A DNA stretch of 64,000 bases, filler included, from Sphacelaria rigidula (lineage: Eukaryota): NCBI GenBank assembly GCA_964200075.2. It is 9 parts of 9 records of this genome, joined end to end, with 100 filler letters (N's around TTAATTAATTAA, not from the genome) between each part and the next. Parts side by side here need not be neighbours in the genome. Positions count along the whole stretch, not along the records: positions 42,751 to 49,774 come from CAXNAA020016901.1; 8 more parts are not named here. One strand, written 5' to 3'. The notes beneath the pieces are model-generated. The model ran no database searches. It was not told where the DNA came from and saw only the letters and a list, made by a program, of their open reading frames with translations. Shown one piece after another: positions 1 to 64,000 of the stretch. The first letter of the stretch is position 1. The number at the start of each line of letters is the position of its first letter. Made by a program: the position numbers and the translations under genes.

Positions 1-156
1 GCCTATTCATACATCCGCTGAGCATGTCCATCCTCGGGTGGGCATGTTTGTCGGGTGGAGCGACTCGATGCGCAGCTCGAAACTAGAAATAGCGAAGTGT
101 ATGAATAAAAGGTTCCTTCCTGTCCTCTGGGGACAAAAAAAAAAAAGTTGTGCTTC

Positions 157-390
157 ATAACTCACTTTCCAGAAACTCACCGGTGAGTTATAACATCATC
201 ACTCAGCGGTGCCCATTCTGGCCGGGTGAGTTTTAATCTATTACTCACCTATGCATATATCTTGGTCAGATGAGTTATCAACTATAACTCAGTTATGCAC
301 ATGTTGGTCAAGTGAAATGTACAGTATAACTCAGCGGTGCACCTTCTGGCCACGTGAGTTATACAGCATAACTCAACGAACTCATGAGGT
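157..390. repeat. Tandem ~42-bp units, each bounded by inverted ATAACTCA...TGAGTTAT
   Basis: About 4-5 degenerate units, e.g. ataactcagcggtgcaccttctggccacgtgagttatacagc. Confidence 0.7.
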
Positions 391-1085
391 GTTCGATGTG
401 AAAGATTGCATGTTCAAACAAGTAAACTCCCTTCAGTATATAATCTATTGCCTATTGCAATAGATGCAACGTTGATCCTGTACGCAGTACACTTTCTGGC
501 CATGCCATCTATTGCACAGGGTGTGCACGAATAACTGACCCAAAACATGTACGAATCACAGCTTGTGTACGAATCGTGTGATTGATTCGTACATGTTCAA
601 TGTGGGTCGAATCACCGCTTTATCCGTCCAATTGAAATCATGCAGCAAAATTCCATGCAGAGCATGTCTGCCAGATAACGTACAAACTTCACTGCAAACA
701 AGCAGTGGAAAGTGGATGCATAGGCATATCTTTCAGTCGTACGTTCTGAAAACTTGATTATTTTCATCCTCGATCATCCTTTCGCGTCCCACGTCTAGTC
801 ATATGTACATAATGGCGCGTGCCTTGACCGAAAGCTAGCAAACTTGATGTTTCTGAGGTATCGCAGATGTACATGTCATCGATGAACTTAATGCAGAAAG
901 CGGCAGCGATGCGTTTCATTTTAAACACGGTATTGCCGTTGTTGGCGCAGATGAAGTGTAATTGCCACGAATTTCATCCGATTTGTCTCCATTGGGTTTT
1001 TACCGGATATATGGAGGTAAATCGTTTTCCCCTGTCTTTCATGTGCCGCCCCTCCCTGCCTCTCGGTGTTGTCTCTCGTGCTCAG

Positions 1086-2847
1086 GAGCTTGGAAAGACG
1101 AATGTGCCAACCTTGGAGGCGGGAGACGTCATCGAGGCCGACATTTGGAAGTCTAGGCTGGGCGGGAAGCAGGTGAACAAACTGTTTCTAAGGTTGGTGA
1201 TGTTGGTGAGCCTGTTACTTGCTGTTCTTGCGGTTATTACGGTGGTTGTGTGGTTCCCCTTTTCTGCCAAAATCCATGACTGTAACGTGTCGCGTTTTTT
1301 CCCGTGACGGCTATTTCATCGTCACTGGGGGTTCGTTTCGCAAAAGGCCGTGATAATTCTTTACCTCTTTGTTGGTCAGAAGGGCGTGAGGAATTCCAGT
1401 CACAACCTCACCTACCTGACTAATATTTTGTCGCTTTTTGCGGAGGTCCTGATGTTTTCTAGATGCATCCATACCTCTCGTTAATTTTGTGAGGGTGTTA
1501 TGTTGTTGTCGCAACATTATCTGCTCATCAGTTGCTCGGCGACAAACTTCCCATCAGTGAACTCGGATTTCCGCGTCTCTAGTCGCATGTCATGCGCAAG
1601 AAACCCGACGTTTCTGTAACGTGCATACTAAAATTGTGTTGAAATCTGCAGTGCCAAGCCAAGAACGTCCGCCTAATACGGTTTGGCGGGGTGCGGGAGG
1701 AGGGCGTGGTGCGGAGCTTGAGAGAAGGCGGCTTTGGCTTCATCCGACCCCTACAGGGAGGAGATGACGTTTACTTCCGGGTTGGCGATGTCTGCAGGCG
1801 AGTTTTTTCACCACCAACAACGATGGAACCAAACAAAGGAAGATGGACGAAAATGAATGAACCAGCCCGCGTTTTGGACTTGGTGTGTGAATTTCAATCC
1901 AGACGTGGCTGATCGTTGGTTCGATGACTCAAACAGTGGAGGTTTTTCGAGGAGGACGCAGCACAAGTACATGAGTTATGAAGAATTTTTCGACCACTGG
2001 AACCCGGAGCACTTGGACATAGTGAACGTCCCGTACACGAATTGCCCGATTTTTTAGCTTGGTATTGCCATGGCGTTGCCTAGTCCAGGGCACAGGATCA
2101 AGTGGTGCTGGTTCGCGGGGGCTAAGTTGGAATCGGATGCGGCTCTATTTTTTCATTGTATCTGTGCATAGCCTAGGCCAGCATAGAAAGCATGCAGTCG
2201 ACCGATTGTAAGAAATACTTTGGATTTCCTGTCGTGAGTATTTTCCCAACCTTCGGTCATTGTTTTGCAAACATATTTCCTCTGGTGGTCGTGGAAGAAT
2301 CCGGGGGCGTCTCCTACGCACACATGTTTTTACCCGCGTCATGCGTTTGGAGCACGAAGCCCCACATTTAACTTTCACCTGTACGACCTGTTGAAATAGC
2401 ATCGTGTGCACTTGAGGAACGACGGGGACCCGCATGACGCACCCAGGCGGGCGGAAGGTTAAATGGCGGATGTCAGCGTCGAATGTTCGCCTTACTGCAC
2501 TGAATCGTGTTGGTATTTTTCTGTCGCTTTTTTTTCGCGAAATGGGTGCCTTAGATATTGATTTCAATGAATGCCATAGCCCCGTCACGAGCCCCAGTAT
2601 CATATCGTAAGCTTGAGATGGAAACCTGCAGCATATTCGAGGAATGGAAAAAATCGACTTTGAAAGGTGATTGTAATACTGTAGTCCAGGCTTCGGCATG
2701 TCGATCGCTTTTTTTTTGCTACGTTGTGATGTTTGTCGGAACAGAAATCTGCCTGACATCATGGAGGGCTCGGAGGCGTTGTACACTGCCAAAGATTCAG
2801 ATAGAGGAGACAAGCAGCGAGGCGCTCGTGTGGAGATCCTTCCCAAG
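1086..2847 (+). CDS. Partial multi-cold-shock-domain RNA-binding protein, CSDE1/UNR-like; exons 1086-1172, 1652-1797, 2745-2847
   Basis: Spliced in frame: ELGKTNVPTLEAGDVIEADIWKSRLGGKQ|CQAKNVRLIRFGGVREEGVVRSLREGGFGFIRPLQGGDDVYFRVGDVCR|NLPDIMEGSEALYTAKDSDRGDKQRGARVEILPK. GFGFI and DVYF are CSD RNP1/RNP2-like motifs; end of one CSD runs into the next. Second intron has a GC donor. Flanking exons not identified. Confidence 0.75.
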
Positions 2848-5800
2848 GTGAGGTGTTTGTTTCAATATTGTCTTCGGCGCTGTTTTTTGTGCCCGCTTGG
2901 TTTGTGACTTTATCCTCTGTTCGATTCCAAGCCTTGCCTGTTGCTACCCCATTCCTGTACGAATCCTAACTTGTATTTTGTGGCTTTTCACAGGTGGCTG
3001 TTGAGATGGTTCACTAATGCCACGTTGTGTGGCGATATTTTTATGGTTTGTGAGCCAGTCGTGTCAAGGGCTGGAAGTGTGTGCTGTGTTGTCATCCCAT
3101 TTGTTCTGGACGCAAGACAGACTACACCTTTGGGTATAGATGATCGCGTCAGCCGGGGTCACAAAGGAGGAAGGCCAACACAGGAGTTTTCTTTTTCCTC
3201 TTGTTTTGTAGTACCCCCACCTGCCATCTACGGTGCTTGCTTTCGTTTTTCTCGCGAAAGGGGTTCAGCGATCCCTTCCGACCGCGAAGCCGAATTTTGT
3301 GCTCGAAGATAACGTAGAATATGACGTGTGCCTGGTACTACATCTGTCTGGGTAGAGCCCTCAGATTTGTCGAGGGAATGTCGAAACATGCTCCAGCCAG
3401 GTCTACCGAGTAGGTGACGTGGGATATAATGAATGTGTTGGTTGCTGTTTACAATGACGCGTGTTGGAGGTTGTCGCACAAATGTCATATCAAAACGTGA
3501 CTAGTGACAGGATGTACATTTTGTGCACTTGCGGACTGCGGGGGGGATGATGTAAAAGTACGCAGTGTCGGTGGGCCAGCCACGTGCAGCAACGCTCTAT
3601 TGCGAGTATTTTTTTCAAAGTCGCTATATGTCTCATCGGGGGTGTTGGATCGGGGTTGCGGAGTTCAGGACAAGATTTCAGTCCAACATATCACACTTTT
3701 TCGAAGGAAGTAAGCGCAACACTCGACCCTGCCAAGCAATCGGGAGTCGCACCACCGCTCTTGCTTCTTCGCATCAAGTGCAAATTTATATGCGTTGTGA
3801 CATGAATCTTGTTACGGGACAGCCCCCTCAAGTGAGACCTCATGACTCACTTGATATTTTAGTGTAACACATGTGGACGATGACGTGCTGTGTAGTCCAT
3901 GGCCGCAGATTTACCCTTGTCGCGGAAGTACAGAAGCGATCTTGTCCTTTCCTTAGCTTGTCTTTACACGAGAACGGAGGTCTGCATGTCGCTGGGTGTG
4001 AATGAAGAGTAATCGGCGGTCCGAACTTGTTGAAGATATGTTCATGGTTTTCTAATTTTCGCGATTCCCTCAAAATTCACGGTTGCCATGGATCATCTCT
4101 CATGTATGAGGAAAATGACCTGATCGTCATGGACTCATGATTGAACGCTCAAACGAACTGTTCCGCGCGCACGAGGGCCCATGTTCTCAAGAAAGATGGA
4201 GCGACTATGTTGAAAAGCATTCAAGGCGCACGCTCCAGTCAGGGTCTGAAAATTTTTGTTTTTCATCAAATATACTGCCGCAGAGATGTCATCCATGCTT
4301 ATTGCATCGATGTAGTGACATGCGATCGTCCATTGTTGTTACGTGGCTAGCTGGATTAACAAGACCAGGCGTAGCTTGCGGCGTGAGACCTGACGCGTCG
4401 CTTGCATGACCCGTGGGAGAGACGTAAAACGGGGGAGTTGAAACTACTGCCGTATCTAAACGTGACGGGGAAGTGTAGGCCTACACTGACGGAATGAGGG
4501 GAACGTGTTATCGGTATACGCCAACAAGGACGCTGCCAAGAAGGATACGGATGTGCGTTCGTTTCAGGAGTGGGTGGCTCTCATGTATGGATTTGCGACT
4601 GCTCACATCGTAAGCTACACCTGGTTTTGTTACTCAAGCTCGCCGCGTGACACCTTCCACAAACAATGGAAACTCCCGAATGATATGCAAGCTCTATATC
4701 CCAAGACGGTGCTTTTCCTGACCTGAAACGAAGTATATACGCATTCATTCATCACGTTTTGGCCGGCCTATGGTCCCTCGATCGCGTGGAAACTACTTCG
4801 GCGCCTTACATCGACTCTGTGGAGTCCCATCGCGCTGAGCGAAAAACATATTTTTTTCCGTTCAGTTTATCAATTATTACCCCGGAATTTCGCTCAGCCC
4901 TGTAAGCTTGGAGAGTCGCTGAAAGGCATGAAAAGATTTTCCATTCACATGAGGGGCTTTTTGTTTTCTTCTTTCACTTTCAGTCCCCCCCTCCTTAGGA
5001 CGAGTCCGTGGTCTCATCAAGAGATCAACTCATCTCTCCTCCGGTACCCACCTTGCATTGTGGGCCCGCGCATTAGATCATGACCACCAGTACTCCCGCA
5101 CCGCTTCGTCTCTCGTCTCAGTCGAACAAACTATTTGGTACCCATGTCCGGTCACGAGACTGTCTGCTGCTGTTGTTGCAAAAATACCAAACGCCTGTTG
5201 CCCCATCACTGTACGTCAACATACGTACGTCAGTTGCTACAGATTCGGGGGACCTCGATTTTCCACGGATCTGAGATCAGAGTCGTGTGAAACCGTTCTC
5301 AACTCGTGACAAACGAATCTGATCTTCCTCGATTTGGGCCAAATTGGGGTCCATACAATGCGTTTCCAAATAATATGTGTAATAAATGTCGGTTATGTCA
5401 TTCGTCTTTCACACTACGTTGCTCAGAAGTGAGGTTGACGACATGAAGGAGGCTCGTGTCAACGAACAGATTCGTAGAAAACGCACAAAGGAGAGCCAAC
5501 CAGAGCTTTTTTTGCGTTTGTTCTTCAGAGAAAAGGTTGGTCGACAGGTGGGCGTCTTGAAAACTACAAAACTACACATATACAGGCTAAGTTTGAAGCA
5601 GCCGGGTTGCCTCAGCTGGCGGAAATTTCACAAACTGCTTGACACACAAAACGATATGGATAAGTGGGCCCAACACAACCAGCGAGGATGGTGCATTCTG
5701 TCTCAGCACGCACCGTATGCTCCTCTTGTGTTTTTCCTCATGATGAGTGCTGCCGCACGCTGTCTGTTTTTTCGTTAGTCGAACAACGATGCCGTACGGA

Positions 5801-5861
5801 CAGTAATGGTACTGAACACATGACGACACCCCCAAAAAAACGCAACTTGACATGCAATCAG

Positions 5862-6824
5862 TGCAGTACGCATGTCGTCATCATCTGTCTCAGAGCAAGC
5901 CGCGTGCTTTACCTACTGGTGTGCTGTATGCACCCGCAAGCATCAGATAAGACGACCTTGCTGTTTAGCGCGACCTGCATCCTGTTACCAGCTCCAAGGT
6001 TTACCCTTGTGACTACCAGTGTGGGTCCCTCTGGTCACCTGGGCCTTGCACTCAATTTCCAAGTGATACTGCAGACACGCGATCCACCCTGGCGGTCAAG
6101 AGGTTGGAGTTATTCTGTTCGATTTTTGCGACCAAGCTGACCTCAACCACAAATTGCTTGTTTACGCACTGTTCGATGCGTTTTCATTGCCCTGAAGATC
6201 GGGTGACGAAGACATTCCGTAGAATTTATCCAAATATCTGCCAAACGCCCGAACGATGATCAACTTCCCACGGACATCTCTAGTTTATGTGAACAGTATG
6301 CGACTTGACCGAGCAGGGATAACAAGACACCCTTGAGGCGGAAAGTTCTCAAGCTTGCAGGAACGAACGCTTCGTTGCATACCACGCATTCGATGGTCCC
6401 GATGAATAGTGCAGGTCTTCAGTATCCCGAAACATGTGGGCGTTTGGCAGATATTTGAGAAAAGTGCACATGATGTCTTTCGTCACCCGATCTTTAGGGC
6501 AATGAAAACGCATCGAACAGTGCGTAAACAAGGAATTTGCGGTTGAGGTCAGCTTGGTCGCAAAAATCGAACAGAATAACTTCAACCTCTTGACCGCCAG
6601 GGTGGATCGCGTGTCTGCAGTATCACTTGGAAATTGAGTGCAAGGCCCAGGTGACCAGAGGGACCCACACTGGTGGTCACAAGGGTAAACCTTGGAGCTG
6701 GTGACAGGATGCAGGTCGCGCTAAACAGCGAGGTCGTCTTATCTGATGCTTGCGGGTGCATACAGCACACCAGTAGGTAGAGCACGTGGCTTGCTCTAAG
6801 ACAGGTGATGACATGCGTACTGCA
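5862..6824. repeat. Long inverted repeat (foldback); arms ~5862-6250 and ~6438-6824, ~190-bp spacer
   Basis: Arms are near-identical reverse complements; the ORF track gives the same peptide on both strands (5664+ and 6582-). Confidence 0.95.
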
Positions 6825-7025
6825 TGGACCGCATGGTGACGTGAGTCTCCTTCGTATCCTAAACCTCCGTCCGTCCTTGGGACTCAGTTTCTTAATGTCG
6901 ACAAGACGGCAGGTCTACCTGGAGATGTCAGGCGGTTCCCCAGGGAGGAAGGGATGCAGCTGTTGATCCGGTTGTCATCGAACCGCGTCGACCGCTCAGT
7001 TCTGGTGTGGTGCATCTGAAGCAGC

Positions 7026-7125
7026 NNNNNNNNNNNNNNNNNNNNNNNNNNNNNNNNNNNNNNNNNNNNTTAATTAATTAANNNNNNNNNNNNNNNNNNN
7101 NNNNNNNNNNNNNNNNNNNNNNNNN
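7026..7125. other. Artificial contig-joining linker (N44-TTAATTAATTAA-N44); also at 14151, 21276, 28401, 35526, 42651, 49775, 56899
   Basis: Identical 100-nt spacers with stops in all six frames, spaced 7125/7124 nt apart. Confidence 0.97.
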
Positions 7126-8482
7126 CGTGGTGTGCGGCGTGGGAGAGCCTGAACTCCGCACAGTGGGGATGGTGGTTGGCGGTAGTTCACCAGTATCACG
7201 GTCTTCAGGATTGGTACTGACCTGGATGCTTCGACGGTTGTGTTCCAACACTCGAAGAAATGCTGTACTCCCTCTAGGGCCCCATATACTGTTTATCCAT
7301 CCTCATGATTACTTTTTGGAGAATCCCAGGGGTAGGGTGGATCATCGTTGGTTCGAATAACCACGCCCCACCATTTCTGAAGCCTTATTGCTTCAAAGAG
7401 AGAAGAACGTTGACGGCGGGTCAAAAACATCCCCACGCAAAGTTTGTGTTAATCGACGTGCCTGGGGTACGAATCAATTAGGCTAAAAGCGATTCTTAGA
7501 CGAATAATTATCCATCCGATCCTTGGGAAATTCCAGGGCTCTTTACGTTACACGTCACACGTTCGTTACATATCAAAAACGTTACGTCACAACGGTGTGA
7601 CGTGACGTGACGTATCATTTTTCAAGATTTCACAAATGTGACGTGACGTGACGTATTTTTTATTGAGACGTCATGTCAACGTATTTCGAAATGTTTGTTC
7701 TAACGTGAAGCCTATTTTATACTTTACATGTTTGTGACGTCTAAATTAACGTCACCTACGTCACACGCTTAACTTTCACCACAATTAGTGCGAGATTCGT
7801 GGGCACACACATGTACATACAGGCATAGATGATACTCGTGTGATGTGATAAATGGGTTCAAGAAGCGTCTGCATACGTCATCATTATACGCACGCTATGT
7901 AGGCGCATGTTCAGCGTCACAGCATGCACCGCCGCACCACACCCAACCATAGAATTCGTGAACATCTGCAAACGTAGAAGCGAGCATCGAAAATCCAACA
8001 GTACGAGTTTCGAAAATCCGACAGGACGAGTTTCGGATTCCCGAATTAAAAAATCCAACTTCGGTAGCACAGACGGCGCGGGAGCGACATGTAACGCAAC
8101 AAGTAACAAGCGATGAGATACGGTAACGATGAGCGCGGCCCAGGGTTCCCCTTCAGAGTATGGCACCGCAGAGAGAGAGGATGCTGCAGGAGAGGGTTGT
8201 GTAGCAACGGGGGCTACTAGACCAGAGGGGGTCGCAGCAGCTGGGAGGGGGGTGTGGTATCCCAGCGAACACTGGGCACGCTCGCGATGTTGAGACTTTT
8301 GAAATTCAAAGGATGAAAAATCATTTCGCATAAGGATATATTTACCCTAAAAAACCCTGCGTTGTCCAGGCCTGTTCCGACGGGTCATACATAATTTCTC
8401 CTGACCCAGGGGTGCATGTGCGCGGCATTTGGATTGCCAACCTGGGAGTTGACAGGAGTCTTCCGCATTCGGACGGCGGTCT

Positions 8483-9118
8483 CAACCCTTAGACCGCGAT
8501 GCGGGTAGTCCATCCGGATCACACATACTTTTTTCATGCGAAATTGATGCCGATTCAGCGGGTGACCTACCCTCGTGGTCGAAGGGTTAGCCCGTGGATC
8601 GCGAGGGTAGTCCATCTGGACCACGCATAACTTTTTCGAGTGAAGTTGATGCCGATTCAACATGTGACCTTCTCTCGTCGCCTAAGGATCAAGCCTTTTG
8701 GAACCCACTGACGGTTCTTGTTCTTGTGACTCGGCTTCATTTTGACTTGAAAATGCCTGAAAATGATGCCAATTTACAAAAACAGAAATCGCCACTGGGT
8801 TCCAAAAAGGTTAATCCTTGCACCGCGAGGGTCGTCCATCTGGATCATTCATACTTTTTTCACGTGAAATTGATGCCGATTCAAAAGATGGCCTACTCTC
8901 GCAGTTAAAGGGTTAACCCCTAGACCGCGGTGAGGGTAGTCCATCCGGATGATGCATACTTTTTCAAGTGACTATTGATGCCGATTCAGCAGGTGACCTA
9001 CCTTCGCGGTCAAATGGTTGACCCTCAGACCGCGACGAGGGTAGTCTATCTGGATCACGCTTACATTTTCAAATGGAATTGATGCCGATTCAAAGGGCTC
9101 TCGCCGTGTAAGGGTTAA
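8483..9118. mobile_element. Head-to-tail array of five ~100-bp palindromic MITEs plus one different mini-element (~8694-8814)
   Basis: Units AACCC..GACCGCGAGGGTAG...CTACCCTCGCGGTC..AGGGTT joined through TTAA-like junctions; the interloper has TIR CCTTTTGGAACCCA/TGGGTTCCAAAAAGG. Confidence 0.8.
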
Positions 9119-9159
9119 GAATTCTGCACAGACAGCATATATATAGTTACGTATACGTG

Positions 9160-9563
9160 TAGCCGCGGTGCCCACCGGTGTGTGTCTGCATCTACTCTGC
9201 TGTCATGAATCCCTTAGGCTTTTTTTTTCTCTCCTTTTTTTTTTTTCTTTCACCATCGTTCCATTGTATTTTTTTATTTAATTTGTACTTTTTTCTTGTT
9301 TTCCTCTTTCATGCTTTAGGTCGGCCATTCCTTTCTACGCTTTGCTTGTGTTGAATTTTATTACTTTTTTTTTGTCACGACTTAGTCTGCTATGTCGTTC
9401 TGTTCGTCCCCTCTTTCTCTTTTTTTTTTCTGTTCCTTTTTTTTTCTTTTCCTTAGAGCGTGTTTGAATTCCGTTTTTCTTGGGTACGTACGTCCATCAT
9501 GAGACCACGGCTGGACCCCTGGGGGGTCAGTTAAAGTGCGACAATCAATCAATCAATCAATCA
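9160..9563 (+). mobile_element. Non-LTR retroelement (SINE/LINE) 3' end with (CAAT)n tail
   Basis: T-rich body ending ggggggtcagttaaagtgcga(caat)n; second copy at ~47660-48370. Confidence 0.65.
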
Positions 9564-9929
9564 GTAGTGTTAGGGCTGGAATGGGACCTGTGCACAGGGT
9601 GTCCAGGGTGATGGTCCTGTGTTGGAACTGCGTAGGGCTTTCACAGTTTCGCTACGCTGTAGACTCTACAGGTTACTTACAGGGATGCCACAGTGGCTTG
9701 ATCCTGAGAGGGACCCGCGCAGGGACTCACAGCACAAAAGCCTATGCAGGACTTCCGCAGGGTGCTCACAGGACCGGCGTCCTGTGCACAGGGGCCACCC
9801 GGAAATTAGGATACTGTGCAGGTTTTCCACGGTGAGCGCACAGGCTTCAATGCCCGTCACGAGCCTGTGACTGGCCTGCATAGTTAGCACCACTGCACAG
9901 GGATCTGCAGGGATCTTGAAGGATGATTC

Positions 9930-10507
9930 CAAGATTGTGTTCTGTAGGGTACGGTTCTCTGTATACCCGGGGTATTTTGCCGGGTATTTACCGTACCCGA
10001 CAGTTCTGTGACTTCTATAAGACTTTCATACCGGTACCCGACATCCTGTCATCTCTGTAAGACTTTCATACCCGTACCCAATAGTTCTGTAATTTCTGTA
10101 AGACTCCCGTACCGTTACCGGGGGGCACGGGTATGCTCTTGATGAGGTACCTGGTTGCCGGTACGGTTTTCTGTGCAACCTCCATACCCTACCCGACAGT
10201 TTCCGTGATTTCTAGGAGCCTCCCGTACCTTTACCCGACAGTTCTGTGAGTCCTGTACAAAAACTTCACCCTAATCCGAGGGTCGGATATGCCCTAAAAT
10301 AGTTACCCGATTGCCGGTACCGGTTTTCTGTAAGTCTCCCATACCGTACCCGACAAGTCCTGTAATTTCTGGAAGACTTTCATCCCAGTACCCGACAGTT
10401 ATGTGCACTCTGTAAGACTTTCATACCGGTACCCGATATTTCTGTAAGTTCTGTAAGGAATCTCATACCCTACAGGACGTACCCGTACCTTACAGAACAA
10501 GATCTTG
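9930..10507. mobile_element. hAT-type MITE with internal ~40-bp tandem repeats
   Basis: TIR CAAGATTGTGTTCTGTAGGGTACGG / CCGTACCTTACAGAACAAGATCTTG; perfect 8-bp TSD GATGATTC (9922-9929, 10508-10515). Confidence 0.88.
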
Positions 10508-11954
10508 GATGATTCACTGCCTGCCTGTTCTTTGGCTTTACTGTGATAACAAACCCCTGCAGAAAATGACCCTCCGTATACAGGTTGAAATTGCAATGTG
10601 TGAGTCAGGGGCGCATGAGCGATACACTAGCTAAACAGCATTATTACAATGTCAGAACAGCGATCAGAACGCACCTCATGCTCGAACAAGGCAGCCACCG
10701 TGAACCTCCCGTACCAAGTTACGCTACATGAAACGTTATAACGTCGTACATAGTGTTCACTTGCCCTCTCACGCGGTCGAGGTGTAACGTATTTTTTACG
10801 TCACACGTCACAAACGTACCGTATTTTTACGTTACACGTCACAACAAACGTTTCAAAGTACGTTACTGTGACGTGACGCGACGTATAATTTTTCAAGACG
10901 TCAGGCAAAATGAAGATGTACCGGGAAATATTCTGCCTAGTTATATTAAAGGGCGAAGCCGGCATCACAAGCCAAACCTCCCACACACAGATTAGGGTAA
11001 TCCAAAGTGAATTGAAAGAAGCGCGACTACGGCCGAGTGTTAAAACTCGGCACTAGCCCAAAATTGAAGAGCTCTCCAAAATCAGACGGAAGACTAAAAC
11101 ATGGGGCATGTCCTGCTTCACTACTGTACCGTAGCAAAAACACTCAAGCCCTCTCTCATCTGTTGGAGCTTCCACTGTCTGTACTGTTGTAGTGTGTTCA
11201 CGCATTGCGAAGACGGTTTGGACTGCATGAGCTGCGGTATTGTCGTTGTGTTCGTCTCTGCAGAAAACCATGTTAGTCGGCACGCAGTGCTGGCTGCACA
11301 CTGTTGAAACTTCATGGGTGTGGTGGCTGTTTCGTCTTCGGTAAGACGGACAACGCGCTGTCCATTGCTGCGACACTCCTGCTGGTGCTGTGCGTTGGAG
11401 GCCTGTAGGATACTGTACTACTGAATTGTGTTCAGTACACTACTCTGTACTATTTATGATACTGTCTTGGGTCGGAACGCGCTACGAGATTAGACCACAC
11501 GAACACTAGGTTTCAAACTAAGCCCCTGGCGATTCCCATGCGAAACGGAGCGATCTGATTGGTAGTTACCGAGCAAATCTGTCCCGCTTCAGGTGCAGTC
11601 TACCAGACGTCACAAGTGTGACGTGACGTGACCTTTTAAAATTGTGACGTGGCGTGACCCGTTATTTTCAAGACGTCGCAAAGTGTGACGTGACGTGACG
11701 TGACGTATAATCTTTTAGACGTCACATTTGTGAAGTGACGCGTAGAGTGTAACATAAAGAGCCCTGCAAAATTCGAGTAATGCGGTTATGTTTTTTTATT
11801 CCGCTCCATAGTCACCACCCATCAACAACCAGTCTAAAACGGATTTCTGGTCCTTTGTCCTTTACCTGTGCTCGCTCGTCAGCTCCGGTTTCTGGAAGGT
11901 TAATCCACCGGTGCTGGTTTGTGTCGTTTTCCATCTAACACGAAATGGACTCAC

Positions 11955-13330
11955 CGGCCATCCATAATGCTGGTCGCCAGATCTGGGGCAGTCTTCCGCT
12001 CGATGATGTAGCCCAAGAGTACTTCGGGTGCAGGGCCATCCTGTCGTTTCGCAATCCACAACATATCGCCCAAGGGCAGCTGCCTAGTTTCGCACGCCAC
12101 ACCCTTCTGCAGCAAGGCAGACTGGAGGGTGTGCGCAAAGAAGCAGTTGGGAGCAAAGGCAGAGAAAAAAGTGACGGCAAAAACACAAAACCTTCGTCGT
12201 GACGAATAACAACGTCGTTTTACTTGTCTTGAGAAGTAAGAGAGTGGGTATCAATCTCTCCATCAACAGAGCTCAAAGTATCCTCCTCACGTTTCCTCAG
12301 CGTATCGCAGTAGAACTTGAGCGACGACAGAATCGAGAAAAACCGTCACTCCTTCTAGGGCGCCCCGGGTCTTATTCCCAGATCAACGCACGACAGATAC
12401 TAGCATGAGGCTAACCACACGCGGCATAATTGGGAAATACACGATGACAGCGGTGTCGTCCTTCGTCAATTAGAAACGGCCACAATCATTGAAAACAACC
12501 AACATCCCCCCCAAAAGGTTTCAAAACCACACACACTCCTTTCCCCACTACCATTCCTGAATCCCGCCAGGTATCTCTCCGGGTTACCTGCACAGACACG
12601 GACTCATGCTCGCGATTATCGACAATCAACACGGCCTCCCAACGGCCACAGAAAATTCTCGGTGCATCTGTGTCCACTTCTGGCAGAGCACCAAGCGCTC
12701 CAACACGTCCTCGACCGACGCCCTCCAGATCCACGTCTTCCTCCGGCTCTCGTCTCGCTCGAGATGTGGGTCGTCGCGGTGTAACGTCTGGGGTGAGGGG
12801 GTCATCCGGTATGATGCCCCCGCGCAAAGCGGACAAGTTCGCCGCGATAGAAACGCCTGCCCCCGGCAGTAAAACCCGTTGGAAGCCGTTGCTGCCAGTG
12901 TTGGCGTCGGCGTAAGTATTGGACATGTTGGCGCCGTCGGGCCGACTGCAATACCCGCTGTGAGTTGGGCTGTGATCTTGATGTAAGCATGGGTTGCTGC
13001 GATGCTGCACGGCTGTTGCTGCTGCTGCTGCTGGAATTTGAACTTTCGATCGAGATGGAGGTGACGAGGACGCTTGGCGGTGATGGTCGACAGGCGCCAC
13101 ATTCTCTCGGTCATGCTCCTGCTGTAGATGCTGCAACTGGTCTTGTTGCTGTTGGGGCTGTTGTTGTTGGCCCTCACTACTGCCAGTCTGCGGCGCGGCG
13201 GATGTCAGACCCTTGAGCATGCGGCGAGCGATGAAGCTACCCACCCCCGCAAGCGCGCAAGCTTCAGCCTCGGTAGTGATGGCAATGGGGTACAGCTTCA
13301 CAGATTTTATGGCACGCATAACTCCGTGCC
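11955..13330 (-). CDS. MUS81: Crossover-junction endonuclease MUS81, partial; exons ~13330-12588 and 12121-11955
   Basis: N-terminal HhH-like segment RAIKSVKLYPIAITTEAEACALAGVGSFIARRM, then ERCC4 domain VLIVDNREHESVSVQ|SALLQKGVACETRQLPLGDMLWIAKRQDGPAPEVLLGYIIERKTAPDLATSIMDGR with intact GDxnERKx3D; GT-AG junctions in frame. Confidence 0.9.
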
Positions 13331-13880
13331 TGTCTGATCGGAAAACAAAAGTCGGAGCGGAGAAAAAGTAGGAGTATGGGATCACTAGAGGGCTTGGCGA
13401 ATCGGTGTCTCTCACTGCAACCAGCCTCAAGAAACTGCGGCGATCTCCCTCGGGTTTGGTACGCAACCTTCAACGACCACCTTTGTCACAGATTTGCGCT
13501 GCGAAAGGTTTCGAGAATGAGGGCATGATTCTTCACCGTGCCAACAGCATCAGTACATACAGTACAGGTACCAGTATTTGCCGTATGACCTGGCATAACG
13601 CGGACCCCGATAAACAAGTTCCTTACATCCTCCTATATTACAAGCGCGGTATAGATAACCTGTGAGCAGTTTACAATGGTGCCAAATCCTAAAAGCGGTT
13701 CAACCCTTGGCTAGGCTCGGAACCGAAAGAACGGTATCAATATCCCATCAACAAAAAACTGGCACTGCGGCATGGAGAGGGCACCAGGTGCAACCCACGG
13801 TAGGGTTCGGCGGTAGCCAGCGCGCAAGCACCATAGGTACCTACTGCTACTCCTGCTTCTGCTTCGTCTACACGATAGAA

Positions 13881-14110
13881 CTGTTATGGGTGCGCCTGAC
13901 CCCCCAAAATGAGCCAAAAAAGTGTCACCGACCAAAAGCACGAACAGACCGGAGATCTCGTTCATCCCCTGATTATGCACGCCGTAAAATCTCCCCCAAG
14001 TACTTGTCATTTGAGCAGGGTTTCCACTTGACGATTTCCCATTTTCGTTGTCCCGGGCTACAAACCACGGCGTACCTAGGCTACTCACCAGCGTGTATGT
14101 GTCCAAGGTA
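13881..14110 (+). mobile_element. One end of a TIR element, same family as 16365-18564
   Basis: ~230 bp reverse-complement match to 18340-18564; lies at a contig end. Confidence 0.65.
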
Positions 14111-14702
14111 CAATCTGGAAAAATTGTAGAACCAAAGGACTTATGGTGATNNNNNNNNNNNNNNNNNNNNNNNNNNNNNNNNNNNNNNNNNNNNTTAATT
14201 AATTAANNNNNNNNNNNNNNNNNNNNNNNNNNNNNNNNNNNNNNNNNNNNGGCGAACTGCAGGTGAGGCAATCGCCGAAATAATTACCTGCAAACTCTGC
14301 TCCAGTGCACTGTAATTTAATATCGCTAGAAGGGAACTATCATAACCACCTTGCCGGCTACCAGACTGTGACAGACTGTCAGGACGTACGATTCGCTAGC
14401 GTTGCTACTGTCTGTACAGGGATGTTGCCCCCTTGTCAGGTACGTTTTGGAGTATGTGTTACAGGATAAATAATGACCCTGTAGAGGAGACTAAGAAGTG
14501 ATTCAACCGCGGGTCCTGACATCTTAACCCGCTCGAGGATGAGACACTAAAAACATGGGATAGACGTCTGCCTTTGATCCCCTTCTGTCCAGAAGCAAAG
14601 CAAGACCCAAACGATCTCTGAGAGCAATATTCGCCACTTGATAATGAACTGCACTCCACCATTGCTGACCACTGAATGCGACACCATCTACCCTTCACCA
14701 AG

Positions 14703-16107
14703 GATAACCCACATGCCATACGCAATGCTCATTGCGTGCCGATCTTCTGCAAGCTAATCGACTCGACAAGCAAGAAGGTATGCTTGGTCTTGGCGTTATG
14801 TAAAGAGTTGTATTATGACGCTAGCCGTTGCGTACTGTTGTACGAGGTCCTAGGATGCCTTGCGTACCCAAAGCAACCCATCTAGAGGCTACCTTCCACA
14901 CCCAACCAATGCATTTACTTTTCTTGTGTGACATGGTGCCCAAATTCCGAGAGAGCAGGAGAGGCAAACGCAATCACCCAGTATCAAATTTACCGCCGCT
15001 GAGGCTACACATGAGCTGTTTCGTGTTTGTGACACTGCGTTCATCGCTGTGAAAAATGTTGCAAGGCAGGCAGTGTTGTTTACTAGCTGTTGAAATGTTC
15101 AAACAGTCAGAGGGCGTTGGCTGTTGCGTATTGAGAGATCAAGCAAGGCGCTTCCCGACCCAGTCACCGCAATGCGGTAGTTGTTGCCGTGCCGTAGTGC
15201 ATCTAAACTCTTTATGGTGACCTCGGTGCGATGTGCGCTGAGGAGCGCGTGAGCAGTTGTAATGCTGCATGCTCTGTTTCTGTCCGCACAGAATCGAGAT
15301 GGGGTCAAAATACCGCAGAATCAAGTTTTCAAACAATCAGGTGACGAGTCTGCAGCTGTGTGTTCGGCCTGCAGTAACTACTGTATACTCGTAGTACCGC
15401 AGAAGACACGCAAGGCAGGTGCATGCAGGTTGAGGCAAAATGATTGAACCAGCACGGAGTTGCTGTATCCTCGGTGATTGTTGGTAGCAGCTGTGTGCCT
15501 CACAGCAGCACAATGTGCGGGTCCAGGATCAGATTTATGCTCATCAAAGTCTTGGCAAACTGCCCTACAGGGTCCGCAAGTTTTTGTTGTTGTTGGCTTA
15601 CTTTCATGATAGACAAGCACCAGTTATTTCACATGATTTGGACGTGGTCGCAAAAGACATCGCCCTAGCAAACAAAGGCATACAATGAACCTTGCCAGTG
15701 GTGGCGGGGTCACCTTTCCTAACCATCCTGTTTATCCAGCATCAACATCGCAGGGCTGGTACCTGTGTCGGGCACGAATCGGGTTCTACTGCCACAATCA
15801 GTTGTCCCCCCGCACACAAACGCTCATATATGCCTTCTTACTGATCGATACGAGTAATCGGTACACTGTACTACAGTATGCAAGCTAAGTCAATGAGCCG
15901 GCAGTGCATCTCGAGAAACATCGAGCTGAGGTAAGCAACGGTGACTGATAATTACCCACGGCTCTGTGTTCTCACACGACTGGCAAGTCAGACATGTGCG
16001 GTGCAACTATAGACTACACGGAAAATACAGAGCAGCATGATGAGAATCGTTTGTGCACAGTAGATTTTGGGACATCGTTCCAGCTTTGAAACTAAAACAC
16101 AACCCAG
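14703..16107 (+). CDS. Possible small exons of an unidentified gene
   Basis: AG...GT-bounded open segments: DNPHAIRNAHCVPIFCKLIDSTSKK (~14703-14777), IEMGSKYRRIKFSNNQ (~15292-15340), and phase-compatible MQAKSMSRQCISRNIELR|FWDIVPALKLKHNP (~15877-15930, ~16063-16107). No firm homology. Confidence 0.25.
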
Positions 16108-16364
16108 GTATACGAAGTATGCAAATCAAGGGGTCACTCGCGCGAACTGAACAGAACGAATATACTTTGTTTTTTGTGCGAGTCCATGAACATACATTTT
16201 CCCAGGCAGCGGCGACGATCAACTTTCGCGTGAAAGAGACTCATTACAAACCGCATGTATAATCTATGCATGCTTTCCACATGGTGCACACTTAACGAAT
16301 CCATCAACATGAAATGTTAACCCAAATGTCAAAATACACCTTACATGCAATGCACAAAATCTAA

Positions 16365-18564
16365 CAGTTATGGGCTCGCCTGACCCCCCAAAATGGGCAA
16401 AAAAAGTGTCACCGACCAAAACCACGAAAAGACACGCACATATCGACTTTTGGGGCTTATCTAGGCCCGTCGGGTAAAATACGCCTTACGTCATCGGAAG
16501 AGAACGACATGGATAATAAATTCATGTAGAGAACCCTACCGCTACTTCCCTTCATGTTCATATATTGCATGCCACTGCGTCGCTTTTCGTCTGCGCTTGC
16601 GATCCGCTGGAATGCTAGGAGGCTAGTTGGGTTGACCCAACCCAACGCACACCGAGAACCCTCGGGCAAGGGCGGTACATACATCCTCTGAACAAAGTGA
16701 GGCCTTGGTAGAGCCTAAATCTACGCCTGTGGCGCCGATTTCAACGAAAACACGTTCTGCTCACACGAGGAGCCGACGGGACTGTCAGTCCTAACTGAAT
16801 TCCAATTCTCATTGTTCACACTCAAACCAAGTAACATCAACCATGAACATTTGTAGCCAAACGCCGGTATAGTAACTGAAACCGGAACGCTGGACCATTT
16901 ATTTTATGGAACGCGGATTGAAAATTGGGGCAAACTCATATGCTCAATATGCGACAGAATCACATGTACTGATGAACTTCAATGAGGACGGCCCTTACAT
17001 CGGGTGTGTCGTGTAGGCTGGCCGGATATTGGTCGACTTTCTCGTCATGTTTTGAGGAGTTTGATTTATCGGACCCCATCGTTCTACAGCTTTAGCGGAT
17101 GAATAACTCGCCCTGTACAAGTGTATTTGTTGTTCCGCGGGTATGCCTTTTCATTTCATGAATATGCACGATTCTCATCGGACTCCCAAGATATCGTGTT
17201 CCAAGAGGGAATGAAAAACGGTCGGCCGTCACCCACCACTGCCGATACAACGGACGCGTGTCTTAGGACGGGTTGGTGCACTGAAAGGCATGAATGAGGC
17301 TTTGGTGCCATGTGACTTCAACAAAAGTGGGCCGACGACTTTATGCTGTATTTTGTGTCGTCTTGACGCAGTATCTAGTTGACCATTCGGGAGGGTAAGT
17401 TGGTTCATCTTGATTAGAGTGTAAAAACGGAAATCCGGATCTTTTCATGGGAGCTGTGCTCCTAGCATGCTCCTAGCATGCCCACAACGCGTTTTTGTCT
17501 GAAGCGGGGCCTGGGGCACCGATTTGAGGTCTGGCCACGCACACTTCGCTCAAGGAACACGTTGCATCCGCCTTGCCCGAGGATTCTCGGTATGCCCTTG
17601 TTGTGATTAGGGTTAGGTTTGGTTTCATGATTTGTTCGCTTCGCTGCTGCAAGGTCGCAAATATGGTTTTTGCTTTCGTTCGTGCGACTCATGATCATGT
17701 CTATAACGGCTGTTGGAGTGTGTTGCCATTGCGGATACTGCTCGCTCTTCTTGAACGCCAGCTTGCTCTGTGGCTTTCTTTTCTTCAGTTCAGAGTTTGT
17801 CCATACTTGCTGCCATCTAATCTACGCTATCGATGGTGGCGTGGTGATGGCACCGGGTGCAGGAGAACGAGCGCGACGGTTGGCACTATCACAAGCGATG
17901 CACAGATGGGGGTAAATATCCGTAGACACGGAAGCCTCTAGGGGTTGGGTCGAACGTTCGAATTCTACACCTGTCGAATATTCCACACATGAGATGTATC
18001 AACCATCTGCGTATCAAGAGTCATTCATGGGTGTATCTATTCCGAGGCCCTTGGACAGAAGTGAGATTTTCGCACGTCGTGGAAACTGGCGAGTGATGGA
18101 GGCGCTTGTTTGGGCTGATAGCCCAATCTGTTTCAGAAAATACTCCTGACCAAGGTCATCGATTGGAAAACGAATAGTTGCATCACCTGCGCCAAAACCA
18201 CGGCTACAACTTTGGTGCTTGGAAGTTTTTAATTCACTAGTATCCGATATAACGAATTAAGTTGAAAAAATATAGGTTTTTTGCGATTTTTCTCGACCAC
18301 CATGACTTATTCCGACAAACTGAGCACCAACATCGTAGCTTACACAAATACACGCCGGGGAGTAGCCCAGCCACGCCGGGGTTCGTACTCCGGGACGAGA
18401 AAACTTTGAAACCGTAAAATGGAAACCCCACTCAAATCGGAAGTGATTTGGGTGATCTTACGGCGTGCATATTCAGGGGATGAACAAGATCTGCGGTCTG
18501 TTCGTGCTTTTGGTCGGTAACACTTTTTTGGCTCATTTTGGGGGGTCAGGCGCGCCCATAACAG
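16365..18564. mobile_element. Non-autonomous TIR DNA transposon (~2.2 kb), possibly Tc1/mariner-like
   Basis: ~75-bp TIR CAGTTATGGGCTCGCCTGACCCCC / GGGGGTCAGGCGCGCCCATAACAG; TA on the right flank only. Confidence 0.6.
16634..16865 (+). repeat. Dispersed repeat; second copy at ~27506-27738
   Basis: Shared acccaacccaac...tgtggcgccgatttcaacg...tcaaccatgaacatttgtag. Confidence 0.8.
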
Positions 18565-18654
18565 TAATTGCCGCCACCATCGAAAAAAAATGTTCGTAAC
18601 TCCCATGAGAAATAACGGTGTATCCGATTGTTGTCATGAAGATGCATACTAGCC

Positions 18655-19533
18655 TGTTGTCATGCCGCTTCAGACCCATTGTCGAAGTCTGGCTTTCGTT
18701 GTCGAAGTCTGGCTTTCAGTAATATTGGGAATCCCGGTAGATAAGGAACCCCGGTAGACAAGACTACAGGTCTGTTCAGAGTTGGTCGGATACGAATGTG
18801 AACCTGTATAATTACAGGGATGGCTTTGTCTTTGATCGTGCTTCACGATCAAAGCCCCCACCCACCAACCACTATCAACTGCTCCCCTCTGCTAGCCAGC
18901 AAAAGGAAGTCTAACCATCGGTGAGAGATATTGGCTGGTCTGGGTTGCATTGATTGAGTGGGTATCGGAGTTAGAATCAAGATAATTAAGAGAGAAGAGA
19001 AGAACCTATTGCGTGAACCTCGTCTGATATTTGGATACTGAGCAGGTCACACGGTATCTACAAGTTGTAACAGCCTGACGGTTGCACACTTGCCTGCCAA
19101 GCTTGTGCCTCGGGTTACAAGCTGTGTCCTTGCATTATACTGCCGCTTGCTCTTTATCACATTGGCGTTTGACTCAGGAGCTTCTTCTTTGGCTATTGCA
19201 TTTCTTTCTTGTACCGATTTGTATCCCTGGCTGCCGGCTGTGTACTCCAGCCTTTTGATCATTTGCCCTGTTCCCTTCGGAGTTGTAGTCAAATCTACCT
19301 CCAGGTAGTCAGTAGCTCTCGAGCTTCTGCCTCGTGTGTCCCTCGGTAAAGTGTATTCGTACCCTGCTACTTGCGGTTTCTGTAGCGTTCGACGCCACAT
19401 CTTGTGTGGTCAACGTGGGGTCAACGCGCACTGCTTGCTATTCTTGCCGTGCTGTCAATTTGACATCACCTGCACAAGGCCCAACGATATCAGTCCCGCC
19501 TGCACGACTTTTGAATCTTTTCTTGATTCAACA
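18655..19533 (-). mobile_element. Solo LTR; related copy at ~36935-37792
   Basis: TGTTG...CAACA termini; ~750-bp similarity to 36935-37720 in opposite orientation; TSD unclear. Confidence 0.65.
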
Positions 19534-21718
19534 GCCCGGCGCGACCCCCGCACCAAGCCATCGTTGGCCCGTGTATTTGGCCTTGTGGCCCCCTTTCCTT
19601 CTGCAGAATAAGTCTTCTACTACAGGTTTGTACAGAACACCAGTGCACAAAGGCGCACTGTTCTTCATAGCCCGCCGCTGTTCCTGACCTGAGCTCCCGC
19701 CAAGCTGGCACGCTGCTGCTCTTATTTTTCAATATCGATTGTACGCGACTGTTGTATCTTTCCTTCACGAAATTGCTGCAGTAAGTACAGACCGTGTTCA
19801 CACAGTGTGATAACGGACGTCTGTACCGAACCTTGTATTGTTCCGGCACTTTACCTTCGTTGCTCGAGCGACCTTATTGTTGTTATAGCTTTAGCTTCGT
19901 TGCTTGTGGCTACTTTGTTCTTGTTGTCCTCTTGTGTACTTCGTACAGCCGTAAGGCAACGCGGTACATCACCGTGGTAAGTAGTTCACCCAGCATAACG
20001 TACTGTGAATTTTTTCTCCTTTGAAAACATCTCGAACAAACAACTTTATTGTTCCAAGACGGTTTCGTTGAAATACTACTAGTTGAAACATTTCAACCTC
20101 CGTTACGTGCTCATTTGAACAGACAGCACTCGAAATCGGTGCCCCTTGCCTGTGCACTACAAAGTTTTCGGCACCCGCTCCCAGCGTTGCCCCTGTTGTG
20201 CATCACATCACCTTTGTTCCACATACATTCGTTGTCTCAATTTCGTTCGATAACAAGCCTTCGCTCTGCACTACGCAATCCGAGTACGCGGTCTACAACC
20301 GAAGCTTTGTAAAAGCTTTTGTGCTGCCTTACGCTGCATAGTTTTCGTGCGCATCTCAGAAAATATATCTGTATATCTGGTTCTTTTCATTTGCACACCG
20401 CCAGTCGTTCCTCCACTTGTGCTGGGATCATACAGTTATAGTCCACCCGTGACGCTACATCCGGAACACGTGTAAGTTGTTCTTCCACGTACCAACGCTG
20501 CTACAGACACTCGAGTCTTCGCTTGCCTTCGGCGACATACGCCTGTTCTGCGTACAATCCCGTGCTAGCTATTACCGCCACAACTTGAATAAAGTTGCAT
20601 TAATCAGACCCGGACACAGTTGTTACAAACCGCAATTCGCTTGAATAAATTACTAAAGTAAATTAGGTCCTGCGGTCCCCTCAGGCGCTACTAGGCTTCA
20701 TTATCCAGTAGTTTCCGGATCAAGCTTCGGCTTCTGCACGTAGCATCACCTGGTGTCACGCTCCTTTGATTAGAGCCGCAGACCAGACATACTGCACCTT
20801 CCTTTTTGAGCAAAAAAACAAAAAGCGTATGCTCATCATGTCGCACAAAAATAACGCTGGCTCTTCCCCTCAATTGGGAACCCAACCGCTTCGCCGGACC
20901 CGGAGTCAAACTACTGGCGATTCAAAATCTTTCAAGATGAGCGGCACGCCACCTTCAACGCACCGCCGCACGTATGCGAGCGCTGTTCATTCTTCAGGAC
21001 CTGAAGGCCAACATTCGAGCAAAGCTCATTCTTCAACACTTCAAGACCAGACTTTGACGCCGAGACCTGTTCTCTCACGTTCCGACTCGGACTCAGAGGA
21101 CATCGTAGTGCACCCGGCCGAGTCATTGAACAGCCGATCCTAATTTTTGGGGTTGAAACGTAAAATGAGGTTGACATCCCATCCCTCCATTGCAGGGAAG
21201 ATACGAATGAGTAACACGGAGCGAAAGTATCTTCCCCCCCCAAACTCCGCGGGAGACTGCGAGAGTAGGTCACCTNNNNNNNNNNNNNNNNNNNNNNNNN
21301 NNNNNNNNNNNNNNNNNNNTTAATTAATTAANNNNNNNNNNNNNNNNNNNNNNNNNNNNNNNNNNNNNNNNNNNNCCCCATCACAGCAAACAAACAAATG
21401 CGTCCCCCCCCCCCCCCCCCCAATACATTTGAATCCCTTTTTCGTCGGCCAAAACGCGTGGTCTGTTTTTTGCTTTTTTGCTTTTTTCTCATCATGACCA
21501 AGATTTCGAAAAAAGTGGGAGAATACGAAGATAAATGCCGTTGCATTCGGATAAAAATGTATGCTGCCTCCCTCCACTCCCCCCGCCCCGAACCCCCGGG
21601 AAAAAAAACCCCCGCAAGGTTGGAGAATATCGCAACACCTTCGCCGGACAAATTCACGCACAGCAATGATGCAAACTTAAACTTGAAGTCTTTATAAAGC
21701 CAACACACTTTTACGCAC

Positions 21719-22724
21719 CTTCATTGCCGCTCCAAGGGACGCTTCGTCCTTAATGTTACCCTCCTGCAACTCGACGCCGTCGATCCCGGAAAACGACGCC
21801 CCTGCTTTCTCGAGGTTGCGCACTAAACCTCTAACCTTATACCGGCCGGTGGCGGCTAGGCTACGACAGCGATAGATGATGACAACAGCGCGCAGTGGAA
21901 AAGAAAAGAAATCAGGAGATAGTGAGGTGTGAAGGGGTAAGGATCGTGCAAATCTCGTGGCCATGAACAAGTCAGGAGGCGATTGTTCCACGACGCACAT
22001 GTCATGTACACTCAAACTCACTCAGATTGCGAAGATTCAGACCCCATGAATCGACAGTACCGTCGGATAGATGATCGTACTGCGCTTGGCAGATTCACCC
22101 AGAAGTTCCCTCCCTTCGAACCCGACGTAAATTGTGCAGAATGTACGAGACTTTGGTACCCCTAACGAATGGCTCCGTATGGTTCTAGCTGGTACCGTTT
22201 CGCGAAAGATGAAACAGCTGAAGGCGAGAGAAGTAGCTACTTCATCGTCGCCTGTTGTCGCCTGAATGTCCGTACGTGCTCCTTTGGGGAGCAAACCGCC
22301 CTTCACCGACAACACTTCTGGCTTGTTTGTGGACAGTGGGCATGACATGTCTTGCGCAACTCACCGTAAATGTTATCGAACGTACAAGCCAATTTCCTGC
22401 CATGTTCCTCCTTCGATGCTATTGACCTTTTCGACTGCCGAATACCAAGTCTGCAACTGCCCGGCGCCTGATCAGTATACACCGTAGCTCAACATATTTA
22501 TCCAAAAGCAGTTGCCTAGCTGTCTACCAAGGCCTTGAGGGCGACGCCGTCCTTGCACATCACCTCTCTGTTACCAGTCGTCCGATACGCCCAGATGCTC
22601 CGACCACCACCACAACGTCCCCATCAACAACATCCCGAGATTCGCCGGTGACCATGCTCAATGGGCTTGTCGCTGCATTGCGAGATGGTGCGTAGCAGGC
22701 CTGACGTCCCCAGAGGCGAGTTGC
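21719..22724 (-). CDS. NAD(P)-binding Rossmann-fold protein (atypical SDR, NAD(P)-bd_10/Tic62-like), partial; exons 22724-22564 and 21860-21719
   Basis: Spliced ...RNAATSPLSMVTGESRDVVDGDVVVVVGASGRIGRLVTES|LAATGRYKVRGLVRNLEKA...VELQEGNIKDEASLGAAMK; GxxGxxG motif; upstream S/A/R-rich stretch resembles a plastid transit peptide. Confidence 0.85.
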
Positions 22725-23064
22725 CTGTTTGTAGTGGGCGGTGGCTTGTGCAGGTTGTTGGGTGAACTGCAGTCAAGCAGCAAGGAGGAATGGGGAGCGT
22801 GAGTGGCTTCGTTCGTTGTACGTGCTGCTCTAAGTTCGTTGCATTAGAGGTTGCGATAGCCTCGGGCATTGGTCTGCAGCTTGTCACATCAAAACCAACA
22901 CCGAAGATAGCTGGAGCAACGGCCAACAACCAACCAACATGAGGAATAACAACAGGACGTCAGCGACTAGTGGTGTTTGTTCTAGGGGAAAACTGCCATC
23001 ACTCAAGGGTATCTCTCCTGGTCAGTTCCAGTATTTATCTTTCTCATTGCTGTGGGGATAAAAC

Positions 23065-25693
23065 GAGGCTTTAGTTCCGTATGCGCGCATAAAGTTTAGC
23101 TTTCGATTAATTTAGCTTAAATAGGCCTGTTTAGCGCAGAGCTCATCACCGGCTCAATACGCTTGAAACGAGCTTAACTTGCTCGAAACGCGCACGAACG
23201 CGAATAAAGATGCGATATTGTTTTGCTCGCAAGTGCTCCATGTGGCGTAACTCGTCACCAGACAGGCCGACAGGCGTCAGGCTTCAGGCTCAAACACTCA
23301 ATACTTCATAGGCACAGTAGGTAAGGTAGGTACCCGGTGCCGGTATTTGGGAGATCTCATACCTACGATACCTACGATACCTACGATACCACCGTATTTC
23401 GATATTTCAATACCTACCGTACCCGCCCAACCAGGTATTTTCGAATGTCATACCCACGATACCTACGATACCACGGTACTTCGAGATTTCAATACCTACC
23501 GTACCCGCTCAATCCGGTATTTTCAAATGTCATACCCACGGTACCTACGATACCAGGGTATTTCGAGATTTCAATACCTACCATCGCACCCGAATCCGGT
23601 ATTTTCAATTGTCATACCTACGATACCTACGATACCAGGGTATTTCGAGATTTCAATACCCACCACCGTACCCGCCCAATCCGGTATTTTCAATTGTCAT
23701 ACCTACGGTACCTACGATACCAGGGTATATCGAGATTTCAATACCCACCACCGTACCCGCCCAATCCGGTTTTTTCAAATGTCATACCTATGATACCTAC
23801 GCACACTACGGTATGGGATACCCCGGCAAATACCGGGGGTATACCCGGTATTTACGAACGCGAGACACTCCCCACGATGCAGCAGCTGGTGTCAACTCAC
23901 GCTAAGGCCAGAAGCTGTCGGAGCAGGCACGTCTTGTTTTCACAAATGATTAATACCCAGATTACCCCTATAAATTGCGTGTCTGGATCAATTCGAATGA
24001 ATTATTCCCATGTCCGCTGATGTTTTTGGTGTGTGGGTATAAATATTAGATCATCATTTGAACGTATACATTGTTCCATGTCGAAGATGAGCATTATACG
24101 AAATAATACACCACGTGCAAGCAAACAAGCAGAAAAATCACGAAAATGGGTAAAAAGAAGAAAACGAGGGATCGCAGGAGGCATACAATATACACAACAA
24201 TGAGCTAAAATACCAATGAAATAACCTTCCATATTTATATACCGCAAATACTGCGCAGTTGCCGTGTGCTCTGAATGAAAAAATAAAACTGCACATAGAG
24301 TGTCAAACCCCACTCTTGCGTTCTACTGCACTGAAACGCTTCGCACTGCCAGATGACAGTTTTGAATTTGGTATAGAGGGTGAGGCAGGTACCCGGTACC
24401 GGTATTTGGGAGATCTCATACCCTACCGATAACGGTCCAATCCGGTATTTTCAAATGTCATACCCACGATACCACTGTGTTTCGAGGTTTCAATACCTAA
24501 CGTACCCGCCCAACCAGGTGTTTTCAAATGTCATGCCTATGATACCTACGATACCACGGTATTTCGAGATTTCAGTACCTACCGTACCCGCTCAATCCGG
24601 TATTTTCAAAACTCATACCTACGATACCTACGCATATCACGGTATGGGATACCCCAGTAAATGCCGGGGGTACGCTCGGTACGGTACCTGACCTACGGTG
24701 CCTGTGCAATACTTCAAATTTCCATGGTCATGTTTCGTGTTCCTATTTTGTTGCGGGTCTGATGGGTAGACTGCTCCACTTTATATTTAATACACATGGT
24801 ACTATGTTGCTTTAAAAAATATGAAAAGATACTTGATAAATAATACACTTGTACCTTGAACAGCAGACAGCAGTGGAAACAGCAGCACCAACAGAGAGAA
24901 GTGATAACGAGTGATAGCAGCGTTTGTAACAATGGCGGGTCTACTGTTCGAGAAGGACGGCTTTTTGGTCGCAGCCTCAGGCGCGCACTCGGAGTGCGGT
25001 TTGCTGTCGTTTTGAGATGACAACAAGAATAGGTTTCCCAGCTGGTATCTCGTGGCGATGAATATTGTACGTATCCAGCCATCGTCCGTCTATGGAGCGA
25101 GTGTTTTCGATTTTGAGGGGGTGCCTCAACTCCCGGCAGGAGAAGACGTCAGGTGACCGGATCGAATTCGCGGTTATGGTGATTTACAATCGGTACGGGT
25201 AGTTCGACAAGATTTTCAATTTCGACTGACAGTAGATGATGCGGGGGGGTGGTGGTAGCTTGAAACTTGTAGCTTGCCGGGCGAGAGGCCAAAGGCTGCA
25301 ATGCTCTATGTCTAGACGCTACAATGCCGTACTGCTATATCATGTGTCGGAAGTGTGGTGGCATTTGTTGTTTCCGTACGTGGGTTAGGGTGTAGGTGTG
25401 CAGGTTGGGGTCTCCAAAGCCAATAATTGAAGAAAAGCTTTGTTTTTAAATCTGAATTATCAAGAAAACTTCGAATGCCCAACTTGTCGTTTTGTCGGTC
25501 GAATGCTAAAAGGCGCGCCTCGTGAGGGGATACTACCACAACGCCACAACAAAGACGGAAGTAAGGCGCATAAAGCGCGCCTAATATGCGCTAAAAAAGC
25601 TTGTAACGGGGCTTAAAAACAAACTAAGGCTTACAAAAAAACGAAATGGAGATTAATTTCAGGAAAAAAACGCGCATACGGAACTACAGCCTA
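23065..25693. mobile_element. Non-autonomous hAT-like element (outer)
   Basis: TIR AGGCTTTAGTTCCGTATGCGCG / CGCGCATACGGAACTACAGCCT; degenerate 8-bp TSD gataaaac/gatgaaaa. Confidence 0.7.
23307..24706. mobile_element. Non-autonomous hAT-like element (1.4 kb, nested) with two blocks of ~70-bp tandem repeats
   Basis: TIR CATAGGCACAGTAGGTAAGGTA / TACCTGACCTACGGTGCCTGTG; perfect 8-bp TSD CAATACTT (23299-23306, 24707-24714); ATACCTACG-rich arrays at ~23330-23850 and ~24385-24690. Confidence 0.88.
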
Positions 25694-28330
25694 GATGAAA
25701 AAAAAATCCGCATTGGCCAAACGGTAGCTAGAGGAGTGAACAGATGCACACAGATTCTCGTGAGCCGAACCCATTCTTACTTTGCTTCTATTCTTTAGGG
25801 GTGTTACGAGGTGTTCAGGTAATGAGAATGGGTTTCGGGGTGAGTGAAACTATCTGTAAATCTCGCCCGAGCGTTTTCCCGAGAGTCGTTTTCATGACGA
25901 TAAGAAGCGGCCTGAGGCAGGATTAGCGGCTTTACCGTCCCATAATTTTCAGCAGTACGGTACAGCAGCCGTGATAACGCCAACAGCTGCAGCAGTACAT
26001 GCATGTGGTCAACGCACAACAACCGAACTGCTCTTTATTGCCCAAAACCTGAAGGGCATGGCGCCCTCGGGGGCTGTACGTGCTGCAGGCGCGGGTGCGG
26101 GTATGGTAGGGTAGGGTTTAGATTGCGGCTGGAAGTTTGTAGGAATTGCCCCCTTAACCCCAACCGCCGAATTGAGCAGGACAAAAGCACGTTGGTACAC
26201 ACACAAGCACCACGCATGGCACATCAGTGGTGAGCTTGCTGTTCCCGCATATCTCTGCTTCAATCCGCGGCTGTTTGTTGCTGAGTCTGCCGCAGACACG
26301 GCCTACAAGAAATCCCAACTAGCTCTCTCAGTCATTCGTGAACCCTCTCATGGAGAAAATCTGCGGAGGACCCCGGCGGCCAACAAGCGGCCATCTGCGC
26401 GTACAACCATCCTCTTCAAATCGGCGGGACTGTCAGATCAGGCGGTCGGCTGCGCGGCGCCGAATATAGTCAAATACTTTGCGCGTGTTTCTAGAGAGTA
26501 TCGTCCCAGTCTTCGCTGATCACACCTAGCACATACCCAGAGCTACCAACAACGTCGCGCCGACACGATCTGGGTGCTGTTTCTGTTCCTGGTGCACCAA
26601 CTTGCGACGTTCGTTCAAACTATTTGAAAAATCGTCGTGTAGATCACCCGCGCGTTCCACACAAGCGGTCTCGCATGGCCACCTACCCCACGAGATTACT
26701 CTTCAGGAGCCAAAGCGTAAACGAACGTGCACGCAGGTACGATGTACTTCAGAAACATATCGACGATAAACCAATCACGTAGGCAAATAGGACATAGAAC
26801 AAGCTTGAACGGCCAAAAAATAACGCCAAAGGATGTAAGCAAGGCGAGAAAGGTGAGTCAGGACGTTCATGCATCTGCATGTTCCCTGACATCCATGTAC
26901 TGTTAGGAGGATATTGGTCTCTGATCCAGTTCGCTCTTTGGGCGTATCATGCGACTGTAGTACGGAGCTAAGCGACCACAAACATCGTCCCCAACTTCGG
27001 CGCCGTAAGGGCAAGCCACTTCCCACGTGAACGCAAAGGACAACCAAATCAAACGACATACTAGCCTGAGGGAGGGTTGGGCGAGCAAAAAACAAACGGC
27101 TGACAGCCTCTATCTGGCGGCGAAGCGCACCGTGTTCAGACGGTTAGCCATATAAAGCTCCAAGAAGCCTGACCGCCCCCCCAAACACTGGCGAGCCGCC
27201 CCCAGAAGAATCTACGTCTACTAGGGCATCTTCCACGCAAAGCACGACGGAAATAATTGTCTACAGATGAAGACCAGAGATGCACGCGGGCAACTGACAT
27301 CTTGGTGAAAGGGACGGAAGAGGTCAATGAGACCTAGAGACGCGAAGACAGACGTTAATCGGACCTTCGCCACAAATGCGACGCTGCTGCATCGAGAGGC
27401 GCCTATCGGAGAACTGCCACCGCTGACGAGGCTAGTTAACCGGCGTTGGGCTGCAAATGTCCATGGTTGATACAATTTTACAAGTATTGCTACCCCTTGC
27501 TCTAACCCCAACCCAACCCATACCGAGAACCTTTGGGCAAGGGTGGTACATAGCATTACCTACGCAACGTGCGGCCTTGGTAGACCCCCAATCGACGCTT
27601 GTGGCGCCGATTTCAACGGAAACGCGTTGTGCGCACACGGGGAACACACGGGACTGTCAGCCCTACTCAAGATCTGATTCTCGTTGTACACCCTAAAATC
27701 AAGTAATTATCAACCATGAACATTTGTAGACCAACGCAGGTTACCTCTACTGCCGGTGACACAAAAACAGGAAACAGCTCGCGAGGAATCTAGAATGGAA
27801 ATAACTGAGAGCGTCTTCCGTTTTTTACTCGAAAAAGGGACGAGTGGGGGGAGCTGGGATACCCCTTCCTCCTCGTTTGTTTGCCAGCCTTTTTTTAGCC
27901 CTGATGTCTTGCGGTGGTTCCTGGTTATGCTTGTGTATATGCTCCGCTGCGCCCATGGGTTCAATTACTTCCATAGTTTTCTTCTTTGTTCTCTATTTCT
28001 CTACCCTCTTCTCTCCTAACCTGGCCATTCCTTTCCTATCAATGTTGTACGAGTATTACCTTACTTCTGTAGGGCTCATGGGTGAGAGCTTATACCCAAA
28101 GAGCACGGTGCGAAACAGCTGAGCCGCAATCTGCTTCCACGGTATTCTTGTTTTGTTGTGTGTGGGTGCGTGCGCTTCTTGCGGAAGGCCTTCTTCTCCT
28201 AAAGCCATCCTGCAGAGGTCGACTATTTCTACTTTTACTTCGGTTTTTCATGTTAATCTCATGTACTCGCACAAGCTAATATTATCCCTCTCCTCCATCC
28301 CTTCCCCTTTTCTGCTTGGTACGACCGGTC

Positions 28331-28400
28331 GCCCCGGTGGCTCAGTTGGTAACCTCGTAACCTTCTGATGGTTGAGCAGGGGGGTTCGATTCCCGGAGCG
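28331..28400 (+). other. tRNA-like sequence (SINE head or pseudo-tRNA; CTG at the anticodon position)
   Basis: A box GGTGGCTCAGTTGG, B box GGTTCGATTCC, stem AACC-ttctgat-GGTT, acceptor gccccgg/ccggagc with one mismatch; T-stem defective; ends at the gap. Confidence 0.55.
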
Positions 28401-28662
28401 NNNNNNNNNNNNNNNNNNNNNNNNNNNNNNNNNNNNNNNNNNNNTTAATTAATTAANNNNNNNNNNNNNNNNNNNNNNNNNNNNNNNNNNNNNNNNNNNN
28501 CAATGGAGGGATGGGACTTCAACCTCATATTTTGTTTCAACCCCAAAAATTAGGATCGGCTGTTAATAATAGCCTGAGACAACAACCAATTTGAAAATTG
28601 GAATTCCCTGTTCATCATGTTGTGACAAGCTGGGCCAGCCTAGAGGCAGATTGGAAGTGTGT

Positions 28663-28932
28663 AGGCGAATGCGCCGGCCAATATTTAGAGATGGAGCGTC
28701 ACATTTGGTATGGACAATGATGCATAGGGCATGAACCAAATTTGGAAAGAAGCACCAGAATTTTTTTTTGTGAGTTAAGGGCGTTTTACTGATACCTGAA
28801 AGCTGATTATTACCTCTAACTCCCGGGAAGAAAAAATCTGGTGCTTCTTTCCGAATTTTTTTATCATGCCCTATGCATTGTCCATACTAAATTTGACGTT
28901 CCAACTCTAAATATTGGCCGCCGCATTTGCCT
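28663..28932. repeat. MITE-like inverted repeat (~105-bp arms)
   Basis: 28663-28768 is the imperfect reverse complement of 28830-28932. Confidence 0.8.
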
Positions 28933-29279
28933 CTCAAAAACCGGGTCGGTAGAAATTCGGAATAATAGTATTTCGCAGGGCACTCAACGGCCCACGTTTG
29001 GTTCTTGTGTATTGAAATTTTGTGTGGGCCCTCGCCAGGGAATGAATTTACAAAACTCAGGGGGTCAGACTTTTTTTTTTCTTCATTTTTTCACTGGCTG
29101 AGGGCGTTTTAGTATGGTAAAGACCATTTCTTCACAAGCACACCCTAACCTCTATGAAAAAAATGAAGGTCCATTTTTATTTTCATTCGGCACACTTTTG
29201 TGGTTCTCCACGCTAACTTTCAAATCACAATTCTTAAAATTGAGCTAAAAAATTGAGATAAGGCCTAACATCAATGTTC

Positions 29280-29357
29280 ATCACGGCCCAAGTCGTCTGT
29301 GTCGACGAGATATTGCTTTCGGATCTTAAATCCGTTTTTTGGCTGGCCCAGCTCGTA
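29280..29357 (+). repeat. Dispersed repeat; copy at ~57034-57111
   Basis: atcacggcccaa.tcgtctgtgtcga.gagatattgc...ggctggcccagctcgta in both. Confidence 0.75.
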
Positions 29358-31600
29358 CGTTGCGAATGCATCACGGTTTGCGCAGGGTTGGGATATGGTG
29401 CTGGGCCCGGCCGGGGGGCGTTTGTTCCTGGCAATCCGAAGTGCTTGTATTCCCCATGTCCTCAGACCTTTGGAGCAAGTGTTGATGATGGATGCGCCTG
29501 CTGTGGTTTTTTTCTGGTTTGTATTGGAAGGGTGAAGGGTGTGTGTTTGGGCGCAGTGTAGCATCTGCACCTGCGTGTACATTATGTAGAGACGAATCGG
29601 CGCCCAGTAATTCATCCTCCCCCTTGCCCAGTAGTATGGCTTGACCTGGAGATGACCTGGTATAAAACGGCGGAGGGCCGACAACAAGCGCATGCTCCGG
29701 GGAAAAAGTAGCGGGTCTACTTGATGACATCAGCTTCCCTTGGCCAATAGCTAGTGAAGGCGGTGTTGCAGAACCAAGTACGTGGAAGTATGGCAAACTC
29801 GCCAAGCGTCTCGGGAACGTTCAAACTGTGACCGATCACTCCATGTGTGTTGTCGTCCCATCTATTCTTTCGTACTCTGAAGCGAGTTTGCAGGTGAAAT
29901 TTTCGGCGATAGTCTCACCTGCAGTTCGCCTAGATCTTGCGGATTTTTTCCGCGATATCACTGAGTAACATTACATACGGAAATGTACCAGACCCTCCGC
30001 TACATTATACGTGGAGATGAAGCAGACCCTGCAATATATATGGAAATGTACCCAACCGTGGACAAAGATCAAAGGTTCCTACAGTCAGTTCGAACACGTG
30101 AAAGTGTACTGCGCACAGTCAGTGTGTTGTGTGTGTTGTCCCATCTACTTTTCTGGACGCTGGTCTCCACCTTTCGGTACATGTGGGCGCACCAGCCGCG
30201 GCTGTGTTACCATAAAGCTTCGCCCAAGATACAGGCAGCCATTTCAGCGGCGGAGGAGGCCCTTCACTCCTGCCTGCGTCACCTGGGGCAAACGCAGGCT
30301 ATAGCCGCAACACGGACAGCATTATAAAATGTGACGCAGCGATATATAGCGCGTAGCGAGGGATGATATCCTGCCTACACGTTGGCCGCAGATACAAGCG
30401 GCTGCATTCATGATGTGGCGAACTGCATAGGACAACGCGAAATCAATGCAGGACAAGGATAAGCTAAGGATGCCACGTCTTGCGGTGTGCCTTGTCACCC
30501 TGCACCCTGGCGCTGTGCAGTGAGCAGGTAGTCCCGCCGAACGCGTCACGCTGCGGTTGGTACGCAGTGTCGTACACAGCAGCAATCAGTATATTTCATG
30601 TACCGTACTTGTACATAGATCTATGCTCTGAAGACCGATGCGCACACACACAGTAACTACTATCGCCATCATCCATCGATCAGGGTGGCACCCCCCCCTC
30701 CTCGAATAGGGTGCTAAGGAGGGGTCCCCCCCTCCCCCCCTACGGCCCCAGAATGAGGTTTGGGCGATCTGGTGAGTGGTGGTGCCGCCATTTCCTGACA
30801 TGGGGCCCCTCGACCCAGCGTGCAGCTACTTGACGCTTGAGACTGTCTCCTGTCTGCCCGAGAAACAGCAGTTTGCAACTTACAGTCTTGGCATACCGGG
30901 AAGCAAGCCGTGTACGTGTACTTTAAAACAGGAATGATAGTGGCTGGGACTGGTGCGGGACGACCTAGCGGGAATTTGCCGGGAAACGGCTCGCGTCGCA
31001 GCGCCGGCTTGCTGCGGGCCCTTGCGAATGTAGGGCGACGGCGATAAGACGAACACGATTAATGCTTCAATACAACTCTACGCTTCCGTGCGACGACATA
31101 TCACCATACCCCGGGTGCGTGGGGCAGACCTTCATTTTAGGGTAGAAGGGGCCAGCCGAGACCACTCCGGTTTCACCGCCGAAATCCGAGACCGCAACGT
31201 CACAAGCACCGGAATAAATTGAAATTCGAAGCGCCCTGGACACAGGGCAATCTATGAGACCAGTAAACGACAGCTGATAATTTGTCTGCATCGGCCATCG
31301 GCGCTTGCATACCCATCTCCCCTTCGAGAAGAAAACAGACGTTTTGGCAGGAGAAGGCGTGTGCCACGCCGCCCAACGGTGGTGGTCCTACACAAACTCC
31401 CCTGCACTCGACCACGAGTGTTTGATTCCACGTTTAAATCGACACACACGCTTCATACTCGGGGTGATGAATGAAAACCTGCCATCACATGACACACAAA
31501 GAAAGACGACGGTACCGCAACTACTGCCCTGTGGGAGTTAAAACCGATTAACAACGAACGCACCAAGCCCCGGCATCCTCGGCGGATACCTAGTAGTAGC

Positions 31601-34600
31601 CTAAACTGGTCCACCGCCACGCCCAAAAAAGTGACGGATTGTTGCCGGAGAGGATGAGTCCCGGCGGCCTTTTCCATCACCCTCCCTGGCCACCTCTATC
31701 CCGGCAGAGACCGCACCCCCGTCAAGTAAAGGGCTGTTACTGCTATTTGCGACGCGCCCTTTGCCCAGCGAGCGACCGCCGCCCCTCCCCCCAAATTTAC
31801 CCCCGCTCCCTCGCCCCGTGTCTGGCGTACCACTACTGGTGCTGGTGCTTCCTCTTGCCGCAGTCTTGCCAGAAGCCTTGGAGTCACCACGGCCTCCTCG
31901 GCCTGCAGCCGACGTCCCGCCGCGGCGGCCACGTCCGGTCAACGATGACAAGGGTCGGCGATTTTCAACGTCAACGGCTTTTGTGACGGCGGCCCTTCGC
32001 CCCCCTCTTACTGCTGCTGGTACTGCTGCGTCTGCTTCCGACGGTTGTTTTTTTTGTGGACGACCTGCTAGTTGCTCCCTTTCTCCTCGCCCTTCTTCTG
32101 TACGTCGCACGCCTGGGGTTGTGGCGTAGGGATTCGGAACCGTCGCCGCCATCGTCGATTCCATTTTTATCGTTGTCGCCTTGTCAGATTTCGGTGTGCC
32201 TTCCCGCGGCGACGGCGGCGGGGGGGATAGTTGGACGCTTCTCAGCCGGTTCCGTCGCTCGATGTCGGCGAGGATGGCCTTCTGGGCCTCCACGTCAACC
32301 GAGTCTACCACTAGTGGCCCTGCCGCCGTCACGGGTGAGCTACCACCACTAGCGCCACGGAGACGAGTTTCTCGGTCCGGTATTTTATCCGCCGTGCGAG
32401 TGGTCCCAGCAGCCAAATCAATAATGCCGGCTTCAGCAGCAGGCGCGGGTAGCGCTCCCAAGCAACGTAGCGGAGGGGGCCGCGGCGACACCACAACCCC
32501 CCCTTTCTTTTCTTCGCTCACCTCACCGAGATTATGCGCGGCATATTCCTCCAGTTGTTCATTACTTCGCCTCTTGCAAGTACCGGTCAACGCCGCCGCC
32601 GTTGATGCTTTCCTTGCGCCCCCGGCGCCACCCGCAATGTTACGCATCCTCTTGGCCGCGGGCGTGGGTACAGATGACGGGGCTTCACTTTTACGAGGGG
32701 TACCGCCGCTGGAGGTTCCACCGCCAAAGCCCGTGCTGCTCGTCGTGGCCGCGGATGGCTTGCAGAAGTACGAGTCTAGGCGCTTGCGGTCTTGCGACAG
32801 GTCCATGAACTCGAGGAAATGCTTGAGGAGTTTTTCTACCGCGGGGCCCGAGGACGCGTTGACGGTCGGGATGATTTTCCTGCCCGCGCAATTCGCATCA
32901 AAGAAGAAATTGTTTTGTTTTCGTACAAGGGCACACAAAAATGCAGCGAGAGACTGACGCCACGTAATGGTTCACCGTCATGTGACATACTCTTGCCAGT
33001 CAAAAGCCTCAACGCTGTTCTTCGACCGGGAGACCGGCCTAGCAGTTACCTATCGCACAGCAACTGACGGCCATCGATCATAAGCACATCAAAGTAGAGC
33101 CATCATCACCTCAGGCCCGCAGAATCTGTTCTTTCTTTTCTTCTCACACCTGCACCTGGTCTGGCCACTAGTACACACTTTGCAGCATCATCTCTATCAG
33201 CGACTCACTTGGGCCGAACGGTTCTCACGAACTCCGTCAACTGCGGATACGAGCTGTGCTCCGAATACGGCAGCGAGTGCACCCTCGCATTATCTGCCAT
33301 ATGTCGTGGCTTGCCACCGTTCCATGCCTCCACCGCGATCGCATCCTCTTCTCCGACCGCCTCTAACCCCTGACCCCAACCACCCTCCCCCTCGTTCTGC
33401 TGGCCCGCCGTATCTTGCCCGTCTCCTCTCGCCACAGCCGAGGCCGGCTCTTCGCTTAATTTTCCAGCCTGCCATGCTGCCGCCTGATTACAGGGATCAT
33501 CCTCGCATCCCTCCAACAAGCTGTCCTCAAAGCTATTCCCAAACCCCACAGAGTCTCCTTCGTCTTTCAAGATGTCGAGGCCAGACTCCTCCAAAAACAC
33601 CGAACTATTTGTCACGGTATCCGGCTCCCCTCTTCCCCGCCCCCGCCCCGTCGCAGAAACTCCCATCTCGAGATTGCGCGCGCGCTTTGTCATATCTTTG
33701 GCTATTTGCTCTCCTTCCTTCGCCGAGTTATGGTGCGTCCATCCTGTCGGCCTAACGCCGACTACGCTGGTGAAGGGCGCGCCGGCCGCCTGGGCCTCGG
33801 CCAGGGCTCCGAGAAGCGCGGCTGGGGTGTGAAGTACTTGGAGCGGCACGGCGCGGACGCGCGCGTGCGGCTCGCCGTCTACACCCCCCGCTCCGGCGTC
33901 GTGAGTTATGTATACCGTGCTGTCCCAAGCGCCGCTTAGACGCATCATACGTGCCTTGCGGCCGGTGACGAGGCACCTGTGCGTGCGAAAAAAAATGCCA
34001 TCGGGGTGAGAGGAGATGGATATCTCGCTACTTTCGTGAAAACAAGCCTTGGGACCAACCATGTCGTGCAAACGGACAAATTATGCGTGTCCCAAGAGAG
34101 TTTGTGTGTACCTCAGGCAATGCTTCAACTGTTTCAGAATTGTGTACCATACGGTTTATCACCCACCCCGCAAGATGGGCTCCTGTTTGACCGGCACTGT
34201 TCTCTGCTCAGTTATCGTTCGAATGACTCTTTATCATGGTTCCCTTTTCGAACGAGTAAATGAGCACTATACGACGCGTTCGTACAGATGTGAAGTTGGA
34301 ACATCGACGCCGTTCGGGGTGGTCAAGCTTGGAATCGAACTGATTCGCTGCTCTCACCGACTGCCGGCAGCTCTCGCCACGGCCTCGAGAACCTTCTCCT
34401 TCCCTATCGAGTACGTTCCCACGAGGAAGAGGGTGTTGGGGTCCTTCTTCAGCTCCATTCGCACCAAGTTTCCCGCTTGCGCCAGTACCTATATCCGCGG
34501 CATGCGCAAAAATATGTGTTGAAAGATTGCAAGGTGCCTGCACACACAGTACTGGTGGAGAAAAAACAAAATTGCGGAGCTGCCGACCGATTAATCACGA

Positions 34601-35200
34601 AGGTGTTTTATTCAGGTCCACGTGTGGCAGTACCTTACGTTCCCGCAGCAACCCCCTCATTCCCGCCCCCAACTCCTTGAAATCCCGAGCGCTGAGCGAC
34701 AACTATTGCACCTGCTATTCAGACAAGTGTGGACAATAAACCCTCTTATTGCCCATGGTTCAGACACAACGGACGTATGCGACCCGTCGACGATGCATGG
34801 CGCACTTTCTGTCACCTGCTGAGGAACGCTACTGTACGACCGCTATGCGAGACGAGTAACCGTTTTGTACATGGAGAAACCATCTTACCTCCCGCGCCCT
34901 GTCGAGCACGCATCACTAACTGCCCAATAGCTATGACATGCAAAACATGAGCACGCATTCGCCCCGCCCTCCCCCAGCAGTTCTGCTCGTCTGACAGTCC
35001 CTCCGGTCCTTCACACACTTACCTCTTGTTGGTCTGGGAAAGCGTGTCGTGGGGCACAGTAGGTAGTGTCGAGGTAAAGCGAGTCTAAGCGCCCCTTCAA
35101 AGACTTGACGATCGGGTTCGTGCACACGGATTTGTCCGCCCGGAAGTCACCAGTGTGCAGAGTGACGCGACCCCCGGGCTTGGGATCTCGGAAAATGATC
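31601..35200 (-). CDS. SNM1: DNA cross-link repair beta-CASP nuclease, SNM1/PSO2/DCLRE1A-like, 3' part; exons 35200-35023, 34488-34358, 33976-33209, 32879-31601
   Basis: Motifs LHTGDFR, LYLDTTYC, FLVGTYSIGKEKV, GVRPTGW, LPYSEHSSYPQLTEFV, KIIPTVN; all junctions GT-AG and in phase; stop at 31601. The HxHxDH exons lie off-contig. Confidence 0.92.
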
Positions 35201-36934
35201 CTGACGAACGGGGGAGGTGGGTGCCCAGGGAGAGAGGGGGTTGAAAGAGCCAACGGGTGTAGGTGGGGATGGCATGTAGAACAATCTGTCAGGGGTCGTT
35301 TGATGCACTAGGTTTCCACTACTCCTATCCTGAGGTCTCTCAAGAGCCACGATACTGCAGAAATTCTACTCGAGCCTTTCGGAGATGGTAGGTGCTTCCC
35401 GGCAGCACGCCCCAGTGAAGGTGAGGGCGATTAAAAAAAAAAAAAAAAAACGTAATTTTTTTTCCCCGTCGGAAAGGGGCAAAAAAAAGTCCCTTTTTTG
35501 TCTTAACTTTTTTTTTTTCTTCTGTNNNNNNNNNNNNNNNNNNNNNNNNNNNNNNNNNNNNNNNNNNNNTTAATTAATTAANNNNNNNNNNNNNNNNNNN
35601 NNNNNNNNNNNNNNNNNNNNNNNNNACTTCCAGACCCGCCGCGTTTCGGAATATGCATGCAGATCTGGGTTCCAAACTGTGCAAAACTACTTGTCGATAG
35701 GACCCGGGGCTGGTCGTTATGGCGCCAATCCCCTGTCAAAAGGGGGTTGTGAAAAAGGGGATTATCCCCTTCGTTAAGACGGGCCCTTATGGGGACCCTG
35801 CGCTCCAGTTCCGACCGATATAGTGTGCTAAACCACCAACTCATGTTTGTGCAAAATGTTCGTTTCCGGTACATACATCCTCCTCAGACGTTACAAGCTT
35901 TAATACAGTTATGGGTGTGGGGGGAGGGCTGGCACGGTTGTCGAAAACATGGCAGCGGGTGCAGCGATTGTAACAGATACAAAAAGAAGAGCAGTGCGAC
36001 TTTTTTTATCCTACATCTGCGCAGACGGTAAAGTTTGGTTTGTTTATTAACCAAAAACAACCCATCTGTACATACAAGAGCAGGTAGAATGCCCGCCTGC
36101 CAAGCGTGTACGATGAGTTGAAGGGCTGCTGGTGAGGTTCGTCTGTGTGTGTGTGTGTGTGTTGCTTGTAGTACTGTGCGTGTACATGTGGTGGTTGGGT
36201 CGCATTATGATGCTTCGTCTCTATTGAGGGTGGCGGGCGGATTCAAAAATGTGCTCGTTCTTAGACTGGCGGGTCTGCTCAAATGTGTTGTGGAACTGGT
36301 TCTAAGGTACAGGCAGGCTCTGCGAATCTACCTGTACTGGCAGATATACGCCGGCCGACCGACTGCGCACACGATGGTTTCAGAATTTTTGACGATGTGA
36401 CATGTTGACTCTTAGTCAACTCAGAGCCATTATTTCAATGAATAGATTATACTAGTCGCACATCAGTTGTAATGCATACAGCTTCCTAGCTTGTGCGTGG
36501 CTCAGTATAACCCGAAGGTACTCGCTTCATACCTTCCATGACTCCCGAGGTAAATAATGGGCACACAGTCAACCCTGCACTGAGAATTTGGATGCATCGA
36601 TTGTACATATCACGCACTTCTTATTATCGTGAGTCGGGAACGTCATTTACAACTTGCCTGACCAACTTGTTGAAGGTGAGCACCGGTACATTTTCCCCAT
36701 ATCTTCGGGCTAATGCGGGACTAACAATTTGTACAGGTTGACTCTTCACTTTCGATGGGCCCTGCCTGAACCACGCGTAATTTTCTCACAGCTGTAATGC
36801 GCGCAAGATGACTGTGGTGCATATGTGTTATCGACCCTCGACTCAGTGGGACCAGCGGTTCATATAGCATGACTGCTTGCGCGTCATGGCGAGTCGACTC
36901 GTATGAATCCTGATTTGTCCTAACCGTGAATTAG

Positions 36935-37792
36935 TGAATTAATCACGAAGAGGTTCACAACGTGCAGTCGGAACTGATACCGTACGGCCTTGTGCAAGTG
37001 ATGTCAAAATTGACAGCACGGCAAGAGTAGCAAGCGGTGCGCGTTGACCCCACGTTGACAAGATGTGCAGTCAAGCGCTATAGCAAGTTGCAAGTAGCAG
37101 GGTACGAATACACTTTACCGAGGGACACGCGGGGCAGAAGCTTTAGCGCTACTGACTACCTGGAGCGGTAGATTCGACTATAACTGTCCTGAAGGGGACG
37201 CAAAGGGGAAAAATGATCACAAAGCTGGAGTTACACAACTGGCAGCAGGGATACAAATCGATACAAGAAGAAAACGCAATAGCCAAAGAAGAAGTTCCTT
37301 AGTCAAACGCCAGTGTGATGAGGAGCAAGTGGTAGTATAGTCCAAGGACACAGCTTGCAACCCAAGGCACAAGCTTGGCAGGCAAGTGTACAACCGTCAG
37401 GCTGCTACAACTTGGAGATACCATGTGACCTGCTCAGCATCCAAATATCAGACGAGGTTTCACGCAAATAGGTTCTTCACTTCTCCTTGGTGATCTTGAT
37501 TCTAACTCCAGTACCCACTCAATCAATCCAACCCAATCCAATACGTCTCACCGATGGTTAGACTTCTTTTGCTGGAAAGCAGTAGAGGAGCAGTTGGTGG
37601 TGCGAAAGATGGGCGAGCTATATCGGTTTCAGCCGATCTGTCTCGCCATTTCTTACCAATATACAAGCTTATGTTCGTACCCGACCAACTCTGAACAGAC
37701 CTGCAATCTCGGCCACCGAAACTCAAGGAAGCAACTGTGGTGAGCTCAGATTTCAGTGGATCATTAGACGAGAACATAGCCGGTAAATAACA
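36935..37792 (+). mobile_element. LTR of the same family as 18655-19533
   Basis: Sequence similarity; ends AATAACA followed by gTGGTG (PBS-like). Confidence 0.55.
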
Positions 37793-37800
37793 GTGGTGTG

Positions 37801-40800
37801 TGAAAAAGGGGTGTTATCAGAGGTATACTGCAGTATGACTGCAGTACCCCACTGGGAAGGCTTTGACAGTTTGTACAGGGTTCACACAGACAGGTTTGAT
37901 GTTGACACAGACAGGGTGATGCAGGAGTACTACACAGACCGTGTTGATGTGGATGCAAGAGTGGCAAGAGTCTTGGAAGTATGCTTTAGCCAGAGGTGTC
38001 TTGATTGGATGCTTAAGGACGGTTGGGGGACGAATAGAGTAGCCAGGAGCTGTCGACATAGCGGATAAAATGTGACGACCAGGTGCGGTGCATCTTCTCG
38101 TGGTGTTTTGGAGTGGGTCGTGCAGAGCTTTGGGCACGCCCCACCCCCTTTCAGTTCTCACCATCCCCACAACAACTGGGTTTTGGTTTCCTGCAAGAAT
38201 ACTAGGCGCTGCTAAAAGATATATAAACCTCTACACGGCTCAAGTTTTGGCTACTTTCCTCCTGCAACTACACCCATCTACAACGAGATATCCTCGGCTG
38301 CCACCACTGTAGCTCTCCTCAGCTCCGAGTGTTAGTCTCACATCAGAAACACAGACACAAGAATCTACACGTGAGAAGCAGGAACCTCCGTGTCTCAAGA
38401 GCGGAATTCAGGTTCCTTTGAGTGGTGTCGACGACTGGCCTGCTGTGCTTCTGCTTGGGGATTCCGGCTGTATGCTCGAGAATTTTTTGGTCATGTCAGG
38501 TGCGAAGGGCACTCGTGGTAAGGGTGGGGGGAGAGGTCCGGTTACGCGGTCCCAGCGGTCGGCTGCGGCCCCGCGTCTGGCCATGCCTCCGAATCCGGAA
38601 ACAGCGCACGCGGCGCGTGCTGCGGATAGTGAGTCTGGCTCTGATTCGTCTATTCGTAGTGCCCATGCTGTTCGTTCGATGGCTCGGTCGGAAATTTGGT
38701 CCCCCAAGAGTAATATCCTCTCTGCACATGTTGGTGAGAACTCCCCTCTGTCGTCAGAGGGTAAGGCGGGTGCGTCGAGGTCGACCCCGCTAGGTGAGAG
38801 TATGATTGGTAAGGTTCAAGGGGGTAATGTTATGGTTAGTACGGGTGGGGGGAGGGCAGTTTCGGCCCCCGAATCCCCGGAAAAGGGTAGAGAGGTTGTG
38901 GTACGTGAGGTTGATCCCGGCTCCCCGCATGAGGGCTTGCCGGTAGTTGGTGGGGGTTGCGGCTGGTGTATCAATGACGATTCGATCGCCGACCGACGGC
39001 GACGGTTTGATCCCAAAATTTTGGCACAGTTAGATGGGGAATCTAGCTCCGCCTGGTTGAGGAGTAACGGTCGAGCGGCGGTGGCACTTCCGCCGATTCG
39101 TAGTTTAAGTGCGACCTCGGTATCCGGTGAGGTCCTCCAGTGTGATGTATGTGGGGGTGGAGATGCCCGTCGCCGTGATGATAGCGACGGTGCTGAGGGT
39201 GACGGCGTTGAGAGAGGCCATGATGGGCGGTCGCGGCGGGGCAACAGTCCTCACAGTGTGTCGTTGAACCCCCCGCGTGAAAAGTGTTTGGCTATTCCCG
39301 CAGACGCTGCGAGACGGTGGACCCGTTCGGCACGACATACTGCCGATGCTTTTGAGGTACGTGTACCGGCTGCAGCTGGGGCGGCAGATCCCATTCGGGG
39401 CTGCGGCGAACCTCCGGAGGGGGAGATGCCGTTAGCGCGGTTGTCGGAGCCGCATATCGTGTTCTGCCGCGAACAGTGCCCACAGGTGCGGTCGACGCGC
39501 GGGTTCATGCGCGCGCTTCACGCGCTGAAAGCGAGTAGCCGGCCAGGTTGTGGACAAGACGGGTTTTCGAGGCGCGATCATCAAACGTGCGTGAAGTCCT
39601 GCGTTCTAAACGTGCCGAGTATTGTTATGCGAATTGCGGATTTGATGTCAACTGTGACTCGTTTACTGGCAGAGGGTGCATCGGGATCGGATACCCTAGC
39701 GTACTTGGTGCAGGTTATAACTATGGAACTTAGTCCCCTCACTCTGGATGCCGTTTACGAGAGTGGGTTAATATCCGAACGTTCGAGGGAACAGTTTTTG
39801 CGGACTATTTGCGAAATTTCCACATTTGGGTGATAATTATTCAATGGTTGGGTGCCGAGATGGCCCCGGATCAACAGTACGTAAAGTCGGCAATGAAAAC
39901 GGCCATACAGGAGCAGTTCCCCGGGATTAGAGGTCACGTCTTTGCGGGGCGCGATTACTGTGCGACGCCGTTCGACTCCCACGAGTCGCTGATGGGCAAG
40001 TGGGACCAGTTCAGATTTAACACGATGTGGGCGCACGCGCCGCGACTCGTGCAGGGTACTGGAGGGGGGGCGGCGCGGAGCCGTTATCCGCCGAAGTCAG
40101 GTCAGGGTAGGACTTTTGGTGGGACCATGATTAGCATCACGGACATGCGCGATTTCCCCTGCGAGGATCGGGAAATGGAATATGTGTTTATGGTGGGGCG
40201 GGCTAATTCGGACAGGTTCGGCAAAAACAGGGACCCTCTGTTATATGAGCCTTTCCCAACCCGCGAGCTGAAGAACAAAGCACGGGAAGCATTCGGGCCG
40301 TATTGTCTCAACTGCGGCAGCGCCGACCACATTTTGGCTCGTGAGTGTCCGAAGGAGTATATTAGTAAATCGGGTTTGATACATCACTCGATGGGAGAGG
40401 GGACGCCGGAGGAAGTCCGCCAGAAGTGGGTGCGGTGACAGCGCCGCCTGCGCCCTTACTTTATCGACAATTACCCTCAAAAGAAATGAGGGCGTGACGG
40501 TAAAGTTCTGGCCACTTTACCGGCAGCACAAGGGTCAGTGCAACATGATGCTCGCAGGGCTCAAAACGTTCGGTCGCCGGTGTCATTGGGTCCACAGCAG
40601 GCCGAGCCTGCCGTATGTGGCGAAATTTCTGTCATCTCCCGTCGGCACAGCGAGGACAATGGCAAGGAGGCAGGGTACCGTCTGCTCGGGGGTGTCGGTG
40701 AAGGTGCGGGGGGAGGTTCTATGTTGAAGGTAGCCGCGGGGTCTGATCAACTTTTGAGGGATACTTGCGAGACGGTGGCAGCCCCGGCACTTTATGCGAA

Positions 40801-42650
40801 GTCTACCGCGCGCCGGTCTCGCGGGGTGGAAATTGACCGACGGGGAGGGGACAGGTCCCGGGGTAGCGCCCCGGGTGGTCTCTCTCCCCACAGTGGTGAG
40901 GGTGCGCGGGCGCAAGGGCCACTGGTGCAGGCCTGCTGTCGCGGTGAGCGTTGCTTACGTCCGACAGACGCTAGGGTCAAGGACGGTCCTGGTGTAACGG
41001 TACCGTCGCATGATTTGGAGAGCCCAACCGGTGAATTTGTCGCGGGTGAGGGAAGCATTTCGCGTCACGGTGCTCGGGACTCAAGACGTTCTCGGCGCCG
41101 TTATCCTCAGAAGGGGGCGGTTTCATGTGCTACCAAGTGGGGGCCTGCTCTCCCTGGCTCCGGGCCAGCCGGGGGCGGCCCAGGCTTTGACCGACCATCC
41201 TTGCGGAGGATCTCGGTGGAAAGGCCAACCAGTCTTTACACAATTTCGGAGTAGGTCACTTCGGGGACCACTGCGGGCTCGGTGCCTGGCAATATGGTTG
41301 ATTTATCCAACCACGTGAAACCGTTTAGTCCCTCCCGTTGCACAGGTACAGCCGAGGCGGGTCACCTTGCACGATCTGTGGCTGGAGTATCGGACGAAGG
41401 TAGTCCGATTTGCGTGGAAGAGCATATTTATGTTCTAGACCCGTCGGGAAATCGTTTGAATAGTATAGATCCACCACCTCGTACTCCCGATCCCATCCCC
41501 TGTCAGGTACCGCGCGGGCGGCAAGGGACGTTCTTACCGGAAATAGGGGATGTCTCCGGTGGATATGTATCCATCGACCGCGCTCGGAACACGGCTGGGG
41601 TGAGGGTGTTTGGCGGGCCTAAGGCGACCCGCATGTGGGATTGCTCGGCTTTGCTCGACAATGGGAATCCGGCGACATTTATCCTAGAGAAGGTATGGTT
41701 GTTCATGGTTGTGTACGGGGCTGGATCTGGTGACGCGATGCGGGAGATTGATCCCGTGTCGTGGGGCGGGTTCAATGGGGTGCCTCTGAGAACATGCTCA
41801 CAGGTGCGTTTGAATATCCGTTTTGTGGACGGCTCACGCAAAGGTCGGACAACAGGCACGAGTGCATGTTTCGCGATTTACGCACATGTTGTCCCGGAGG
41901 GTACTATGTCGTTTGATTTGCTGCTGGGTTGCGATGGGTTGGCTCAGTTCCCGGTGCGCTCGTATCGTGATGTTAGTGATGAGAAAACTATCATGTCGCT
42001 CGCAAGACCCGCTATGGCTGTTGGACCCACCCCGTTTGATCGCTGAATCCAAAACGCGTGGGCATGATTGAACAGTCGACGATGTCTGATGAGGAGGTTG
42101 TCGTGGTTTTTTCAGGGAAATCTGAGTTGGCGATAACGCAGGAGTTGACGTGGGTACCCGTCACACTGCCTTCGACGGGGGGGGGGGCTGCCCCGGACGG
42201 TAATTATTGTGTGTATTTCGAGGCGGGGTGGTCCCCGTCAGAAATGGTTGTGGAGGCGGGGGATTCAGTTATTCCTTTGCGATTTACAGACGTGGAGTGT
42301 GCGTTGGTCTTACTGGGGATGAAGTTCGGGTCAGCAGGGCACCCGTTGGTACCTTGCTCCCTAAATGATGCGAAAATTTCCAGGTTGCCGGACCCGGCTT
42401 CGACTGCCGTTTTTGCGGTTGATCCGGTACTGCCAGAGCCGCTGGAGGCTATGTTCGATGATCTATGTGCGGAGAAACGTGCCGCGTTCCGTCGATTGTG
42501 AGGTCGTATCCCTCCTCACTTACATAGCATCACTTTCGATTTACAGGACAAGTACTGGCAGGTGGATGATATTGATAAGTTAACAGCAAATTGTGCGAAT
42601 TGAGGTTTAACTCTGAGATGAGGCTCAAGTGGGCAACCCGACTTGCGACC
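37801..42650 (+). mobile_element. Degenerate LTR retrotransposon (probably Gypsy): 5' LTR ~37801-38410, broken gag-protease
   Basis: TGAA...TTCA LTR candidate; frameshifted ORFs 38418-39833 and 39809-40438 (knuckle CLNCGSADHILAREC), 41282-42046 (protease-like ALLDNGNPATFI ... DLLLG), 42058-42501; cut at gap before RT. Confidence 0.7.
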
Positions 42651-43225
42651 NNNNNNNNNNNNNNNNNNNNNNNNNNNNNNNNNNNNNNNNNNNNTTAATT
42701 AATTAANNNNNNNNNNNNNNNNNNNNNNNNNNNNNNNNNNNNNNNNNNNNGAAATTTCAGCTCAAGACTCGTCGAATTAGGCCGTGCGTTCGACATTTTC
42801 CGTGACGCTGCTGCACCCCACTAATACCTAGTGCGGGATGATTGCTGACGTGAAGCCGCCGCATTACAAAAAACAAAACGCACTCCGACACGCGATCGCT
42901 CAACGATATCAGACCCACCCTGTACTCTATGCAGTACAATAATGTCATCGGCAATACGACGCCAATCGTACAGCGACGCCGTCCTTTGTCATCAGGTGGA
43001 TCAGTAGTTCACTGTGATATGCTTACATCGGGTCCATTCGGGAAACTGGGGAAGCTGTGGGGTGAGCAACTTTTAGCAGCTCTTAAGCTGGCCCAGCTCG
43101 TATGGTATGTGAATCTACTTCCTTGGTTCGGTAGAAGCATATTTACGAACGAACTTGAGCAACATGTGCGCCTCCTTGCATAATTGCATCACGTTGTGCG
43201 TGGAGCAGCGGCAGCTATATCGTAC

Positions 43226-46200
43226 CTGCTGCGTCACCCGCCACGCAAAACGACTCGGTCTCGTCCAGCCCAAAGCTGCTGGACACGCAGCCATCGGAAG
43301 AGTCTGCTTCCCAGAAGAGGTACGGGTACTCCCTGCCGGTGCTCAGATCTTGGAGAGAGCCATCGGGACTGGCGTGAACGCTCCACTCGTCCTGCTGGCC
43401 GCCAGCCACGACGTCCTGGAACTCATCAAGTGAAACATCGAGCAAGGTGTTGAGGGCTTTGTTCTCACATATATATATTTTCATGTGGAAGTCGTGAGAC
43501 TCCCGGTGACGGTAGAGACCGTCGAAGGTGGCCGATGATTTCCCTCGAGTTATGTAGTCAAGGACTGACCGTAAGTCGTGGAGTTGAGGCAAAGTGGATC
43601 ACTCGGGAAAGTTCGACGAGCGCGAGCGAGTTAGCCCGATGACGAAGTCTGAGAGTCTTGGTCAAGAGTGATCCCCAGGGATAGCCAGCAGTTCGCTGGG
43701 AAGATCCCTGTTACCTTGGGGTCCCAGATCCGGCTGTACAGATATGGAAGTTTCGGGGCTCCTGCGAACTTACCCCTGTAACAACAGCCGTTCACTAGGT
43801 TGCACGTCATAAAAGGAAATCTCTCCGCACATGCCCAAATGGCGATCTCCACATTCATGTACATACCTATATATCTAGCTAGTCACCGATGGCTTGGTCA
43901 ACGTGAGACGACGAAAGGCGTGGCTTCGACGGTGCGAGGGAAGTCAAGGGTTGAGGGTTGCTCAACGCAGGCATCGACAAACAAGCGTCAGGAGGGTTGC
44001 TGTTGCGCTACCGGCAACGCGGTAAATATGAAGCCAAAGCAGGGGGCTTACCTTGGGGTCTGAGGCATTTTGCCGCAGCTTGCTTGGAAGTTCTGGATAC
44101 AGTGCAGAGAGGCTCCAGAGCGGGCTCAGCTTCAGCGCCACTGTGGCATCCAGGGGGGCTGACGGGTACAAAAGGATCACGGATTTGCCCCCGGTCAACC
44201 TCAGAACCAGATGGAGGAAGCTCCCTGACCGAATGTTGTAGTCTCTCACCGTGTCGCCGCACTCTAGTTGTTTTCCAGCGAAGATCAACCGCTGCAGGGA
44301 AGGACGGATTCCAGTCTGGTCTTGAATCCTTAGCTTCATTTCAAACACTGTGTTGTCGGGGTCAACATGTATTGCTGACGGTGTACCGGTGAGCGTTTTG
44401 AGAAATATTTCCATGCTGCGATCAACCATGCTATGATCAACCGCGCGACGCCTGAAGATCAGGTGGAGGGTGCACCCACCATAAATGTTGCAGTCTCTCG
44501 CCGTCCTGTTATCCTCTAGCACACGACCAGCGAAGATCAAACTCTGCTCGTCAGTATGGATTCCTTCCCGCTTTTGAACCATCGCCTTGATTTCGGAAAT
44601 TGTGTTATCGGCATCAACACTCATTACAACGTCATCTCCGGTGAGCATCTTGGTAGCAACTCGTATGCTACGATAAACCGGCACCCTACCACTACCCCAC
44701 ACCGCACCGCACACTGCGGACGGCGGCTTGTTGCATTCATCGAGAGTGGCCTCGAGATCTGCTCCAGCCGGTTGGGACGCGGGGTTCATCCAACTCGATG
44801 ACGCGTCAACGCCGCCACCAACCGCAGGTGGTGCTGTACTCACGCCTTTTACCCCAGTTTGCTTGGCACCTAATGACAACGTGGCATCAACGGCGGCACC
44901 ACTGTGATGGCGAGGGTCTCCAACACACGATACCACACTCGCCAGCGTCCGAACTACGGGTCCAAATCCCTCGGGGCGCTTCGCAGGGTCTTGGCTCCAG
45001 CATTGCTTCATCAGAGGAACAACATCGGGCGAAGCAGACGCCCATTCTGGAATTTGAGGTCGCTCTCCTCTACAGAGTACCGCTCCGATAACCTGGGCAG
45101 GTCTCTTTCCCTTAAACGGCTCTGTCCGGGTGGCCACCTCGAAGCATAGGACACCAAAGCTGGTTGGGCGCAACACATGGGGGTAAGAGGACAGTGCTTG
45201 CGGAAAATGTTTGCGATAGGAAGCCAGCCACATAGGGAAAGGGGGCCAATAACTTGCGTTCTCACCGCAATGCGAATGTGAGCGAACACCCCCACGCGAG
45301 CAACCATTACTCCATTGAATATCCCGGATACTTCACCTGTACACATCCGTTAGCTCATTCGCGGGGCTATCGTCCATCTCCTCTGGAGACATCCATTGAG
45401 TGGTCCCTACAGCCCCTCGTATCGACCTGCTTGAGAGGTCGGTTTTGGTCTTGGATAATCCGAAGTCACAAAGCTTGAGGCGGCCATTGGCGAACATGAG
45501 AACGTTCGCAGATTTGAGGTCGCGATGCAGAATACCGTTGACGTGTAAGAATGACATGCCTCTCGCAACGTCGTATAGTAGCGCCGTCTGCAGCCCATGT
45601 GTGAGCGGCTCGCTTGTTGAGTGTAGGTACTGCTGCAGCGAGCCCCCGCTAGCGAGCTCGACGACCAGGCAAAGATGAGGGAGTATGGTCGAAGCCGCGT
45701 ACAGCGGGGTGACGAAATCGTGCTGCAGACTGGAATGGAGGCGAATCTCCTCCCTGAGGGCGCGGATATGGTGGCGCTGAAGGCCGCTCGATAGAAGTTT
45801 CTTCACCGCTACGTCCGCCCCGTTCCACTTTGCCGTACGCACTTCGCCAAACCCCCCGGACCCTAGCAGAGTGCTATCCTCGAAATCCAGGTCTTCGATA
45901 TAGTTGATTTCTTCCCATTCATTTAGCTCCCTTATTACCGACCGCTCGTCTTTTCGGAGTTTCTAGGTAATGAGATACAGCAGCATATGCCAAGAAAAAA
46001 AATGTTTACATATCAGATGATTTGTCACCCATTGCAGCATTCTCGGCTACCACTTGTGACGTACCGAGGTGGAACGCAGCATCAAGTTGTTCGATGTCTG
46101 CACTTCGCGTACCGCCAAATGTTTGTCCGATGCGAGACACAATAACCCAGTCGCCAATAAATGGTGAAAAACATCTCCTACTCGTCATATCAGTTCCGGG

Positions 46201-46786
46201 TGCTGGCGATGAAATGGGACAGGGACCAAAAGCGGCTGAGGAATGTCGAGGATGGCGATCGCGGCAAAGCCGCTACGTTACCTGAACGTCAGAAACTCAC
46301 CTCCAAGGCAGACAAAAGCCTTTGTTGTAAATGCGAGCCCTCTATGTCGCCGTCGATGGGGTGGCGCCTCATTCTTTCCGTGACGACTATCATGTTTTCG
46401 AGATCTTCCAGGCGGTCCGATACATTTTCTTTCGCCCACACGTCCACTTCGACGTCCCGGAGCACCTGCTGCATCCTTTCGGCGAGGATGTGGCCGAGAT
46501 ACGTGAATTCAGCGGCATTCGTTCTCTGAATCAGGGCGCGGTCGATTTCTCGCATTTGTACGTGCTTGTCCAAGAAGTATCGGATTCGCTCCACGGTGCC
46601 TAAAAGCTGGCGAAGTGACTCGGAAGGAGACAGTCTGACGCCTTGTTTGACGACGAGCACGCGAGGCTCGATAGCTGCCACTCTCTTGAACAGCCGGCAC
46701 GCTTGATGATCGTCCTCTTTGATGCCTTCCGCGACATCATGGATATCGGCCAATACGCGAAGAATGTCTGCCGCGACTTCCGCCAT
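43226..46786 (-). CDS. MLKL-NTD-like helical domain + TKL protein kinase + 2 ubiquitin-like domains + uncharacterised YLFWE domain; exons 46786-46301, 45962-45337, 45159-44052, 43415-43226; 3' end not found
   Basis: ATG at 46786 ([36 protein letters not shown]...); kinase [38 protein letters not shown]; Ubl1 ~44669-44440; Ubl2 44414-44187 ending LRLTGG; then KSVILLYP...[11 protein letters not shown]...[13 protein letters not shown] junctions in phase, no internal stops. Confidence 0.9.
43484..43853. mobile_element. Solo LTR (370 bp) in an intron of the kinase-ubiquitin gene
   Basis: TGTGGA...TCCACA termini with 4-bp TSD TTCA on both sides. Confidence 0.7.
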
Positions 46787-47659
46787 TGATCCCGCGGTGA
46801 GGGTAGGGAGCAGGGAGCAGCGTCCTTTCTGTTCAGGCCGTTGAAAGGAAGATAATCGAGTTTGGCGGGATGTCTTGAAATCAAATGACAATGGGGGTGC
46901 CCCAACGATTAGAAACGCCGGTGTTGTCGGCATGGAAGCGGCCTGGACCATGCCGCTGCCCAGCTTCATAATAATATATATCGACTCTGGTGAACAACAG
47001 TAGTTACCTACTGCTGCTGAAGTGCGCACTTATATCTACAACCACCTCCATGCCATGGACGGTCAAGCAGCCCAACACGCCGGAGTATTGGCGCGAGCTA
47101 CATATCGATTGAGGAATTCCTGATTAACGGTATGCTTTGGACGCAGTCGCGGTGCACCGTATGCCGTGTTGTACGATATCAGCAGCATAAAGTCATCACG
47201 GGGCCGCAGACCGTGTAGCTTGCTGAGACATGTACACTGACTTCGGTGAGAAAAAAACGATAATCTTTTGCACCGTATAGCTGTCAGACCTCGCACTGGG
47301 ATACGATCATTTGTAAAACCATCTCGTTTTTATTTTTCGAAGACTTTTCGCCGGTAATGATCATCGACCGTAAAATCATTTCCGAGGTATTCAGCGACCA
47401 CGGTAATGGTACAACTCTTTTTTGTTTTACTCCAGCGTGTGGGATGCCGTCCTGATAACGATCATATTTTAGAATAACGCAAACAACATCCAACACCGTT
47501 CGTGGATATGAAACACCAAATGAAAATATCCTCCGGACGGCAAACAGACATTCGGAGCCACAAGACGATGACCAAACGCAAAGCTACGCCCAGCAACGTC
47601 AAGTGCTTCATCGCCAGGCCAAACCCGTGAAAGAGCACGTTTCCCTCAAACTACGGTAT

Positions 47660-48370
47660 AGTATCCATTTCTTTTTGTGTTTTGCTTGTGTTGAACTTTT
47701 GATTACTTTTGGTTTTGTTACGACTTAGGCCAACTCTTACGGGAGCCGTTCAAAATTCCAGTCGAAAACTGGCTTTTCGGCCTTTCTCCGTCGATTTACG
47801 CTTGAAAAGAGGGCTAGGCGGATGTTGACGCCTTGGAATGACTTGCGCTACTCGTTGAGACCGTTTTAGGGCAACTCTGCATTTCCCGCTGGCCGCACTT
47901 TTGTTTGGACCAAATCAGGCCAAACACGAATTTCCAGTAAAAAACGGTCAGGTGATCAACCCCCCCCCCCCCTGTTTTTGTTCGCTTGACCGTTTTTTGT
48001 TGAAAATCTGTGTCGGCCGAAAATGAAAGTGCGACCAGCAGGAAATGTAAAGTTGCCCTGGAACGGTCTCGATGAGTAGAGCAAGTCTTTCCAAGGAGTC
48101 AACAGCCGCCTAGTCCTCTTTTCAGGCGTAAAACGACGGAGAAGGGCCGAAAAGCCAGTTTTCGACTGGCATTTGAACGGCTCCCATTAGAGTCGGTCTT
48201 AGCCTGCCATGTCGTTCTGCTCGACCCCCTTTTTTTTCTTCTGTTCCTCCTCCTCTTCAGAGCGTGTTCCAGTTCCGTTTTTCTTGGGAACGCCATCATG
48301 ACACCATGGCTTTTGTCCCCTGGGGGGTCAGTTAGAGTGCGACAATCAATCAATCAAGCAATCAATCAAC
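47660..48370 (+). mobile_element. Non-LTR retroelement 3' end with (CAAT)n tail, split by a MITE
   Basis: Matches ~9325-9563 once 47728-48201 is removed. Confidence 0.7.
47728..48198. mobile_element. PIF/Harbinger (Tourist-like) foldback MITE, 471 bp
   Basis: Long imperfect TIRs (GGCCAACTCTTACGGGAGCCGTTCAAA / TTTGAACGGCTCCCATTAGAGTCGGTC); TSD TTA; empty paralogous site near 9380. Confidence 0.9.
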
Positions 48371-48473
48371 ATGATATAACGTCTTCACATGAACATGAAA
48401 CAACTTCTGAATAACGTCAGTTGACCCTGTTGGTACTGGCAATGGAAAAGTGCTCATTTCGAGGTCCTGTTTC

Positions 48474-48578
48474 TAACCCTTGGACCGCGAGGTTAGTCTT
48501 CTGTTGAATCGGCATCAATTTCAAGTGAAAAAAAGTATGCATGATCCAGAGAGACTGATCTCGCCGTCTAAGGGTTAA
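48474..48578 (-). mobile_element. Solitary copy of the ~100-bp palindromic MITE arrayed at 8483-9118
   Basis: TAACCCTTGGACCGCGAG...TAAGGGTTAA with reversed core gaatcggcatcaatttca. Confidence 0.8.
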
Positions 48579-49144
48579 ACAAAATAGGGTTGATTATTTG
48601 CGGTTTCCAAGGACGACTATTTTGCGCAAAGGGTGTTTTTCAGATCCGCGACCGCTTCCAGTTGGCGGTGAATCTCGTAAATACTGTATCGCACCTCAAT
48701 CCTTCCACGTGTGGTGAGGGGATTCCTGTGGGCTCGGCCACACTACTTTGTCTCTGTGATGTGGCTTAGCACGCTTGCCAAGTGTTGGGCGGGTACGACC
48801 TCCGGACTGCAGCACAACAACACTCCGGTGGAGTGCGTCACCTATACAAATGTGTGCCGCAGTACCACACGCGACTAAATATACAGAAAATAGACAGGTG
48901 GTACTGACTTTTGTTGTATAAAATTCAGCCGCCGCGGTGCTGGTTTTTGCTGTGTGCACAAAGTTGAACATACTTGACCCGTTGCGTCCCCCTCATTCGA
49001 TAAAACTAATCCAACCGCACCGGGGCGACAGTTTTGGTGCGAGCATGATTTATGTCGGTCGATTTTTCTGTGGCATTCCGCCGTAAAAATGGTTTTGTTG
49101 GTATTTTCTTTCCCATATTTTCTTCTTTGTCAGCGCTTAAAATA

Positions 49145-49560
49145 ATGAGGAGGCCTTCGGGCCGGGGATGGGAAGGGAGGGTTCCCAAAGGGTTGAACAC
49201 GTACATACACCATGTGTGTGTGCACATGCGGCCATTTGGCTGCCCCCCAAAATGCCCCCGAAGGGATGCACGGCCCTCCAGAGGCAAAACAAGCCTCCGG
49301 AGGCCTTCAACTCCTCTGGAGGAAACCAAACTCTACCGACCTGGAGGGCCGCCCACCCTTCCGAAGGAATATGGGGGGTAGCAGAAAGCCTTCCGAGAGA
49401 TGCGCGGCCCTGTAGAGGCAAAAACAAGCCTCGGGAGGCGTTTCATCCCTTTGGGGGTGGCAAAAAAATCTCATCTGGACGGCCGCGCACCCCTCCGGAG
49501 GCGTTTGATTCCTCTGGAGGCTCGAAAAGTTGACCGACCTGAGGGAATTATGGAGGTAGC
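49145..49560. repeat. Degenerate GC-rich tandem/subterminal repeats
   Basis: Recurrent cctccggaggc, tcctctggagg and agaggcaaaa(a)caagcctc motifs. Confidence 0.55.
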
Positions 49561-49655
49561 CTCATGGCCGCGCGCGCGCGCGTGTGTGTTGTTGTTTCAT
49601 CTACGGTCTGCATCTTTCGGTAGATGTGGGCAGACCAGCCGGGGTCACACAGGAG

Positions 49656-49774
49656 CAGTGTTGTGAACCGAAAACCGAAAATCCGTTTTTCGATCGGTTT
49701 TTGCCAACCGAAACCGGGTTTTTGAATTCGGTTTTTCGGTTGCCAAAAACCGACCGAAACCGAGAACCGACTCG
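49656..49774 (+). mobile_element. hAT-like transposon terminus, truncated by gap
   Basis: CAGTGTTG start followed by dense AACCG/CGGTT repeats in both orientations. Confidence 0.6.
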
Positions 49775-50327
49775 NNNNNNNNNNNNNNNNNNNNNNNNNN
49801 NNNNNNNNNNNNNNNNNNTTAATTAATTAANNNNNNNNNNNNNNNNNNNNNNNNNNNNNNNNNNNNNNNNNNNNATCTTCACCCTTCATGCGACTCGCCG
49901 AACACACCACGGCGCTTCGCGCTTGGTGGATTGAGTGCGAGCCTGGTCCGGCGAAAACCCGGCGTGCTCCGTCCCGGCGTGCTCCGTCCCGGCTTTGTAG
50001 GGATGCAAGGTCAATGGTCTGATGACTATGACATGCATGATCATGAGTACACAGTAGGAACGGGTAAACTTCAGCAGTATATCGGGTCACACCACGCACA
50101 TGAACACCCAGAAATATGGCTCAAGCGGTGTCTGCAAACCACTCTGCCAGCATTGTGCTGGCTAATCTTTTCTCTTGAAGGCATACGGAATATCGGGTGC
50201 ATTGTCACCGGTTCTCAGCGCCTTCACTTCTCGGGGCGTAAAAGATAGGTTACGAGCTGAACGAATATACGATGTGCTCTGCTTGGCATGGTAATGGAAC
50301 CTCGGCATTTCTCTACTCGTCCACCAG

Positions 50328-53300
50328 GCTCGCTATGCAGAGCTGGAGGCGACCTCATGTCAATCACGGTTGGACTACAACAGCTTGAAGGTGAATTCCA
50401 TTAGTATGCAACCTTCAGCTGTGCCGTCGTGTTCGTCTGGAGCGCGGTGGGTGTTCCATTGACATTCTCGTATGCCCTCGGTTGGTGCTTTTCCTACCGT
50501 CTTGGATTGGTTGCTGCGCATGGCTAATAACGAACGCTCGACCAGGAATGCTAGTCTACTTGGATTTTCATTCATGCTCACTCTGGCTCATCTTGCTTTT
50601 CCGCTACGGGAAATGTTCATTCTCAGGCAAAGAGTGAAGCTGAAACGCATCGAGTACAGCTAACACAAGCTGAGGCAGACCAATGGAGGTCGAGGTTCGA
50701 AACCGAAAGGACCCTCCGCCGAGCTCTGAACGCAAAGGTTTTGGACATACAGGTTCGCGCGAGCGTTGTATTCCATAAAGCAGTTTGTTTCAAGCCAAGG
50801 TGCAGTGACAGCACGATAGCGCAGTTACGGATCCCCCCTCACCAAACACACACGCATCATTCTCACGGTTCATGTGCGTTTTTTCTGTGACGTTTTGGAT
50901 GAAGTGTGAAGGAGATCAAAACCTCCTACGGCCAGCACAGCCGGTACCTCACGCAAAAGGACACTTGGTGTCTTGCAGGCCAAACAAAACAAACTGACGT
51001 TGGTTTTTGCTTGTATCACTCTCTCGTTCGGTGCTTTCTCTAGCTTGAGTGCATCAGACCACTGGCGGTCCAGCAGATGAAGGATAAATTCGAAGTGACT
51101 AGGCAGGGGAAATGGGCGAGTACGTTTAGACACGCCTCAGAGAGAGGGTGCATCATGAACCATCACTTAGGGGGCTAAATTTCCAAGCAAACGCGCAGAA
51201 ATAAATGAATAGCAGCAAAGATCCCGTTGGGCGGGGGAAACGAGCGGGTGGCGTACAGCTCAGGTGTATGCTCATTCGTGAATTCCGTGTAGTGTTTTGT
51301 TGGGTTTGGGCAGCCGGTCTGTCGATTTGTCTGAGTACCTTTTTGTTGTCGAGGCAATCCTAGCTTGTCGGCGTTGTGTTATTCACCCCTTGTTGCAGAC
51401 ATCGCTTTCACGTACGTAAGGCGATGACTACTAAGCATTTCGAAACTTGAAGGCACTTGTCTCTCCCCCATGGATGGCCGTCAATTACGTCCATGTATCG
51501 AGAAATGTGTATGTAGAGCCATCGAGCGTGGGCGGTTTCGTGAGCTTCGCAAAACTCGACTATAGGTTCCTGCGCGTTCCGGATATCGAAATATCCCGCG
51601 CACACTTGAGTCGATTTTGTATGATAGCTGTGCGACAGGCCCTGGTTGCAGCTCTACAACAACTCCACCACCGACATCGCGGGGAATTTTTTTGATGGGA
51701 GCAAGTTCGAGTTCGTGATTAAAGTTGACAATTCTACGCCGGGTAGTGGGGAAGATCCGAGCTACCGCGAAGATCGACATCTGCCGTGTACCTGCGCAAT
51801 TGTACAATATAGCCGCCAAGTTCCTGAAATTTTATCTGCCATTCGCTATCCGTTTCCCTTTTTGTTTTTCCCTCCGCTGCTTCCAGGGAAACATTCGGGT
51901 CCTGTGTCGCCTACGTCCTTTACAGCAAGCTGAGGTGGGAAGTGGACTGTGATAGCTTGCAATGACTCTGTTGAGTTACATGGCAGTATTCGTAGAAGTA
52001 ACTGCAGGGGAAACAAAATTGGAAGGCGCATGCAGCAAGTGCGATGGCTGCTGGTGCAGAGACGTGGTGCCCTAAAGGGTCTTACACACGGTAATTGGAG
52101 CCATTTTGAACGTGCTATCCTAAGACGTTTGAAAGAGACCCCGGCGTGAATATCACGTGCCTGTTTACGCAGCGAATTTATGGTGGGCAGCTTCATGTTA
52201 CAAGTTTGTGGCGATCAAGATTTGGGGGGCGATCGGCCGCAGTAGGTCACCAGCTGTAGCATGGGTGCGTGTAATAGTGAACATCTGCAGGTCCACGCGC
52301 TACAGCTAATGGGTGTCTCATTGTTACCCTTCGCTACTACAACGTCACCGGGTCGCGCGAAACCGAACGGCGTTTGGCAGATGAAGGCGATTGAGAGAGA
52401 TTCGGAGTACGAGGACCCGATGACCAACATCTCCTACCCCGATGATGATCGACTGTCTTTCTGGGGAGTGCCGTACCAGTTCGACTGTGTCTTCGGTCCT
52501 GGTACTGAACAGGCTAAGGTGTGACACGAGAAAAACGTCAATGTGCGGATCTCCTTCTTTCGAGATGAGGATGCACTAGTATCTGCTGTGATGATCGTGA
52601 TGTAGTCAATATTCTCGTTGCTCGATAGCATGACCATACGGTAGCTTCATCGAGTTGTCTTGGACACGGGTCTTCGCTACCACAGCAATACGTGGAGTGT
52701 GCGGGCGTGGGAACGAAGGGTACGGATCACTTTTATTTGTCGCGGCAGGGAAGTGACAGGGTTGAATGTAAAAGCGCCAGAGACCCAGGAGTCATGTGGG
52801 ACATTGTTGACATGTGATGTAACTGTCGGTGCTGTAATGTGAAGAACGGGTCGAATTTGTCACTTGTCTGGAGTCAAAGCTTGACCCTTTGACCCCCCCC
52901 CCCCACCCCAGATCGCATAAAACTGCCCACTGTCAACCTGTGTTCGAAAGTGTTATTTTGTGAGGGGAAATCACGTTTACTCACATGCACACGCGGGTGT
53001 TCAGTATTATATGGAAACTAGTGGAGAACCCATGACCGGTTTTGGGTCAAGTCAAGGGTACGTACGCTTTCGCTCAACCATTTCCGTGGGGTGCATGCTT
53101 TCAGACTTTGCAGGTGGTGAATATTGGCCACCATTACTGCGGCGATACACGAACATACGCTATGCCTTTATTCCTGTAGTCTTGGTACTCGATGTCTATT
53201 GCACTGCTACCACATCGTCTCCATAGTTTTTTACTATGCTGCTGCTGAACTGTAGAAAACGAAGTTTCCCATCAGCTTGCTAAATATAATAGTACGAAAC

Positions 53301-55200
53301 ATCAGTGTGTCATCGCTTCCCACTACACACGGTCACGGCGTTACTGTCTTTGCGTCGTGTTCCACAACAACAGCTTGCACATACTTTGGCACCTACTTCG
53401 TCAAAGCAAAAGGGGGCAGATATGATCGCGAAGACTGCGCAAAGAGCTACAAGTATCTTCCAATTTCGTGTGCTTTCAGTAGTTGAGTACGAGTCCTCAC
53501 AGAAGTGTTCGAATACAGCTTGATCGCCAAGCGGTCGATGTGTAGGGGAACACAGTGGATGGTTCGGCCAAATAATATATAAAAAATATGGCTTCGCGCC
53601 CTTCAGGCCTGGTGTCAGGCCGGGAAATAGCGTGGAAACACGCATGATTGGTCTGAGAAGCGTTCTCCGACCATCTGGCGACAGGTACTGCCCCCCCCCC
53701 CCATCCTCCCCATGGAAACCTCTGGGCTGTCAGCCAGCGGGTGATGCCGTTCCGAGACGAAGTAGGCGATCAAGAGCCAAAGCGAAACACGTACAGCGCA
53801 ACAACGTTCGTGTGATTTGGGGCTTAAGCGAACGTTGACATACTTCTGTGCTTCATATCCAGATCAGTCACGTCGAACAACTAACTTGTCGTAGGTCGTC
53901 GGCCGATTCGATGGCCGTCCAAAATTTCGCATATTTCGTGAGATCAAGGCATCGTTCGATTGACTCACTGATTTGGTTGCTTCTCCCACACAGCTGATCC
54001 CCAAGTGACCCAGACGTGGTCATTATTAACATAATAGACGTTCCAAGGAACACAAAACAGAATCGTATATCAAAACAATTTAGCCGCACGCTATGAGTAG
54101 CAACACTCTTCCAACATCATGGCACCATGCAGGTCTTTGGCGAGGTTCAACCGGTGGTGGCGTCTGCTCTGGACGGCCATCGAGTGTGTGTCTTCGCGTA
54201 CGGTCAGACGGGCTCAGGGAAAACATACACAATGGAAGGGCCACGGCATGACAGGCGAGGGGAAATGAAAATACGATATACGGGCGCCGCGCGTCATTTG
54301 CGAGAGAGCTTCATGCGCAAGAATCATCACCCGTTTTGGGAGAGCATTCGCGCGTGTGCGTGTGGGCGTGGGCGCCCCGCCTGTTCTTACTTGATGCAAC
54401 CGCAGGACAAGGTGCCTTAGGCAGGACAGCAGCAATCTAGCGAGATCTCAACCCGCCTGGACGTTACTCTACAGAATTTGACGGTGTGTGCGCGCGTGTG
54501 TTTTCACGGTGACTAATGCAGCCACTTGCAGATGATCGTTGCATGATACAAACCATGACTTTTGCTGCACGTTGACCTGTGGACTTTCAGGGGGGTCAAC
54601 TTCCGCGCGCTTGGAGAGTTATTTTCGCTATCTAGGCAGGAAGACGGCAAGGAATTTCAGTTCCGCGTCAGCATGCTGGAGGTTAGCATGGTTACGCCAC
54701 GGTGTTCGCTTTTCTCCTGAGTTGATGGCATCGTCTGAAACATAAGCCAGCTAGTGCGTACTCAAACTTCGGTGCTAGAACGCCACATGGGTCATATTGC
54801 ATGAGAAACGCGGATGCATTATGTCAATGTGGTTCGGACTGCCCATAACCAAAGTCAGCGATTCTGAGGCACATTCGAATATTATGGATACGAAGTCTTT
54901 CCGTGCTGAAACGTGGGCAATGGGGAGGGCAAGATATCAAGATTGACCCTATTTGCACTTTCGCACACATACACCTGAGATATCAGAAGTGGAGGGCCCA
55001 CTTGGACCCAGGTCGAACATTGGACTTCCATCAACGAAAATAGTGCAAGATGTCTCCTGTCATTGCTCACTCAGGTATACAACGAATCCATCAAGGATTT
55101 ATTAGTGGTGCCTGGCCGGCCGGCGGCAGGTGCAAACAAGCATGATGTGAGGCTGGACAAAAAAGGGAAAGTGTACGTGGAAGGTCTTGTTGAATGCGAG
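50328..55200 (+). CDS. Kinesin-14 (C-terminal motor, KIFC/KAR3-type), partial; exons 50328-50390, 50627-50752, 51887-51934, 52381-52518, 54133-54254, 54591-54681, 55075-55200
   Basis: Coiled coil, neck [37 protein letters not shown]-loop [38 protein letters not shown]; phases consistent, with a GC donor at 54255. Confidence 0.93.
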
Positions 55201-58200
55201 GTGAGGTTCTTGAGGGGTACGAGACGATACATACCAAATAATTGTACCTGTTTCTGGGCCTGTTCTGCTGGTTCGCACGGCCACTCTCCCTTTAGTACTG
55301 TAATCTAGTATTGCCTTGATATTGTCTACATCGCGATTGTACGTTGTCAGATATTGTATATGTGTCCATCATGTACTCGTAAGACGCTGACGTGACATTG
55401 GTTTGCAGTCCAGTCTTAGCAGGAATGATGGATCCTACTCGACCAGGATCCAGGCGTGGTTGCCCCCCCCCCTTTGGCGTCCACTCTGCCAGGTTCCAGA
55501 AAACATGTGCTTTTTTGTCTCTCACTCTTCACATTTGGTGCAAATTGCCACAGCTACTGCTACTGCCAAATTATCCACCTCTGTGACGTACCATCGACGG
55601 TACAGATGGCACAAGTTTACGGTTGGGATCGTGTGGCGGCCCACGTGACTAGGTTCTGTGCTAATTAGATTGCAGATGATAGCGTTCACGCCGCCTACGA
55701 GGGTGTTCGCACAGTAGCTATAAAGCACATAAAGCAGGTGTTGATTCGACCATTCGGTCGTTGTTTTGACAGAGCAGTCAGCAACTTATCAATAGCGTAA
55801 GTCCCTTGCTCACACCACGTGCTCACCAGTAGGTTGGGTGCTTGAAAGCATGCTTATGTGGCGGCAAACAGTAGGCAGGAGTGAAATTTTTGCAAAAGCA
55901 CTTGCCACCGCGCATTCGTTCCTTAGTACATCGCATTATTGAATCATATACGCTATAAGAGATGATACGATGATAGTGAAGACAGGGCTAATACCGTTGG
56001 AGAGCCGACTGCAGCAATCCGACGATGCATGGCCTGTCTTAAGCGAAACACGTTATCACGGGCAATGAATCAATGCAGGCGCCCGAAACCCGTTATCCCC
56101 TGCGAATCAGTTTTGAACCGCGTGTTCGACACCACCACGCAGAAGCAACTCTGTTGGAAAGCCTGGAACATTACCATCACGCAAATTTTAGACCTCATAG
56201 ATCGTTGAAGTTTGCAGCCGTTCATGAGTTACGGCCCTCTGAAGATGAACACGGGGAAGTTCCGCTGGTGTAGCTGCATGCTGAAATACCAGGTAGTTGG
56301 ACACAACTCGAGGTCAACTGCTTCTGTCCAGCTACAGCTTTGATGTTGTATTTTGTTTGCTGAGCATTTCGTCAAAAGAGAACAAGAACATTTCTCCCAT
56401 TGTCAGACAAGGGATGACCCCCCAGGAAGCCGGTATGTGTTGGCAGAGAAGTGCGACCTTTCGGTTCGGTAGCCTTTGAGTGGTTCATGCTCTCTTTGCG
56501 ACCGCTGCGGCCTTGACGTGACCGCCAACCAGGCCGGGTCGGCCTTGAAAAGATAAAGACAGTGTAAATGGCATCGTCAAGACCGCTGTACTCTATGCAC
56601 GTATGTACTATATATGTGTATATGAGCGGAAAGCACACCGGCGGTGAAGGGGCTACTACTAAGCACCACCGCTCGATCGGTGCCCAAATGACGGAAGACC
56701 GCGAAGAGAAAGCTCGAATCCCCATGTATTGTGGTTTCACGACTTCATATTTTTGACTCTGTTCTTAGTAGCTCCCCCCCCCCTGGTCTGATGACTATGG
56801 CATGCATGATGATGAGTACACCCCCCCCCTACGCTGCGGCAAGCCTGGTCCGGCGAAAACCCGGCGTGCTCCGTCCCGGCTTTGTAGGGATGCGAGGTNN
56901 NNNNNNNNNNNNNNNNNNNNNNNNNNNNNNNNNNNNNNNNNNTTAATTAATTAANNNNNNNNNNNNNNNNNNNNNNNNNNNNNNNNNNNNNNNNNNNNCT
57001 TCCCCTTGGTCAAACGATGAAAACAATTTGCGGATCACGGCCCAACTCGTCTGTGTCGATGAGATATTGCCTTTAGAGCATAAATCCGTTTTTAGGCTGG
57101 CCCAGCTCGTAGAAACCTTTTCAGCCCTAAGGGCCTCCAAGGAATAATGCGACAAACCACGGGAGCAGAAGAAGCAAGCGTGCGTCCCTCAGCAAATTGC
57201 TAAGTCATCTTTTCGGTGGGGTTGCCTGGATGCTTGCCTCCTCAAAAAATCGTGAGGTCCCCTGAAAGACAAACATACGATCAACTCATCTATGGCTCGA
57301 CCGATCGGCCCAGTGTGGAGCGCTGTTGTACTGTTTATTTTGTATTTTGTCATCATTCAGCAGAAAATAAAAAACTATACTATTGTGTGTTCGACTCGCA
57401 CTTCGCGCTCGGGTTTCAGAACCCACGAGGTCTACAACGGGACTCTTGACCCGAAAAGTGGTGTCAGCTAGAAGGCGAACCCCCCCCGCAGAACTCTATT
57501 CAGAACGCTATTGTTCATAGGAGCTGGAACGGTGCTCCATCTCGAAAGGGATGCGTGGTCAATCCTCGGACGACCAAGGCAAGCACTAAATGGGGACACC
57601 CCCTGCCCCCTTCAACCCAGAACCCGTGAACCAAACGGTTACAAATGCTGCTGCACTACCGTGTCTTCACACCCAGAACAATCGTACTTCTCAAAACCTC
57701 ACCAAATCGCAAATACAGTGCTACTTACAACACACAAATTCTACATTCTCCTTACATGGCCTTCACGTAGTACTTTTTCGCCAACCAATCATGTCGCATT
57801 ACCTCATTCACACATGTCTCAGAAATCTGACTCTGTGTTACCCATACATCTTGTGGCAAGGCGACTCAATCTCCACAGCCGCTACTGCCTCTTGCACACC
57901 ATCCCTCGGTTCAACAGTTGCAGCCAAACGATACTCTGCCGCATGGCGCCCACCGCCTCCGCCTCGCGTTTTTGCACAACCTCTGCATGTACTTCGCCAA
58001 GGTAAATAAGCAGTCAACAATAAAGCACCTGCAACCAACACCATACTGTTGACCGCAGTCGCAAACATCATCATTGTAAACCAACTGTCGGGGTAGCTCA
58101 TGTCGCGATGTTCGCCCGAGGACACAGGAAGATTTGGACTATTAGGGGCTGGTGTATTTTCCTGTTGTTTGTGTTCTCCGCCCTTGCTGCTCCTGCCAGT

Positions 58201-58807
58201 TGAGCAATCCCGACAGTATCCTGCCTTGTAGCTTTCCCCCTGCGGCTTCTCCCAAATTTTCACCGACTTTACCTGTGTTTATTCGATTGAGACACATACG
58301 GCAGGCATCAGATTGGGACCAGTAGAAGGAACGCAACAAATGTATGGAGTGGGTGCGCACTAAACAGTGACCCAGTAGGTTGTCAGGCCAAGTGCTAATG
58401 GTTGCGCGCGTTACCCGCTTCCAGCTGTATGCCATCCAACAGCGAACGAAGCTCCTGGATGGTGGAATGCTTAGCAGCATACGACTCAATATCACTGTAC
58501 GCTACCCTGCAGTCTATCTCACACCAAGTCTGCAGTCATCTTGCTGTCATGGGTCGGAATGATGCGCCTAACAACCAAAATTCCACCTGACAAAAGAAAG
58601 ATAATTAACGCGGAGTATAATAAACTTCAGTAGATAGTCGCACCTGTGCCAAGACCCTCACGAGCAGAAGGCACACTTTATCACTCTTTCACTTGGTTAA
58701 GTATGGGACAGCTGCAGAACTTGAGATCGCGCAGTTCTCGACACAGGAAACAAGCCGGCGCACTACACCTCACACCCCGCCCGCATACACACAACGGCTA
58801 GGGAACC

Positions 58808-61800
58808 TGGTTATATAAGTTACTCGATCCGCGACGGCGGACCGGAATACCCCCTACAGTCGAAAAATACGTGATTTTTGTATATTTGTTTTTTTTGCGG
58901 CATAGAATCACGCGCGAATACAATCAAGTAAATTGTGGGTCTAGCTCAGGTGTGTGAGAAGCGCACGCAAAAAACTGTAGCCCAATCCTCCGCTTCGTTG
59001 CCGCGATCTATAGAGCCCTGCTGGACTCAGAACAAGGTCACAAGATTGCTGCAAGGGTTTTCTCCCTCACTAGGGCCTGGAGACTTCAAGACAGTTGTTA
59101 TTCATAAACACACAGCCTTCGTTATCGTAAGTTACCACATGCGTGAAGCATGTGATGTTCAAATCCACATAGTCTGCTGATCAGACCCGCAAGTCCGTCA
59201 ACCAATAGAAAACACCTACAGCAGATCGTTCCACATGTAGATCATGAGCCTGCACGTACGTGTACTGGAGGTGGACTACTCTACAGCACCCCCGAAAACT
59301 CCGCACTACTCGAAGAAGAACGCGAGTTTGACGAAACAGTAGACACCGACTATCACGTACGCCACCTTTGTCCCCCCGGTAGTGACATACGACCTTGTAC
59401 TGTCATGTTCAACAAAACCAATAACGTGCACAACCTTGAACATCGACACTCAAAGACAATGTCTCAAGCGAAGTCAGGGAAGTCAACCATTCTTCAACGG
59501 TAATTTCCACGTAGGCATTCTCACACAAAGCAAAGGTGTCGAGTATAGTACCATCTCAACCAGTAGCATTCGATATCATCATATTTTCAAAGCTTCACAC
59601 CATACTTTGCCTGCAAACGTGCTCGCACCTTTTTACTTAGTCCCAACTTACGCAGCTCGGGTTTTACAAATTGCGGGGCTCCGTCCGAAATATTTTACAG
59701 AGGCTACCACGAGTTTTCATCTTTCCCAAATTCGACGCACTCCACTTGTACATAAAATACATCTCCCGCTTCGTCCTCAGATATACCGACAATAGCCGCC
59801 ATCTCGAACTCGCCTTGTGCAAAAGCATACTGGAACACCTCCCTGACATCAGCCGTAATCTTCAGCTCCTTGTCCGCATAAAACCGAAGGCGGGCGACAT
59901 GCACATCCTGTACCTCGCCAGTCACAATGTTCTGTACCCCGTACACATGTTTGTTGTTCCGCCGTCACAATCCGCCAATGCCCCGTCCACGCACTCACAA
60001 GCTTCGGCGTAGTTCCCGAACGCCTCACCCTCGCTGCCAGCACGTAATCGCCAACCACGGAGTTAGGAAGCTTCCCCTTACTAGCCACATGTCTCTGTAA
60101 ATCGCGGTTCTTGTCGACACGTTGCGCCACCTTCCTGTGCAACTGTTGCTGAGCCTCAACGATCGACGTCACCTGTCGCCTCAAAGCATCTTCGTCAAGC
60201 ACATCGACGCTCCATTCGCCCCCAGTTGACGATGCCAGAGTAGAGAACTGGTGCGCGGTGCCCGGCCAAACATAACATGGTATGGCGTGCTAGCATAACG
60301 CTTTCGGAAACCAGTGTTCAATGCCCACGGCACTGCAGGTACCAAACTCACCCATTCACGAACATCACGCCTTTTCTCTTGCAACATTGCCTTCAAGGTA
60401 CGAACAATCTCACGCATCATTCGCTCACAGGTGCCATTAGACCATGGCGAGTTAGCAACCGCGAATCGGCGATCCAGCTTCAGCGCCTTCTCAAGCGCTC
60501 CCATTACACGGTTCTTGAAATGCGATGCCGTACCCCTGACCCATACCTCTGGCGACCCCAGCGTTTTGCACCACGTCAACATATGCTTCACCGTCGTGGC
60601 CGCCGGACAAGACTCCGGGGGCTCGAACCACACGCAGTTGCACAAATCGTCCATCGTGATTAATATAAACTTGAACCCGTCTCCTTCGTCTAAGCCACTA
60701 TTTCCCAGGGGGGCACTCTCGCCAACGTGAAGAAAATCAAAATGCAGCACCTCCCCTGGGCGTGGACCATGCACCGTATCCCCGAAGGGACGCGGGACCT
60801 TCTCTCCCGCCTTGGAATCCAAACAGTGCGGGCACTGCTTCACAAACTCAGTCACATGAGTCTCCATCAGGAGCCAACAACAGTACTCTTGTAAGCGTTG
60901 TAAAGTTGCCACAACCCCTCGGTGACCAGCCCCTTGCGTGTGAGCGCATACCATCAAGCGTGTTTGTAGTTCTCTCGCTTCCGGTGGGATCCACAGTGCA
61001 TCCCTCCCTGCAACATGCACGCGAAACAAACCGTCACCGTCTTTGAAGACACGCCCAACAGCGGCAGTAAACGTCTCGGCCCCATCAACCATACCTCCTA
61101 AACCCTCACGGGCTTGCTCTTGGGCTTAACGAACGGCCTCCTTCGACCGTAGCGTCTCATCAGGCTCTCCACTTGCAAAACCAGCGATGGCTCTCATGGA
61201 TACCGCTGGAACGTTCACCCACCGGGACAGTAGATCTTCCCAGCAGTTACGCTCACCAGAAACATGCCTGATTGAATAATCATACTGCCCTAGTATGGTC
61301 TTCCATTGTTCAAGGCGCTGGGCGGCAGTATTCGCCACTGTGGTCACGCATGCTTCGGGATCAAAAATATTAGCGAGATCGCGATTGTCCGTAAATATGG
61401 TCACTCCTCCCCACAAAAGGTACTCCAACCTACGAAACGTACTCACGATGGCATATCCTTCCTTGTCCACCGTAGCCGACCGCAACTGCGCTCCTCGAAA
61501 CGTACCACTAAGAAATCTTAGAGGCTCATGACTCATGTCCTATACCGCTATATCGCGGTCCAATTCAGCTCTCGGTACCTGGGTCTCGAAACTACCCTAA
61601 TGAAGATCCGACGCGTCTGGAAACATCATCACCTCATAGCCCTCCTTGGGATGTGACAGAGCAACAGCATGTGTCACCAAATCTTGCGCCGCTGTCCAAG
61701 CTTGCGCACGCTAAAACGTCCACGCCGCCTCCTTGATTGTCCTGTTTGAAGCAACCCGCTTTGTACAGCGCACGTTGTCCACTACATGCTCCTCGAGCAG

Positions 61801-64000
61801 GAGACGAAGTGGCTTCACCACTTCAGCAAGGCGCGGAAGAGACGTCCGCAGCCAATCAACCGCTTGCAGGAATTGCATCAACTCGACCGCGGTTTGAGGA
61901 CGCCTCATATTTGCCAAACCGCTCAGCCGCTCCCTGTCGTGAGCCACCTGCCCACCCGAGAGAACCTTTCCGCACCGCGTAATTTGCGTATCATAAAACA
62001 TGAACTTGTGTGCAGCCGCAAGAAGACCAGCATCCTCGAGGCGGCTTAAAGTCGCATTCAGCGTGCACAGCAAGTCATCTGCGTTTGCCCCCCACCACAA
62101 GATTTCATCTACCCACACCTTACATGGAAGTCCAGTCAATAGCTTCGTCATAGTGCCCTGAAAATACCCCGTAGCGTTGGGAGCTCCTTGAGGCACGCTC
62201 GTAGGCGTAAATAACCCGTCAGGGGTTGCAATAGTGAAGATTTCTTGGGCATCTGCCGCCAACGGCATCTGCCAGTATCCCCGCAGCATGTCTAGCTTTC
62301 CAATACAAGTAGCCCCTAACAAATCCGCCATCTCCGCTTCTTGGTTTGGCATCACAGTCGGCACTTTCTCAATCTGTTCATTAACGGCACGGTAATCACT
62401 CACCAGTCTGAAACCACCCTTATTAGGCGTTGCAACAGCCGCGCTCGCTCATACTGCCTGCAAACTGCGATACAGGAGCCCGAACACCACCAACGTCGCC
62501 ATGCAACGTGCCAACCATGCCATCTTAACCGGAGAGTATGCTCGCGGCCTAGCCTTATCCGCCGTAGCACCAGGTTTGAATGTCACCGTGAGAGGCTCGA
62601 CACGAGCGGGCGGATCACCACGTAGCGCTCGCCGAAAAGCATTCGCACGGCGGTTTACACGCTCGCTAAGCTTGCCCACGCCACTCTCGGGCATACCATT
62701 ATTGGCAGCTGCTAGTACCGCCTCCTCCAGCGCGACCTTACGCTCAGCCAGCTCATGTTCGGGGGTCATACTAATCTCCGGGCCGCGCGACACCAACCGC
62801 TCGACTGAGGGATTCACGGGCTCCTCCCAATCACATTGGTGCTTCAGAGCCTCAACCGCGATGTTGATACGTCGAAAATCCTTGAATTCGGGTGTGTCTA
62901 CACCACGCACTGAAGTGTTTCTCGCCCGCGCACATGCACTTAAACTACTGTACACGCCGATGCCAAGCTCCTTTAGCATAGGGCTCCCCATGATAATGAC
63001 ATCATCGGTACCCTGCATGACCGCATAGGAGCATGGGTCCAATACTACCGGACCCCAGCTGGTGTGCAAAGCGGTGCGGACAGGGCAAGTTTTCTGCTTC
63101 ACGCGCTCAACATTGCCATTTGCCAATTTCACCAACTGTTCACCAGCCATCGGTCTCACCACTTGAATATTTGAAAGCAATTTCGCCGCCACTCCAGCTG
63201 ACATGGTGGTAAGTCCAGACCCTGAATCTAAAATAGCCGTGACCGGACAAACACCCTTTGCCCCTGCACTCGGAACAGACAAGTCGGCAAGACACCACCT
63301 TTCCTCGTTATCTACTTGCATACCCTCAGATTGAAAACCTGATACCTCACCCGCTTTGAGCAATCTCCATGCTGGCACCGCCTCAGATTTCGAAGCCGGG
63401 TACGAGTGCGATGAGATGGTCTGCTGCACGCCACCGGTAGAAGCGACCGGTTCTGGTGGCAACGTCGCCTCCCCGCTGGGAGCACTTTGTCCGTCGGCTG
63501 AAAAGATAGCTCTTGTAGGGGCGGGACTCGTGCCCCCTCCGCGAGGCACCTGTCCAGGGCGCTGCGACAGCTGCTTTTGTTGTTGCTGCTTGTCGCCAGC
63601 CTTCGTCTGCCCACCGCCACTACGTTGTGTAGCAGCAGCTTGGCCTTGCTGCTTGCAATCCTTTCGGAAATGGCCCTTGTCTCCACATATGAAGCATCCT
63701 GCATGGTTTGGGCCTAGTTTGTGGGTTTTCCCGTAACTGGCAGTCCCATTTCCATTGCTCGCCGTTTTCCCACCATTTGGTTGGTGCTTGCTCCCGGAAG
63801 TCCCGCTGCCACTCCTTTGTTTCAGCTGCGGCTGCTGACGGCGCTGCTTATCCGCCGCTTCCACCGTCTTCCATGCCTCCGCTGCTTCCCGAGCCGTTTT
63901 ATATACAAGCCCGGGGTCCTCCTTCCACCCCCCCTTCATGTTCAACATGTTGAGGACTTTAGTTTTGAATTCGGGGGGGGGGGGGGGGGCGCAGTCCACC
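58808..64000 (-). mobile_element. Degenerate Ty3/Gypsy LTR retrotransposon: gag-PR-RT-RH-IN plus chromo-like tail; 3' LTR ~59364-58808
   Basis: Knuckle CFICGDKGHFRKDC; protease ILDSGS; RT LDMLRGYWQ..PQG..WVDE; RNaseH-like KEGYAIV..TDNRDL; integrase H..GH..CPHC, HFDF, NGTCER; polypurine tract GGGGGGACAAAGG before TGG...CCA LTR; several stops and frameshifts. Confidence 0.93.

Follow-up and report, generated by a model that had tools for sequence, protein, structure and literature searches.

According to passages of PMC9703124, deubiquitinases normally cleave a linear ubiquitin fusion, the exceptions being fusions with Pro right after the ubiquitin or with a mutated G76 (to Val, for example), and Sibbald et al. 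2019 (PMC6332867) reported algal ubiquitin fusions, ubiquitin-NiSOD among them, in which ubiquitin may also lie at internal positions. Natural fusions of this kind (polyubiquitin, ubiquitin-eL40/eS31 and the algal examples) share a 76-residue domain that ends in GG and is directly followed by another part. The ubiquitin of ribosomal-protein fusions is nearly identical to free ubiquitin. ISG15 and FAT10, small free-standing proteins with an E1 of their own, carry tandem ubiquitin folds with GG on the second only. Among kinases, those of the IKK/TBK1 type keep a ubiquitin fold in the chain after the kinase, and MLKL and the plant and fungal MLKL/HeLo-type kinases have a helical N-terminal domain followed by a kinase fold; we know of no MLKL that bears ubiquitin-like domains.

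Here we describe a gene of Sphacelaria rigidula (GCA_964200075.2) in which a kinase, two ubiquitin-like domains (Ubl1 and Ubl2) and part of an unnamed domain follow one another, an architecture that is new. The window, that is, the whole stretch of 64,000 nucleotides that was analysed, consists of 9 parts of 9 records joined with N filler, and parts side by side need not be neighbours in the genome; the locus lies in CAXNAA020016901.1 (window 42,751-49,774). The gene is on the minus strand and its model has at least 802 residues, of which ~535-694 form the Ubl pair, contained in one 423-codon open frame (43962-45233). A single exon (45159-44052, minus strand) runs from the kinase end through the Ubl pair to the start of the next domain, and all four exons are open, with ~800 codons free of stops and frameshifts (Table 1).

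Introns 1 and 2 were confirmed by spliced contigs of runs X6-X8, which we call RNA-like solely from these contigs (depth 110-160), missing in run X1; none of the runs is recorded as RNA. Intron 3 is consistent with contig ends, since one RNA contig ends at 44051 and another, of 194 nt, spans 43224-43417; a joint 43464->43857 and loose contig ends at 43483/4 and 43853/4 lie inside it, and the depth of run X1 is 4e4-2.5e5 there versus 100-280 over the exons. The next domain resumes at 43415, beyond this intron, and not via the read-through frame of exon 3; reading through past the donor of exon 4 gives TI-stop. Among the contigs of the sequencing runs none was seen to bridge exons 3 and 4 or to extend past exon 4, which counts neither way. 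A small candidate exon at 43773-43716 was dropped, as its phase did not fit and the acceptor is at 43416/43415 according to both the homologues and the RNA contigs. Another gene (DRMBL) lies downstream, on the same strand, at 33.2-34.1 kb.

Table 1. Features of the window copy and of its surroundings, in window coordinates, with the basis of each assignment.
Feature	Position	Strand	Basis
Exon 1, MLKL_N-like helical N-terminal domain	46301..46783	-	161 codons, start MAEVAADIL; Pfam PF22215 sub-threshold
Exon 1 boundary	46301	-	set by RNA joint 45962->46301
Exon 2, protein kinase N-lobe and catalytic core	45337..45962	-	Pfam Pkinase E 2.7e-33, PK_Tyr_Ser-Thr E 8.7e-33
Exon 2 boundaries	45337, 45962	-	spliced contigs, runs X6-X8: joints 45962->46301 and 45159->45337, CT..AC
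Exon 3, first part, kinase C-lobe	44973..45159	-	Pfam PK_Tyr_Ser-Thr positions 189-250
Exon 3, linker, ~100 aa	44670..44972	-	common to TPR-bearing paralogues up to 'NKPPSAV.G'
Ubl1, ends FRRRA, without Gly-Gly	44442..44669	-	BLASTP against ubiquitin, 45% over 75 aa; first PF00240 stretch
Spacer VDHSMVDRS, 9 residues	44415..44441	-	read from sequence
Ubl2, 76 aa, ends LRLTGG	44187..44414	-	gap-free 59% to ubiquitin; PF00240 positions 1-71
Start of unnamed C-terminal domain (...DPK), then donor gt 44051-44050	44052..44186	-	family profile positions 3-35, E 0.011
Intron 3, 636 nt, with high-copy repeat ~43484-43853	43416..44051	-	run X1 depth; repeat absent in sister copy
Exon 4, middle of C-terminal domain (YLFWEADSS...FCVAGDAAG), then donor gt	43226..43415	-	profile positions 6-85, E 2.5e-17
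High-copy repeat	42751..43102	.	run X1 depth 1e5-3e5, loose ends 43102/3; begins 123 nt downstream of exon 4

In the pair, Pfam detects two stretches of the ubiquitin family (PF00240, E 2.5e-42, 142.9 bits), a match that is not due to chance given its E-values. TBK1_ULD (PF18396) also scores on Ubl2 (34 bits, cut-off 31) and is overlain by the far stronger PF00240 match. When the Ubl region was compared by sequence with the Protein Data Bank, the best 60 of 355 matches were all ubiquitin or polyubiquitin. Ubl1 is 45% identical to ubiquitin and 44% to Ubl2, and its C-terminus reads LHLIFRRRA, without GG, as an earlier note on this DNA had claimed. That note had further described Ubl2 as exactly 76 residues long, with R74 changed to T and the next domain directly behind its GG, and this description held. 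Ubl2 aligns without gaps to the ubiquitin unit of a named polyubiquitin (P0046) at 45/76 identities (59%); it retains L8, I44, H68, V70, K6, K27, K48, R72 and L73 and differs at K11, K29, K33 and K63. The GG is encoded by 44192-44187 (residues 693-694 of the model), and the residue after it, where a further conserved domain starts, is Lys and not Pro.

Ubl2 therefore fits the 76-residue, gap-free, GG-ending unit of cleavable ubiquitin fusions, whereas Ubl1 with its RRRA end does not. Compared with the natural fusions, however, Ubl2 has LRLTGG in place of the canonical LRLRGG tail, it is far from near-identity with ubiquitin, homologues without GG exist, and a cut at the GG is putative. Unlike ISG15 and FAT10, the pair is embedded in a long chain and is not free-standing with a near-terminal GG. 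Unlike the IKK/TBK1-type kinases, the chain has a linker of ~100 residues before Ubl1, and it has two Ubls, the second with GG. The spacer between the two, VDHSMVDRS, looks like a 15-nt tandem duplication, judging from its letters.

The part after the GG belongs to a domain of ~190 amino acids that occurs in bacteria and eukaryotes and carries the motifs KPVIYLYP ... W.V.A.PDG ... YLFWE ... PD..R.FM ... EWGG. A phmmer search with exon 4 matched 86 proteins, 22 of them at E<=1e-10, and in 15 of the matched proteins the domain stands directly after a ubiquitin- or SUMO-like domain. These make 17 junctions, with GG at 12, GA at 2, VG at 1 and GG absent at 2. Among 47 domain starts without a detected Ubl, by comparison, G precedes K in 20 and GG in only 2, and in the bacterial members no Ubl accompanies the domain. 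The same seam, with the Ubl end abutting Lys, occurs in proteins of brown algae, green algae and fungi (P0124, P0208, P0130, P0182, P0145, P0196, P0200, P0188, P0171). The listed proteins are all without a kinase, and in the window copy the domain stops after profile position ~85. Their N-terminal partners vary and include two more GG-less Ubls, which in P0200 likewise precede a last Ubl with GG, a U-box (P0188) and NBR1-type Ig domains (P0171), and in fungi and green algae the N-terminal parts ahead of the unit are unrelated ones. On these comparisons, Ubl2 together with the domain after it is a pre-existing cassette. In eukaryotes the domain has repeatedly been joined to the C-termini of ubiquitin- or SUMO-like domains, and it also has U-box and NBR1-type partners, which suggests that it takes an as yet undescribed part in ubiquitin biology.

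Neither Pfam nor NCBIfam gave a name for the domain, so that it spans bacteria, fungi and algae without a model in either database, and it has no clear relative of solved structure (best E 0.59 in a profile search of the Protein Data Bank). In the protein atlas, exon 4 had no usable match and a stand-alone bacterial member, P0153, matched 'hypothetical protein' clusters only. The structure model of P0153 (pLDDT 92.3) allowed no fold to be assigned, either by Foldseek against the PDB (best E 0.15) or by VIA wide (best Z 4.0, generic beta-sandwiches), which is not proof of a new fold. A literature search on the motif strings found no paper, and in tables of PMC6332867 the domain does not appear as a partner under a recognisable name.

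The earlier note was right that a domain follows Ubl2, and this domain is a real and conserved one; at this locus, however, it is incomplete and is interrupted by intron 3. The motifs of its N-terminal half (KPV(I)xLYP, W.V.A.PDG, YLFWE, FCV.G) match the family profile, the first reading KSVILLYP here, with Ser where at least 90% of members have Pro. The stretch at 44052..44186 aligns at 60-64% to P0130 and P0135, and exon 4 shares 81% identity with P0124 and with P0208. The profile covers only positions ~3-85 of 209 at the locus. Positions 86-209, with the motifs FL..L..LGL, YWLP, PD..R.FM and GF.V.EWGG, are absent from the six frames of the 64-kb window, in which tblastn gave chance-level matches only (E up to 50) and a profile search for the C-terminal half gave a best E of at least 7.

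The order of N-terminal domain, kinase, Ubl and Ubl, also proposed in the earlier note, agrees with Pfam, the match of the N-terminal domain to MLKL_N (PF22215, a four-helix bundle) being weak (E 1.2e-5, 25.3 bits, under the cut-off of 27); paralogues have PF22215 in their precomputed domain lists. In contrast to MLKL, the window copy has all catalytic motifs intact (VAVK, HRD, DFG), so it is not a pseudokinase. A predicted protein, P0231, matches the kinase of the window at 100% (aligned 45869-44973). In the kinase paralogues the linker is common and is followed by TPR or LRR tails; its likeness was judged by eye against P0215, P0216 and P0218, and tblastn of P0215 extends to 44703. PF00240 was found in none of the paralogues in two homologue listings (0/28 and 0/5 matches). 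In brown algae the MLKL_N-like kinases form a multi-copy family whose C-terminal part is exchangeable, being TPR, LRR or, in the present gene, a ubiquitin cassette. The same kinase-Ubl fusion was not found among other predicted proteins in a search that was restricted by length bands and dominated by polyubiquitins; the homologues of the Ubl region listed among longer proteins, at least 120, were all of the polyubiquitin type. The 3 loci that a metagenome scan for orthologues returned (40-53% identity) are unrelated fusions of ubiquitin in other protists. A literature search on MLKL in brown algae found no description of this kinase family, although supplementary files may list such genes, and the word 'ubiquitin' occurs 0 times in PMC3341825.

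A sister copy of the gene, transcribed and spliced, differs from the window by ~3-9% of nucleotides. Its kinase core (P0213) differs at 7 of 209 residues and has HRN in place of HRD, as in pseudokinases. It retains the GG, but the four residues before it are HKFR instead of LRLT (L71H, R72K, L73F, T74R), and the residue right after the Lys is Pro, whereas the window copy has Ser. Between the two copies, 9 of the 11 codon changes listed for the Ubl2 tail and the domain start alter the residue. High-copy repeats flank exon 4 of the window copy on both sides, and the contig of the sister copy ends at the same repeat boundary (~43104). With the C-terminal ~60% of its last domain lost and repeats around it, the window copy is probably a partly decayed paralogue. 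It may be functional despite the truncation, because all three RNA-like runs have contigs identical to the window over 44343-44790.

We lean, with a little more than even confidence, towards an explanation in which the GG is the internal seam of a ready-made cassette, the Ubls stay in the chain and the window copy is partly decayed. In this brown-alga lineage the cassette, with one extra Ubl in front, would have been fused to the end of an MLKL_N-like/TKL-type kinase, with the reading frame kept and the joint inside one exon. The GG, the exact length of 76 residues and the following Lys would then have come along with the cassette and not have evolved in this kinase. Both ubiquitin folds would remain in the chain, where they would offer the kinase surfaces for interaction or regulation or would be a degradation signal in cis. 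If general deubiquitinases cut at the GG at all, they would do so partially and incidentally and not as a designed step, and the copy in the window would have gone into decay. From the 5 of 17 junctions without GG, it follows that the module works uncleaved in some lineages. We consider uncleaved ubiquitin folds in the chain of a partly decayed paralogue more likely than cleavage at the GG, which is possible.

The earlier note had seen the GG as a processing site. If processing were obligatory, a deubiquitinase would cut after LRLTGG and free the C-terminal domain with an N-terminal Lys, and the remainder, ending in Gly-Gly, might, like ISG15 or FAT10, be conjugated after activation by an E1. 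We consider obligatory processing doubtful, and both the conjugation and the note's alternative, a tripwire for pathogen deubiquitinases, are conjecture. The outward form of Ubl2 speaks for it: the length, the hydrophobic patch and H68, R72, L73 and the GG itself are in place, and the residue behind them is Lys, whereas the exceptions from cutting are Pro at that place and G76Val (PMC9703124). Algal precedents with internal ubiquitin have been reported (PMC6332867). With its I44 patch, R72 and L73 preserved and Lys behind the GG, Ubl2 may well be cut by general deubiquitinases. Conservation of the GG, which the note had proposed as a check, gave a divided result: the sister copy and 12 of the 17 junctions keep it, despite changed neighbouring tail residues, which hints at constraint on the GG itself, but the remaining 5 lack it. 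A conserved recognition tail for deubiquitinases or an E1 is disfavoured, since the tail before the GG differs at 4/4 positions between the two copies. Against processing stand also the identity to ubiquitin of only 59%, the inheritance of the GG with the cassette, and the fact that the piece released at this locus would be a fragment. In the predicted model of the close relative P0124 the seam lies in blocks of mean pLDDT 86-88 and not in a low-confidence linker, a sign too weak to settle accessibility.

It also seems unlikely that the locus is a functionless relic, a dying duplicate that lost its 3' end to repeat insertions and whose Ubl features are leftovers that tell nothing of mechanism. 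The missing positions of the last domain, the repeats in intron 3 and 123 nt past exon 4, and the Ser at the place where the KPV motif almost always has Pro, as it does in the sister copy, would suit such a relic, as would the large share of codon changes that alter the residue. Likewise, among the contigs listed for the RNA-like runs, those with zero differences cover 44343-44790 only, and the spliced ones all differ from the window. Nonetheless, zero-difference contigs occur in each of the three runs, the long open frame and the kinase motifs are intact, and the sister-copy contig stops at the same boundary, so the repeat may be shared, old and non-lethal to expression.

A bolder proposal, which we hold to be quite improbable, would see in the Ubl pair a bait for proteases, or a switch for release, built into a cell-death kinase. 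A host or pathogen Gly-Gly-specific protease would cut after residue 694 and either free an MLKL-like/kinase/di-Ubl protein of ~76 kDa that is a giant conjugable modifier or unleash the killer domain. The Ubl-GG-'KPVIYLYP' cassette would then add a third class to the widespread cleavable fusions of ubiquitin that occur in nature. If the seam were cut, this would be the first kinase turned into a ubiquitin-like modifier or a protease-triggered switch, and in brown algae, about whose immunity little is known, ubiquitin processing would be tied to a cell-death family of the MLKL type. Scarcely credible is the version of an integrated bait, in which the Ubl pair replaces the TPR/LRR sensor of the paralogues as a decoy substrate and a pathogen or viral deubiquitinase frees an MLKL-like killer/kinase part: a family with a cell-death-type N-terminal domain and variable C-terminal parts, and a Ubl2 tail and domain start that change mostly at the residue level next to a less divergent kinase core, would agree with it, but relaxed constraint would account for the fast change equally well, and a decoy origin leaves unexplained why in fungi and green algae the cassette follows N-terminal parts of unrelated kinds.

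The gene under study is an intron-containing eukaryotic gene on the minus strand, and its architecture, an MLKL_N-like kinase carrying a di-ubiquitin-like cassette, is new. A 423-codon open frame (43962-45233, minus strand) encodes the end of the kinase, a linker and two ubiquitin-family domains, Ubl1 and Ubl2, and matched PF00240 in two stretches in the Pfam search (E 2.5e-42). Ubl2 aligned without gaps to a ubiquitin unit of a named polyubiquitin (59% identity), Ubl1 and Ubl2 share 44% identity, and the best 60 solved chains listed by sequence were all ubiquitin or polyubiquitin. The earlier note had described an internal di-ubiquitin in which Ubl1 ends without GG, Ubl2 has exactly 76 residues and another domain follows it directly; because the Pfam search, the alignments, the solved-chain matches and the upstream exons agree, this observation is confirmed in every detail. 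The GG occupies residues 693-694 of the gene model. The spacer between Ubl1 and Ubl2 (44415-44441, minus strand) resembles a 15-nt tandem duplication, with the first Ubl2 codon included.

Coordinates and basis of the exons, ubiquitin-like domains and intronic repeat
Feature	Position	Strand	Basis or remark
Exon 1	46783-46301	-	spliced contigs X6-X8
Exon 2	45962-45337	-	spliced contigs X6-X8
Exon 3	45159-44052	-	spliced contigs X6-X8
Ubl1	44442-44669	-	45% identity to ubiquitin; ends FRRRA
Ubl2	44187-44414	-	exactly 76 residues; ends LRLTGG
Exon 4	43415-43226	-	alignment to full-length relatives; 194-nt contig 43224-43417; contig end at 44051
Repeat in intron 3	about 43484-43853		X1 depth; absent from sister copy

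Contigs from three RNA-like sequencing runs (X6-X8) leave out 45160-45336 and 45963-46300; the ends are GT..AG on the minus strand, and the depth is 110-160. These joints are absent from the DNA-like run X1, in which the introns are covered, and exons 1-3 are therefore fixed. No contig among those listed spans the intron between exons 3 and 4. All listed spliced contigs differ from the window by 3-9% and share two 3-nt insertions with P0213, a database protein from a source named as a brown alga, so that they derive from a sister copy of the gene. Contigs identical to the window at 44343-44790 were found in X6, X7, X8 and X1, and the kinase of the window is matched at 100% identity by P0231, whose source is the same named species.

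The exons upstream code for an N-terminal helical domain that resembles MLKL_N only weakly (25.3 bits, below the cut-off of 27) and for a kinase core whose motifs are intact. Searches covering length bands of 216-690 and 288-2000 residues gave 5 matches for the N-terminal domain and 28 for the kinase end plus linker, revealing a multi-copy brown-alga family. Its members have the MLKL_N-like domain and kinase in common and share the linker as far as NKPPSAV.G, past which they run into TPR repeats or, in one case, LRR. PF00240 was listed in none of these 33 matches; within the length bands searched, the ubiquitin cassette is specific to the window gene and its sister copy. P0213, the sister copy, aligns to 45336-46786 and is only 85% identical to the window in the N-terminal domain and 97% in the kinase exon; its catalytic loop reads HRN where HRD would stand, as in pseudokinases.

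A phmmer search with exon 4 against 1.84 billion representatives returned 86 matches, 22 of them at E<=1e-10, and recovered the domain that abuts Ubl2 as a conserved family of about 190 residues (KPVIYLYP ... W.V.A.PDG ... YLFWE ... FCV.G ... FL..L..LGL ... YWLP ... PD..R.FM ... GF.V.EWGG). Many bacterial proteins carry it without any ubiquitin fold, and source names place it in brown algae, a green alga and a fungus as well. Neither Pfam nor NCBIfam holds a model for it, and the sequence search found no solved relative. Its structure was predicted with confidence (pLDDT 92.3), and fold searches with the model yielded nothing clear (best E 0.15 with Foldseek, best Z 4.0 with VIA).

In 15 fetched proteins with 17 junctions, the domain abuts a ubiquitin- or SUMO-like domain with zero spacer; the junction reads GG in 12, GA in two and VG in one, and the GG is deleted in two. 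Among 47 domain starts without a preceding Ubl, 20 have G directly before the Lys and two have GG, so the GG belongs to the Ubl. P0200 has three Ubls ahead of the domain with GG only on the last, P0188 a U-box N-terminal to the cassette, and P0171 NBR1-type Ig domains before a junction without GG. Since the cassette stands behind such varied N-terminal parts, the combination of internal ubiquitin and dead and live termini comes with the cassette and was not invented by this kinase. In eukaryotes, ubiquitin- or SUMO-like domains have repeatedly had this unnamed domain, conserved in bacteria and eukaryotes alike, welded to their C-terminal end; this by-product may outweigh the original claim. 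The co-occurrence with a U-box, NBR1-type Ig domains and triple Ubls hints that the domain acts in ubiquitin or autophagy pathways.

We lean towards the reading that the cassette was inherited, that both Ubls would remain in the chain and that the window copy is partly decayed. Obligatory processing at the GG, as the earlier note proposed, is unlikely. It would fit the exact ubiquitin length of Ubl2, its retained L8, I44, H68, V70, R72 and L73, and the Lys directly after the GG. According to PMC9703124, linear ubiquitin fusions are cut in general, with a following Pro or an altered G76 as the exceptions, and PMC6332867 records algal fusions with internal ubiquitin. The GG is also kept in both copies and at 12 of the 17 junctions. 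Against processing, canonical cutting is impossible at the other five. Ubl2 is, moreover, only 59% identical to ubiquitin, and the four residues before the GG are LRLT in the window versus HKFR in the sister copy. Of the changed codons shown at the seam and in exon 4, 9/11 alter the residue, compared with 7/209 kinase-core residues that differ from P0213. The predicted model of a close relative, P0124, points weakly the same way (pLDDT 86-88 around the seam). Any mechanism at the GG is a proposal, as are the conjugation of the kinase and the tripwire role that the earlier note raised.

Partial decay is consistent with the state of the locus, which is truncated: the last domain lacks its C-terminal ~60% in the window. 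A tblastn search of the window with five relatives, run at E up to 50, turned up nothing better than chance for the remainder, and the family profile in six frames found only positions 3-35 and 6-85 of 209 (best other E >= 7). X1 depth reaches 1e4-3e5 on the flanks of exon 4 versus 100-280 on the exons; a second repeat starts 123 nt past exon 4, and retroelement-like frames were seen by eye further downstream. In the window copy, Ser takes the place of the almost invariant Pro of KPV, which the sister copy has, and if the last donor is unused the frame stops two codons later. Against decay count about 800 open codons and the intact kinase motifs.

Retroelement remains were also seen at 60181-63999 (minus strand; integrase zinc-binding domain, gag-type aspartyl protease and zinc knuckle by Pfam) and at 38418-42501 (plus strand; long frames and a CCHC-like motif by eye, no Pfam match). 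A separate, unrelated gene with a DRMBL (DNA-repair metallo-beta-lactamase) match (E 4.9e-13) lies downstream of the kinase gene, also on the minus strand (33205-34071). Pairs of 44-base N runs are spaced about 7125 bases apart (7026-7125, 14151-14250, 21276-21375, 28401-28500, 35526-35625, 42651-42750, 49775-49874 and 56899-56998), one pair 350 bases downstream of the studied region; they are filler, not assembly gaps. Unrelated to the kinase fusion, a metagenome or metatranscriptome contig (L002, 90-1487, plus strand) encodes a 465-aa protein in which ubiquitin is seemingly split by an insert of ~280 residues: it starts MHIFVKTLTGK...FAGKQLE and resumes ...LQDYNIGSEDTLYLVLRLRGG.
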